A stretch of DNA of 64,000 nt from Ascidiella aspersa. Taxonomy: Eukaryota. This document shows positions 1-64,000 of the stretch, piece after piece. Position 1 is the first letter of the stretch. The number at the start of each line of letters is the position of its first letter. The translations under genes and the position numbers were made by a program. Under the pieces are notes generated by a model. That model saw nothing but the letters and a program-made list of their open reading frames with translations, searched no databases and had not been told where the DNA came from. The stretch lies in contig OZ004609.1 in assembly GCA_963924565.1 (NCBI GenBank), positions 24,056,001 to 24,120,000 of the forward strand, in the 5' to 3' direction.

Positions 1-2750
1 AACAACAAAGTATGTAGGTTTAATTTTGCTGGTTAAATAGTTAAATAAATAACTTACTTTGAAGACTGAGGTCATATTTTTAGGAACTGCCTAGTGACAA
101 TGTGTAGTTTTACTTCTCTGGATTTTATAATAGACATTAATGCAAAATTTTAAATTATTTCATAAACAAAATTCCTATTCTCTAATTTATAAACAAAGTA
201 TGATTTAAAGTTGTAGATTTAAACACATCTAAATTATTGATTAATTAGCGTTCTTCAAGATAAAAAATTAACATTATGATCTTGAAGTATTCCTAGATGT
301 TGAGTTATTGGCAAAAAACACAAACCAAAAAAAATACTAATGTTTAAAAAAATATTATATAGCCAAATTAAAAAATTGTGCTCCACTATATGTGGGTTAG
401 TTGTATGACAGCAGCCAGTATGCATTTTATGGCACTTTTCTTAGAAATCTTATTTTTAGGTGTGCAGAGGTGTGTAATCCAGGTCTTATACACGACGGAG
501 ATTTAGAATTCCACCATATCTAAATGTCCTGAAATATAGGATTTTAGTTTACTTTTTCAGATGTGCATATAATGTTAAAAATCACATAAAAACTGGGCGA
601 GCAGTGCGCTTATAGAATGATTTCAGAATGCATTATCAGGTTTGATTATCTAAAATTGTGTGTAACAGCTTATGTGACGTGAATTGGTGCAAGCTTCAAA
701 ATCATATTAATCTTGGGCACCCTTGGCAAATTAGTAAAACAGAAATTAGTTTTCCCGAAAAATAAAAGGATTTCGCAAACATTTACTGTTATTTTTTAAA
801 ATACCTATTTATTTATTACAAATAGTTATGTGAGCAAGCAAGCAAGACTTGAATGTACACTATTAATAAAATAACTAAAGGCATTATAGTAATTACCTAC
901 TACTTGTCATGTAGTTAGGATAATTGTTGAGGTGAAATTGTATGTTTTGTATAAGAAGGGTGCCGCTGCCACTGGTGGCAAAAGTTTAAAAACGAAAACT
1001 GCTTTAAAGTTTAAACCCCGCATGCTGCCATGCCTGTTACGCATCGCTTAACATTTGGCGCAAAATATAGTCCACGTGCCTTTCGCTAACGTAACGCAAC
1101 ACCTCTTGACGTAACCGCGCTAAACTTAGAAACTTTTTCAAACAGCCGTAGCGCAATTACCTGCGTCACCGTCAAAATAAAAAAGTACGGCATATCGCCT
1201 TGGTGAAAATAGAATTTAATGTTTCTAAGTGAATATTTTATGTTTTATAACTTCTTCCAGTACGTTTAGCAACGAAAAGTTTAGTCAGAACGTACAAACC
1301 ATCGTGTTAATTACAGCAGTTTGAACAGCAAGCAATTTACCGGGGGTATTTCGGTTAGTTGGCGATATTTTGGACACTGTTGAGCCATGCTACTATAAGA
1401 TAAACTATGGCTGAACATATCTAACCGGATGTTTTCCATAAACTGCCCGTATCAATATGAATTGTGTTTTGACCTGTTTTTTAAGGCATGATCGATTGCC
1501 GTGCTTTGCATCAGGTATTTATACTTTTGATTTAGAACTTTAATCTTAAATCCTAACCGGACTTTTTTAGCACAACACCTCTAACCTTTTTTTTCTTCCT
1601 CGGACTGGAGGCTATCATGAGAATGGAGGTATGTCAGAATTGACTGTTTTCACAATGCGTGCATAAAGATAAAGATAAATGTTTAGACAAAAAATGCGTT
1701 TATTTGGATTATATTGACGAAACATTCAATATACGAGACGTGACGCTCGCAAAATGCTTTATAACCTAATTTAGTTGCGCTTGAGTCACAAGGCGCAATC
1801 TCCCATGGAATGCATAGCGCATATGAGCTCAATTGATTCCTAACATATCAAACGCGAAGTGGAACATTTTGTACAGTAAACGTTGGTCAAAAATATAGTT
1901 TTTTGGGGTACTTAGCCTAGTGTCCCTTCTGGATCCGCCTTTACATTAATATAACTTAGCGTACTAAAAAAAACACAGCAAGTTTCACATTTTTAGTATA
2001 TTTAAGGGCGATCACGCTTTTAGTAATCAAAGCACCTTAAGTGGGGGCAACCAGGAAACTTGTCGCAGGATTATGAAAAAAACAAACAGAAATACAGTTC
2101 TAATCTTCCACTCATTGGTTGCATATCTATGTAGGAAATGCTTAAAGATCATCGATTAGTCGTGCTTCGCTTTTTATGCAAAATACAGCCCTGCATCACA
2201 AAATAAAAAACAATACATAGCGAAACACGTTAAAGTAGCTAAAACTAAGCGTTTGCAAGCTGATATAACGATATATGTGTTACAAAGAAATAATATTACA
2301 CTTAGAGATCTTGGGTACTTGAACGTTTTGTTGAAAAAAAAGTAAAAAAATGACGGTAGTGGGTGAATAAAATGTGGGGCCATATCGAAAATAATGCGGT
2401 TATCACAAAATTATATATTTTTTAAGTGGAAAGATTTAACTCATTATATTTTAATAGCAGATCGCAGAACAGATTAGCCCGATAAGGCAATTCAGTTGTT
2501 TAAAAGCGCAGTATGCATTGCATTGTTTTGGAACGGAGTTTTAAGATACTGATCATATTTATATGTTTATCGGATTACACGCGTGCGTAGGTTTCGGCAA
2601 GCATACAAACACAGAAAAAAAACATCTTTAATTAGCACGATAAACGCCAACTTCAACCGAAAAACAAATTATTTTTCTACACTTCAGAATAAACTAAATG
2701 CTTCTTAAAATTCCACTAACGTCGAGCGATGTGAATGATGTGTAGCACAC

Positions 2751-4709
2751 TCATTTTTTATTCATCAGTTCTTTTAAAAGTTCCTCTGCTTCCTTTTTAG
2801 CCTGAAAATAATCGAAGAGGAATGAAAATCAGCAATAACTAAAACTAATGGACCTTTGTTTTTGAAAAATTGAATTTCTTTGTTCAGTTTTATAGTTTAT
2901 TCTGTTGTGCGATTAGTAGGATGTGTAGAAGTTGCAACGGGTAAGTAGGCGCTGGCTCCGACGGCAGCTTAAGTCTCTTACACGTTATAGGTTCACTTAA
3001 CACTGCCTGAATTTTCAAATTACTGGTTTACCACTGCACGTGAAAGTAATATACTTCCGACTATACAAATTTTTCATTTATTCAAACTAACCGTTTCGTC
3101 TTCCGCATTTAAAACTGGATAGTGTATAGTTCGGTCAAGGTAGAGCATGGCTCGCTTCACATCACCCATTTTCTTGTACGCCTTACCCAACATGAGAAGA
3201 TTGACGCTGTAGAAGTTTGGTTGTACTAAAAAAGAGTGGTTGGAGTTAGAAAACAAGCAATGCATAGGCCCAAAATACTTCTAAACATTTAACAAATTAG
3301 GATTTAAAAGAAAAAAAGGAGGCGCTGGTCTAGAATCCTACCATAACGAATAATACTTGGGTTGGGATGCGGGTTAGCGTTTGGGTAGGTTAAAAAGCAA
3401 TATTATTAAATAATAATACTTGACGCACCCTCACCCAAACACTAACAGACACCCTAAACCAAATATTGTGCATTGGTTTAATGATTGTTTCAACGCTGTG
3501 ATAGAATTCTAGATTATTGCCATAAAGGGTACTAAACGTGCCTCTTTCAGCCTTCATGAAGTATTCTGCTGCATCTTTGTAGTTGGAAGTTGGAGGGGTT
3601 GCAAAGAGGAATCCTGCAATAGTGTGTTGCCACCCTGGCATGTCTGCAAACACAAAGCACCACATTCCCAGGCAGTGTAGAGTTGTTGCATCGCTTGGAT
3701 TTAGTTCTGCTGCCCTCTAAAGTGTACAAATTTAATGAGCAAAAGACAAATATTAAACTAATCTTTGATGAATGTTCTAACTTTAAGGACTTAGGTTATC
3801 TAAATAAAGTTATTGAGGCTACATTTTACAAAACTGCAAATAAATACCATAGAAATAGCCAAAATTAAGTACTTTACAAACCTCTAAATGATCTCTTATA
3901 ACAAATGCATTGGAAATTTTCACTTTGGTTCCTTCATAGTCTCCAACATCACCAATTGTAATTGCATACCATTTATGAGATGCATAGTTGTCATCATCTG
4001 CCTTTAAAGCATCAGAAGCAAACTGGAATGCTTCATAGACAAGACGCTTTTTTTCCTTAGAGTCTATTCCTTCAGTTTTCAGTGCAACATCCCGAGCAGC
4101 ACGACTCAGCCGCCATAAAATTTCAGCATTTTTTGTATCTTTGTAACTACAACAGTTTATAGGAAAACATAGTCATGCTTTCACTAGTTGTAATTATTGT
4201 ATTATTTTAGAAGTTATCATATTTGTAAGTTGTGAACTAATTTAAATTGGTATTGAGAAGTAATTAATAGGTCATACTTGATTAGGTAATCATAAACATC
4301 TTTAGGAGTGTCGTTACTGTTGTATCGTTTCTCTGCCTCCGCTATAACAGCTTTATCATTTTCTAAAAAAACAAAATCATAGGAAAAAATGAGCTCTTTA
4401 AAATCATATGGTGTATTACTACAATTTTTCACAAAACTTTTATCTAGTTATAATATATCTTAAATTTACCCTTTTTTATCTGTTCGGCAAAAGCAACTGG
4501 AATGGTTACTAATCTGCAGCTTGTGTAAGCAGCTGATGAGAATAGGGCCAACTTGATAGAATAATTTGTACTCCAAATCTAAAATGTTAAACAGTAATAT
4601 AACAAATGCAATAAAATATTTAATACCAATTTCAACAATCATTTACCTTTTTTAGGTATGCAAATGAAGAAAATTTCAACAGCTTGGAAATTATGTTACG
4701 GCTTGCCAT
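2751..4709 (-). CDS. RMDN1: Regulator of microtubule dynamics protein 1 (TPR-like), 7 coding exons, ~293 aa
   Basis: Exons 4709-4647, 4578-4470, 4362-4278, 4146-3882, 3716-3542, 3225-3092, 2801-2751 join in frame (882 nt). The peptide YKDTKNAEILWRLSRAARDVA...SHKWYAITIGDVGDYEGTKVKISNAFVIRDHLERAAELNPSDAT...FATPPTSNY...PNFYSVNLLMLGKAY closely matches RMDN1 as recalled. The N-terminus is basic and Ser-rich, like a mitochondrial targeting sequence. Intron 5 needs a GC donor. Confidence 0.93.
3321..3521. mobile_element. MITE family with internal telomere-like repeats, copy 1 (RMDN1 intron 5)
   Basis: Starts ggcgctggtctagaatcctacca; G-rich gggtt(a/g) tract followed by an acccta/acccaa tract; homologous to 37304-37631 and 55458-55630. 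Confidence 0.75.
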
Positions 4710-4852
4710 TAAATAATAACTAACAGGACTGCATAAAAACCAGAATGTTCATGTTAGTTTGAAATATTTACTAAAAATATACATGAAATAAGCTATTGTT
4801 GCCAGGCATAATATATAACGGAGTGTTGCTCTTCCAGCAGAATATATAATAG

Positions 4853-4894
4853 ATCGACATTTCGACGTGCTGTACAGAACGTCTTCATCAGGAT
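4853..4894 (-). ncRNA. Minimal type-I hammerhead ribozyme motif (GAAAU variant)
   Basis: Reverse complement reads atc-CTGATGA-a-GACGT(tctgtacagc)ACGTC-GAAAT-GTC-gat, with a 5-bp stem II. Confidence 0.55.
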
Positions 4895-4969
4895 ATTAAA
4901 TTAAATATTTAATCGCACGAATTGTTACTTTTTGATTTATAAGGAATCTGTTTTACATGTAACGTCAGT

Positions 4970-5011
4970 ATCCTGATGAAGACTTTCTGTATAGCACGTC
5001 GAAACGTCGAT
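4970..5011 (+). ncRNA. Minimal type-I hammerhead ribozyme motif
   Basis: atc-CTGATGA-a-GAC(tttctgtatagcac)GTC-GAAAC-GTC-gat: 3-bp stem I, stem II closing pairs, and palindromic ACGT in place of helix III. Confidence 0.65.
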
Positions 5012-5173
5012 CTATTATATATTCTGCTGGAAGAGCAACACTCCGTTATAAAAATATACATGTTAGGCTATTTTTAGTGTTTACCAATAAAATTATCAAA
5101 AACATAATACATTTTAAACGTATAAAAAGTGATAGACTCAATGCGTTAGATATTGTAAACAAATGTACAGCTA

Positions 5174-8100
5174 TCACACATGACACAATTTTAACAAATA
5201 ATTAGCGTTTACGGTAAACTTAGATGCATTTTTAAAACCATTATTCGTAAAGTTAGAATTTCTAAAATCAATGTCTTTATTCGCAACAGAAATCCTTGTC
5301 AGAAAATACCAAACGGCATCTGCATCAATTTTGATAAGGTTAGTGTAAAGTTTAACTGCATCGTTTTGCAACTCCTTATCACAATCTGAACTCAGGTACT
5401 CCCAAGATGCCAGTAACACATTATGAAAGTGGTCAAAGGTTATATGAATGTTGAGGAGTAGTGGGCCCAATTTACAAAGAACGTTATGCAAAAGTTTAAA
5501 AAGAGTTGAATGATGATACACAAGTTTAGAGGAATTAGATTTCATAGAAAGAGATTTTGCAGTGCTTGATTTGATCAATTTTACAAGTTGCGGAAGTACA
5601 TCTTTGGTGAAGCGTCTCCGAATAAAATCGCCGGCTGCATTAGTCATGATGCAAACCACATCAAATGAATAGGACACCACCTAGTATATATATTAACACA
5701 GGTAAAGGTAAAGTTTTAAAGCTAAATTGGGTAATGTGAATCTCTATAGTTTCTATATAATCAAACTATTTATATTTATATTGTCTACAAAGTTATAGCA
5801 TCCTGATTATTTGTACGTATAAACTAAAATTTATAATAGTATTATAAAAATTAACCATTAAAGCGCCCATATTATCACCTGCAATTCAGTGTCAGTAAAG
5901 CGAACCATCAGAGGTGACCAAAGTTTGTGCACCAAAGGTAAGAGTATGTTTTCATGTCTTTTCAGAGCTGAAATACCCTCAAACAAAATCTCCATAACCA
6001 GAAGCCGAATTCTTGGATTTTCATTTGCCATGAGATTACAACATCTCTCCATTACACATTGTACCACCTGAATTTCTGCAGGGGTTTTTGGTTCTGTATC
6101 ACTTTCATCCACAATTGGTTCATTGTCGATTTTAGCTTGATTATCAGTTTCGTCCTCACAACTGTCTTCAAAGTTTGTTGAGGCCAGTTTGTTCTTGTGG
6201 AGTTCTAACAAGGAGACCAATACATCTTCCGGTAAAAGTTTAAAACTAGTTTCAGTTGTTTTATGAGACGGGGGTTTTTCAACAGACATGTCCAATTTAA
6301 ACCAATTCTTTATTGATTTCACAAGTGTGAGCAAAACATAAAGAAATGCCAATAAATGTTTATGCTGTTGTCGATGTAAATCCAAAGCGTCAAGAACCTC
6401 AGTAATGCTGTCCCGGATTAAATAAAACACAGACTTATCACTGTGCAAAATCATTGCTTGTAGAACAGTTGAACATCTGAAATTAAAACACTGGAAACTT
6501 AAATTGTGAATAGTTTTAAAAAAATAACTAGAAAAAACATAGTCTACAATCGGTGGGTTGCATAAGCTGTCCTAATAACAGCAGCATAAAAAACAAAGCA
6601 ATTTAAAATTATCTAGACGAATTTAGCAGAATAAGTAATAAATACCTGGGAAATAAAGAAATGTGATGAAGCTGGATGGAGATGGTGCTTACTAAGTAAT
6701 CAGCATTTTGACAAAGCAGCATAGACACATTGTTATATTCACAATTTTTTGCTATAGCTTGAAGTGAACTAACTGCACAGCTCGATACCATCAAGTTAGT
6801 GTCTAAAACTTTTTCCAAAACAGGGTAAAGAGCAACAATCAAATTTGGGCGAAAATGTAAACCCAATACTTGAGAAAATGTTGAAATTGCCTCAATAAGT
6901 ATGCAGGCCAATAAGACATTGCTTTTAATTGTGAGTGGTGAGACTTTCCTGCTTGTAGCAACACTTTTATCGATAACACACACACTGTTATTTGGTCTCC
7001 ATGAATGGTTAGTTAAAAGGTAGTCAGATTCGAAACCAGTAACCAAATACCAATTCTCTGTAGAAGTGTAAACTTCCAACAAGTTAGAAATCAAAGTTGG
7101 CAAGTTTTGTGTATCATGGCGATTAAGTGTTCCCAAAAGAATCTCATTTAAAAGAAGAACAGCTTCAATCTTTGTGCTTTCGAGTGTGTATGACTGGTAT
7201 AACAAATCAAACATGACATCTATCTCCCCATACTGACCTAACAAACGACAAATTTTTATCAAAGTTGTAACGATGGATAAGTCTGTAAAGTTTTTGAATA
7301 CCTTTTTAAAATGCCAATTAGAAAATTGACCATGAAACATTGGTGCTTGTAGTGAATTGTGTTGGACCGCAAGGGGAGTAATACCATCTGTTTCAGCAGA
7401 ACTTGAAACATCAACTTTAAAACAAAACATCAGGGCATTTAAGAGTTTCTCAATCTGGATTGAAGAATAAAATAATGGTTTTAGATTGGATTTTAACACA
7501 GACAAATAGCCAAGCATTAGTTGTAAAGATTTAACTTTGTCATCATCTGAAAAGCGGATAAGGTTTTTCGGCAAGTTGTTGCAATGGTTAAATAATAAGT
7601 CTTCTACAGTGTCCTTCACTTGTTGTGGCAACTCTAATCCGATCAATGAAATTGCTGATTGGCTGGCTTCTGAAACTGATGGTTGCTCATCATGTAGTAA
7701 CTGTAGTATGCCCTTTAGTAGCGTTGCAACACAATTTGGTAATGTGTTAGTACAAGAAAACAATACGTCTTTACAAAATGAGACCAACGCCAAGCGCACA
7801 TAACCGTTTGGGTTTTGTGAAACAGCAATTATTCGTTGTAGCACAATCTCAACCTTTGAGGCCACACTTTCAACCCATTTATCATCCCTTATTTTTCTTA
7901 AATGTTCAAGTTGTTTTATTCCCTTGAAATTAATTTCATCAGTTAAGCAACGGAATTCCTTGTTTGAAGATATAGCGATGGACTTATCCCCAAGAACAAC
8001 ATCTAGGCACGTTGAAACAACCTTCAATGCTTTGCATTTGACTGTATGGCCCAACTTCTGTTCACCCAACAAAACCTTTGAAACACCAGATAAAATTCCC

Positions 8101-8723
8101 GGCATAAGGGAGCAGAAACAATCACCAATGAGCAGCCCTAAAAGATCTTTTTCATTTTCCAACATATTATGACAGTATTCCGGACTCAAGATGTGTAACA
8201 ATACGGACAATGCTGCAATCTTAACAGGTCTGTGGTCATGTAGCATGGCATCAAGGCATATTGTGACCAAATGGCCTAGTAGCGGCAAGTTTCTAAAAGA
8301 ATAAAAGTTTTTCCAAATAGTTGCTATTCCTTGATTTACTAACTTATCAATGCACAAGAGTGTTGAAAGAACTAGTTCCTCACTGCCAGATAGTTTAATA
8401 GTGCCATCCTGAGGATTGGATATGCATAACAGCAATGCCTTAACTATGTCATCCACAAGATTCCATTCTTTTACATTTGACTTAGTAAATACTTCATTAA
8501 GGCATTTTTGTGCCTGAATAATCTGTTCTTCTTTACTTAAACCCTTTTGCAAGATGATGCGCAAGGGGAATACAAGGTATTCATGTAAATTTTGAATGAT
8601 ATTCGAGTCAAATATCTTGATTAAGTTTTGAAGTTGAACCATAGACTTCACATTTTGTGTTTTCATAACCTCAACACAAACCGGCCTTAAGACAGAAAAT
8701 GCAGATTTATCATCAGAATGCAT
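5174..8723 (-). CDS. TTI1: TELO2-interacting protein 1 homolog (TTT complex, HEAT repeats), 3 coding exons, ~1060 aa
   Basis: Exons 8723-6646, 6476-5879, 5680-5174 join with GT-AG introns (3183 nt). Motifs AFSVLRPVCV, LHEYLVFPLRIIL, QNADYLVSTIS, LLPLVHKLWSPL, GDFIRRRFTKDVLPQL and DADAVW are characteristic of TTI1. A probable 5' UTR intron runs from a donor at ~9320 to an acceptor at ~8757. Confidence 0.92.
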
Positions 8724-9564
8724 TATTTATTACCAAATAAAATATTTTATACATTGCTGTAAATAAAAAAGAAATGTTTTAGAGTTTTGTTATCAGTGTC
8801 AATATTGCAATTTTATCAATTTGTGTTGCCTGCTTTAATAAACTAGCAATGTTTTTTTAATTTTTTCAAGAAATAACATATTTTTGCAAGCTACTAGCTT
8901 TTGCAAATAAAAGATTGATAAGTTTTTTTTAACCTATGATAAAATACCTGGATTAATTTTTCGGCCTTTGCAGGAGCTACAAATAAACGGTATTTGTGTA
9001 ATTCTTTATATATTTTTTTTAAATATTTTTATTGGTAGTTACTCAATTGGTAGTTTGCTATTTATCGAATTATGTTGTTGACCATGAACAATTAACATGA
9101 GTATTCTACAATAGTCCTAAAAAGCAATATAGAACTGTGGTGGCCTTGGGATTTCCTTTTCAAATGATTTTGTTTTACATAGTTTGGAAAACCTTGTAAT
9201 AGATACTGCAATTATTTGTAGTAGTTCGGTATTCATGCGTAACGTGTTGCTAATTCTGCGTTTTATGCAAAGTTGCTTTCGGCTTTAGATTCATGAATTA
9301 CTATGTATTTCCTTACTTACCTTGATATTCCTGAATTCTATGATACTATCACTGCTAAGTTTTTTTCAACTTACAAATCTAGATTTATACATAAAACATT
9401 TTTTGTGTAAACAAATGCTGACACGTCTCAATGATTTTTCGATGTTGTAATGCCTGAGTAAACACAAGTCCAATACAATGTTTACATATAAGTTTTCTAC
9501 TGTGTTTTACGCGTTGTAATATTACTCTGTTTACGATCGATACCAAACGTAAAACGCCAATAAA
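8724..9564. promoter_or_regulatory. Divergent (bidirectional) promoter region shared by TTI1 and ANKRD27
   Basis: The start codons face apart, 841 bp from each other. A minus-strand GTAAGT donor at ~9320 puts the TTI1 non-coding first exon within ~250 bp of the ANKRD27 ATG. CpGs are retained locally at ~9230-9570, against CpG-poor flanks. Confidence 0.6.
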
Positions 9565-12500
9565 ATGGAGTCGTATGACGAGGATCTAACCCAAAATGGT
9601 TGGTACATTTCATTATTTCAAAAACATGAAGATTTATATGCAAGGGCGACCAATGAAAGATGGATGGTAGGTTATCGGCAACTGTGGAAAGTATGGCAAG
9701 TGCACCCGCGAGATTTTTTCAACCGTTTAACAGTGCACCCCGAAAAAATCTGAACTGCACCCAAAATATGTGAAACACTTGTGCGGAATACGTTTACACT
9801 GCAATGTATGCAATACAGAGTGCATCGGAAAATCATAAAGTGCACCCGAGATCCACTTTTTTACCTTTGTTGCACCTGGTCACTCGTATTTTTTCAAACT
9901 TCCCCCCCGAGAGATTTCGTCGAGATCTGCCATACTTTCCAGCAGTGGTTATCGTTTATTTGTATAATATAATTAACTTTTCGTTCTATATGTAATGAAG
10001 TACTGACGTTTTTTGTATGTAATTGTGGCATATAATTTTTTTTTTTATTTAGATATGCATCCCGCAACAAGGCACTTGGAAACCAGGTTTTGATGATGGT
10101 GATTTATTTTCACAAAAGTATTTTGAATCTCATATGTTAAAGCCTGTTGTAGTTTACTCCAGTGAAAATAGTAATGTGGAATCAACCCACCAAACCAATT
10201 TTGTTACATTTAATGGAAAGGCTAGTAGATATTTAAAATTTTAGTTTATTGGCATGTTTACAATTTAATTGCAGGTTTCTGGGAAAACAATTATCTCTAG
10301 TTATATATTAACAGGCCTTGACAGTGTAGCAATAATTGGCGTTTTGTAATTGCTAATGCTCATAAGCATCTAGTTCCTATGATATAGCCTAGTTTTATTA
10401 TAGGTGTGTGTCAAAATTTTGCACAAGGGAGACGATTTTGCAGCTGGAAATAGCGCGGCTGTAATAACATTTCCGTCCAAATTTGCACGGCTGTTGTGAC
10501 ATTATTTGTAAAGTTTGCACCACTGAAAGTGGAGTACTATACTGAAAACCATTAGTGCATTTTAAGTTGATTTTACATGAAATGTGTGGCTATGACCGTG
10601 GCCTGGCGGGAAACTGTGTGGGGGATTTATGCTTACTTTGCAAACCTGGCCTTACTTTCCAACCTGGGATTCACATAACATTTTCATAAAGGGCCAGACA
10701 ACTGTAACGATTAAGGATCCAAGGTTTAGATTTAAAATTTTGTTTCAAACTTATTTAACTTTATTATTATTTAACTAAGAAAACATTAAATAAAAAATTC
10801 AAATTATATTTTATTTTTTTAAATATAAAATGAGATTTATGAAATCGCCATCAAAATTTAGTTTGTATGTTTCCTGATAAATTTCTCGTTGATAAACTTT
10901 TAATAATTTTATTTTGGGATCACTCCATTTGTTAAGTTATATGGTGTTTTTATTACACTGTTTTATGTGAAAATACTCCTTTTTGCAGGAAGTGCACATT
11001 GAAGGTTCTAAAATAAACTGTGGAAGTGGATTTAGCAATAAATTTCAAAAACCATCTTATGATACTCGTAGTGAGACTTTAGATCTTCAAGTAGAATCAT
11101 GCCATTCGTCAGAGATACTCTTTGAAGAGACATTTTTCAATCAAAATGATGAAAGCTATATTGTTTTATGTATTTCACAGCCATTGGAGCCGGACCTTGT
11201 ATTGCAAAAAAGTTTGTTTACCGTGTTTTTTACTTTATATTTGTATACTTGGTTTCACTAATAGTGGAAAACAATTTGATTTTTATACAACCTTATTTCA
11301 TTTTGTCTGCCTATAGTTTTATGCTAAGAATTTACATTTTTTGTGGGGATCGGAAAATTCTTATTCATGAAGACAATACAGTTATAAACTAAAACGGAAT
11401 ATATATTATAATATCAAAAACACTATATTTATACCTAAATAATATTAATACTTGAATAATATTGTTACATATTTCTTTGCACATTTTAAGAAAATGTGTT
11501 TCAACATTTAATTAGTGAATTTTTGGTATTTATAGAGAGAAATGACATAGAGGATGATGAAACACAAGCCAACAAAGAAGCAACATCAGTTTGGGAAACT
11601 TATGGTTCATTTATCTGGAGTAAAGCAAGCAATGGGACACGATGCCGAAACTTAGTCAATGACAAAGTCAATCTGTTCATTTCGGACCAGAAAAATGCTC
11701 CTTACTCTTATACACTCATGGGAAAAAATGAACAAGCTGCTGCTAAGGAAATAAAATCCACTTCAGTTAGTTTTTTGTGTGTTCCCTTATCTTCCTTTGG
11801 TTTTTAATTGGTGTACAACATGTCTGTTTCCATTTGAAGCCCGAAGTTATTTAACAAAAATTATCTGTTTTTTACATTTTTTATATGTAAAAATGTGGTC
11901 TTATAATGCTCAATTTAAAAAAAACAATGGTGAAAATAACGGCCCAAATAGACATAAAAAGCGACATGCTTTATTATTCAAACGTTTCGGCAAATGCTCA
12001 TGCCATCATCAGTGATATAGCATGTCGCTTTTTATGTCTATTTGGGCCGTTATTTTCACCATTAAACTTAAGATCCGTATATAGTGTTTTAAAAAAAAAC
12101 AATGTTTATACATTTTTAGGACAAAGCAGTAGATTTGCTGACCACATGTTTCAACCTGCTTCATAAAGATTTAAAATTAGTAAGTTTTGCTGTTTTTAAG
12201 ATCTAAGTGTGTTATATATTTGTGGTATATAAAAATTTACCTTTTTTCAACAGAGAAAGTACTGTGAGCAACCCGCACAATATGAAGAATTTCGAACAGC
12301 TTTAGAAGTAGGTTAAATTGCAAATAAGTCCAAAACTATACTAAAACTTAATAGAATGTATATAATAACTATATTTGCAAAAAAATGCCTTTGCATTTTA
12401 TATTATTTTAATTTTAAACCCTGGTTTCATGTTTTGTTTTTTATTCTTTTTGTAGAACTATGTACAACATGACATTCATGATGTTGTTATGAACAAACTT

Positions 12501-15500
12501 AATGACCTTCTTTCATTTAAGGTGTGTATACTATAAAGATCAGTAGTTAAAAATATTAAATCTTTGTTATTAGTGTATATGTATTGATCTTAATTTTAAA
12601 TTCTATAAAAGTGTTGTTTTTTCAGGATTGTTTTTTGAATAAGATAACCCGAAGCCTTTCCAGCATTCGTTTAGCAGATCTTGGAATCCAAGAACGGTTT
12701 AGGTAACAGTTAAATATTTTTTTTTATTTGTTTATTATCCTTTGGTTGCTTAGTAGGGTTGTCTTATTTCATTTTTCAAATTTTTATTCCAAATTTTATT
12801 ATCAGTATTTTTAAATTTACAAAATTGTTGAATCTAAGACAAGTAAGAATCCAATTAAACTGGTATGGAATCATGCTTTTTTGAACTAAAAGGTGCTTAA
12901 CTTTAAAATATATTGTGAGCTGAATATTTTAACCTTGGAAACAACCTGCAATGTGGAAAGCTATTTTTGGTTACTTTCCAAAATAAAAATGTTAAAAATA
13001 ACTACATTTTTATCCAACAGCCATTTATAGAAAAATAATACTTCAAAACAGTTCTGTCCTCTCCTGATATTGGTTAACTAAATTGTGCTCTACTGTAATG
13101 CAGTGCTGGCTTACCAAGAGCAAGGCGCGAGTTCTCCAAGCTAAATCATTATTCAACTCCAAAGCAAAAGCTATGCTGTTTGCAGAAAGCACTGATGTTT
13201 ATATCAGAAGAAAGTGTTAATGCCAACAACTTGGGTAGGAATCCATTGTTTAACCTATAAATGTTGAAAAGCTTTGTAGAATATGTTAAAGATAAAAGTG
13301 CTGTGAAATAAAGCCTATATAAAACTGCAGTTTGCGACCCCATTTTGCCCACAGACATGCCTGTGGCCTCTCTAGCTAAATAGCAATATTAGTTTTGTGG
13401 ATTGCTTTGCTTTTTAGTTTTGTGTGACCAGCGACTTTTTTATTGAACAAGTTTGCCCATGCCCACCCCTAGCCTATGCTTTTAAGGCAGCAAAGTTGTA
13501 ATATTTAAGTTAAGTCGTATTTGTATTGGATTTAATAAGTCGATTGTTTAAACTTTCTAGCTGGTGTTCAAAAGGGATCAGCTGGTTTAGAAACAAAGCC
13601 TCAAGGTAAGCCATTCTACATACAGCCAATATTTTACAGTCAAGTTATTAAAATTATTATACTTATACACGTTCATTGATCAGCCTTTGTTGACATGCCA
13701 ATTCCTACAAAATATATAATATACCAAATTAAGTTAAACGTTTTTATGCCTAACATATATTACAAAAACACATTGTTGGTCTAAGATTCTGTTGCGATGT
13801 CATCTGACGACCTTTTACCAACTCTTATATACCTGGTGTTAAAATGCGACGTGGCCAATTGGCTGGCAAACCTGCAGTACCTGAAGTACTTTCAGTTCAC
13901 CGCCACAGCAGGCGATAAGTTGGGGTAAGCCGTTGTTCGGACAACGTGAAAGGAACTAATGGACGTGTTGCGTAAAAACATTACTCTTTGGCTTTTCTCA
14001 ATTTTATTTATTATTAAATACGTTGTAGACAATAAATGTATTTTAAATATGCTTTATTTGCTATAGTTATATCATTTAGGGCTGGAACAAAAATCCTTGG
14101 TTTTCCAGAATCGTAAATGATTTGCTAACTAATTAATTTGCTAGACCGCTGCCCGTCGAAACAAATGTTTTTGGTAAAATAAACACAAAAACAATAGCGA
14201 GAAATGTTAGCATGTCATAAATACGCTGTGTTGTTTTAAAGTGTTGTTGCATGTTGTGTCAGACATGTGCTGCATTAAGTTCTATTTCTCACTGAAAGTT
14301 TTGCCTTCTTCTCCAAACTTTGCATTGCAACTTAAATGCAAAAAAATGAATGTTTTCCTTATAGTAACAACATTCGTTTTTTTTTTTTTTTTTTTGAGAA
14401 AGCGTTTTCAAACGCAACTGTATCTTAAAAAATGTTTGTCTAGGTTTTACCTGGCGACGCTGGAAGCTGCAATCGAGCACGTGAAGAACGACAACATAGA
14501 TTTGGACAACGTGAAGGTGATCGGTTCGTTCAAAATAAACGTATCTGTTCGCCTAACTAAAACCGTTGTTTAAATAATGGTGAACGATATTACCACATCT
14601 CTACGCTTTAAGATTTAAAAAAGAACAGTTTTACATAAATTACCAATACCAGACAAAAAGTCATTCACATTGCTTAACCACCACCTTGATTTCGTTAAGG
14701 TTCTACCACTGAAGCGACAGAACTCAAGTGAAAACGTGGAACAACTACTTCGTCTCTTTATGGTTTGTTGCCGAATTTGTTTTACTTAACCAGCCGAAGC
14801 AGTAGCCGTCGTTGACAAATGGTGTTGTTTGTGAATGTTACGATTTGTATGTGTAACGTAAAATTGACAAAATCACAGGGTACTGCGTAACAGGGCTCTT
14901 AATATTTTTTTATAATTTTGCACGAAAGGACGCATAGGCTACGTAAACGGAACAAACAAAAGAGGCTTTTTACTACCCTTTTTTCACTGTTTTTGCTGTC
15001 ACGTTTAGTTGATTTATTTTGCGATTGCCAGACGACGGTTGTGGCTTGTGAAATGTTTAAAACAAGCAAACTTGTCAGAGGAAGTTTATTGTTGTTCTTG
15101 ACAAAGATGATCGTACTATAGACCAGAGCTTCCCAACCTTTTTCAGTTTGCGACCCACTTTTAATGCAAGTTTTTCTGTGCGACCCACAATTAGTTATTA
15201 CCAAACGAATACAGTTACATAACACCCGCATCTTTACTACTGGCGTACGTACTAAAATAGGTAATGCGACACAACACATCTAATTGTTAAGTATTTGTGA
15301 TATTATTGCATAAATTTTACGTAATGATAATGCAATAATTTCCCGATCTTATATAGCAAACTGCAACATTTAGAAATGCTTCGCGACCCACCTGAAATAG
15401 CTTCACGACACACCAATGGGTCGCAACCCACTGGTTGGGAAGCACTGCTATAGGCAAAACTGAAAATGTGTTTGCGTGATTAGCTGATCCGCGATGGCGA

Positions 15501-18500
15501 CACATCGGGTGTGAGGCGGTTCTTGAGGCAAGCAGAAGCGCTTCGCGACCTGCACGAACACGACAAATGCCATCCTCTGTGCGAATGCCAGAAGTGCTCC
15601 AAGCTGACACAAGGGTATGTTTCGTTCGCGTTTCGTGCACCTTCAATTTCCCACGACATGTTTTCTCTCAAAAGTGGGTTTTTGCAAATATTTGGACGGT
15701 GACAATCAAGAAATACCCATAAAGGCCACAAATACATTTTCATTGTGGCCAATTTGCCCGCAGCCACCATGGTTATTTACTTTAATTTCGCAACCCATAA
15801 CTATTAACGCTAAAGCTCCGTTTCGTTTATAGCGCGCATAACACAGTATATTATATACCTTTATAGACCTGGTAAAAAGGGAGCCAAAGCTGGAGTGAGC
15901 GTTACGACAAGGGATGACCGTGGAAGATGCGCTCTTCACGCTGCTGCCTTGTCAGGTAAACGCAACCCTATACTGTCGTATGGCAGAAAAACTTTAAAGT
16001 TTAAATTTCTGATAACGAGGCCATCCATGATCCATTGATCCATCAACAGCACCCTAATTACTCAGTCAAAAAGTGTTAGTGCTTATTGGCCTTATATTTT
16101 TTATGACTAATTTGTATTAAAGCTTTGTTTAATATTAACATAGGATATATTGGTAGATCTAAATGTTCGATTGTTTTTCAATGGGATTCTAAGTAATCCA
16201 TCACAGTCATTTTATTCATACTTTATCTTTGACAGGCAAGCACGAAGTTGTTGACGTACTTGTTGAATTCGACGCCGACCTCAATGCGACCGACTACCAC
16301 GGTTGTACCCCTTTGCATCTTGCCGCCCAGGAAGGCTCACAGAGCGTAATTGTAGGTGGAGCAAAGTTGTTTGCAAGATTTATGTTTTACTGTTTATCGG
16401 AACACATTCACTTGAACGGAATATGAGTAAACCTGTCTTGACCCCTGCGCATGTTTTAAGAGTTGGTAATTTGTACATAGCTTTCAAAATTTCACAGTAT
16501 TTTACGGATTTCCAGCAGATAATAACACATACAACAAGATCAACTGCTTAAAAACATATAAAAATGTAAAAGAAAGATTCTTGCTTTCGTATCGGATGAA
16601 CTTATCATTTCTTAAAATATTTTTTTAGAAAAATGATTTTACGTCTTATACCTGTTTTTATAAGCTGTCTTAAGATCAAGTAGGAAACAGGAATCATTTT
16701 TTAAAGATTTTTTAAAACAATTTACGATTCCCCCTTTATTGTTCCTCTATAAATTATATCCCAAACATGCTTAAGAAAACCCATAGCCTATACCAGTGGT
16801 CGGGAACCTTTTTAGCTAATGGAGCCATATAAGCCAAGTATTCGTGATTGTATTTTCATGAGAGCCATAGTAAATTGAGCAGGGTCGTTTATTTTGTTCT
16901 CACTTAAAGTATAGGACATGCTATGCACCAAAAATGAATAAGCTTAGTTTGCGCAACTTTGATTGTGGGATTCCCTTAAAAGAATAGGGCCTTTTGGATA
17001 TTAAGAGATTCCTACAAACGGATTCGCGCAAACCGCCGAAAATTTTCCATCATGTGTGTTAGAAAAGGAAAAATACAGTCAAGTTAGAAAAGCGGTCGTG
17101 GTCGCATGCAGTTTTATTTGATACCATGCTTAGAAATGATAGCTTAGATTTTTTTGCAACCAAGATTATTTCATAAAAAAAAAACATATGGCTTCACAAA
17201 AAGAGCCATATATGGCTCGCGAGCCTTACGTTCCCGAACCCTGGCCTATACGCACAATTTTCGCTTTACCTTGCGTATTCCCGAACCTCGTTGCAGTTCC
17301 TCTTGCTGCATCACGGAGCGAACCCGAGCGCTGAAGACAACAACAACAACACGCCCTTGCATCTCGCGTGTCTAGGTGGCCACGAAGGGGTGCGTATTAT
17401 TAAAACTAAACCGTTTATCGTTCGCCACATCACGAAACGTGTCGATTTTCTTGTCTAGTGCGTGAAGGCCCTTCTTTACTTCGACCCCACAGCTGACATC
17501 GTCAAGGTCAATGCGATCAACGATTTGGGGGATTCGCCGCTTCATTTGGCTTCCAAATGGGGTTACGGTTAGTGAATCATTTAATGATTGCATCCCTTTC
17601 ATTAAGAAATTGCGGGAAACGTTCTACAAAATTACGAGTATTGTTTAAAATATTACTTTGTTATTATTTTTGACAATTGATATACAATCACTAGTTACAA
17701 AAAAGGATGGAATAACACCAAAATAAAACTAATTAGTAATAGTAAGGATGACTTTTAAATCGGAATATAACTTGAACAAGATTCACGCAACTCTTACTTA
17801 ACCCAAAATCCACCCCTAACCACCAATAAGCCTTCCAATATTTCCAACGTTAACAAAAGTTATTACCCAACCACTAACCCCAAACACGGGCAAACAGGCC
17901 GGTGCCAAAAATTACTGCGTATCTGGCTTTAATGTGTTGTTTTCTAATGCTATGGTATTATAAATAATCTAGCTTTAGATATTGCCGCTTTATAGGTCTT
18001 ATTGGGTGTTCCCTTTTCTTATTGGTTTAATTGTCGCTTACTTAAATAAAAAAAAATCGTTATATTCTGTCGTTTTTAGTTAAGATCGCTCAAGCTCTTG
18101 TAGAGTATAACGCCGACGTCACTCTCAAAAATCGACGAAAGCTTACACCTCTTGACGTCAGTCATAATTCTGACGTCACTGCCGTTATCAAAGCCAGCGG
18201 CACAGAGACGAACACTATCTCCAGATATATTGAGCCAAAAAGAAAGGTGGGAATTTGTAAAATTTAACGTTATATTTTCTTGTTTGTTTTAAAAATACCT
18301 CAACTATAGGAAAAGTTAAGTTAACGCGAACGTTTTTTAAGATATGATTCAAAGGTTTTCATTTTATTTAGTCAAAGAAAGATCCTAAAAGTTTGAGTTT
18401 ATCGCATCCCAAATTCCTGTCTATTCACAGGTTATATATGGTTTGCCAAACAAAGTATAGCAAAATAAAAACTGCGAAACACTCTACGACCAACATTAGG

Positions 18501-21500
18501 TGTTTTTAATCCGGATTTTGTTTAATTAAAGACGGGACAGTTAACAAATCATGCGACAAAAAACCTTTATGTAGAAATCAAGCTTTCGAAAGTCAACGCT
18601 GTCCAAGAACACCGGGCTGGCGAACGAAGGGACGGCCAAACTCAAGTCGGATCGGCAAAACTGCGACGACCCGAAAAACACCACAAAGCAGGTTTACTGC
18701 AAAAAATTTCAAATTTACTGCAATGCTGGCTTCCGTGGAAATCGTCCTGCGTATTAAACTAGACTAAAATCTCATTGCAACGCAACAAAATGATTACGTT
18801 AGATAAAATAGGACCTGTTTTGATGTTTAAAACGCAATAGGCAGGACTTCCATACCGCCTATTTTTATGAAAAAATCAGAGAAAAAATTCTTATTTATGT
18901 CATCCTTAAACTAGGGTAAAAATAAATTTTATTTTTTAGAAAAACATTTTTTGTCGTTTTTTTATTTGTCCTATTGTTAGTTTTATGACTCCAAACTTCA
19001 ATGCTCTATGTTATTACAATTTTTATAAACATCGGTCATAGAGAACAGGTTGATGTTCAACCGCATTTTTGCAGGAAATAATTAAAATCATTTTTAAATC
19101 TTATTCTCTCTTGTTTTTAAAAGCGAATGCAGTTTGATGGTAACCAAGCTTTAAAAAATATCTGATCGTCTGCCAGGTCGAGAAACTGCTCCGTGCCATC
19201 TCCGACAACGATGCGAACATGCTGTGTTACTTATGTGGTTGGGCTGTAACACCCGGAACCGCTACCCCTGCAAAGTGTCATCCGCTGTGCCAGTGCACCA
19301 AGTGTAAACCTCCATTGTCCGTAAGTGGCGTTTAACTTAAGAACGCCAATGGGTGTTTAGTTTGCTTCTCGTATGCTTATCGCCTATATAGTTTTGTTTT
19401 CTTTCCGTTTACTTATTTTTATCTTGTTTACCAACAGAGATGTTAGATATATTATATTACAGAGTTCCTATATTAGAAGCCACCGCCGACCAAATCCCTA
19501 TCTTAACCGTTATATTCTAATTTCTAAAATTATAATGGGTCGCTTTGCCTTTTTTACATATGCTTTCATATAATTAAATTTTTAAAATTAAAAAGAATAG
19601 TATACTGTTCTTATTCTTGTATTTCTCTAATAACAATATGAAACCAATTTTATTTCCCCCCATTCCTTCCACAGGACCCAGTGCTTCATGCGAATGTGAC
19701 CGGGCCAGACGGCCAGACTCCGCTTTCGTTGGCCTCTAAACTTGGCCACATAGAGGTTGTTGGTCTACTGTTACGTCACAATGCGAAACCCGACGCAAAG
19801 TTACGCAACAACGGTCACACAGCACTGCATCTCGCTTGTCAGTATGGCCACGTCAAGGTAACAATCATATGAACTGTGTCCAACGTTTGTCATAGGCTTT
19901 GTTATAAGGGCTGTATAGGTGAGGGGCACTAAGTAAGGCAAGAAAAAATGTAATGCATGGCAAAGTGTCACGAGTTAACAAAGGATTCTAAAACGTATTG
20001 TACTTGTGTACTGTGTTCTAATGCCCCAAGCTCATTAAATTGATTTTCGCTGTGAATAACATTAAAAAGTTTGAGGTATTTATATTGTAACAACTGCTAA
20101 TGGCCTAAGAAGGGGTAAAATATTTGCAATAAATAGAATTACGTACGGACTTCTTCCCTTTCTTGGCAATTCGAATAGCTAACTTTGTCGTTAAAGTTAC
20201 TGAACGAGAGTTCAATTTGCTAGGTAATCGAATATTTGCTGCGTCACGGCGCGTACTGCGACATCCGGGACAATGAAGGCAACACTCCAATCTTTATGTC
20301 GGCCATGAACGGACACACAAGCTGTATCGCTGTCTTGGCACAGGTATAGTTTGCTGTGAACGGCGCATGTTGCCATAAAACAAAACCGTAAAAAATGTTT
20401 ATTAAAAAAAATAATTCTATTTTTAAAAATAGTTTTCGATTTTAAAAGTATATGTCAATCGGAGATATCTTGCAAAATTACCTAATGCTTTTATTTCATT
20501 AAACCTAAAATCTATATTTAGTAATCCAGTTTTTCTGTCATTATCCAGAACTTAAATTGTTGTTTTTTTGTCGATTTGTTTTGCCATGTTTTTGTAAATG
20601 ACGAATTTCCGTTTTGATCAGCACGGCGCTTCAGTGAATATCCGTAACCGAAAAGGGGATTCCCCGTTGCACGAAGCCGTCAAGTGGAGGCACAGCGACA
20701 CCGTGCGGCTGCTTGACGATCTCGGAGCTGTGGCTTACTATAAGAACAATTTGGGAAAAACTCCAGTGGAACTTTCTGCCACGGTAACTATGTTCTTGTG
20801 TATCCAGCAATCATTGAGCATGGTTAGGTCAAATTTATTGTTCACGTGTATTTTTTAAAAAGGTTTCCATGGTCCACCAGTGAGCCATGGCCCACTGGTT
20901 GATAACCGCTGATTTATGACGTCTTGAACCGTACATTATGTTCACGTTACTTTGTATTACAGTCCATTCAACAAGTAACAGTGTTTATATAATAAAAAAC
21001 ATGTCGGGTACACTATGTACGGATCTGTAACGTAGCTTGATAATAAATTGCAAAGCCAAAAAGGTCGAGTAAATCGACAGCATCTTGATAAAGACGTTTC
21101 GATACGAGCTTGTATCATCTTCAGTTAATGTGACACAAGCTCGTATCGAAACGTCTTAATCAAGATGCTGTCGACCTTTTTGTTTTTACTCGACTTACTC
21201 GACTTTTTTGGCTTTGCAATTTATTATCAAAAAACACGTCGCTTTTACAAAAACAAATTCTTCAGCCAAACTCAAATTTCTTTAACCAAATCCCGATTTA
21301 AAATTTTCACAAGGACCCGGAACTGCAAGAAATTCTAATTTCGCACGCAAGCGGCGTTCACGACGCTAACTCATCGTCTCACGCCAAAACCGGTCACGTG
21401 GAAAGCGCGCCAACCAATCAGGACAGCACACGAAAGAGCATCAGCCAATCAGAGGCCGACGAGGCGCTGGCCGACCAGCTGCTGGATAAGTTCCACAACC

Positions 21501-22273
21501 AAGCGCCTTCGACGCCGCCCATCTACGACTCGGCCTCAGCGCGCTCCATTAAGTTAGACTTCGACCCGACGAAAATCGATGACCTCACGAGGTCGGATGA
21601 TGTAATCAACCGTGACGTCACTGAGAAGGGAGCTCTGCTTGAGGGAGCAAGCTTTGAGGTTACGGCGCCGGTTGCTCCAAACGATATGCTGAAAATAGAA
21701 CCTGACGCTGCCAGTGACTGTGAGTGTAAGTCATTAGTCACTTCCGAATGTAATTTTGAATCTTCTGATAGCGCCGAGGATTGCTCGAAGACGATTGACG
21801 GTGCTTTGGCAAATAGCGAAATATGTGAATCCCCTTCTGTTGAGCGAACCCTAATGCCCGGAGTACCAAATTGCGACCGTGTCCTTGACACCGCTACGAA
21901 CGTCGTTTCTACCAACGTTGATATAAACTGTGAGTTTACAGACGATACGCCCTGTTCTTCCGGCGACCTCACTACAAACTACGTCACAAGCGAGCTTAAG
22001 CCGTTATCTTTTCCTGTTGCAAACAAACATGTTACTGATTCTAGTCACGCGGTTACTACGCACACTTTGGATTCTTCGACAACCACTTCGAACTCCAACT
22101 CGTATTTTGAGATCGCTTCTAAATCGACGAGTGACGTGGTAGTATCCGTCACTAGTGACGTCACACCGGGAAGCAATTCATTAACTGAAAAATGCCGAAC
22201 GCCAAGTTCAGGCGAGGGAGCTTACCTTTGTTTAAACAACGAAGGAGAGAAAAGCGACACTAAGTTAGAGTAA
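9565..22273 (+). CDS. ANKRD27: Ankyrin repeat domain-containing protein 27 (VARP): VPS9 GEF domain, two ankyrin blocks and two Zn-fingernail motifs; roughly 25 exons, some boundaries approximate
   Basis: MESYDEDLTQN start; ILFEETFFNQNDESYIVLCISQPLE (~11115-11190); VPS9 motifs SSDDLLPTLIYLVLKCDVANWLANLQYLKYF (~13800-13900) and YLATLEAAIEHV (~14450); CHPLCECQKC (15568-15597) and CHPLCQCTKC (~19276-19305); ankyrin exons (GCTPLHLAAQEG, GDSPLHLASKWGY, GQTPLSLASKLGH, GDSPLHEAVKW); last exon 21314-22273. Confidence 0.93.
9679..9947. mobile_element. MITE with ~20-bp TIRs and internal GTGCACCC-like repeats, 12 nt downstream of the ANKRD27 exon 1 end
   Basis: TIR core tggaaagtatggca / tgccatactttcca; flanking duplication gttatcgg/gttatcgt; about six (g)tgcaccc-like motifs inside. 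Confidence 0.7.
11926..12063. mobile_element. Inverted-repeat element (~45-bp arms) with a central hammerhead; probable Penelope-like remnant in an ANKRD27 intron
   Basis: aatggtgaaaataacggcccaaatagacataaaaagcgacatgct recurs as its exact reverse complement ending at 12063. Confidence 0.7.
11978..12015 (-). ncRNA. Minimal type-I hammerhead ribozyme motif
   Basis: Reverse complement reads tca-CTGATGA-t-GGCA(tgagcatt)TGCC-GAAAC-GTT-tga: stem I tca/tga, 4-bp stem II, intact core. Confidence 0.7.
15124..15447. mobile_element. hAT-type MITE
   Basis: TIRs cagagcttcccaacc / ggttgggaagcactg; 8-bp TSD ctatagac/ctataggc; subterminal gcgaccca repeats. Confidence 0.85.
16794..17243. mobile_element. hAT-type MITE
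   Basis: TIRs cagtggtcgggaac / gttcccgaaccctg; perfect 8-bp TSD gcctatac; gagccat subterminal motifs. Confidence 0.88.
21006..21230. mobile_element. Asymmetric inverted-repeat element with a central hammerhead; probable Penelope-like remnant in the last ANKRD27 intron
   Basis: 21037-21117 is mirrored at ~21132-21230. The left arm (21006-21117) has a homologous copy at 63433-63551. Confidence 0.7.
21089..21128 (-). ncRNA. Minimal type-I hammerhead ribozyme motif
   Basis: Reverse complement reads ttaa-CTGAAGA-t-GATAC(aagctc)GTATC-GAAAC-GTC-ttta: perfect 5-bp stem II. The mirror arm has ttaat after GTC, which would complete stem I. Confidence 0.7.
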
Positions 22274-23988
22274 TCGCTACGGTAAAAAAATATTTGGACA
22301 TATCTTTTGGTAAATAACCCTACCGATCGATCAGTGTTAGTTTCACAATCTTTCCCTTAAAATTTCTCCTACGTGTTATCTCGCGTATGACGACTACTCC
22401 GTATAATTTTTCTGTCTAAAGACCAGCTTAACTGCTAATACTTATATATTAAACTGAGCTCCACGCTTAAATACGATACAGACCGAGGCGTCACTGTTTT
22501 TGTTTGTGATATTGTTTATTCCTATGTTTAGGGCAAAACACGTCGTTCGTTTTCCTTATTTGTTTTACGCGCTTTTCCCTTATTTACCGAGATAACATGT
22601 GCAATAACAGTGTTACACTACCTATGGCCTTTTCTATGATTCACTATATTTTATAACACCTTTGAAAATTCATGTGGTTTTAAATTAATTCGGAAGTTTT
22701 AATAAAACGTTATTTTGCTGTTTCAAATATGCATGCATGTATTGTTGTATTTCACTCATGGAAGGAATGCAAAAAACTTTTTTACCAGTTCATTGGCTTA
22801 ACGTCGCAACCTGTAGGGTACATTAAAAGGGGTCAACAAACCTAGCGTTTCTCAATACTTTTGCTGGGCGCCAAGTGTTTGCTTCTACTACCACTGCGTA
22901 CGACATGACTTCATAAGAACCTGTTGTGCTCAATCTTGTTCTTTATTAATTAAACACACAAGTTTTTGAGAAACGGAAAAAACGCAAGCGCAGGAAGATG
23001 ATTCCAGATTATTGGTCGATTCGATTTTTCTAAATAACAATAAGTTGCGACCGCCCCTATATTCCAATTTTCTTAATTTACATCATAGAACCAACAATGT
23101 TACTTGTTTGTCACTAGAGCTACACGTACTAGAGTTCAAGAACCATCCTATGATTTCAAATGCACTAAATCAGCATAACGGAATATCGTACAGTAGTTGA
23201 TGTATTTGCGTTGGGCTATTGCAAATTAGAATAACGAATCGACTTATTAAAATATGTTATATTATTTTTGAGAAATGATGTGTTTCGAAAATATTCCATA
23301 ATTAATCTACTACCATGACAATGGCGGAAAAGGAGCTAGGACTGGGGGTCCTGTGGTCGTCGCCCCACCAACCAGGCGTCGCGGATTTGTTTTCGGATCA
23401 AGTTCGATCGCGGCGACGTCAATCAGCGCGCGCGTTGTGCCATCGCGTTATAAGCCCAGTGATCAAATCGCAATAAATCCGCGGGCGACAGACGCCATCA
23501 CTCGGCAAGACACGAAGCGTGCAGCGAAGCAGTTAATACTTGACCGAGCAGTTGCTTAGGAATCGTCTGCTGCATCAGCATCGACAAAATATTAAAAGGG
23601 GACAGAGGATCCGATCGCTTGCAGTTCAACGTAGACTGTGTTCAAAGGTTATTTGACGATGCGCCTCGTTGCGTATTGTAGTGATGTCGCGCGCGAGTCC
23701 GTAGCAACGGCGAAATCTACCCGACCAGAAGAGGTCGGGCGAGAAAACGACTGCCAGGTGCCAATTATCGTCGCGTTTTGTTCCAGGGGCCTTCCACATG
23801 TTTGTCCAAGGTATAAACTTGTTGGCATGTCTCCCCCTGCTGTTTGCTTTGCTCTTCGCCCGGGTCCTTCGATCAACAAACCGATCCTCATTCGCGCGTC
23901 TGTGACGTCACAGACTTGCCAACGCTCGCTGGTTGGCCCCTATACGCGCCCGACCAATGCGCAGTTCATGACGAGCTACTGTCAATGA

Positions 23989-26900
23989 ATGTCAAGTACG
24001 ACAGACCCGAGGTTAAAGGTTACTTTGTCAAGAAATATATTGGCAGACGTCAACGCGAAGCCATCCTATTCTGATGACCCACATCGACCATTTCGCAGTA
24101 AGTGTAAAAGTTACTGCCCGTACACACACTGCGTTTAAATATTGCCTGTTCGCGTTTTACTGTCAATTGTCAAGGCGCAGTAAAACGACCATATTTCAAA
24201 AGAGTTGACGTGCCAGCGGGGATTAAGCGGAAAGCTATTTACTTGGTAGCTCGAATTCAATTTTGACAAACGTTAGGGGAAAAAATAGTACGAAATAGGA
24301 ATTTGAGGACCAGCGACTATACATCAGATTTAAAGTTACCTTATTTTGCTGAAACCAGTTTCGCAAATATGTTTAGTAATTAAGCTTTAGAGACAAGTCC
24401 GTAGCCTTAGTGAGCTGCAGCATAGAAATGTATACTCTGACATTTGTTGTAAACGCTGCGTATACTTTTATAGTGTAGTTGTGGTAGATTGTCTAGTCAC
24501 GACGTCTTGAGGTGGCTTCGTCACGTTTTCTTGGTTAAATTCGCTCCTTGTATAAATATTAGGGGAGAAGAAGAATATTTGCACTTGAGAATAACCTTTT
24601 CAACAGATTAGTTGATTAGACAGTTTTTCTTATTAAGCGTAACATGTACATGTGTATGGGTTTTGCGGCGTCTATACGGCTGCTGCTAGCGTCACTACAC
24701 GTAAGTTACCTTTTTTAATAGGGTAATTTTTTTATTGAAATTGCAATGCGATACTTGTAAGATGGAATTCATTTGCTATTTTCGGCATGTCTCGCTTTGT
24801 GACTTAGTATGTACTTGGCCTTACAGCTACAAGCGAAATATTTTGTCTGTGCGGTTTTCATCTCAATAGACTTGTTGACGGTGTTGCGGGCAACAAAAGA
24901 AAAGTCGGGTCCCATTATCTCTCTATTTCAATTTTTGACCTGCTTTATCGACGCAGGAACCCGAACGTAAAACTTTTCTACTTTGTGAAACTTAAAATAC
25001 AAGTCTTTAGATTTTAGCAATGTTAAAAGCTTTATGGAGAAAAAAAGTGACAACCTATTGAACCTTGTCTGTGGTATATGAGATCGCTTTCACTTCATTT
25101 TCGTTCCCGCTTTGCTGTGCATTGTTTAAGTCTTGTTTGATAAAAATGACTTGAGAGGCGAGTAAACGACAATGACTCCATGATGTATATGTATTATTGT
25201 TAAAACTGTTATCATAAATAATTTCTTATCCGATAGAGTCAACTTATTTTGTATGGTTATTCACACGTCCATGGAGCTTGAATTTTTACAGCAATTTGAA
25301 AAAGATTTACGGAATGACGTTTGAAGGTCTCAAAATGGGACAAAAGTGAAAGAGTATATATTGCGGTATTTTACTAATTGCTTTAAAGCTAAAAAAAAAA
25401 GAAGAAAAAAAAAATAAAATGTTGGGTGAAGGTATCGGAACATGCAGGTTATTGGTTCATTAGTCGCGAAATCAAAGCTGAATTCGAAATAGATTTTTAC
25501 AAAAACGTTAGGCTGCATTCGGATGGATGTGTGATACATACGTCGACGAATCTATTTCTGTCCGTGAGGCGTTGCCCTGGCATGCTGGTCGAGTAGAAAC
25601 GTGTACTGTAAGCGTAGCCTCGTAGTGCTGCGCTAGTGCTTATTGCACAACACTTGACAGGGGTCAGAGGCCACAGCGGGTGGTATCAGCAAACCAGCAC
25701 AGTGCTCGCCGCGCACCGGTTAAATTCGCACCGAACGATAAATATGACGATTGAAAGATGAAAATACATAAGCTCAGCGCCAAACTGCGTTCTATTGTTC
25801 CCAGGGAGGCCATAATAAGCTTGTTCTCGCCGTAACCGGATAGCGGGAACACAAGCCCTGAGCTGAAAAGCAATTGTTCGCGGGCGCGGAGTCGCGCGGA
25901 ATGCCTATAGCTCTCCCCTGCCGACTCAATTAGCTATGCGCCGCACTCCTAATGAAGCGCGATTTACGTAGCGGACCCTGCGGGCGACCAGGGTGTTTAC
26001 GCCGACAGAATACTTGTTATTTTGAAACCGCGAGGCGATCTTCGCCTTAGGATTGCGCAACATTCGGATTTGCTTTTACTATTTTCAGTTTCCTTGAAAA
26101 TTGGATAGGCAGAAAATGTTAGGCCGCGCAACCAGGGCGTTTATTCGTGATATTTTGTGGAATCGCTGCGAGTTAGGCATACTTTGCTGTATTGATGACA
26201 TCCTATTGCGATTATTTTATATACGTATTTTTAAGGTATTTTTTAAACAGATAGGTGTATCATAAGGAAATCAAACAATATGCGCGATCTTATGCGCTAA
26301 AACTGTATTGTTTTTGAGTTCCACCAAGTCAAAAAGAATCAATTGGATTAGTTACCACCCCTGCAATAGGAAACAACAAATCAAAAATGACTCTACTGGC
26401 CCCAATGCAACTCTACAAAGGTAAGCATTACTTATACTTAAGTTGTGACCACTTAAATACCCAATTGCTATTACAGTATTACTGTTTATAAAACAGAGCC
26501 TAGAAAGTTTAAACGGATTTATTGTCTTCTGTGAGTCATAGTTCCTTGGCTATAAGGTTTCCTTAATCGATTTAGTGAACTCCGAATAAAGGCTTCCAAA
26601 CAGGGCACTTAGGCCTTAAAATGTTGTTTCTATACACAGAGGTACAAACGAAAGATGTTCCGCTAATTCAATGCGAAAACCTTGAAGAAGTACTGAATGA
26701 AGTAACTAGCGAGTTGACCCAGGTTGGTTCATCTAAATGAAGTTATGCCTCTACTCACTTTATTCAAACACATATACGAGTGATACGACACTGCTTAAAA
26801 CCGATAAAAATGATTTGTTTCCTCATACAAGTATTACGAAGTGTTGTAAACAAGTCTCTCGAAATGACACAACTCCAAGTCAAGTCATTTTAAAATAACT

Positions 26901-29900
26901 TGTCCTGGCCAAGTCATTATTGAAGCAAGTAAATTCCAAGTCAAGTCATTGACATATGAAAAAAATGAAAATAAAAAATTACTTAAGACTAAGTCAAGTC
27001 ATTTTGCTCAAAAGATTTAGCTCGGCCAAGTCATTTGAAAACATGATTTTGTGTGTTTTTTCAATGCAATTGTGTGTTTTTATACAAGACTTTTGGTTCG
27101 GCATATTATAAAATGATTGTTCAAAGCGTTTTAACGAAAACATCAACTGGCATCATATTTGTTATGTAGTAGCATATACACTTTACAAGACAACTAAATA
27201 AGAGCAAACAGATGGAGTATCGAGAAAAGATCTCCATATGTCCAGTGAAACAGGCAGACATATAGTCTATGTTTTTATCGAGTGGTTATTAGTTTTAATT
27301 TAAACAGGTCATTAGTTAATAACCTTGTTTGTTTTGTAACACAAATGTAACGACAGATCGAGTGGATCGGAGTGGCTAGCTGTCTGCGCATAGACCCGGA
27401 CAAACTTCACCTTGTTGCTTCATCGAGTGGATGCGACTTGCAACGCCAAAAAACTTTGGGCCTCCAGTGTTGGATCGAGGACGAACCGAAACAGGCCACC
27501 TTTGATCAACTGGTTGCTGCACTTCTGCAAGTCCAGGCCACCAGTCTGGCAGGTTAGCAAGTTGTTTTCTTTGAATTGAATTTTTAACATTGAATTTTTT
27601 TTAACAAGGCAGAGTATATACGAAACGCGCGATTGAGCCGCGTAAGGGATGTTTACCTTCGTGAAATAAAATATGATGAAGACTAACACGCGGTAAAAAT
27701 TACTCTGTGGATATTAAATTAAAAGCGGTGAATTTTATTTTATCATAAAATATATCACATTTTGTATTTCGGAATGTTTTGACAAAATATGTTTTCATCT
27801 GCATCCCATAACCGATATGGAATAACTATTTTGCTTCAAAATAAAGTCGTTTTTTAAATGTATCTAAGCTTTTGTGATTCATTTTAAATGACAACTAGAG
27901 CAATGGCACTTGCCCCATTAGTCCAACAGATGCATAGTTTTTGTTTTTGCACGCAAATATATCGACGTTAATACGTGCGCAGGCGACGTGAAGTCCTACT
28001 GTCGGCTGATGACGTTGCGGCGTTCGAGCAACGCGCGAAAGCACCTCTCTCTCCAGACGCAGTACTACGCCATGCAGTTCGGGCCGCAGTCGCGTTATCC
28101 ACAGCTGCCCAAGTCGGCTTACACCAACGGACAGTGGAAAACGAGCGAGGTCCCCCTACCCCAGTTTCTCTACGGATCCCCGACGGCCGCGTTCTATCCG
28201 TCACGCTCGGTTGCGCCCAACACCTTCGATCTGACGTCATCCGTGTCGATTCAGGGATCCAAGCTGAATCTCGTTCACCGGGAGCCCTGGGCAGTCAGGG
28301 TCACCAAAAAAGGTAGTGCGTTTTAAGCATGGGGGTAACATTGGCCCTTTTGTATGATTTGTGTTACCATTCGATTGTGAATTAATGCATAAACGCGACT
28401 AAGTAATAATATAAAATTGTTAAACTTACCCGTAAGACCGTTACCCATTATATATCAACTGTTGCTTATCATGCATAATATTAACAAAAAAACATGGTAT
28501 TTGGTTTTTGACAGTTTTTTTTTTTTGACAGTTTAAACCAAAAAACAAGCACTGTTGCAAAAGATAAATTGTTAAATATAATTCACAAAAATATAGAATA
28601 AAACATTTCACATTCAAACCCCAGTATAAAACACCTGTAAACTAACAAAGAAAAGACTATAAAATTTATTATTAAATACACAAATTCCTGCAAATCACAA
28701 TGTGTTTATTGAACAAAAAAACTTCATCCCATTGACCCAGTATAGAATAATTATTGTTTCTTGAGGAAGTTGCCACTCATGAAGAAAAACTGCTTTTTTA
28801 AATGTTTAAGAAAATTTATTTTGTCGTTCGAGCTAATAAAAACGGACTACTGGCGAGTAACGCAAATGTGGAACGTGCACAGAAGTTCGCTTAGTTAAAC
28901 CCACATGGGGCGGTCATCTATTTCGGGCAACACAAGCGAAAAAAATGTTTCCGGGCGTCGTGATAAAACCGGGTCCATGTTGTAGAAATATATACGACAT
29001 ATCTCGGTTACACTGGCTTCGTGGGGTGCCACGACCGCCTCCTCGCCTGCCTGGACCTTTGTCGCACAAAATCCGATACATCATGCGTGGACAACGAAGG
29101 TATCCATACCAGCGAGTATTTGGCCCGAGCATCACGGCACGTCTTTGTTCGAGCGTGTCCGGTTACCCCAAGAAGCACCCACAGCAGCCTCCGATAGTCT
29201 TGTCTCTTCGAAAAAAACAAACACCTCGATACGGAATCGTGAATATAGGCCGCACGCCTTAGGCGGCTGCGCTACTTCGCGACCTGAAATTAATTTATAA
29301 TTCGATTAGTTGAACTGGAACTGTATTGTCAAGTATATTTTCGACTGGGGTTTCCCATAGCCTGCATGCACCTTTCGGCACTTTGGAAGTATTAACAATA
29401 GTTGCCGTTCCATCGTCTAACACTTTATAAAAAATGAATTATGTTGAAATACTGAACAAAGATATATCCACTCCTGTATTACAAATAGTAAAGCCTACTG
29501 ACCCATAAAACGTTTAGGCTATACTTTATTTGATTTTTCTGTTTTTAGCAACACGTCCAGCGACTATTTCCGGAAAACCTCTATTGCAGAAAAAGAAAAA
29601 GGCTCTTGGGGCACATAAACGATCGGGTAAGACTTAATACACCCTTTCGGATTGTTGGGTCTACATTATAAGAAAATTACATAATCAAGATTTCGATTTC
29701 GCCTTATATATACGTTCCTTTACACCCGTTCGAGATCAACCCTCTTCCAAAGATGACAAATTTAACGATTAATCTATTCTTACGTTTACAGGTCAAGTTG
29801 ACATCTGCACAACCATAAAGACAGCAGTTCCTCTCACCAACAACGTTTTTAGAGATTGTCATCCTGAGGAAATTCAGGAGAAAATCGCCAGCAAGCTCTT

Positions 29901-32900
29901 CGAGTATCTATTGAAGTATGTATAACTCTATTTATAAATCGTTATAATGATGTATAGGATTGTATGTGTTCTGTTGGAGGTTAAGATTGTGTTGTGGAAA
30001 CACATGCTAATGATGTAGGATTGCTATTAGGTTTATTTTTTTCGACGGAAACGATTAAATAATGTGCTCTGCATCATTTTCAATGCAAACACACCGCTCA
30101 AAGAAATTTCGTGGCTATAGACTTTAAATTTGACAGTTTTTTATCAACGCTTGAAACTACAAAGTTTTGGTTATTTAAATTATATTTTGCTAGTTTAATT
30201 TTCTAACTACCGAATGACACCATATTTATCTTTATCTGTTGTGTTTGTTATTTTCAGTGGCAGTGGATCACGTGAAGCACTTTCTGTTGTTTCCACCCTC
30301 GAATCAATCGACGGACTTGTGGTGAAAAAACTTCGACGGGGTTCTATTAAATTTGAAACCAGCGTCCACAAAACTACGGCACTAAAAGAGCTTTGGAGTC
30401 ACTTCGAGTCCGGTAAAACTTCTTCATTTTATGTAACATGTTAAACTCAAAACTTAAACTAAAATACAACATTATAGTAACATTATTTATTATTTACGGA
30501 AAATATTGCCTAATGGTATAGGCCGATGCTGTCGACGGAATCTAATCAATAGGCTCGGAATTTTGTAAAGTGTCACAGCAGATGCGAAAAGTATCGCAGT
30601 TTTATTCTGATTAGCTGTATTTGATATAAACTTTGTTCTGTGTTGTGTTAGGGCATCTCAACGACATCTTTCAGGAGCAATTAATAAGTGACAACGCCCT
30701 GAAAATGTCTGGAGCCTTTGCCATTTCGTTGGAAACCCGTATAGACCAAAACGAAGTGGATTCCTGCTTTCGGCATTTACAGGTAAAAGTAAAGTGAATT
30801 TACAACCTCCTTGTAACCGTAATAATTTCAGTGTGACTTCGATTTAAACAACCTTTAACTAGCTAATGATTGTTCAAAATCGTTGTTTGATTTCTGCGCA
30901 TTATACTGATCGACCGAGTTATGTTTTTTAAATGTATATATATTGAAATAACTAAGCAAAGTGATTTATTCTGTATGGTAGATAAGATTTAGTACTAATA
31001 GCTCTATTTGATTTACCAGGGACCTGGTAACCGAGGAAAAGCCTTTGCTGCCAACTCTACCCGGCGCTCGAACATAGGTGCAAGCCGTAGCACGTCGCCC
31101 CCCAGGTTAAAGCTTGCCTACAAGCTCACGCCGCGATTTTCATCCGGAATGCAGAAGCACACACTTCAGTCGAGGTAAAATACCTTCCCACAATAAATAA
31201 CATAAGATACCTTAATTATAACGGCAAATCTATTCGTATCTTCTGAAAATAAATTCAGACCACTGTAAGTGTATGAGCCTTCAGTAAAAGCAAATGAGAT
31301 GAAGATCTTGAGTAGACTAAACCACATCACTATTTTGAACTGTTCGTTATTGAAATGCTTGTTAAAGAAGGTACTTATCATCCAAAGTTACATTTTATAG
31401 GCTACATTTATAAAATAATACCCTTGTTTTATGCTTTTATCGAAGTTTGATTTACTTTTTCTCGGTTGCTAAATCAACCTAAAACGTCGTTTAAAAAAAC
31501 ATTACCCTTTTTGATACCTTCACCTTTTTAGGGTATCGTCTGTGCCAGCAAGTCGCTCGGTTACTGTTGAATTGGCGCCGAGCGTCAGGACGGTACGACC
31601 TGAACCCCGAGGTCCGATGGGTAAGGGCGACAAAGGTCGCAGCTCAATCAAGGCCGATAGCATTCCCGGGGTGGTGTTTGACGAGCACAGTCCCCTAAAC
31701 GAGTCGGAAGCACATGTGAACGAAAATGTTCAGGGAACCTCACCTAAAGACCCGGAAAGTCAATCGGCACCACCGCCGACCCCGGACATACCCGAAGGTA
31801 AGAGTAGCCTCCATCAAGTTCTCCATTTGTCCAATAACTTTTGGTAATTTAACTATTCAAAGGAGAAACCAACATGTTTTTATCAAGGATTTATTTACAC
31901 TTTTAAGTCTAACATAAGGCAGCTGACACAAAGTTCAAACTTCAAACAATTTAAAATTATTTTTTGTAACTAAAGTTTTGATTTAAATTTTGAGAACATT
32001 GTGCGGAAAACGTTTCGGCCATATTTATGTTTATTTTATTCTTATCGTACTTTCAAACTCACACTTTCTCCTCTTGACATTGTTATGTTAATTTAATTTA
32101 CAATCGGATTCTTCAGGTGTTGAAAATCCTGGAACGCCGACGAAAAGCGACGATTTCGCGATGAAGGAAGCAATGGATGATCTGGAAAAGAGAACGCTAG
32201 AAGCTGAAACTGCCTATAGGTAATCAATAATAATAAAACTACCTTTACAGACCAATAGAGAATTGTCAATCGTCGATAAGAACAGGGTTTTACTGCTGTC
32301 TTCATAGTAGTGAAAAATGTGTCTTGTCATTTCAAGATTTACAACAAGCTGAAACAATACACGTCGGACTTTGGTAAACAAAACTATTACGATGTTTGGT
32401 TGTGTCGCATGTTTTAAAAAAAATAGTCCTAATAATGTCGTAATCATTCTAAGAAAGCTGCGTGTTATAAAAAATGACTTTCAAAGAAATATCGACATAA
32501 CAAACAAATTTCGCACTCAAAGAGGGTAAAACACACAGAAACCAAAGTATATCTGTAAAAGTTACGACTTAATTTAAATATATTCGAAGTCGTAAAAACA
32601 CGTTCGTCGTGTGTGGCCTTTTATGATTATTTCCACCATACGTGACCAAAGCACTGTCCCGCATCATCAGAACGATATTACGTGGATAAACCAATAAGGT
32701 GAATTCCTGGAATGTTTACTAAGATGACTTGCTATACCAGAAACTTCGACGAATCGGTGCTTAGACGACTAGTTGACGTGCTCAAGAACTCATCGCAGTT
32801 CGGGGTGGACAAGATCCATCACGTGAGCGACCTGCGCAAGTATGCCACCAACCTGAGGCAGCACGACTCCGCCGAGACCGCGCAGCTTGTCGAGGAGTTC

Positions 32901-33251
32901 GTCAACGTCACGGAATCGCTCGACCGCATCCATCATGACGTCACCTCCAAGATATGGCTGCGCGTTTCCGATTCGGCTTCGGCGTCGGCCAAGTCGCGCG
33001 ACTCCACCGGCAGCCACAGGCGCTCACCTGTCCGAAATCAAGTCACCCAATCGATCGAGGTCTGGCAGAAGATGCTCGATCCCAAATACGACTTTACCGA
33101 GCTTAGAAACACTGAGGAAGAACAGCTGAAGAGGATCCTCACCGAGGAAGAGTTGCAAGAGTTCGGCGGACTTCTGTCGCACGTTCCCGCACTACTGGAA
33201 ACCGCTAAGACCTGTCACCAGTTGCTTAATCATTACTTACAAGCTCCATGA
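23989..33251 (+). CDS. Uncharacterised ~763-aa protein: N-terminal Death domain, central TRADD-N-like (DEDD C-terminal-like) domain and C-terminal helical region; 13 exons
   Basis: Exons 23989-24097, 26370-26420, 26640-26722, 27357-27552, 27983-28312, 29549-29626, 29792-29915, 30258-30412, 30652-30782, 31020-31174, 31532-31797, 32117-32219, 32741-33251 are all GT-AG and phase-compatible (2292 nt). Death-fold pattern LNEVTSELTQIEWIGVASCL...LGLQCWIEDEPKQATFDQLVAALLQV. The segment GSIKF...ALKELWSHFESGHLNDIFQEQLISDNALKMSGAFAISLETRIDQNEV resembles the DEDD/TRADD-like domain. The first exon is the least certain. Confidence 0.8.
26850..27035. repeat. Cluster of CAAGTC(AAGTC)ATT motifs, probable transposon subterminal remnant
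   Basis: At least five copies of aagtcatt, several preceded by caagtc or ggcc. Confidence 0.55.
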
Positions 33252-34870
33252 CCTGTGACTGTGGCCTGCTGTTGCTTCGCAACGATAGCTGCGGCGCACA
33301 CTCAAAACATCACGCGGAGATAACGACCCCTGGAAATGCAAATGAGCCCGAAGCTTGACTTTTTCTTTTGCTGTATGTTGAATACCTTTTAAAATATTTG
33401 TGAACGCATTTTATTCGTCGAACTTTGCACAACTGATTGGAAAGATTTTAAACTTACTGAGTGATCAACATTAAACACACTGTAGGCCTACAGTGTTTAT
33501 CAAAAAATTAACGACTTATTGCACCGTTAAAGACATATGTATATCTGCATATTTTTGTAATTATTGTTTTATTGACATCATTTTGAACTATTTTACAATA
33601 ACGAATTGAACGTTAGAAATGTAATCAAATACGTTATAAGAACTAATGCACTATCTTGTTATTGCACTATAATTTTATTCAACTGTTTAGCTTGCTTTCA
33701 TTGATTTAACAATTGTATAAAATGCTACACACAATATATATTTTTACACGCACCATTTTACCAACATTAATTTATTTTACTAGATATTCTTACTTAAGCA
33801 CGTTTTTCCATTTAAAGACTACTTTTGTCAATCGATAATATGGCATGCTCGCTTGCAACGGGATTTTGTGCCAAAATATTGCGTGTGCACAATTTTTTGC
33901 ATTTGGTAAACCTCTCTATTGCAAGACTTAAAAGGTTTCTTTAGTTACCTTGTAGACTGTTCGTTAGACCCGAAAGCGGAAGTTTATTGCGTTGACCTTG
34001 GTCAAATTGATATTTTAAATGCAAGTTTTATATTACTATAAACGTATTTGGAATCTGAAAATTCATGCATATATTGTAGATTACTCGTTTAACACCAATT
34101 TTGTAAAAAAGGGTTTATGTGTATGTAATTTTGCCCATCAGGGAAAACTGTATAAACAGAACGTCTAAAAATTTAAATATATTTGTACACAAAAAACGTA
34201 CCATACAGAAAACGTTTTCAGTGTTTGCCACAACAATCGCTAAATATTTGTTTGGCAAAAGCCCATACACTGAACCATGTTTTACGATATTAACATTCTG
34301 ATTGCTATACCTGCTTCATATCACGGGCTCTATGTAGAGTTTTATTTAATCCCTTTGTTATCGCCCAGCTAGATGTTCAGCCATAGTTTTATTGCATTTT
34401 TGTTTGTTTGCTGAAGAACAGTACATTCTATTTTAACGATTCCGTAGACTTGTGTTGAATGAGTAAACATGTTGTATCAATGAGATTCTAATAACACTGT
34501 AATCAGCGAAAGATGATATTGCAAATTGTTTCATCACACCACGACCTACATAACTTTTACCTCCGGGTGACCGGGTGCATTTTTAATTATGCCAATTTTT
34601 GGAACGTAAAAGGCATGTGTGCATAATAATTATCTAGTTTACAGTTATTGAAATTAACAAATATCCAGTTATGATTAATAGCCTAACTGTTAGGTTTGTA
34701 TTCGTAAAATGTTTCGTTCATCTTGTTAAATGTAATGCAGCTTAAAAGATATTTTTATCTAGCTGGTTTAGCCTGTGGATACTGGTTCATATTGTTTACA
34801 TGTATGTTATCTTGAAGCTACGCTGTTGTACTGTACAAATACAATAACAAGTTACGCTTCATTTGAACTC

Positions 34871-34873
<3 letters not shown>

Positions 34874-34900
<27 letters not shown>
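34874..34900. repeat. (CT)n microsatellite
   Basis: Uninterrupted ctct tract of ~13 units. Confidence 0.95.
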
Positions 34901-34904
<4 letters not shown>

Positions 34905-35225
34905 GTTTTACTATTCAGGGTAACGCCGAATAGGATTAAAAAATATTCAAACCGAGAAACAAATCCAGTATACCCAACTGAATAGGGGAATGTTGCATGT
35001 TATGAGACACGTGAAGGTCCGTCTTTAAAACCAAAATTTCACAGGTCAATGTAAAAATCACGAATGAAAAACAACTTGAATTTGACCTTCTGAAACAAGA
35101 AACCTCAAAACTCGCCAGTTTAAACAAGTTTTGCAGAATCATAAAAGGGATTCGTTCTGATAAACGACAATGAAAATTTTAAACTAAAGGGACAATTAAG
35201 TGCGAAATTACGTGTAGTCTACTAT

Positions 35226-35621
35226 CAGCGGTTCCCAAACTTTTCTAAAAAAATTGCCTGGTGGACCCGTTGCAATCATATTGATATTTCGGAGCCCTTT
35301 AAAAATTCAAGGGTCAGTTGACCCATGTTTCTTGTAGTCAAATAGTGCAGTCACGATTCTTTTTAATGTAACAACTTTCAAATTAATGCGAAGGATTTAC
35401 AGTATAATAAATGCTTTGATGTCAAAAGAGACATGATCAAACACGCTATATGGTCGAATAATAAAGCATAATTATAGAGACGATAATTATGACAGATAAT
35501 ATTTAAAACATAGACTAAAGAGTAATGTTGAAAAACTTAAAGATTAATTCTCCTTGCGGACCCTATGAAACTGACTGTACGGACCCCAATTGGTCCGCGG
35601 ACCCCAGTTTGGGAACCGCTG
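35226..35621. mobile_element. hAT-type MITE
   Basis: Perfect 16-bp TIR cagcggttcccaaact / agtttgggaaccgctg; ggaccc subterminal repeats; TSD unclear. Confidence 0.85.
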
Positions 35622-37028
35622 GTCTATAGGTTTGGCACATTAGTCGTGTGGCTATTGTTTACCCTTATCGCTACAATTGTATCCAGCATTCTGCGTATGT
35701 TAAATAGCTTTGACACACACGGCACTGGTCAATTCTCGTTAGTTTGCCTGTTTTTTTGTAATAAATTTCAAATGTTAATTTCGTTTTGGTTCGAATTGGA
35801 GTGTTTTTTTGTTTGGCAATATTTTGACTGCATTTGCATTATTTCTTACAATCATGTTGATACGGTGAATGGAACTAGTTTCTAACCAACTATATGTTAA
35901 AGTTTCGCTGGTCAAAACCTTTAAAACAAAATATGGTAGCTCCTTGTTTTTATTTTGTATTCTGTTTTGGAAAGTATAGTGTGGGGCACGAATTTAGTTT
36001 GTTGAACTCCTGACTCCAATTTTAAGTAGCGTGCGTTAACTCGTTAGCCGACCGCAATACTTCTGGTGATTATAATTGTATTAACTGATAAACGACAACC
36101 AGTTTCAAACTATAGTCGGCGGAACAAGTTAGCATATAGGAGATGCTACTTGCAAATATTAAAGCTGTAAACAGCACAAGTGGATAAGTAAGAAGACTTA
36201 GTTTTACAAGCGGATAGCGGCGGTATTAAATAGCTAGAGACTGACCGCAGAGATAATGGCAACACTTGGTTGTGAGTTAGCGATGCTTCGCATAGAATAA
36301 TTCTCTCACATAAGCAAATACATCATAAAACTCACTGTAAAGTGTAAACACAAAAGCTCTTAGTCGGTAATAATTCACGCACTCTACAATAGCCTTTATT
36401 TCACCTAAAGAAAACCTGGTGTATTTTTAGTATTTTAGGCCATAGTTACAGAAAATAAATCGTCTTCAGTGAGTTGTTTTTACCAAATTAAAAGTCCCTA
36501 TAAAGTGATAATGATGAAAACATCACATCAATTTTATGTGTGCAAAGTGAGAACACTGAACATATTTTAAGCCAAAGTAAAAAAATATTTCCAGCAAATG
36601 TCCCTCAATATAGGCAGTAAAAAATAATTTATTTTAGAAGTTTTGGTAAAATCATAGAATGCTAAACGTCTTTAAAGTGTTTTTTTAGATAATGATTTTT
36701 TTTTAATTTGGGGCAGAAAGCTAAACTGATTTTTATTGATGTAACTATACATAAGTAGTATTAATAGTGATATTGAAGGTATATCTGTTTTTTAGTTTAA
36801 ATTATAACTTTTTAATAATTTTAGTGGCTAATCTTATATTAATAAATTATAAGTCGATCGCTGCGAAGTTAGCACCCCATTTTAAAAACATTGCTCAGTT
36901 TTGCCGCTGGTGGAGTTGTTGTCTAGCAACGCCAACAAAAATAAATTTCGGTTTTGTAAATTTTGACTGTAGTCTTACTATTTTTATTTATTTTTCTCAT
37001 TGCAAGGAAGTTAATGTCCAACTAAAGC

Positions 37029-40000
37029 ATGGCAGACAACGCAAGGTTTGGCACTAATTATGTATTTTGTCAATGGCTTTCAGATTTGTTATGTTTATAC
37101 GCTGTTTTGTGTTTCTTAGACTTTAACTATTTTTTACACAACGTTCAAAGAGTTGTTAAAATTGTTTGTTTTTCAGGGGATCTGATGATGAAGATCAGCC
37201 CCGTCTGCCAGGGTTTGCAAATGCAGTTTCGAAAGTTACTGTGAAAGCATTACAAGAGGTTTTTATAAATTTTAAATTATTTGCTTTGGAATAACACATT
37301 ACAATGTTTGCCTCTGGTAGAATCCTACCACAACGCACATTATTTGGGTTAGGGTGCGGGTATCGTTTGGGTTAGAGTGGGTTATGCAATAGTATTAAAT
37401 AATGAATATAATAATACTTGACCCACGTCACCCACCCACACCCAAACCCTAACTCACACCCTAAACCAATATATTGTTTGTTGATTTAATAACTGCCATG
37501 GTAGGATTGGCTAGCTTAGGTTGCTTTGAGTAATGTGTAAAAATTTCTAATCGATATCTTGTTTACTTCCGGAGATATTACGCAAATAGTTTCGAGCTGC
37601 TTACTTCCCTTTGGTGATTCTAGACCAGCACCCAATTTTTAAACTCAGCTATTTGCCCGATTTGCCTTGAACCTGAACTTTTAAATTTGCAATATTGTTT
37701 GGTGTACTGCAAAACAGTTTACAATTTATTGCTATAGCTGAAGAAAGTATTAAGAAAACTAAAGTTTAATATATGATATACGTCAGGATTACTGTCCAGG
37801 GCTTTAGTAGTAAATTGTGTGCTAATATTGCAAAACCGTTGATAGTATTGTTAATTTTAAAGTTTATCAAAAATGCCAGTGACACATAAACACAATTGTT
37901 AATCAGTTTTTTTTTCTACATAAAAGTTTATTTTATATTTATCACTTCATATATTTTCATCCAGCGTTCACAGAATTCTTGAAAAAATGTTTGTAATGTT
38001 AAATTTTATTCCTGTTTTTCTCCTGAATTTCCAACACTTCATTTATACATAAATCTAAGTTACATGAATTCATTTGTCATGTAAATTTTATTGTGTGAAG
38101 TTAAAGTATAATATACAACTTGACAAAAACATATTATCATTTGTACAATTTTATAGTAAACTCTTTACTTAAAACACCTAATTATTAGTACATATTTTTA
38201 AATTCATAATTTATGGTCCTGTTTGCTTTGAAACTTTACTGAATCTTTACATATATGTCCTAAACAAAACTTTTTATATACAGTTCAATATTATTTCATT
38301 TATTTTCTATTAGTTTTGAAATATAATATTCCTTTCCACTGTTATGTTAGGATTGTGTTCTTGATTACAAAACTCATTCTGCAAAATTTTAAACCCTGAT
38401 TAATGTGTTAATTTTGGTATGAAAGGTTTTTCTCAAAATTTCCGAATGGATATTTTCCTCTGGTTTTGAACTGTAGTGTGTTATGGATGAATTGCTGTAC
38501 TAGTCAAAATATTAACTTATATTTAGTTTACAATGGATGATGAACAATCTGTTGATGCATCTTTGATGCAAGGTCCTCCTCCAACCACTTCGGAAAGTGA
38601 GGATGATGTCAGAAGAAGTCGCCCCAGCAGTGCAACACAAGGTAAGAAATGTTTTTTATTGGAATAAGTATGGAACCTATTCTGTTGTGGAATTGTTACT
38701 TTGTGTACCTAACTGCAGATAAAAACACCATACACTTTTAGGTAAAATAACTTTTTATCTCTCAGTAATTGCCAAATTAGGTGTTTACTGTTTAATGCAT
38801 TTGTAAAAAGGCCTTTTTAAGCTTAGGTTTAAAAAGTTATGTTATTACAAAATGTGTACAAGCTCACCAAATATTACTTTTTTAAACTTAAAATTGAACA
38901 ATTTTTTTTCATTTCGTTACAGTGATTTTAAAAGTCACGCTAATAATAGTGAACTTTCTAAATGCAAATTCATTTTTTATTGACTAATCTTTTTCACTTT
39001 ATTTTTAATAGTTTTTCTCTATGCTTATGCAAGAATATATTTATTTTCTGTGTAAAAAGGTGAAACAAGCCAGCTGCTTAGGAACTTGGGTGAAGGACTT
39101 GGACATATTGATACTGAAACTGATGAAGAAGAGGAAGATGGGGACAGGGTGAGAAGTCGTTATTCACCTTTCCCATTGTTGAATTTAGCATAACATTTGC
39201 TATCAATAAATATAAACACAAATTATGTCATTCTAAATATCTGTAACAATTCAAATGACTTAAACGGTCAACAGTTTGCAAATCTTAACATGCCTAATAT
39301 TGATGTTAAGACTGTTTATAAAAACAGGTATACATAAAACATTTCTTAAAATTTTACAGAAATATATATTTAGCCTTATGAATAGGCATCGTCAGTTTCT
39401 GTACATAAAGCAAACATGTATAAAATGCCAACAATAGTAGTTAAAATGTAAAATATAAATATATATAAATATAAGATCGCATACAAAATTATACAACACC
39501 TGCAGAGGTCAGAGGCAAACACAACAACTTAATGGCAACAAGCGGCAACATGAAATTAAAAAAAATTAATTTATGTTTTATACCTGTTTTTATAACAAGA
39601 GCAAGAATCTTTCTTTTACATTATACTGTCTGCAATAAATTCCTTACTTACGAAAGTGTTTTATGCCTAAGTGATAAGTTTATTATCCAGGATGTAGACT
39701 CTGAATCGGATCCGGAGGATGAAGTCCAGTCGGATCTTGTTGTCCTTGATCCTGACCATCCGCTGATGACAAGGTTCCAGGCCGCACTTAAGGGCCATCT
39801 CACCAAACAACTGGAGAAAGCAAGACTTGAGTACAAAGAACTGGTAAACCTGCATTACTTGTCATTATGACACACTGTTTGTGAAAGAGTATTTTTTAAC
39901 TGTCTTGCTTTTTCTGATAGACTATGCCTTTCTGTTAATGTACAATAAGTGCTGTCACATATCTACCAACATGGAAGTAAGGGGGTGGTATACTTCACTT

Positions 40001-43000
40001 TTAGCAAGCTGAACTACTTTAATTGTGACAAAAGTATGTTGGTATTAGAACTAGCTTAAACAGCCCGACATGAGAATAATTTATCACTCTACAGATACAA
40101 TAGACTTGGATAACTAAAATAAATTTAAAACGCATTTCCAAAGAAATTAAAGTTACCATTCAGTCAACCTTTCAATCTGGAAAATGTTCAAAAAAATGTT
40201 TCACGTAATGCTAAAAAAACTCAAAGCAGTAATTTATATGTAGCGCAGTAATTTCCATGTGTTGTTCTTTAATTCTTATCTTAATATACACGTTTATTAA
40301 CACTTAAACTTAGAGCAAACTTTCAATCACTTATTCCGTATTTTAGGTTGATGAGGGCGCGGCTCTCTGTAAAAAAACAGGTTTCAGGCCTGATCCTGCA
40401 CCTAAAAAAATCCCTCGCCAATAATTAGAAGATTTGAGCGGGCTTTACAGTACCTGCACATTTTAGTAACTGTTATCCGACGCTGCAGGTGGACGACCAA
40501 AAGCGCAAGAAGACGACCCGCGAGGACCTTGGCGTTACGTTGTACGGCGTGCAGACCGAGCTGGCGCGGCAGCAGTCCAATCTTGAGCAGCTTCATGACA
40601 AGCACGCCGCCTCGGCCGAGAAGCGGCGCAACCGCGAAGAGAGCCTGTCCAAGATGCGTGACGTATACAAGCAGGTGCAGAGCCTCGCCACCAAGGAGCG
40701 CCGAAAGAGTAAGTGACGTTGGTTCTTTTCAGGATTCCACACAAGTTTACGTGATTTCGGTGACATCATAAACCCCTTATGGTGTATTTAGAACTGTGAT
40801 TGACAAACTGAGTGTTGCACGGAACATCAGTGTGTCTCATCAGTGTTTTTAAGCGTGCCCCAGAACTTTCATCTAATTATGGAAAGTAACCCATTTGTGT
40901 TACAAATCGGCTACCGGCAAGCACGACTTTAGAGAACAATATGCATTAACATCGTAAATCGCTTCCACATAAGGTAGTGAAACACAACCCAGTGAAAGGT
41001 CTTAGTTTTGAACAAATAATGTCTCCATCACATCATATAAGGTTTTTAGAGATATCATTCGCCTTTCTAAAATAAAAACGCGATGTGCAGCTTTAAGGAG
41101 TGAGTTCTGCGCATTTTGTAACTGAACGTTGTCTGGCACTTGGACTAAATAAGTATTTAGATGTAATTGTTTAATCCAACCGAATTGCTTGTCAAGTTGA
41201 ACCTTCTCGCCATGATAAAACCAATGTATTTTTTGCGAACTGAAAGTTAAACATGACACTAAAAGCTTTGTGCCTTCACGAAAACTCGACAATGTCGTCA
41301 CTCCCTGAAAAGCGGTTGAAATTTTCTGTCAACAGACGCCGAGCTGCAGACGGAGGTGGAGAACCTCTCCACGCGTCTCTTCTACATGCAGAGCGCCAAG
41401 GAGGACATTCGCTCCGACATCGCCGTCATGAAGCGCGCTGCTGAGAAGGCCGAGGTCGAGGTCGGCCAAGCGGAGAGGGACAAGAAGCACCAGGTGCGCT
41501 TTTTTGGTTAAAAAAAAGATACCCTGGGCACTTTTTTTGCAATATACGAAAGCTGATACGCCGCCTCCGCGCCCGCGTCGAATAGTTATGATTACTCTGC
41601 GTTCCAATTTGGATTGAACTTAAAGCGGCTTTAACAGCTATCCAGATATTGCCTTGTGGGCGGCTTGAGCTGTACATATATATTTTTGCTTTTTTTAAAT
41701 AAAATAAACAATAGTGAGACAGTTGTTCACCCGAATCCCTCACCGATGTGAATTTAGTAGGGTATTTGAAGTACATTTTAATTTGGCACCTCCAAGTAAC
41801 TTGTCCTAATGTTATGTAGTCAGGGGCCGTCAAACGAAAAAAAAATGTAATTGAAATTCTAACAATTATAAAAATACAGAGCAATATGTTGGTAAATATG
41901 GTAAATATGCAGGATAAAAAAATATATAAAAAAGGAAACATACTTCTTCGGACGTTTCCACAAGCTTTTTAACCGCCGTTTGCCTTTTTGTTCACAGAAG
42001 CAATACTTTACCGCGTGACAAAATGCGAAAGGGGAAAGTATTAGAAAATTACAAAAGCAAAGAAAACAATATATTCTTAAAACAGATAGAAAGACAATGT
42101 ATCACAACCGTTTGATTTACTTTGTTGGCAGGATCTTCATGTGGCGCGGCTCACGGAACGAGTGGACAACTTGCGTGAGACGATTGCGATGTACGAAGCC
42201 CAGCAATCCGCACAGTCCGAGGAGACCATATCGGCCAAGGAGGCGCTTAGCGAGGCCAAGGACGAAATCGAGGTGCGTTTGTCCTTTGTAATCCAATCCT
42301 TTTTTGTTTGCTGATGTTAAAACTAAATAAAGATTTATTCTAATGTTTAAAATGCTGTCTACCTCTGTATGAGCTTTAAAATTATTACTACGTCTTACTA
42401 CAACCTCCAACCATTACGCTCGAAACTTTATTGTATTGTTTAATGTTAAACGCCTATTTTTAATATGTGTTAAATTGGTAAAGATTAGGTAATTTGCTTT
42501 TAATGCAACTGTACTGCTTTATCATATAACAAAAGAGTTTTAGCAAAATGCGAGTATTTCGTTTCTCAAACAACATTGCAAAAGCAAAAATACAGGATAA
42601 AAAAGTATTACAAATCGTGATTATACGATGTTCAATCCCTTATTTTGCAGGCAATAGAGTTGGAGAAGAAGCAGTTGTACCAACAGTGGAACTCCAGTTT
42701 GATCGGCATGAAGCGTCGCGACGAGGCACACGCCGCAATGCAAGAAGCTCTCAGGTCGGTAACACAGGGTACGCGATTGACGCGCTCTCATAGCTAGAAC
42801 CCGGTAATTTCTTGGTGTTTTACGTAATATTGCAAAGTCCGAGGTCATTACAATTTATAACACTTAATTTTCTTCGTCAATCTTAATACTGTGGTCATCC
42901 GAATATACAATACTCATGGAGTTGTGTGTGTATCTGCCAAAAGTCTAACCGAAAATGGATGATTCCACAGGAAAAAGCAATGGTCATACGGATGTTATGA

Positions 43001-46000
43001 CCCTTCTCTAAATCACCTTGAAGGGGCCGTTTCGGCATTTTAAAGTGTTGTCCGCTCATGTAATGTTTGGCGATGTACCAGCCATTGCTTCATAGTATAG
43101 TGTGATGTTGCAATCGAGTTATATTGACAACTTTAAGTATAAAAACAAATGTTGTGCTTTATCCTGGGCAAGGCTTTGCCAGTTTTATAAAAGGTTGAAC
43201 ATAACTAAAAAAAACCCAGATATTATTCTCTGACCCGGAAGGTCTTAACTACTTAGTCAGTGTACAACACGCAAAATATAAGCTACTTTATATTGTGCTT
43301 TTAGGGGGGACAAGACTTGGCCCCCCTCCTAGACAAGATTTGGCCCCCTTTGCCAGTTTCATAAACGCCAGTTTACAACATACAAAATAAAAGCTACCTC
43401 GGTCGTTGTCCACAGCCTGGCGAGTCAGCAGGTGAAGTCGCTTGAGACCGAGATCGGAGGCTACAAGAAGTCGATCCAGAAGGAAGAGGAACGAAACGAG
43501 ACGCTCACCATGGTGATGAACAAGACCGACATGGACATCGGCCTCACCAAGAAGCAGATCAAGCAGAACCTGGTCAAGCAGGACGCGCTAAAACAGCAGT
43601 ACGGCACTTACAGCAGGACGCTGCACGAGACCGAGCAAATGCTGAACAAAGTCACCACCGTGAGTCCTGCTTCACTTCCATGAGCTCTGTTTAACGATGA
43701 ATCGCTTGTAGTCGAATCCAAATAGTCGAAGAGTTGTTAATATATAACCTGCCACCTTAATTTATGCCATGAGCTTACAATTGAAAATTTAATCCTTTTA
43801 AAATAGTGAAGAGGCACTGAATTTTGCTGCAGTGGCCAACTAGGTTGCGAACCTAGACGAGGGCAAACGAGGAAAAATTGCAAATAGAAAAAAAGTTAAC
43901 CAAATTTCGTGATACCAACATTTAAAATGTACATCTGAATAGACACGGAGCTGTTCCTAGAAGTAATCAAGTAAAACTTAAAGTTTGTAAACCCGAGTAA
44001 ACGCAAGATCAGGCGTTTGTATCAATGAGTATATATTTTGCCTGAGTGATATCATCCGCCCCATGAAGTCATCGAGTAAATTCGCTTTTCTTCTCCAGGA
44101 GCGCTCGATGAAGCTAAACGAGATCAACGCGCTGCGAAAACAAATCGAGCGCGAGTACGTTGAGAAGGTGGCACTGGAAGATGAAATCCTCAAGGACCTG
44201 CAGCAGCAGCTCACCGCCGACAAGGCGCAAGTCTACACTGTCCGAATGACCGAGAAGCTGCGCGAGACCAAGAAAAAGCTGGTGAGTGCGATGTATCCGT
44301 GTCTTCTTTTTCAAAGTTTGGGCGCGATTGCGCGTTAACGCTGCTTCGTGGAACGTTTTTTGTGCTGTGTTTTGTGTTTCCTACAACAGACGCGCTAGTG
44401 CTTGAACGATGTATTTTCATGATCTCAGATGCGATTTAAAGCTACCTGGAAGCGCTTACACGGGGTTGTGCTTTAAATGATTTGTTTTAATAGTTTATTT
44501 TTGTTTGCTGCACATATTTAAAATTGAAAAACGTGCTGATGGGTATTAGGTTTAGCAATGGAAGCGTATCAAAATGTAATTGTCAAAGAAAAAAAACGTT
44601 TTGTTTTAAATGTTTAACGTTTGATTTGGACATTTCGATTAAAAAACAATTTTAAAGGTATTTCTTTATAGTGCTGTAATGAGTTATATATATTCAAAGC
44701 ATGTCGAGTGATCCTATATTGGGTCTTTAAAAACATAGAATTCAAATCTTTGAATGTTATAATATTTTTCATAAAAAATTGTGACAACCCTTAATTTTTT
44801 AAATACGCGTGTTTAGTATAACAAAAAACCCACAAACTAAAATTTAACACCTCCAAGCCAGTTTCCGTCGCTCGCATAACTTCCCGCCCTTCTAATCTTC
44901 CTAATGTTTCCGCAGGAGGCTGACTTCTCGCTGGTCGAAAACGAGATGGCGCGATGCTCGCTCCAGCACTCCGAGTGCTCGGCGCGCATCCGCCAGTTGG
45001 CGCGCCAGCGTGAGGAGCTGGAGCAGGAAATTCGCTCCAAGAACGAGCTGATCACTCGCGCCGAGCAGGAATCGATGAAGCGGAACGCGGTGATCGAGCG
45101 CAAGCAGACGACCATCGACCAGTACAACAAGCGACTTGACCAGCTCGTCTCATCCAGCGGGGTAATTTTGAGCTTTTGATAGAGTTTTTGCGACGATTTT
45201 TTCAACTTAGGAATTCCGTTCTTTTTCGTCTATTGTTAATGAATTATGACGTCATAAACTAGTGACAGGTAATACGTCATAAAATAGTGATTTGTAATGG
45301 AGTCATAAAAAATAATCAGACACAGCCAATTAACGCAAAGCGAACACGTGCGTCGAAACCGCTTGGTGTGCGATCGTTAAATTCAGGCGAAAAACTAAAC
45401 CATAGACGGTGAAGTATGTGTGATTGATTTTAGTAAAATCGTGTTTAGAAATCATGTTTCACACAAATAGAAAAGTAAATAACGTTCCGGATTTGGGGAA
45501 GGATCAGCCTTGAACAAGTGGTTATACAAAGAGACCGACCCTTTCTATTTTAGCAATATATAAGTTTGATTTAGCGAAGAAAAACAAAACATTCATAAAA
45601 TAAAGTTCTTCAGGAAAACCGCTGATCGAGTCAATGTCGCGTAAAATCTTTGTTATTTGTATTCGTTAAAAACAAATGACTTGTAAGCCGATTTTACTCT
45701 TAGCATGGTCTGGCCTAGTAAAAAATAACATTCGATCCCAAGTCGCCCCAACTCTTTCTTTTCTTTTGGGCTCGCAGGGAGAAGAGATAGGGCCGCTGGA
45801 GATCCAGATCAACTCGCTGAACAAGCAGATTGAAGGCGCGCTACACGGCGTCACTGAACTACAGCAATTCTGGCTCCGGCAGCAGCACGAGCTCGTTCTG
45901 CTCAGCAAGGCCCGGGACCAGCAGAACGACGACCTCGAGACGCTCAAGAAGCAACGCACTATCCTCACTCAGAAGAAGCTTAGGATCGAAGGTAACGCCC

Positions 46001-49000
46001 TTGTAATAATCTTGTTTTGGTTAATCCTGTTTCGTTTTGTTTTGTGATTTTATTCGCTCTTGCCGATTCTTCCTTAGTGGTATTTGGGTCATTGTTTTGG
46101 GGATCAAAGGGGGTAATTTGACAGTTTAGAGGTGATGTTTAAACATTGGATAGCAAAAAAGTAGTATCGGCCTTTCCTATAAATATTCATATAAATGCAA
46201 ATATATGTAAGCCATTTTAGCGAGTTTATCCATTACCTAATTGACTTTCTTTAATTTTTGATAATGAAAAGGTGTTCAAACAAACTTGTTAGTATGAAGG
46301 TCGCCATGAATTAATAAAAAACTATTTGTATTTTGTAGAACATAAATCTAAATAAAGATGTGCTGCATTTTCTAAAAATATTAACCCGTTTAAAGAAACT
46401 GATTGCGCATTGAAACAATGCTAATAATTGTATGGGCTTCGGTCGAACTTTTTTTTTTGCAAAAGCTTCCAATTATTCAACTTGCAACTTCACGATTTCA
46501 AGCGTGTTGTCCCGAACTTTTCGTCCTAATGTTAAAGCGGCTTCTCGTTCCTTCAGGCGACATCGAGCAAGAGGTTCAGGAGCAGAACGACATCAACCGC
46601 TCGGTGCGCAACATGCAGAACGCAATGATCAAACTCAACACGCTACTCAACAAGGAAAAGGGTGTACAGGAAAACCTCGAGCAGGGAAACGTGCTTACCG
46701 AGAACGAGTTCATGCTCGAACTGCGGGTGAGTTGCTCGCTCTTTTGGTTAATGCGTATAAATTTTATCCTGACGATCGTTTGTGGCAATCTTACGCACGC
46801 CACGGATTCTTTCGATTTTTTTAATGAGGTTTGAACCTTCCCATTTTTTTTACGTTTTCGTGCGCTGGTTTAGTGGAATTTGCGTTATACTGGATGTTTC
46901 GGAATATTTGGATAGTAACCTATTCACATCTTTATATCTCTTTTAGTTTGACCTCACTGAACTATTGCTTACGAGGTCTATCGCGTATGCTTTGCTATAT
47001 ATCGCAATCAGTAATTCTTTGGTATATCTGTAGTTTAACCTTTAAAAACGTATATTAAGTTTAAACATGAAATAACAATTAGATTAAATCTAATAAAATC
47101 TTACATGGCCGTGTGTTGTCAGCTTACGAAATGCATAACTTCTTACAGGAAGCGGAACTCGAATCGATCCAGATGCAAGCCAAACTCGATTCGCTGAGAG
47201 AAGAAAAGGAAAATTTACTCAACAATCTTATTGAGGCTGAGTACGTACACTGAGGAGTGACAGAATGAAACACAAATAATAAATATGATTCGAGGCGGGG
47301 TATTGTAGTTACCATAAAAAATGGTTGGACCAGAGCTTTGGGATATCCAGCGAGTGATAAATAATAAGTATTCGAGCTTTAAGATAAAAAAATAATCGAA
47401 TGGGGCGGTCTTGTACGCTTTGTCCACACAAATTTGGACAAACAAGTAAAACTGAAAAATTAACAAAAAAATTAACAAAGTTTAAGATTAGACGTTTATT
47501 AGAAAGAATATATTATACCCCAAGCAGCCTTTTTGGTTCGAATAACAGATAAATACATACAGTGTAAAGCTATCATTTTCATAGAAATAATAAACTGAAA
47601 TAAAACTTATATACTTTAGTTGAAATCTGACCTTGCACTTTAAAATCAAGTTTTAAGGTCCGTCTTATACCCGTTTAACTATAGATTCAAGCAAAACCAC
47701 AAAGGTTGTAAAAGAGATCCAAAGCGTTTAACTATAGCGTTGAACTCACACAACTTTTTCACAGACGTCAGATAATGCTTTGGGAAAAGAAAACGCAGCT
47801 GGCAAAGGAGACGAGAGCCGCTGTGGACTCTGAGGTCGGCCAGGGAGAAATGCGAGCCATGAAGGCGGAAATACACAGGATGCAGGTATCCCGTTTACTC
47901 TTTTTTTCTCGGAAATGCGCGAGCGGACCTTTTTATATTAAACCTACATTGCTGTTTTTGTTTTATGCTGGAAAACAAAATACTAATTGTTAGTAAATCG
48001 TAAAAACAATACATTTTGAATTAACGCAGATGCATAAAAGATGTCAATATAAACTAGCGTAAATTTATTATTTTTATATTTCACTAACTGGCTAAGTTGC
48101 GCTGTAAGGACAAAGCTTAAGGTGAATAGAAGGCAAATACAGTTTTCTTTATCTTAAAACAAATGTTGCGACTTGCGATGTCTTTGGCAGGTGCGCTACG
48201 CTCAGCTCATGAAGCAGCAGGACGTGATGATCCGTGAGATGGAACAGGTCGTATCACGGCGTGAGACGATCGTGACGCGCGGAACGGCCCAGTCGAAGCT
48301 GGATCGCAAAACCCCAACCAAGGGAGCGTTCCAAAAAAAGCTACAGGACCTTAAGAAGAATATTAAGCACACGCAAAAGGTAATGTGTATTTTAGATGAC
48401 TTGTCAGTTATTTGTTTCTTAATTAATAAACTAGAAAAGTTACTCGACTTCGCCTTTGAGGTAATATAGCTTTCGGGACAAATGTAGATCTTTGTTTCTG
48501 ACAAGCTTAAAGTAATAAGCAGGTTAAAAACGATTCAAAATTCTTACTTTTAAGAAGTAATCTTTAAAATTTACGTTTGTTAAACATTGTGTTAAATCTC
48601 ACTGTTAGTATTTCGGTGAGGGTAGACTATGTTTTTTTTTTTTTGGTAAACTGTACAAACAAATTCAGCTGGCTTTTGAAAAAACTAATCCACACTTTTT
48701 ATTATTTTTACGCTTAAACAACAAAATAGAAAGAATACAAAATAGCTCCTATTAAAAAGGTTGCGAGGTTTCCAGAATTTAGAGCACAGATATACTCGGA
48801 ATGTTTTATCGACTTGATCATAAAAATAAACATAGAAAGCGTCGGTAATGTCTTTGCATACTTACCACGGTAACACGAACCACGCACATAACAGTAAGCA
48901 ATTTAACATATCATGGTCAACACTTCAAACATTGATAACCCGTTAAATCATTATTCACCGTTGCGCGTCACAGATGGCTGCCGACTGTGACGACGACATA

Positions 49001-50842
49001 CGTCAACTGCGCGAAAACCAATCAGACATCAGCCGCAACCTTGAAGAGAAGCAAATTGCTGTTCAGCAACTTCAGGGCACCGTCGACACGCTAGAGGGAG
49101 ACGTCGAGGCCTGGGACGAAGTCAAGCAAAGAGTAAGTTAATATAGGACGCGGGCGGTGCTGATAGTTTTATAGAGCACAAAACATTTTTCGAAATGATT
49201 TAAAATGATGTTTTTGCTATCGTATCTTATCTATACTGTGTTTATTTAGCCTTTTTTTGTATATTTTTAATTTATTTGGGTACGATGTGAAGGGTTAACT
49301 TAATTTTTTTGCAAAAATAATCACCCATTTGGCAAAAGCTGGAATTATTTTTCCTGTGCCAAGAGCCCATATGACGTAATTTATAAATGACTCTCATAGC
49401 TAACCCAATGTGTAGATGTTTGTGTACACTGTGCTAAGCCCACCGCTCCAATTTAATCGCCAAACATTACCGATATTCAGATAAGGAGGTAAATGAACAC
49501 CTTTCCCGGTCACCTAAATGACAACGGTTTCTTTATTTGTTAGGCATTGATTATATGGGTTTAGGATTTGTATTTGTTAAGGCCAGTTCCATTGTGGTGC
49601 CTCTTTGTTTGTTCCCTGTTGCCTATGTTTATTTTGCCGTAATGCTAGCGTACGCTAGTTTTGTGTTTTTAACGAAGAGAGTTGCTCTTTTGTCCGACAT
49701 GTTTTTAACCGTTTCTGTTGCTTGTGTGCCAGAATTTAAACGAGCTCGTCGCGAAACAAACGAAGGTGAAGCATCTGCAATCGCTGAAGGCCGGCAAATA
49801 CACGCCTCTGTGCAAGAGCGAGGAAGCCATTAACGCCGAGGTGATTGATACAGTGGTCCGATAGAGTGATGAATTAGGATAGATACAATGCGTACACACC
49901 AGACGACAGCTTTTTTGTTTGGGTGTCGCTCTTCTGATATTGGTCCGCTCAAATCCCGTTGGAACGAAATAAAAACTATTTTTTTTCTTCTCCAACGCGT
50001 ACTTTGCTTGTTATTTAGAATGTATTAAAAAACAAACACACTAAAATGTCTGCAGCAGTACCTATACCCCGGACCTATTTTTACGTTTTGTGATTGTGAA
50101 ACCAGTCTGGTAGAATTTAGCTGCATTTTCCAACCACTGGTTATTCTTTTATTACGTTAGTTAGTGATTTACTACTACATGCCTCACTTAGCTTTAAACC
50201 ACATGCTATTGAGGTTTAATGCTGTGGTGCACTCAATTCTTTGTCGAAAATAATGAAGATTGTTCTACTTAATCGTGCTATTTTTGCTAAAAATAAGAAA
50301 AATGGCTCTATTATTTAGGTGCAAGTTATTTGTGTAAAAGTGAGCAACACTAATGTTTTTAAAGTTAAAGTTTTGACACATTCCTACATTATTTCTTACA
50401 CTTTAGTTCTGGCTGCCGAACATACCATAAAATAGATTCTTTCAATGTTGATTTTTAAAACTGTTTGCTTTTCAGCGAACGTTGAAGCGTAATTCAATTT
50501 AAGTGACAGACGAAACCAGCCTGCTAAAATATCGCTTCCCCTTCCCTGTAATAAAAGCTTTTTTCGCGATATAATAATATTGACCGACACCAAGTGCCTA
50601 TAGTTTTTATTGGCGGCGACAAGTTATAATATTTTACTTATTGATTTTTAGTTTTCTTTTCAAAACCTGTTTTTGACCGTTTTATGTATGTTTCATGTGG
50701 ATTCCAGATGCAAAAACAAGAAGACCGATTGCATCACATGATCAACATCCTGGACAGAGTCAGCCAGGAATATCCTCACGCGCAGCACGCCATACGCAGG
50801 GTCGCTTCTATCCACGGGCCGCAGGATGATTTGGCCAGCTAG
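37029..50842 (+). CDS. CCDC40: Coiled-coil domain-containing protein 40 (axonemal 96-nm ruler subunit), ~20 exons
   Basis: Acidic N-terminus followed by [28 protein letters not shown] (39738-39820), [94 protein letters not shown]. Stop TAG at 50840-50842 and AATAAA at ~51546. Confidence 0.95.
37304..37631. mobile_element. MITE family with internal telomere-like repeats, copy 2 (CCDC40 intron 2)
   Basis: tagaatcctacca ... gggttagggtgcggg ... acccaaaccctaac ... tggtgattctagaccagcac. Confidence 0.75.
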
Positions 50843-53800
50843 TCGCGTGCTCAGCAGAACACTTTTAACATGTTGCTTTTTCGAACTGCATGCGTAATGT
50901 CGCTGTTAGGACTGTTGTATTCTCTTTTTTTGCACTGTGCAAGTTGCCTGCGCAATAAACGCGTCGTTGAACCGATGGGGTGCTTCCTGTACCTATTGAT
51001 GGGTATTGAAACTGTCCGACGGCGACTTGGATATACGTGACGGAATTCACCGGCGTCGCTGTTTTGTCTGGAAAAATCGGCCCCAGACTCGCCACGTATG
51101 AAAGGTAATTCAAAGGTGCGCGCAATGGTTCGCTGCCACTGCCATTTACCAAGCCCCGTTTCTCCATTAATCACACTGCAAATTCGTCACCGGCGGCATG
51201 TGGCAACACACAACTGTTTCGGCTGCTAGCAAACCAACACCGTCTTTGTTACGTGCAAGGACGAACGCCGCTTGTTTGTAAGAAGCCGGTCGTTGCCGGG
51301 CGCTGTAGATTTGAAAGACGACGAATAATATCTGTTCTAGTGATCGCGGAAAGCCGATCCCAACCAAGAGCTCATTCACGCTCAGGCGCTGCTTTTGTTC
51401 AACCGGGTTTTGCGCGCGGCACTTTTATTGGTTACACATTTCGCCGCACAGTTACCACCTGATTCTGGACTCCCCCCTCAATGTCAGCTCCTTCAACATT
51501 TGAAATTAAGAATGACTTATATTTATTAAAATTCCTGCCTAAACGAATAAAATTATGAGGAGTAGAATACTAAAAAAAAAAACGCTTTGCATTATCGGTA
51601 ACTTAACAATAAAAGACAACGGAATCCAGAAGTTTACCAAGTTTTCGCAGTTTTTATTGTATAACATGCATATTGCATGTTTTATATGTAGGCTACATTA
51701 AAAGCCAAACATAAATATATGTTAACATACTGTATGTGAGAGACTTGAATACACAATTTTCCATTAGAAAACTCATATTAATAAACTATCCAACCTTTTA
51801 ATCTGAGGCCCCTGTTAAGTTATAAATAAACCACTGATGGTGTGAAACAAGACATTTCTAGTGGGATGATTGTGCACGCATTTTTTGCAATTGTAACTCA
51901 AGTAACACATTTTTTTGATAAAACAAAATTCTATATAATATGTATGTAATATACTTTGTTTGGAACTGATGAAGGCCTACTCGCGACCATTATAACTTTA
52001 TGCCGCCTCCAGCATGAGCATTTATAGTTCGGAGATAGGGATGCAAGCTGTTTTACACAATATTTCACATATTTTAAGACAGTAATTGTACACACTTAAA
52101 ACAAGAATACTGTGCGCATATTGTGTGTCATGTTTTGCATTGCGAATGGTGGTGTTGGTTTCACGGGTCCTAATTTAACTATTATGCTCTCATTCAGGTA
52201 CAAATTTCAAAAATAATTTTAGATCGCGCATATAGTTTTGTAAATTTTCAGAAACAGTTCGGATTCCCACGAATATTTACAACCTAAATAGTTAATAAAT
52301 GCTTCAGCATTTTTACGGGATTGCAGGAATTGAGCAAAAAAGCTTTTCAGTATGCTTGGGGTATTTACAATTTTTAGTCTGCAAGCTCTTAATTTCCCGC
52401 CACCCTTTACGTTTTACAGCGATAAACAAAATGCTTATCTGTCTGGGCAGCTCGACTCGATGACCAAACGGTTATCTCGCTGTCCTTGTGTTATTCTTTA
52501 TGTTATTTTGAAATCATGATTAGGCCTAATAAAGTTATAAAATTCGCCATTCAAAAACAAAAACACAAGACGTTGGTAAGCAGTAAACAATACTGAGTCG
52601 GTTCCCTTATCACCCAAATGTGGGACAACTAGTGATGATATAACCAGGTATCAGTTCCAATCCAATGTTGTGTGAAATTCCTAGGTGCGAGTTGCGACCA
52701 CAACCGGTCTTCAGGCAATGTTTTGTAAAAAGGCTGTTTTTGATGGTTTTCTGTCATTTAGAAAAGACAAAGTCCAATTAAATTTATTAGCGAGATGCCA
52801 AATTTTGTAGCGGTTTGCGCTCCTTGTTGTTACCGGTTTGAAACTCCGGTCATTCAATTGAAACAGTCTATTGGATTGTGACGTCGTCATACCAGCCTGC
52901 GTGAATTCATCAAACTGTTAACATATTGCTATACTGAACTCGTGTTTCGTAAATTGCTTAGAATTTCCTGTTTTTCTTAACCGCATTGTTATGAAATTTT
53001 TCATGTTATACCAAAACGAGCAGTCTCGCTGTTCAATTGAGGAGTCCAGATCGCGTACGTACTGAGGTAAATTGATGTATCGTAAGTTACCTGTAAGAAT
53101 TGCTTAACCTTAACCGTTGTCGCAATAAATACTCTTTCATTGTGGTTAAAGCCACAATGTTATATTTTAGGCACCTGCAGACTGTAGCGATCAAACTTTA
53201 TCAGTTTATTCCCGTCCGGTTAACACAATTATATTTTACCACATGCTTATATAGTCTATGACATGTAATATGGTTAAGGAAAAAATATATAGCCTAGTGA
53301 CTTTGCAAAGCACCTGAAACACAATAACAGTCCTAATAAAGCACGAGTTGCCAGTCGGGTATCTGAATGACGTTTAAACAACAAAGCTGGTCTTTTGCAA
53401 GCTATTGAGGCGAAGCGACCATAATCCCGTTTATTGTAAGGAATTTAATAAAGTTTGTGAAGTAGGTGAATTTATTAATGTTTTGAAGTGGTTATCAGTA
53501 CAACTGACTGTTTTAGGTAAAACATCATGATAAGTTTTATAATGATAACTAACAAGTAACAATTGGGCAATAATGACGACAAGATAATTGCTTAGCACAG
53601 CTTATTATCTTTTTTTGGTTTTAGAACGTCCCTTAGGCGTATTTGTAATTTCTATTTGACCGACGATTAACCTACGAGGCAGTGTTATTATAGCGCCGCG
53701 TTTATCATTATCTCTATCCATCAGACACATGACAGTCTCAGAATAGAATTTCGGTTGATGTCAAGCGGAATCGGAAAGCAGAATGCCAGTTGTGACTGTT

Positions 53801-54153
53801 CGTTACACTCTTTCCTGCTTGCATGCAGGCATTCATGCTGCATATATACGCACTGCGCAGTGTCAGAAAAGTAACCTAAGAAACATAACATATATCATAC
53901 TTTCATCAGTTTGTGGAAAAACAGTTCAGTTTGTTGAAAAAGTGCACTGTATAACGGAAGAAAAGCAAGTGTGCAGTGAATTAGTTTTGGATTTTGTCGA
54001 GTTTGCAAACATTTATTAGGTTGTTTGTAAAATTTAAACATGTTATATCGAGAAAGATAGCTGGCAATATACTTTAGCTGAAAATGGAGTGTAGGCTACT
54101 CTGCTTGCTTTAGTGACACGAAGTTTTGTTTTTTAATATACATAACACTATAT

Positions 54154-54762
54154 CAGGGGTGTCCAACACGCGGCACCTAATAAAAATGTCAAAAAAGTAC
54201 TAAATTTCTTATGCAGCCAATTGACATTGTTTATTCACAATATAAAACAATCGCGGCAATTTCGACAACTAACAATTAATTCGGATATTATAACATTATT
54301 ATACTGTAGTGAAGGAGCCTAACATTACCATAATTATATAGCTTAGTGTGAAGAAACAATAAGTAAAAGTCAGCTCACCGACTGACACTTAGATGCAGTA
54401 ATGCGCATTTGTACTAAACAGCCTAAAAGTCGGTTCGGTTCGGATAACGTCATCCAGTTCACAGATAACGCGTTGCCTGCGTTAACGGCAAATTTCCTCG
54501 CTTCTAACCGAAAGCGTCAAAGTTGAAATATTTCAACTTTTCCGCAACCGAAAGCGTTTTTTTTTTAGTTTGAACCAGCCTCAAGGCCAATCTATCTTCA
54601 GAGTTTGGCTGAAAACAAACGTTTGCAAAGAACCAGTTTTGGTCAATTATTATGAATGGTTTGCTTGATTAAATATACACATGTTAGTTACAACCCTTTG
54701 GCACGGGAAGAATATATAAGATAAACATTGACACGTTGGCCTGTTTGAGTTGGACACCCCTG
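54154..54762. mobile_element. hAT-type MITE
   Basis: 14-bp TIR caggggtgtccaac / gttggacacccctg; TSD cactatat/ctctatat. Confidence 0.85.
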
Positions 54763-55345
54763 CTCTATATTCTTCATTTTATTCGCCAATAGGTAGGCTA
54801 TTTGTTGCAGTGTAGGTTGTGTTTAATTAAACACGTGCAGTTTGCCGCGTGTATTGAAGTGTATGACGCCTCAGGCAGAAATGGCGACACGTGAAATAAG
54901 AGTTACGCGCGCAAAAACAATTTTTAAAGTGCCTGTTTAAGGTCGGATTTTGGACAGACAGCAAAGTAGATAAGCTTCTGCTGCCTACAGAAAAATACCG
55001 AAGGAGTCGCGCTTAGCCGCCTACGTCCAGCACCATTCCTTGGTACAGTAGTTGTGCCAGTCAACCTGGTAATTGCTTTGCTGCCTTCTTTCCTCCGTTT
55101 GGGAAGTCGCAACGCCTGACTTGGCTTCATAAACTGAACCTACTATATCCTTGGCAGTTGCCAAAAAATGTCATAAGGAGATAGCCGTCCAACTTTTAAT
55201 AGTGTAACGGTAGTAATTTTAAAACGCCTGTTTGACTATATGCAGGTGTTTTTGATTTGGAAACTACTTTGTCAGATGTTTTTTAGTTTCTGAAGCAATA
55301 TATCAATTTTTGCAGTTGATAACAGCGTAGAAACTGATATCAATC

Positions 55346-58300
55346 ATGTCTTACAATCTGTATCCTAACGTTAAAGATGTAGCTCCTGATGCAGGAGGTA
55401 AGTGGGATAGTGTATTTTGCTAGTTGGCAAAACATTTGGTAAAATATAACAAAGTTTGGCGCTGGTATAGAATCCTACCACATTTATTTTAGCAGTAACG
55501 AAACAAGTTGTCAAAGTTGAAACTGCAAGGGAGGCATAAAAAAACCCAAACGCTAACTCTCACCCAAACCCAAATATTGTTAACAATATAAACCCCAGTC
55601 GAAAATGTGGTAGGATTCCAGACCAGCGCCCAAAGTTTTAAAAAATCATTGCAGTCAGCGTGTTTTGTTCTCGGTGAAACGCAACTTGATCCAGACATAC
55701 GCGACTTCGGTCGCACTACAATAAACTGCAATTATGCAAACGTGTAGTTTTGAATGCCTTACCAGTATTGTTTTGAACCTCTTATGTTGGATAAATAAAG
55801 TTGTCAGGAGACTGTAATGTGTGATACTCAGTTGTGTGTTTAACAACCCTCTCCGACGACGTGGATTTTGTTAATGGCCAATGCCGTTTAGAAACCAATC
55901 GATGCCCTGGCATAATTCCTTAACAAACTAGGCTCCGCGGTTTTACTTCGACAGCCCCATTATTGCGAGTTGTGAATGCATTTCGAAACTACAAGGAACT
56001 GAACCCTGTAAATTCGTGTCACCAGTGCACAGGCGCGGATCTAGGATTTCAGTTTGGGGAGGGCCATGGATTTTTTTCAGATATGACGTCACAAAAGTAT
56101 ACCATTGCGTGACGTCATAATTCAGGTAAAAATAACATCGGCTGGACGAATAAACTAACTCCTGTAAAATAACGCGCAAAACAGACCTTTTGAAAGCACG
56201 AAAAAGTAATAAGGTTAGCCTCTACAGTGAGCCGGTTTCCTAGTTTGACCCGATATGAAGAATATCGCTGAAAGACGCTACTATGTCTATTGTCTACACA
56301 TCTTGCGTTTTCCCGAAAAGGCGAGAGCAACCGCACATGCCACCAAAAAGCGCCGAGGCCACGTCGCAATAAAACCATAGCGCTGTCTGCTGCGGTCAGC
56401 TGTGGTTCTTTCACGACACTTCTCTCAATTTTTAAGTTACTGTAGTTGGTTTTTGCCAAATAAGGTTGCTGAAATAAGCAAAACTTTATGCAGATTTATT
56501 CCTAACATTGGATAGGTTATTCAAATCCTTACACAATGGTCGGCAACCTTTGTATAGTAGTCGCGGGCCAAAAGCAAACTCAAAAAGGTCTCTGCGGACC
56601 GCACAACATATATTAAATGATATTTTGTGTTATTACAACTTAATAACAATTGTGAATCAGGTGGGCCTCGGATTTTTTTGCACTTTTGAAACGTGTTTAT
56701 AATTACTTTTAAGGAGGCAGTAAAATCTTGGCGCAAATTCGCTGAAAAAGCGTATGCTTGGTTTAAAATTCGAGTCCACACGCCGTCATCCCCCTACTAC
56801 TATTAAAAAAGTGTAATAAAACTACTTTAAGAAAACGCGATAAATTTTATAGTTAATCTATTTTAGTGTTAACCATTCGGGGCACACCTGGCGAGCGAAG
56901 CGAGGGCGATTTTTTTGGTATACCGGTATTTCTTTTAAATTTCTTGTTTTTGTTACATTTAAAAAAAATGGGTAAAAAATATTTGTCGATTATGTTTGAA
57001 TACGTTTTCCGTTTGTCCGCGACGAATTTCGCATTTACACACTTAAAATAGTCAAAAAGTATTTAAAATGTGTCCAATTTGTCAAAGAGGCGGCGGGCCG
57101 GATGAAGTATATTGGCAGGCTGGTTCTGATACAGATTTGCATTAACAACAAAAAAGCTTTTAATTGCACTTGGATTTAAGTTAGTTATTAAATAGTCGAG
57201 GTCAGCGTACGGTCACTTAAGCCGTCTCTGCAAATCTGAAAAACGCCGCTTTGCGCGATTGCGCGAAACGAATTTTGTACATCTTTTTTAGTTTGGGGGG
57301 GCCATGGCCATATCGCCCCCCCCTAGGTCCGCCCCTGCCAGTGCGGCAATTCAACCAACGCCAAAATAATGTTTTCCCGCACAACAACTTACATTTTTTG
57401 CCCGCAGTCGACTATGGGAAGTCGGTAAGCGGAATGTACACAGCTTTGACCGATGCCGAGCAGCTGGAACTCAAGATTGACGTTGACCAGCCCGGACGCT
57501 TCCAACAAGCCCTTAAAGTGGTCAGCGGGACGCTCAAAGCTTTAAGCAAGCCAAAATGGTAACCGAGTAATGCTTTAAGCAAGCCAATTTTAGATAAATT
57601 AAATCCGTTTACAGGTTTTCTGTAAATAGTATAAGCATGTTTATTTGAGTATGGAGAATGTTTTTCATGCAAGCAGGGCTGCAAAGTGGTTTAATAATAA
57701 CGTCTCCCCAATAACGGAGTCACTGCGAACCTTCGTATCCGACTCCGGCCAAAAAATTGAACCTGAACCCGAGCCCGGTCAAGTGTGCGATTTCGTCGAG
57801 TCCCTACTCCGGCTTCGACTCCGTAACCCAGAATGCAAAACATAAGAAATATTTATTTGGAATATACAAGGCGCAAACAATATTTCTGGACTTGCGCATG
57901 CCTACGCTTCATTATTGCGTTATTCTGTAAAATGCGATAACCTGCGAATAGCACTGTTAACCAGAAACCCCCTTGCGAAACGCATTAATCGACCGTATTG
58001 TGTCCACGGCGCTTCTCAGAACTGTGTAGGCTTTTTCCGTGGAAATGCCGTCAATTGTACCCACGAGTAAAAACACCAACAAGCACCTAACTCGAAACTG
58101 TTCTTTTTAGGAGCGGAAAGGCGACGACCGCCTTTTTTACGACCTACCTCGACAGAGCAGTCTATAACCAGGAAACAGGGGCTCTCACCGCTCAACTTGC
58201 CGTCTCGCTAAGCGACGGGGGCAAGAGGGAAGGCTCCATCGACGCGGTGGCGCGCAGGAATACGCGCGGCGGGCCTTCTTTCGACGTGACCATCAAGATC

Positions 58301-61300
58301 GAGTCGGCCACGTTCGTCTACAAAGGCGTGACGCGAAAGAGCCAGGTGACATTTGCGGTTCACGCCCCCGCGTTCCGTCTCCGCCTCCTTTTTCCTGTTT
58401 GGGGCGACTTGGCGCGCATCGCCCCCGTCTGATACCCACGTTGCGGCTGTTTCTTTTACTTCGCCACACTCCACATTGCGTGCAAAGGGGGTTCGTGTTC
58501 CAGACGCGACGTGCGCCCCCTTCCCCGTAGGACGAAGTTACTTACCCCGTGCTGAACCCCTTTTACCAGCTCTGGCGCTTTTGTACGCACTCAGACAGGC
58601 CTCTTTCCGCTCGTATAGAGTTCCACTTTTTAAATGCTATTCAGTTCAAATAAAAAAGCTGTCTGTGGCCAGCTTTCAACTATCTAATATGTAAGGTACT
58701 TTGGATGTCAATGTTTGCAGTGCTTTTGTGTTTCGCGCAGTTTTTGTAGTTCCCTTTCCCGTTGTTCTGCCGCAACCAAGCTATTCCCCCTGCGCTTTTA
58801 TTAGGCACACACAGTAAAAATATCAAGCCCATTTAAACCTTGCCTTGAATGACGGAGCTCTTCGCTGAACCCGGTAAAACTTTCTGTTATTTGTGAACAG
58901 AAAAGTCTTCTCACGCAAAACAATTTTGTAGATTTGGGATAATATATACAGTAGGTAGCATTTTGATCTAATAGATATCCTTGATAAACCATAAATACGC
59001 TTTTCACTAAACTCTTCTGGACGTCACACGCTAAATGCTGGAAAGTTTACAGCAGGCAATAGTTAAATATCGTTATGACATGTCATAAACAGTTAAGTTG
59101 CACAAGCTTTTCTGCATGCCACTTTGTAACAAGATGGGTTATTTTTCCAAATAAAAATAAGTTTAGCGACACAAGTAAGAATATTTGGATGCAAATAGTT
59201 TTGAGTGGGTTAACTTTCCCCAACATTTACCTTGTAACCCTTAACCAGAGTTTACCTGCTGAGAACGTGTCCGCCGCCCTGGCAAAGTGCTTTGAATTGT
59301 ACTCGACAACTGTTCTCTGTTGTGCAGCACTATCGTGACATCAAGCTGGACATCGACTATGTGGACAAACTGACGGTTCCAGGCATCCAACTGAAGGACT
59401 TTAACTCCCCAGCATACGGCAATATGAAGGATCGCGAAGTTAACATCGTCACGGCCTTCACAGACGCTGGTCTTAAACTCAACTTTAATATGGACGACAC
59501 AACACAGGTACTTCAACCTAAATAATGATAATTGTTTAATAATCATAATTAAGTTAAAAACATCTGTCGTTCTCGAAAGAACGCAAATCCGCAGCTGAAA
59601 AAAGTCTAATCGTAGGAACAGCGAAAAAATTGCGTTTATTTTGTTTAAATTATCAAAACTTTTCAATGGTTGGTTGAATAAATTTGCTTAAAACGAACCG
59701 AGACGTAGTAAAACAATCGAAAATACCGTCTAAAACTTTCCGGTAGTTTCCGACCCGAAGGTTCCAAAGGGGTCACTAAGGCTTAAAAAAACAATAATAT
59801 AAACTAAAAATCTTGCTGTAGCAAAAAACCACCCCCAGTGTATAAGGGGCCAAACGCACCCCAAACAATTATGTTTATGGCATTTTAGGTCACAGACCGT
59901 GTTTATGACGTCACTATTCGCGTGTTTTTGATCAATGGCTGAAGCATAGCTTCTGTCAAATAGTCATGTCTAATAAAAATAAGAATAATTGCCATTTTTT
60001 GAGCCCCAGGACTCGTTTTGTAAAAGTTCTATGTAACAACATTCAAGATAATATAAATACATACATAAAATGACGGCTATACAATTTTTTATAATCTTTA
60101 TTTAGCTCATACAAACCTTTAATAAATTAATCAATATTGTGTTTTTTAGGTTAATGTAAAGGTTTGCTAGGTAAACCAATTTTTTATTTGTACGTTATTA
60201 CGGCACAAGAGAATTTCCTTCTGTGGGATCAAAACGTGGCAATGATGCGACTGGACGCTTAATCAGCTACTCAAGTTGGTTGGCGATACTGTAAAAATAT
60301 ATGTATATTATGATTTTAAAAATGTTATTTTTGAAACAAAATCGCGAGAACGAAAAGTTTTTGAACGAAGGGTTTTAGACTGATGACTGGAAAACCGGTA
60401 TATAACATGAAACATCGCTTGAAATTAACAGACCAGTATATTTAGTTGAATAAAAGCAGTCGCATCAGTTTGTGCGAAAAGAACAAGCAAGTCTTTGACG
60501 GCCAAATTATTGTACATAAAATGCAAATAGGTAAAAACGTCTTTCAAAGACAATCAATTTTTTATGATTTCCGGTTTTTGTGGTTTAATGCGTTTTATGC
60601 CGCGAGAGTTGCAAGTAAAAGGCCGTCACACCTCTTCGTGCGGTTTTAACCGCTTGCTTCGCAATCACGGTAACCGATTTTTTCTTTTCATGAAGGTTGA
60701 AGATCCAACGCCATACACACCGTGGTCGAAGGATGACATGGTCAAGGTGATGGATAAAAACTTCCAACAAGGCGCGTACTTCGACGACAGCATCTGGTGT
60801 CTCATGGCCACCCACCCGCCGGACGATCGATACATGGGGTTCTCGTTCGACTTTGAAAACAAGAGGGGTTTTGGCCTGTTTCTCGGGTAAATGAAACCCC
60901 CTTGATATACCTATTTAGTCATTTATCTCTGTTCACATTGCCGGTTCGCTTTTCCCCTAAAGCAGGTGCTTTGTCTTGTTTAAAGGGACCGGAGATATCT
61001 GTCTAAAATTTCAACAAGACAAAACATTATTTTACACGTTTTTTTTCCCAAACCTCAAACAGAGTTTAATACCTATCCATCTTGCCTGAAAACGGAAAAT
61101 TTTCGATATCATACTTTATCTCAAAGAGTTTGGGTGGCTTGAGAAAAATGTTTCCCGACGGCAGGATTTGTGTGGTTTGCTTTTGTATTATCATGTAGTG
61201 TAGATTAAATAGATGATAATTTAAAGGCTATTTTTTTTTAATTTTTAACATCTATCATAACAAAGCAACATTTTTTTTCCAATATTGAGTCACTGTCAAG

Positions 61301-63906
61301 TACAGAAAGTTTCGAACTATTTAAATATAAACAACTCCGAAAACCGAAAATTTTAACAATATTCGGGAGTGTCGTGATTGATCATAATTTTTGTCTTCCC
61401 TAGCCACAAGAGTTTCAAAGAAGTGACAAGCGACAATCCGAAAGTGCGGGCAAAGGCAAGCCGTCGCTTGCTCCACTATCTCGTACACGAGTGCGGCCAC
61501 TGCATGGGGCTGAAGCACCCCTTCGAAGAAGGCGAGTTGATTTAGGAAAAGCAATAAATCCTTTATGATTAATTACGCCAAACTATTTATCCACTAACGA
61601 GTGAATTTTGGCATTGATACTGGCCCTTCAAAGCATAGGGTTACTCAATTCACTAGGAAACGACTAAGTGGTTTAGGAAATTGAAAGAACCCCAAAAGTT
61701 GCCATTCAGTTAGATGCCACGGCTATATATTTATAAGGTGAATTTGCTTTATAAAGGTGAATTTTGCTTTTTTTTATAAGGTGAATTTTCTTTTAACAGA
61801 ACAACAATAGAGAAAATTTACAGTCGCCCTTAACATACGACAAACTGTATGTAAATATATCAATATTATGAAATCGCATGAATAGTGCGCATTAAGCCTA
61901 AATGCCTGTGTGTATGTCTATTTGTAATACAAATGACTTACTTTCCAAAATGACCAAAAGTTTTGTGTCGAACTTGATAATCTCACCAGGCACACAGTTT
62001 GGGAATCACCAGGCTAGTCGGTGATCGATCTCGCTGACATGTAACCGGGGCTACAAAATCCGTTTAAAACAACCGATTCCCGTGGCCGACCTTCACATTG
62101 CCGCGTAGTGCATTTTATCAGCGTAACCAAAATTTAGTGGATATACAACAATTCACTCATTTATCCCCATATCGTGGTTGGAACACTCATTTATCCCCAT
62201 ATCGTGGTTGGAAAATATTTCACTTTTACGATTTACAGTGTGCGGCTATATCAGTTTTAACCTTTGCCCCGAGTCGGTAAGCGAGTAGTCTCGAGTAGCG
62301 GTACTCCACTTCCGAGTCCAATGAATTGTCTGCTTGTGCAGGTAATGTAGACTCCATGAGCTGGATGAACTACGCCTGGAAGTATGACGGCTTAAAAAAG
62401 CGCAAAGCCGGCGACTTCTACAAAAACTTCAAATTCACTTTTTCCCGTGAAGAGCTCCTGATCCTTCGCCATCAGCCTGACAAGGTTTGTTTTAAAATGC
62501 TGCTGCACCAATACTGTTTACTCCATGTTGAACCTGGTGATAATAATTTCAGTATAGTTGTTCATTGTGATACCTTTGTACGGACTGAACGGAAAAAGTA
62601 CTATATTATTGCTTTAACTTAAGTGGTTGAAACAAGTAATTGCTATAGATTTCTGTAGACGTAAATTGCTATATATTTCTACATAAAGTCGAAAGCGTAG
62701 AGATTTCCCATAGAATTTTTTACTGGTACATACGTTACAAGATACTAACGCGATTGTTTGAATCGGATTGTTTAGACCAGTGGTTGTTAACCTTTTTCAT
62801 TGCTGCACCCCTTTTAAATCACCAACCAATTCTCGTACTCCCTTCTAAAATTGCTTAAATAACAAAACCATCGTAATTTTATTTATACACAAGTAACTAA
62901 TAACTCAATAAAGCAATACCGAAATGTGAGTTAGTTTTACATTTAATTGAACAAAGAACTAAATTACAGTAATACATTTTCCGTGTCTGACTTAACATTC
63001 CCATACCTCTTGGGGGTGCATGTACCCCTGGTTTAGACTGTGAATTTCAGTATCTTCCTAGCGTTTCGATCTTGAAGAAAATTTTCAAACAATGAACAAC
63101 GTAAACGAGGCTTGCCTTTTTTAGCTATTTAAGCAGGCCTACAAAGAGGCCAACGATGAGGTTTTTGAGTTTGTGCCGCCTTCCAAGTCGGCTCCTCCAG
63201 ACTACCTGGGCGGATACGGATATGAAGATGAAGGTTACGGAAAAGCCGGGTACGGTGAATACGATGACGAGGAAGAGTTGGAGGACGACGACGAACAATA
63301 CGGAGGATACCAGCAGGGCCCAGCTAAGAGGCGCAAAACAGAAGTGAAAGCCAGAGAGGTCGTGTTTGACATTAACACCAAGAAAACGCCCTACAAGAAG
63401 GTACGTTTTTTACGTAATAAAGCAATTTACTTGGGTACACTAGTCACTATGCATGGATCTGTAATGCAGCTTGAGGATAAATTACAAAGGCAAAAAGGTC
63501 GAGTATATTGACATCATCTTTATTGAGACGTTTCGATACGAGCTTGTATCACTGACACTGATGCAATTTATTATAAACAATTTACATAAATAAAATTAAA
63601 CGTTTACCAATTACGCGGTAATGTTGTTGTATGGTAGTACTAGAAGGTAGTTTGTCGTTAGCCCTCACGTTCGCAACTTCAATATAGATGTATTTGCACT
63701 CGGGTTATTCTGCCGCTGCAACAGGTTTAAATTTAAGTTTGCAGTTGGTGTAATGACATTTTAATATTTAAACCCAGGGCGACATCGTTGAACTGCAGAC
63801 CAGCCTGACGAACGTTGGAAAACTGCCAGCAAAGATCGAGGCCAATTTCGAGCCGGGTGGTGGAAATCTTACTGTCTATGTTACTGACCCGCAGGGTTAC
63901 GTTAAG
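55346..63906 (+). CDS. Metzincin-type zinc metallopeptidase resembling uncharacterised bacterial proteins; at least 9 exons, 495 aa within the window, 3' end beyond the window
   Basis: Exons 55346-55397, 57408-57558, 58111-58345, 59328-59507, 60696-60886, 61404-61531 (GC donor), 62342-62484, 63125-63400, 63778-63906 join in frame. HECGHCMGLKH at 61486-61518 (HExxHxxGxxH) is followed by the Met-turn SWMNY. There is no hydrophobic signal peptide. Confidence 0.85.
55458..55630. mobile_element. MITE family with internal telomere-like repeats, copy 3 (clearest ~26-bp TIRs)
   Basis: ggcgctggtatagaatcctaccacat / atgtggtaggattccagaccagcgcc. Confidence 0.8.
56030..57337. mobile_element. Non-autonomous hAT-like element (~1.3 kb) with a probable nested, degenerate hAT MITE at ~56533-57130
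   Basis: TIRs caggcgcggatctagg / cctaggtccgcccctg; TSD ccagtgca/ccagtgcg; gggccatgg at both subtermini. The inner element starts caatggtcggcaacc and carries gcgggcc motifs at both ends. Confidence 0.75.
61731..61788. repeat. Three imperfect tandem copies of ttata(a)aggtgaattt
   Basis: Directly visible triplicated 15-16-nt unit with short spacers. Confidence 0.85.
62154..62213. repeat. Perfect 30-bp tandem duplication
   Basis: cactcatttatccccatatcgtggttggaa x2. Confidence 0.95.
62778..63030. mobile_element. hAT-type MITE with a truncated right TIR
   Basis: Starts cagtggttgttaacc, ends gggggtgcatgtacccctg, and is flanked by a perfect 8-bp repeat gtttagac. Confidence 0.75.
63433..63551. repeat. 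Second, single-arm copy of the 21006-21230 family; hammerhead truncated (no CUGAnGA)
   Basis: gggtacacta...ggatctgtaa...aaaaaggtcgagta...gacgtttcgatacgagcttgtatca is shared with 21006-21117. Confidence 0.8.
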
Positions 63907-64000
63907 GTATAATTCCAATCTGCAATAACACACATTGCTACTCCTTGGTGGTATAACTTTTATAATGATTGGTGAACGAAGTGCAATTGCGGTGTTTGTG

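Follow-up and report, generated by a model that had tools for sequence, protein, structure and literature searches.

Hammerhead-bearing palindromes of Ascidiella aspersa as candidate pseudo-LTR ends of Penelope-like elements, and what their junctions suggest about priming

Each of the three hammerhead-bearing palindromes found in the window (the whole 64-kb stretch of DNA analyzed here) is best explained as a single insertion, in which both ends of a staggered cut primed RT on uncleaved element RNA, a reading to which we assign a probability of roughly 0.7; as part of the same explanation, the hammerhead seen in such stubs is probably a passenger from the pseudo-LTR (pLTR) of the parent. Judging from the reading frames into which longer genomic copies run, each palindrome is the pLTR end of an EN+ Penelope-like element (PLE). 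The ribozymes and the elements themselves are ordinary, pLTR hammerheads and inverted, tailed insertions having already been published, and the addition to the published picture is that the 5' ends of arms in families 2 and 3 (those of elements 2 and 3) pile up before the core, at the initiator.

Ribozyme cores and parent elements

A motif scan of the window located four minimal hammerhead cores, each with a paired stem II, all inside the three palindromes (Table 1), two complete cores being present in element 1 and one in each of elements 2 and 3, which bears out the first-pass annotation in this respect. The cores follow the pattern CUGANGA-N-stemII-GAAAYGUH and are devoid of helix III, as expected of minimal type-I hammerheads. 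Their stems II (GAC(G)U/ACGUC, GGCA/UGCC and GAUAC/GUAUC in elements 1, 2 and 3, respectively) are paired, have a G-C closing pair after an unpaired base and change in sequence between the families, not within them, and stems I are 2–3 bp long, so that the differing, correctly paired stems II and short stems I noticed at first sight stand. The palindromic ACGU (15.2–16.2) known from minimal type-I hammerheads is present in three of the four cores and is replaced by AUGU in the element-1 minus core. When the window was subjected to 300 block-wise dinucleotide shuffles, a single match with a stem II of at least 3 bp turned up (1/300 shuffles), and none with a stem I of at least 2 bp in addition. 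An Rfam scan returned no hammerhead match at E<=1, and its miRNA-type hairpin and snoRNA matches, being below gathering scores, were rejected.

Table 1. Features mapped in the window (unit numbering: 0 = C of CUGA)
Feature	Position	Strand	Remarks
Inverted repeat, element 1	4814-4895/4969-5050		
Inverted repeat, element 2	11926-11974/12015-12063		
Inverted repeats, element 3	21074-21117/21131-21174; 21037-21077/21190-21230		
Element 1, left TSD	4772..4785	.	TAAAAATATACATG, 14 bp; exact repeat at 5049-5062
Element 1, tailed arm	4784..4895	-	unit -4..+107
Element 1, tailed-arm minimal type-I core	4856..4891	-	GAAAU-GUC variant
Element 1, AT-rich filler	4896..4907	.	separates arms
Element 1, short-ended arm	4908..5050	+	unit -65..+77
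Element 1, TATAAG and initiator-like TCAGT	4938-4943; A at 4967	+	in short-ended arm
Element 1, minimal core	4973..5008	+	predicted cut after 5008
Element 1, right TSD	5049..5062	.	
Element 2, left TSD	11917..11929	.	AAAAAAAACAATG, 13 bp; 4 nt overlap with arm end; exact repeat at 12092-12104
Element 2, short-ended arm	11926..12019	-	unit -7..+86; 5' end at inferred RNA start
Element 2, minimal core	11981..12012	-	palindrome apex; predicted cut after GUU
Element 2, tailed arm	12015..12088	+	unit +38..+116; 5-nt tail deletion; without core
Element 2, right TSD	12092..12104	.	
Element 3, left TSD	20994..21006	.	AAAAAACAYGTCG; 8 exact, 13 with one mismatch
Element 3, tailed arm	21006..21134	-	unit -10 (or -7)..+118
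Element 3, minimal core	21093..21124	-	CUGAAGA
Element 3, short-ended arm	21131..21230	+	unit about +7/+11..+87; without CUGA; two small internal duplications
Element 3, right TSD	21229..21241	.	
Second family-3 insertion	63445..63577	-	core incomplete; tailed arm +7..+113 at 63445-63551; 16-nt inverted partner 63562-63577
Second family-3 insertion, TSD	63423-63430/63578-63585		CAATTTAC
Decayed 3'-end stub, fifth PLE family	42314..42434	+	83% to L249; separate from the three palindromes

The inverted repeats were confirmed where they had originally been placed, whereas the elements had been delimited too narrowly, because their tails lie outside those limits: element 1 starts at 4784-4786 and its arm tail encodes the ORF start MPGNNSLF, while element 2 ends at 12088. 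The arms of element 3 overlap at 21131-21134, hence the two possible starts of its tailed arm.

Among core-spanning arms, the core is exact in 34/44 (family 1), 41/57 (family 2) and 53/80 (family 3, the duplicate L483 included and L375 left out). In the predicted RNA folds, three of the four cores are hidden within the palindrome, and the complete active hammerhead fold was not recovered in the MFE dimers. The ribozyme is likely to be inactive in the stubs, being either hairpin-buried or antisense to the host gene. The minimal hammerheads of PLE pLTRs described in the accessible text of Cervera and De la Pena (2014, PMC4209133) have the same type-I core without helix III, the palindromic ACGU and the unpaired base with a G-C closing pair before stem II, and likewise fall into many sequence families per genome with mostly single, truncated copies; stems I are 4–5 bp in S. 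mansoni against 2–3 bp here. No monomer cleavage and low dimer cleavage were reported there, as were paired opposite-strand motifs 100–700 bp apart in metazoan PLEs; the insertion junctions, absent from that text, are mapped here.

Parents with RT and GIY-YIG frames, the linked reading frames that the first-pass annotation had proposed looking for, were found for all three families. Family 1 has a pLTR-ORF-pLTR tandem with a period of 2553, and in families 2 and 3 the RT and GIY-YIG frames lie upstream of the ribozyme-bearing end, no tandem copy having been seen. RVT_1 (Pfam) is matched above the cut-off in family 3 (L138) and below it in family 1 (E 0.004), where GIY-YIG is also weak and below the cut-off (E 0.0035); families 2 and 3 are without a Pfam match in their C-terminal parts, which are 52–53% identical to the intact ORF of a sister family 4. 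The latter has open frames of 848 and 880 aa, beginning just past the core and reading through the tail as NRSV, as well as a partial-tandem pLTR with a hammerhead; no intact ORF was present among the copies read of families 1–3, which are interrupted. The translations contain a CCHH motif with two cysteines between GIY and YIG (VYAIPCGECDEIYIG, VYRLKCSCGKTYIG, VYKLSCSCGASYIG plus H-x3/5-H), and no CX2-5CxxC linker finger could be seen by eye before the nuclease in families 1–4, its absence being what defines the Penelope/Poseidon clade in the accessible text of PMC8557442; clade names do not occur among 120 listed of 318 homologs. That the palindromes are unrelated, as had been assumed, does not hold: ACAGATCCGT..ATAGTGT recurs as a motif in the tails of elements 2 and 3, their parent ORFs show 54.5% identity across 198 aa of the C-terminal region, and by this comparison families 2 and 3 are sisters, while family 1 shows only 26–33% identity to families 2–5.

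Insertion architecture and 5' ends of the arms

Loci anchored 3' of the core were sampled for family 1 (n=54), family 2 (n=75) and family 3 (n=86), and 28, 54 and 53 of them, respectively, are inverted two-arm loci. An insertion consists of two 5'-truncated copies placed head to head inside a TSD, with a ~28-nt tail on one arm; the 3' ends fall into two fixed classes ~28 nt apart (tail or no tail), and 27/28, 50/54 and 49/53 inverted loci (126/135 overall) have one tailed and one untailed arm. TSDs vary in length (about 8–15 bp, mode 12–13), and those of at least 9 bp were found at 32/54, 47/75 and 40/86 loci vs. 2/400 mismatched-flank controls. The inverted 5'-truncated copy, the tail of ~30 bp on one end and the variable TSD are those of EN+ PLEs. 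Junction pairs are distinct in 28/28, 54/54 and 50/53 loci (132/135 overall), i.e., the palindrome is almost always built anew at each locus.

The 5' ends of 27/129 arms in family 2 and 37/139 in family 3 lie at -9..-2, a window chosen after seeing the data, vs. 15 and 11 arms in the richest 8-nt window outside this peak; 15 family-3 arms start exactly at -7. The peak is situated 2–9 nt before the core, ~30 nt past the TATA box (which begins at -35 in family 2 and -37 in family 3) and at the initiator, the A of which is at -6 and -7, respectively. Starts at the initiator A tend to be preceded by a G (7/11 vs. 8/38, p=0.012, in family 2; 7/14 vs. 14/66, p=0.033, in family 3, the latter weakening to 6/13, p=0.066, with L375 also dropped), an extra G being, in the accessible text of PMC4859970, the mark of capped templates in L1/SVA. 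Single-arm copies have 5' ends at the peak too, and loose contig ends at 21131 (= -7) numbered 21 and 29 in two runs, contig depth in sequencing runs not being taken as copy number. Family 1 has no peak (2/82 arms at -8..-1) despite the same TATA/initiator spacing. Repeats of the RNA 5' end within fillers (2/28 vs. 1/89; 3/39 vs. 1/82) are too few for a claim. One RNA run, assigned by species label and of which ~6 in 100 was read, had mostly partial reads on the elements, on both strands, with no read-start pile-up at them and no reads on the family-4 ORF; no RNA datasets were listed with family 1.

Three apparent regularities were discarded: a fixed 5' start of family 3 (many matches from query position 70) arose spuriously from the fold-back junction within the query itself, GTGATATCAC proved to be junction sequence instead of family 2 upstream sequence, and family-3 ends at -2 were an effect of strict end-calling, caused by a subfamily SNP in the reference, and were replaced using four natural references.

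It is likely that many stubs in families 2 and 3 end at the RNA start of the element. The peak might instead stem from the hammerhead fold (RT pausing or stem-I template switching) or from ribozyme cleavage, given that it adjoins stem I and that the family 2 UCA (-3..-1) can pair with UGA (+32..+34), where five arms start, mostly ambiguously because of the stem-I microhomology. Such an origin is, however, unlikely: the cleavage site +/-1 nt carries no excess of 5' ends (1/21, 5/29 and 3/22 in families 1, 2 and 3), pausing of an RT that travels 3'->5' should presumably occur ahead of a structure and not past it, the family-3 mode at -7 sits outside stem I, on the initiator A, single-arm copies end at the same place, and the extra G is left unexplained by structure.

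One priming or two

The junction statistics speak for two separate priming events with uncleaved RNA as template. The alternative of a single priming, after which one cDNA or antisense template folds back and copies itself into the inverted arm, has a precedent in the self-priming on an antisense template proposed in PMC3846280 (as far as its accessible text goes), and would agree with the overlaps of 1–9 nt (microhomology) between arms at many junctions, as well as with the subfamily variant being identical in both arms of a locus (23/25 against an expected fraction of 0.44, and 29/29 against 0.55), although subfamilies active at different times could account for the latter. We nevertheless hold it to be quite unlikely, and fold-back of a sense cDNA is disfavoured: of the 123 loci whose arms differ in length, 79 have the untailed arm extending further 5' and 44 the tailed one, and for those 79 a copying of either arm from its partner is impossible because the untailed arm is longer 5' and the tailed arm longer 3'; single-arm insertions, moreover, use both 3' end sites about equally (14/12, 10/11 and 17/17). 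It is these arm lengths that favour two independent primings over the published proposal.

The first-pass annotation had counted at least three distinct non-autonomous families, and self-standing palindromic units (SINE- or retrozyme-like) copied as such by a Penelope RT would explain the great excess of stubs over long copies (exact anchor matches number 454 in family 2 and 459 in family 3), why no intact ORF was seen for these two families, and why two loci, L370 and L375, have one junction in common, with the tail on opposite arms and their own TSDs; short promoter-bearing copies could also serve as trans templates. This is, however, very unlikely, as the centres are distinct in all but three inverted loci, just 2 exact copies of the shared junction occur in the genome, and the element copies form a continuous 5'-truncation series reaching into the ORF, each palindrome being, by this evidence, derived from an element of autonomous type, of which it is the truncated 3' end. 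Neither tandem monomers (no retrozyme-type arrays occur in the loci read) nor a fixed ORF-independent unit was found. The non-LTR retrozymes described in the accessible part of bioRxiv 10.64898/2026.07.22.740005 are, like most stubs here, non-coding and carry type-I hammerheads from PLE pLTRs, yet form tandem direct repeats, in contrast to the dispersed inverted stubs, continuous with parent ORFs, seen here.

That the palindromes are MITEs of a DNA transposon with chance hammerhead-like words, short, abundant and located in introns or UTRs as they are, has a practically negligible probability and is refuted by the directly continuous RT/GIY-YIG ORFs, the ends being asymmetric, the centres and lengths variable, the TIRs not fixed and the TSDs 9–15 bp long, all in line with the original view of Penelope-type pLTR hammerheads in inverted structures.

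The proposed cycle and its implications

With two primings, the GIY-YIG nuclease would make a ~13-nt staggered cut in AT-rich DNA, and RT would begin at two internal sites of the RNA, both within the first ~80–120 nt past the core, one per cut end. Some cDNAs would halt early; others, frequently so in families 2 and 3, would continue to the capped 5' end of the RNA, ~6 nt before the hammerhead, and run off there. The two cDNAs of a locus would then be joined via microhomology or a short filler. Start sites in that region have been measured for the anole Poseidon PAc in vitro (Frangieh et al. 2024, PMC11167929), in which two internal RT starts flank the tail, both DNA strands of AT-rich targets are cut and extended, and uncleaved RNA is the main template with no RNA ends at the hammerhead cut, all of which resembles our reading; the ORF start, however, is inside the hammerhead in PAc and 9–46 nt past the cut site here, and run-off at the RNA 5' end receives no mention in the accessible text. 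Nor was a report of PLE run-off ends found among titles and abstract openings in the literature, and subscription papers or supplements may hold one. In L1 twin priming (accessible text of PMC4859970), the other cut end also primes second, leading to an inversion, but the arms copy different RNA parts, whereas here one 3' pLTR segment is the template of both, with starts separated by 28 nt, and a palindrome results. The EN+ PLE insertion unit, in the accessible texts of PMC3846280 and PMC8557442, shares with the present loci the inverted 5'-truncated pLTR, the tail on one arm (30–40 bp there), the TSD, and a pLTR that spans the first ORF codons and contains TATA and initiator; it differs from the miniatures of 140–270 bp without an ORF that make up most stubs.

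Whether the stubs record a more specific Penelope cycle, with a dimeric RT-endonuclease, two-end priming near the 5' end of the uncleaved capped transcript, often ~95–125-nt copies to the cap, and a palindrome occasionally re-mobilised with its tail swapped (L370/L375), is in our estimation about evenly balanced.

Palindromes of this sort can readily be mistaken for MITEs or miRNA hairpins, Rfam having given only miRNA-type matches for them, while their junction statistics bear on how PLEs form head-to-head repeats and on whether hammerhead cleavage makes the template. The two-priming reading predicts an RNA start at -6/-7 and RT starts near +80/+108 and +89/+118. Should the strong-stop-like reading be true, the ~95–125-nt product would account for the numerical excess of tiny hammerhead palindromes over full elements, and the 5' ends of stubs would map PLE promoters from genomes alone.

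Hammerhead cores and parent families

The three inverted repeats proposed in the first-pass annotation were all found in the window, as was a hammerhead in each, the descriptor scan of the window having recovered four complete minimal cores with a paired stem II; a fifth match (39338-39395), having no stem II, is not a complete core. These motifs are real. A stem II of at least 3 bp gave one match, in 1/300 dinucleotide shuffles, and together with a 2-bp stem I it appeared in 0/300, while an Rfam search of the window matched no hammerhead model, its only hits being to miRNA and snoRNA families and below threshold.

Hammerhead cores and true spans of the three palindromes (TSD, target-site duplication; arm, one of two head-to-head 5'-truncated pseudo-LTR (pLTR) copies, with or without a 3' tail of ~28 nt)
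Feature	Position	Strand	TSD	Basis or structure
Minimal hammerhead core, element 1	4973-5008	+		descriptor scan, stem II paired
Minimal hammerhead core, element 1	4856-4891	-		descriptor scan, stem II paired
Minimal hammerhead core, element 2	11981-12012	-		descriptor scan, stem II paired
Minimal hammerhead core, element 3	21093-21124	-		descriptor scan, stem II paired
Element 1, true span	4784-5050		14 bp	one tailed, one untailed arm
Element 2, true span	11926-12088		13 bp	one tailed, one untailed arm
Element 3, true span	21006-21230		8 bp exact (13 with one mismatch)	one tailed, one untailed arm

All three elements are genomic repeats, anchors of 26-32 nt having 77, 454 and 459 exact matches (families 1, 2 and 3) in the 309-Mb, 75-contig genome, and reversed control anchors 0. 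The suggested look for a linked Penelope ORF yielded RT and GIY-YIG frames for all three families: on the 5' extension in family 1 (where the tail encodes the ORF start, and a tandem pLTR-ORF-pLTR-ORF-pLTR has a period of 2553), and likewise on the extensions of family 2 and of family 3, the latter terminating in PLYLFNT; the copies read were interrupted. The families are not “unrelated”, as had been claimed, since the C-terminal parts of families 2 and 3 are 54.5% identical over 198 aa (52-53% each to a family 4, with family 1 just 26-33% identical to families 2, 3 and 4) and their tails share a motif, which represents N-terminal codons because the family-4 ORF, starting 13 nt past the cut site, continues through the tail. 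The ORFs of these families have the CCHH motif and no linker zinc finger, which would fit Penelope/Poseidon as defined by these two features in PMC8557442.

Family 4 is a young sister family (L246, G000:C3:20856000-20861500; L247, G000:C7:11294000-11299500) with open frames of 848 and 880 aa, repeats 99.7-99.9% identical, a hammerhead near that of family 2, and a pLTR with no TATA/initiator match of the sort found in families 1-3. A fifth PLE family (L248/L249/L251/L254; 816-843-aa open frames, tandem array of 2671 bp), of which a decayed stub lies at 42314-42434, appears to have a UUGAAAA core, missed by the descriptor and corresponding to the U3-A8 variant described in PMC4209133.

Insertion architecture and origin of the arms

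Loci were picked by anchors 3' of the core, to escape the bias of searching with the palindromes. The 77 family-1 matches gave 57 loci with second arms merged and presumed duplicates L437 and L438 and five matches in L091/L092 excluded, and 54 after removal of compound loci L421, L434 and L458; the first 100 listed of 454 family-2 matches gave 75, excluding five presumed 20-kb-spaced duplicates and L338; the first 100 listed of 459 family-3 matches, two left out, gave 86 after removals (L374, L472 and L483 as flank duplicates). Arm detection misses arms with fewer than about 15 matches.

In families 1, 2 and 3, respectively (2 and 3 among the matches listed, here and in all locus and arm counts that follow), 28/54, 54/75 and 53/86 loci were two-armed and inverted. 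Arm 3' ends form two classes separated by ~28 nt, which lie near +80 and +108 for family 1 and near +89 and +118 for families 2 and 3 (counted from the C of CUGA as 0), with one arm per class at 27/28, 50/54 and 49/53 inverted loci, and single-arm loci using both about equally. Junction pairs were distinct at 28/28, 54/54 and 50/53 loci, and TSDs of at least 9 bp (mode 12-13) flanked 32/54, 47/75 and 40/86, against 2/400 mismatched-flank controls. Inverted arms with a one-sided tail inside a TSD are the insertion unit published for PLEs with a GIY-YIG endonuclease (PMC3846280, PMC8557442), which the window elements resemble. The asymmetric arms, distinct junctions and TSDs of this unit thus rule out MITEs, as the first-pass annotation had held, and leave its non-autonomous families unsupported as fixed units, the parents carrying RT and GIY-YIG frames. 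At L223 (G000:C9:15553500-15562500) a near-4-kb family-2 copy is joined to an inverted 1.2-kb copy, the tail/no-tail pairing recurring at kilobase scale.

Where the untailed arm extends further 5' (17, 34 and 28 loci, versus 8, 15 and 21 where the tailed arm does), neither arm can have come from its partner by fold-back copying, since each holds sequence absent from the other; both needed RNA. Both arms carry the same subfamily variant at 23/25, 29/29 and 22/23 loci, as expected if both came from a single template or if subfamilies were active one after another. As PMC11167929 describes an anole element with both strands cut and extended and RT starting at two internal sites bounding the tail, the simplest reading would be twin priming, in which both cut DNA ends prime reverse transcription on element RNA.

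Two family-3 palindromes, L370 (G000:C1:30436366) and L375 (G000:C1:33239145), share an identical centre and a 16-nt filler, a junction with exactly two copies genome-wide, but each has its own flanks and its own TSD, and the arm bearing the tail in one is the untailed arm in the other. Twin priming on a re-mobilised palindrome may have produced this pair; because the two loci differ at a loop base in both arms, it may also go back to gene conversion or to a parent since lost.

Where the arms stop

Among the matches listed, arm 5' ends pile up at -9..-2, with 27/129 (family 2) and 37/139 (family 3, 15 exactly at -7); the preceding 16 nt hold just 7 in either family, and the following 16 nt hold 16 in family 2 and 19 in family 3. 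This 8-nt interval was picked post hoc, the best 8-nt window elsewhere holding 15 and 11. About half of the arms reaching the peak stop there (27 versus 29 beyond, 37 versus 40). A TATA box starts at -35 (family 2) and -37 (family 3) and is followed, at the consensus spacing of 29-30 nt, by an initiator-type A (-6 in family 2, -7 in family 3). Rotifer pLTRs have TATA and initiator as well (PMC3846280).

Ends at the initiator A would be RT run-off at a capped RNA start. Among the matches listed, G precedes 7/11 such arms versus 8/38 others in family 2 (p=0.012) and 7/14 versus 14/66 in family 3 (p=0.033; without L375, 6/13, p=0.066), an untemplated G being an accepted sign of capped template in L1 and SVA (PMC4859970). 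Loose contig ends at 21131 (position -7) number 21 and 29 in contigs of two runs, which may be the genome's own source data. Against the RNA-start reading count the lack of a peak in family 1 despite the same promoter spacing (2/82 arms), the internal, TATA-less promoter of Drosophila Penelope (PMC2377424), and one RNA run in which read starts did not accumulate at the elements and zero reads fell on the family-4 ORF. Fillers beside arms ending at the putative RNA start (L269, L370, L384) sometimes repeat its first 4-7 nt (2/28 and 3/39 versus 1/89 and 1/82), each piece preceded by G, as if RT had re-copied the capped end.

Cleavage and genomic setting

No family has an excess of 5' ends at the predicted cleavage site, before +36 in family 1 and before +32 in families 2 and 3 (1/21, 5/29 and 3/22; families 2 and 3 among the matches listed), so the templates appear to be uncleaved RNA, as in vitro. 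Whole-element folding puts both cores of element 1 and that of element 3 inside a long hairpin (stem II closing-pair probability 0.000), and predicts stem II of element 2 at the hairpin apex (0.998) with helix III absent; these copies would probably not cut themselves. PMC4209133 reports no monomer and weak dimer cleavage for minimal motifs, and PMC11167929 cleavage that requires the protein.

Elements 2 and 3 lie close to splice-site-like motifs, where read orientation points to a plus-strand gene, so their cores would be antisense to it. Other high-copy repeats (9700-9910, 10480-10650, 15119-15430, 16560-16680, 17020-17190, 20869-20911, 55455-55633), recognised by high contig depth and repeat detection, several with short terminal inverted repeats, are probably true MITEs. 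A TTI1-like gene on the minus strand has its stop codon 124 nt before element 1, which is also upstream of RMD1-like exons; if within the 3' UTR, element 1 would form double-stranded RNA of ~82 bp.

The three elements thus belong to a known kind, each being an inverted pair of truncated ends from one of three Penelope-like families. Both their minimal hammerhead type and their insertion unit are already known; what the analysis adds is the junction statistics.

What the first reader, a model, noticed from the sequence alone, without database searches (positions are those of the whole stretch)
55346..63906. Intronised bacterial-type metzincin: candidate horizontal gene transfer into an animal
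Seen: nine phase-compatible exons encode 495 aa with HECGHCMGLKH and the Met-turn SWMNY. The motif is missing from the ORF track. There is no signal peptide, propeptide/cysteine switch or disulfide-rich module, so it does not fit animal astacins, MMPs, ADAM/ADAMTS or pappalysins. Recalled, not searched: the order of motifs (VSGxY...LELxIDVD...VSG; YRxIxLDID; TAFxxAG; WSxxDM; GxxFD...RxGxxLF; HExGH; SWMNY...FxxxFxFxFSxEELxxLRH; then a beta-rich domain GDxVELxxxLTN...P..G.L.V.V..PxG) parallels a family of uncharacterised bacterial metallopeptidases along the whole length. Inference: an old bacterium-to-animal transfer that was domesticated. It has at least 8 spliceosomal introns containing host MITEs and lies next to CCDC40, which argues against contamination.
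Basis: partly seen in the sequence, partly recalled or inferred. Interest (0 to 1): 0.82.

Follow-up and report, generated by a model that had tools for sequence, protein, structure and literature searches.

The report
Bacterial-type zinc protease gene in a tunicate
A sea-squirt chromosome carries an expressed, intron-rich gene for a zinc protease whose whole family is otherwise bacterial (acorn worms are the only other animals found with it), so it was probably captured from bacteria long ago, and here it seems to be fused to a phenoloxidase.

Summary
Nine phase-compatible + strand exons (55346-63906, 1485 nt, 495 codons) encode a metzincin with HECGHCMGLKH and the Met-turn SWMNY.

Three corrections:
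- Intron 6 has a GC donor, not GT.
- Exon 9 ends on a donor with no stop. Four more exons complete the protease family's usual 700-790 aa (about 737-759 aa here).
- The gene probably splices on into a hemocyanin-type phenoloxidase.

RNA reads confirm the junctions 63400|63778 and 63906|65301.

The host is a tunicate: its mitochondrial COX1 reads AGA/AGG as Gly. A second copy lies on another chromosome.

The family has no Pfam, NCBIfam or PADLOC model. It was found in 217 bacterial species spanning at least ten phyla, with the same four-domain layout. The only full-length animal proteins found are from three hemichordates.

In the tree the hemichordates sit beside an Anaerolineae-type clade. 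Exon-wise likelihood places both tunicate copies as sister to the hemichordates (summed dlnL 20-32).

Best reading: one old bacterium-to-deuterostome transfer, since domesticated, not confined to a single lineage.

This scan had already noted the gene's 3' part (fusion idea) from the overlapping next window. That is the same DNA, not another locus. The spliced protein was never joined for any search or fold.

The parts
55346..55397 (+). Exon 1 with the proposed ATG. Untested.
   Evidence: ATG and AG|GTAAGT donor read; phase fits E2. No homology or RNA support. A trans-spliced start at E2 is not excluded.
55455..55633 (.). MITE-like host repeat inside intron 1
   Evidence: 31 nt inverted ends, 90% complementary. 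1725 first-look candidates in the genome; scored copies at 70-81% identity on C1-C9.
57408..57558 (+). Exon 2: start of the N-terminal beta-barrel domain (VSGxY, LELKIDVD and VSG motifs)
   Evidence: tblastn to P0007 residues 28-65 and P0006 residues 29-66; splice sites.
58111..58345 (+). Exon 3: poorly conserved rest of the N-terminal domain, GC 0.60
   Evidence: Open frame with fitting AG/GT sites and phases. No tblastn hit to homologs.
59328..59507 (+). Exon 4: start of the catalytic domain (YRDIKLDIDY, TAFTDAG)
   Evidence: Colinear with P0007 residues 128-201. The exon tree groups it with hemichordates, support 0.91.
60696..60886 (+). Exon 5: catalytic domain core (PW, RYMGFSFD, RGFGLF)
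   Evidence: A profile search over 1.84 billion proteins found only hemichordate full-length proteins and ORF fragments. Paralog 54% identical.
61404..61531 (+). Exon 6: zinc site HECGHCMGLKH; ends on a GC donor (AAG|GCGAGT)
   Evidence: The paralog has HELGHTLGLVH and a GT donor at the same position and phase. This junction was not covered by the reads.
62342..62484 (+). Exon 7: Met-turn SWMNY and the FxFxFSxEELxxLRH motif
   Evidence: Hit by the bacterial catalytic-domain profile, E 1.3e-8.
63125..63400 (+). Exon 8: linker with a lineage-specific acidic Gly/Tyr-rich insert of about 45 aa
   Evidence: Its 3' junction 63400|63778 is seen in 4 RNA reads. The insert has no counterpart in P0007 residues 345-390.
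63401..63600 (.). High-copy host repeat in intron 8
   Evidence: Word depth 13347 against a single-copy baseline of about 76 in DNA run X1 (table 2).
63778..63906 (+). Exon 9: first strands of the Ig-like beta-sandwich; ends on a GT donor with no stop
   Evidence: RNA junctions 63400|63778 and 63906|65301. The gene runs on beyond the window: E10 65301-65499, E11 65748-65806, E12 65977-66255, E13 66847-67036 (L003 = window minus 63000).

Best explanation
This is a real, transcribed, spliced tunicate gene. Its first 13 exons encode a four-domain cytosolic zinc endopeptidase of an undescribed metzincin family: an N-terminal beta-barrel, a metzincin catalytic domain, an Ig-like beta-sandwich and a helical C-terminal domain. 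The family is otherwise bacterial.

The gene most likely entered an early deuterostome genome from a bacterium. The donor lineage was close to the subfamily now seen mainly in Anaerolineae. The gene then gained introns and host codon usage. It survives in hemichordates as a 700 aa stand-alone protein and in some tunicates in two copies.

The zinc ligands, the catalytic Glu and the Met-turn are all kept, so it probably still cuts peptide bonds (inferred).

In this tunicate a donor site 22 codons before the ancestral stop appears to splice the protease onto a hemocyanin-type phenoloxidase encoded downstream. This rests on splice phases, the paralog and read depth; it is not shown by a junction read. 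The fusion would place the protease in cis with an enzyme class that is normally switched on by proteolysis.
For: Gene reality:
- Phases and splice sites fit.
- RNA junctions of + strand sense at 63400|63778 and 63906|65301.
- A host MITE lies in intron 1.
- The contig is 39 Mb, and TTI1 and a BRE1-type coiled-coil gene are neighbours.
- Host: mitochondrial COX1 uses AGA/AGG at conserved Gly positions, which is the ascidian code.

Family:
- Exons are colinear with hemichordate proteins.
- All other relatives are bacterial or metagenomic and carry no Pfam domain.
- 217 GTDB species encode a relative, in Chloroflexota, Actinomycetota, Pseudomonadota, Bacteroidota, Acidobacteriota, Gemmatimonadota, Planctomycetota, Cyanobacteriota, Myxococcota and Thermodesulfobacteriota.
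- Atlas clusters that are 87-100% bacterial match the full length at TM 0.84.
- No NCBIfam or PADLOC model.

Fold (on homologs):
- The catalytic domain of the homolog matches ADAM-8 at Z 10.8, archaemetzincin at Z 10.7 and ulilysin at Z 9.2.

Phylogeny:
- Hemichordates form a clade (100) that is sister (91) to an Anaerolineae-type clade (100), inside a starred bacterial set.
- For all five window exons tested, placement as sister to the hemichordates has the highest likelihood. Summed dlnL is 21-29 over the alternatives for the window copy and 20-32 for the paralog.

Rarity in eukaryotes:
- A profile search that read every one of 1.84 billion representative proteins found only three hemichordate proteins plus short ORF fragments.

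Active site:
- H, E, H, H, the Met-turn M-N-Y and the F..F..E..RH motif are kept in both copies.

Fusion:
- The chain E1-E15 is 852 codons without a stop.
- The paralog has a strong donor at the same codon position and phase in E13, the same acceptor phase in E15, and colinear phenoloxidase exons.
- RNA depth falls on E13, E14, E15 and the CuA exon. There is none in the 400 bp after the would-be stop.
Against: - The tree is unrooted. A monophyletic animal clade can always be rooted as sister to all bacteria.
- The hemichordate branch is long (1.18) and the tunicate exons are divergent. Their grouping could owe something to long-branch attraction.
- Absence from other eukaryotes rests on one 64-position profile and two word-limited searches. 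Distant eukaryotic members could have been missed.
- A single old transfer needs losses in echinoderms, cephalochordates, vertebrates and Ciona-type tunicates.
- Codon usage gives no foreign signal: GC3 is 0.66, the same as the phenoloxidase exons and another host ORF.
- Only 38 RNA reads were laid. No read joins E13-E14-E15, so a stand-alone 759-codon protease ending at 67102-67104 plus a separate downstream gene (or an operon) remains possible.
- The GC-AG junction and E1 have no RNA support.
- Two family-invariant residues differ in both tunicate copies (Asn to Gly in the zinc motif, and Thr to Tyr three residues before the first zinc-binding His).
- No activity was tested.
Confidence: 0.7

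Rival explanations
1. This is an ancient eukaryotic or metazoan gene inherited vertically and lost almost everywhere. Any transfer went from animals to bacteria, or there was none.
For: The animal sequences form one clade on a long branch. On an unrooted tree that is compatible with a root between animals and bacteria. Codon usage is fully host-like.
Against: 217 bacterial species in at least ten phyla carry the gene, with several deep subfamilies. Many of them also have a conserved bacterial partner ORF. Only two animal groups were found. Vertical descent needs very many independent losses.
Confidence: 0.1
2. Tunicates and hemichordates each acquired the gene separately from related marine bacteria, or one acquired it from the other.
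For: The distribution is patchy: nothing was found for Ciona-type tunicates, vertebrates, cephalochordates or echinoderms. Exon 7 of the window groups weakly with Anaerolineales in its own tree.
Against: Sister-to-hemichordates is the best placement for all five window exons, with summed dlnL 21-23 over the bacterial-sister placements. Both animal groups share the V-x-D-P-x-P-x-x-P-W stretch, which the bacteria lack. The ORF fragment P0009, which resembles the hemichordate proteins, starts its homology at the same point as tunicate exon 5. That hints at a shared intron position.
Confidence: 0.13
3. The protease and the phenoloxidase are two separate genes: neighbours or a tunicate operon resolved by trans-splicing. 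The protease would end at the stop at 67102-67104 after 759 codons.
For: Homology to the hemichordate C-terminus continues in frame past the proposed donor, up to a stop. Hemichordate and bacterial proteins are stand-alone, 700-790 aa. No junction read links E13 to E14.
Against: Both paralogs keep a consensus donor at the same codon and phase, and a matching acceptor phase before the phenoloxidase part. Both loci are colinear over 20 kb. Reads fall on the predicted linker exon E14, and none fall in the 400 bp after the stop.
Confidence: 0.3
4. The protease module is catalytically dead and serves only as a scaffold or pro-domain.
For: Two family-invariant positions are changed in both tunicate copies, and new cysteines flank the motif in the window copy.
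Against: All three zinc-binding His, the catalytic Glu and the Met-turn Met are kept in both copies after a long divergence (54% identity in exon 5). The Asn-to-Gly change restores the canonical metzincin motif.
Confidence: 0.1
5. This is bacterial contamination or a misassembly.
For: Apart from hemichordates, the nearest relatives are bacterial.
Against: There are at least twelve spliceosomal introns, a host MITE, RNA splice junctions, a 39 Mb contig with eukaryotic neighbours, and a second diverged copy on another chromosome.
Confidence: 0.01

Closest known systems
Uncharacterised bacterial four-domain metallopeptidases (for example the Maribellus sediminis, Streptomyces tauricus, Planobispora rosea and Anaerolineae MAG proteins at loci L011-L090)
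   Same: The same order of motifs and domains along the whole length. The same zinc site, Met-turn (S-F/W-M-N-Y) and F..F..E..LRH motif. No signal peptide. About 700-800 aa up to the ancestral stop.
   Different: 25-30% identity. The bacteria have Asn where the tunicate has Gly (HEIGHxFNLxH). They have no introns, no acidic Gly/Tyr insert and no phenoloxidase. Many have a small conserved partner ORF just upstream, which was not found in this genome.
Hemichordate proteins XP_070552437 (Ptychodera flava), XP_006815590 (Saccoglossus kowalevskii) and XP_077978795 (Glandiceps talaboti), all annotated 'uncharacterized'
   Same: They are the closest full-length relatives (34-44% identity in the conserved exons). 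They share the animal-only V-x-D-P-x-P-x-x-P-W stretch and place as sister in exon-wise likelihood.
   Different: They are stand-alone proteins of about 700 aa. They keep the bacterial Asn in the zinc motif. They lack the exon 8 insert and have no phenoloxidase fusion.
Adamalysins/ADAMs (M12B) and archaemetzincins (M54)
   Same: These are the best structural matches of the catalytic domain (Z 10.8 and 10.7). They share the HExxHxxGxxH motif plus Met-turn.
   Different: Pfam scores are below threshold. There is no propeptide cysteine switch, no disintegrin or Cys-rich module and no signal peptide. There is no Cys after the third His and no Cys4 zinc site.
Known bacterium-to-tunicate transfers (cellulose synthase CesA, GH6-1, rusticalin; PMC13390645, PMC10334666, PMC6339383)
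   Same: A bacterial-type enzyme gene that has gained introns and is expressed from a tunicate chromosome.
   Different: A different enzyme class. It is shared with hemichordates rather than being tunicate-wide. It is not in the 2026 list of tunicate transfer candidates, which mentions no peptidase.
Arthropod-type (beta-subclass) phenoloxidases of ascidians such as Ciona CinPO, and arthropod prophenoloxidase
   Same: The downstream exons match Hemocyanin_M (38.6 bits) and weakly match Hemocyanin_C. There is no signal peptide. This enzyme class is activated by proteolysis.
   Different: No described member carries a metalloprotease module at its N-terminus. In arthropods, activation is by separate serine proteases.

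Membership tests
Metzincin clan (zinc endopeptidases with a Met-turn) | Extended zinc motif HExxHxxGxxH | tested here: met
   HECGHCMGLKH in exon 6; HELGHTLGLVH in the paralog.
Metzincin clan (zinc endopeptidases with a Met-turn) | Conserved Met-turn downstream of the third His | tested here: met
   SWMNY in exon 7. The Met column is invariant in 98 of 98 family members and in both tunicate copies.
Metzincin clan (zinc endopeptidases with a Met-turn) | Metzincin catalytic fold | tested here: inconclusive
   Met for homologs only. The P0007 model (pLDDT 81) matches ADAM-8 at Z 10.8, rmsd 3.7, 168 aligned. The bacterial domain model gives Foldseek E 5.5e-3 to ADAM-8. The window's own protein was not folded because the joined step was left out.
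Uncharacterised bacterial four-domain metallopeptidase family (no Pfam or NCBIfam model) | Colinear domain and motif order over the full length | tested here: met
   Exon-by-exon tblastn is colinear with P0007, P0006 and P0013. The C-terminal helical exons E12-E13 were matched by eye and through the paralog.
Uncharacterised bacterial four-domain metallopeptidase family (no Pfam or NCBIfam model) | Family-invariant residues | tested here: inconclusive
   About 35 of 46 near-invariant columns are kept. The Asn of HExxHxxN is Gly, Thr before the motif is Tyr and one Trp is lost, in both tunicate copies.
Matrixins (M10A) | Pfam Peptidase_M10 above threshold; cysteine-switch propeptide | tested here: not met
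   19.3 bits against a cut-off of 24, on the zinc-motif exon only. No PRCGxPD-type switch is seen in the exons.
Adamalysins/reprolysins (M12B) | Pfam Reprolysin models above threshold; secreted, disulfide-rich | tested here: not met
   Best score 16.6 bits against 22.4. Homologs score 14-18 bits. There is no signal peptide.
Astacins (M12A) | HExxHxxGFxHExxRxDRD and the SxMHY Met-turn | tested here: not met
   The sequence after the third His is PFEEG. There is no Astacin Pfam hit.
Archaemetzincins (M54) | HExxHxxGxxHC plus a Cys4 structural zinc site | tested here: not met
   The third His is followed by Pro. phmmer to 3zvs gives only E 0.61. The structural Z of 10.7 ties with ADAMs.
Arthropod-type hemocyanin/phenoloxidase (downstream part) | Hemocyanin_M copper domain | tested here: met
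   38.6 bits against a cut-off of 20.8 on one exon, plus the CuB-end exon at 17.8 bits.
Arthropod-type hemocyanin/phenoloxidase (downstream part) | On the same transcript as the protease | tested here: inconclusive
   Phases, conserved splice sites in the paralog and read depth fit. There is no junction read.
Prokaryote-to-animal horizontal transfer | Integrated in a host chromosome, with introns and expression | tested here: met
Prokaryote-to-animal horizontal transfer | Animal clade nested in bacterial diversity | tested here: inconclusive
   Sister to one bacterial subfamily, inside a starred 34-row bacterial set, with a midpoint root. The true root is not known.
Prokaryote-to-animal horizontal transfer | Absent from most other eukaryotes | tested here: met
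   Met within the reach: only hemichordates and tunicate-like ORF fragments were found. No eukaryote genome collection could be scanned.

The most novel reading that the evidence does not exclude
The tunicate has built a self-contained phenoloxidase zymogen. A protease captured from bacteria is fused in one polypeptide to a hemocyanin-type phenoloxidase and acts as its built-in activator (or latency module). That would replace the separate serine-protease cascade that arthropods use. The fusion was kept through a gene duplication.
Probability: 0.2. Interest if true: 0.85.

Novelty: new variant of a known kind. Interest (0 to 1): 0.72.

Why it matters
Well-supported bacterium-to-animal gene transfers are few and often disputed. 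This case has:
- introns, host repeats and RNA junctions;
- a large and purely bacterial donor family;
- a second animal phylum carrying the same gene.

It therefore bears on when deuterostomes took up microbial genes and how often such genes were later lost.

It also brings to light a widespread bacterial metzincin family that has no Pfam or NCBIfam model. Many members have a conserved small partner gene.

If the fusion to a phenoloxidase is real, it offers a testable new way of controlling melanisation and tunic-hardening chemistry in the closest relatives of vertebrates.

Tried and rejected
- Pfam on single exons gave only sub-threshold zinc-motif hits.
- PDB sequence search on exons 5 and 6 found nothing useful.
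- The protein atlas on exon 5 alone gave scores of 0.85 or less, which is noise.
- The word search with the neighbouring 704 aa TTI1 exon, meant to name the host, found nothing. The host was identified from the mitochondrial code instead.
As a result the origin of the ORF fragments P0001-P0003 and P0009, and the intron positions of the hemichordate genes, could not be checked.
- Foldseek on the full 700 aa model was dominated by Ig-like domain hits to GH3 enzymes, which are not informative.
- mafft --addfragments misplaced exons 2, 3 and 10, so they were left out of the trees and placements.
- The bacterial partner ORF was sought in the host genome and not found with this query.
- NCBIfam and PADLOC gave no hit.
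- Codon usage as a sign of foreign origin was rejected: host phenoloxidase exons and another host ORF have the same GC3.
- An earlier guess of a donor at 66972 was wrong once the sequence was read.
- Tuphoxin (PMC9395347) is an alpha-type tyrosinase and is unrelated to the downstream hemocyanin-type part.
- Read laying could be used only once, on 63001-69000. Junctions E1 to E8 were therefore not tested.

Full report
**1. What is in the sequence**

Reading the + strand between 55346 and 63906 gives nine open segments bounded by splice consensus sites:

| Exon | Window coordinates |
|---|---|
| E1 | 55346-55397 |
| E2 | 57408-57558 |
| E3 | 58111-58345 |
| E4 | 59328-59507 |
| E5 | 60696-60886 |
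| E6 | 61404-61531 |
| E7 | 62342-62484 |
| E8 | 63125-63400 |
| E9 | 63778-63906 |

All phases fit.
- E6 carries HECGHCMGLKH and E7 carries SWMNY.
The paralog has a normal GT at exactly that position and phase, so this is a plausible GC-AG intron. No read covers it.

**2. It is a host gene, and the host is a tunicate**

- The window is C3:24056001-24120000 of a 308 Mb assembly; the contig is 39 Mb.
- The mitochondrial contig C75 encodes COX1 with AGA/AGG at conserved glycine positions (IFG, GGGDP, TVGGLTG), TGA at Trp and ATA at Met. That is the ascidian mitochondrial code.
- Neighbours in the window are eukaryotic: a TTI1 gene at 5174-8723 (-) and a BRE1-type coiled-coil ORF at 46403-46834.
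- Intron 1 holds a 179 bp element with 31 nt inverted ends. It gave 1725 first-look candidates, with scored copies on C1-C9.
- Introns 8 and 9 hold repeats with 30-175 times the single-copy word depth in a DNA run.

**3. Expression**

One RNA-seq run with the same species label was laid on 63001-69000. Only about 6% of the run was read, and 38 reads were laid.

- Four reads join 63400|63778 and three join 63906|65301. Both junctions are GT..AG, and the mate orientation indicates a + strand RNA.
- These reads confirm E8, E9 and the start of a tenth exon.

**4. The rest of the gene** (L003 = window minus 63000)

| Exon | Window coordinates | Content |
|---|---|---|
| E10 | 65301-65499 | rest of the Ig-like domain |
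| E11 | 65748-65806 | |
| E12 | 65977-66255 | helical domain |
| E13 | 66847-67036 | helical domain |

- E12 and E13 match the helical C-terminal domain of the hemichordate protein.
- If E13 is not spliced, the frame stops at 67102-67104 after 759 codons. That is a normal length for this family.
- E13 also has a consensus donor (C|GTAAGA, phase 1) 22 codons before that stop. It fits an acceptor at 67573 (E14, 67573-67705), which in turn fits 68147 (E15, 68147-68359).
- After E15 come exons with Hemocyanin_M (38.6 bits) and a weak Hemocyanin_C signal.
- The chain E1-E15 is 852 codons with no stop.

Support for the fusion:
- The second copy on C6 is colinear over about 20 kb, phenoloxidase exons included.
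- The second copy keeps a consensus donor at the same codon and phase in E13, and the same acceptor phase in E15.
- RNA depth is seen on E13, E14, E15 and the CuA exon. There is none in the 400 bp after the would-be stop.

No read spans those junctions. I therefore rate the fusion as likely (about 0.65), not shown.

**5. Relatives**

In one search the exon nucleotides were strung together inside a script only to count codons and stops.

- A profile of E5 and its paralog was scored against every one of 1.84 billion representative proteins. It found nine hits.
  - Three are full-length proteins from the hemichordates Saccoglossus, Glandiceps and Ptychodera. The Glandiceps and Ptychodera proteins lie on 29 and 50 Mb contigs. 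All three are annotated 'uncharacterized'.
  - Four are short ORF fragments on large ENA/JGI contigs. P0001-P0003 carry the tunicate-type signature, so other tunicates probably have the gene. P0009 resembles the hemichordate type.
  - The other two hits, P0004 and P0008, match only 14-19 profile positions many times over. They look like low-complexity noise and were not followed up.
- The Ptychodera protein and an 18-sequence profile then found only bacterial or metagenomic proteins besides the hemichordates. None has a Pfam domain.
- A scan of one genome per GTDB species found 217 species with a relative. The best are Anaerolineae MAGs (30% identity, E 1e-71). Cultured Maribellus, Streptomyces, Planobispora, Nonomuraea, Mesorhizobium, Simiduia and Brasilonema also have it.
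- Atlas clusters of 60-359 members, 87-100% bacterial, superpose on the whole hemichordate model at TM 0.76-0.84.
- NCBIfam and PADLOC have no model.
- A profile built only from bacterial catalytic domains hits the tunicate genome at exactly two places: E7 (E 1.3e-8) and its paralog.

**6. Structure** (on homologs)

The Ptychodera protein folds with pLDDT 81 and pTM 0.82 into four parts:

| Residues | Domain | Best matches |
|---|---|---|
| 25-135 | beta-barrel | |
| 135-351 | catalytic | ADAM-8 (Z 10.8), archaemetzincin (Z 10.7), snake-venom and ADAMTS enzymes, ulilysin (Z 9.2) |
| 372-507 | Ig-like sandwich | |
| 511-685 | helical | |

- The bacterial catalytic domain alone gives the same neighbours weakly.
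- The family is therefore a metzincin, but not a member of any described metzincin family. Pfam scores for M10, M12B and M43 are all under threshold.
- Neither the tunicate, the hemichordate nor the bacterial N-termini seen here show a signal peptide, so the enzyme is probably intracellular (inference).

**7. Phylogeny**

A maximum-likelihood tree of 98 full-length proteins (LG+G4, quick search) shows:
- the three hemichordates as one clade (100) on a long branch (1.18);
- that clade sister (SH-aLRT 91) to a clade (100) of Anaerolineae-type sequences, which also includes Vicinamibacterales, Competibacteraceae and Maribellus;
- both together inside a starred set of 34 rows that is otherwise bacterial.

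- In single-exon FastTree trees, E4, E5 and E6 group with hemichordates (support 0.91, 0.81, 0.57). E7 groups with Anaerolineales and E9 is unresolved.
- Each exon was also attached to a fixed 49-taxon reference tree at four alternative places, and the log-likelihoods were compared.
  - Sister-to-hemichordates is best for all five window exons. The sum is 21-29 units better than the alternatives.
  - For the paralog it is best for three exons and within 0.7 units of the best for the other two. The sum is 20-32 units better.
- Both animal groups share a V-x-D-P-x-P-x-x-P-W stretch that the bacteria lack.

Caveats:
- Long branches may attract each other.
- The tree is unrooted.
- Exons 2, 3, 8 and 10-13 were left out because fragment alignment failed or because they are not conserved.

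**8. Reading**

The family is broad and deep in bacteria. Many bacterial loci also carry a conserved small partner ORF directly upstream (at least 19 of 80 loci). In eukaryotes the family was found in only two deuterostome groups.

- The economical account is one transfer from a bacterium into an early deuterostome, followed by intron gain, full amelioration of codon usage (GC3 0.66, like host exons), many losses, duplication in this tunicate lineage, and fusion to a phenoloxidase.
- Separate transfers into the two phyla, or vertical descent with massive loss, are less likely but not excluded.
- The zinc ligands, the catalytic Glu and the Met-turn are kept in both copies, which argues for an active protease.
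- Both tunicate copies have changed the family's Asn (HExxHxxN) to the canonical metzincin Gly.

**9. Literature**

- A 2026 survey of tunicate transfer candidates mentions no peptidase (PMC13390645).
- Rusticalin (PMC6339383) and Tuphoxin (PMC9395347) are different proteins.
- Searches for an ascidian phenoloxidase with a metalloprotease module, or for a hemichordate metallopeptidase transfer, found nothing relevant.
- The library holds mainly open-access papers, so prior description elsewhere cannot be ruled out.

**10. Verdict**

A bacterial-type family and a probable transfer: yes. Confined to one lineage and 495 aa: no.
- Earlier notes of this scan on the overlapping next window had already proposed the protease-phenoloxidase fusion. 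I tested that idea only in part.

Noticed in passing
Bacterial loci, e.g. L015:2161-2580, L017:2404-2814, L018:399-695, L011:2593-2880: A small ORF lies directly upstream of the bacterial metallopeptidase on the same strand in at least 19 of 80 loci from several phyla. It has about 100 conserved residues ending in FGYG and, in some loci, a lipoprotein-like or hydrophobic N-terminus. It has no Pfam match. It may be a partner or an inhibitor.
   Followed up: partly
G000:C75:23317-24654 (L091): Mitochondrial COX1 uses AGA/AGG for Gly, TGA for Trp and ATA for Met. This is the ascidian code and identifies the host as a tunicate.
   Followed up: yes
G000:C7:30046519-30046731 (L092): A 71-residue COX1-like stretch on a nuclear chromosome, without stops. 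It is probably a nuclear copy of mitochondrial DNA.
   Followed up: no
G000:C6:3275000-3295300 (L005, L006, L008): A second, diverged copy of the whole protease-plus-phenoloxidase locus (54% identity in exon 5). Its zinc motif is HELGHTLGLVH.
   Followed up: partly
window 5174-8723 (-): A TTI1 gene with a single 704 aa exon (Pfam TPR_TTI1_N, E 4.6e-73). The word-based search of 5.8 billion proteins found no relative, which fits a fast-evolving lineage without a deposited proteome.
   Followed up: partly
window 62150-62215 (intron 6): A direct duplication of a unit of about 30 bases (reads ...CATTTATCCCCATATCGTGGTTGGAA... twice).
   Followed up: no
window 64001-65200 (intron 9; L003:1001-2200): A block of very high-copy repeats, with word depth 2000-9700 against about 76 in DNA run X1. 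Some RNA reads of the opposite orientation map there and probably come from repeat copies elsewhere.
   Followed up: no
window 63173-63340 (exon 8): An acidic, Gly/Tyr-rich low-complexity insert followed by a basic KRRK stretch. It is absent from hemichordate and bacterial relatives. Only a weak match lies under the paralog's equivalent exon.
   Followed up: partly
window 58111-58345 (exon 3): This exon is much more GC-rich (0.60) than the rest of the gene and the least conserved. The - strand carries overlapping open frames, which look like a by-product of the composition.
   Followed up: no
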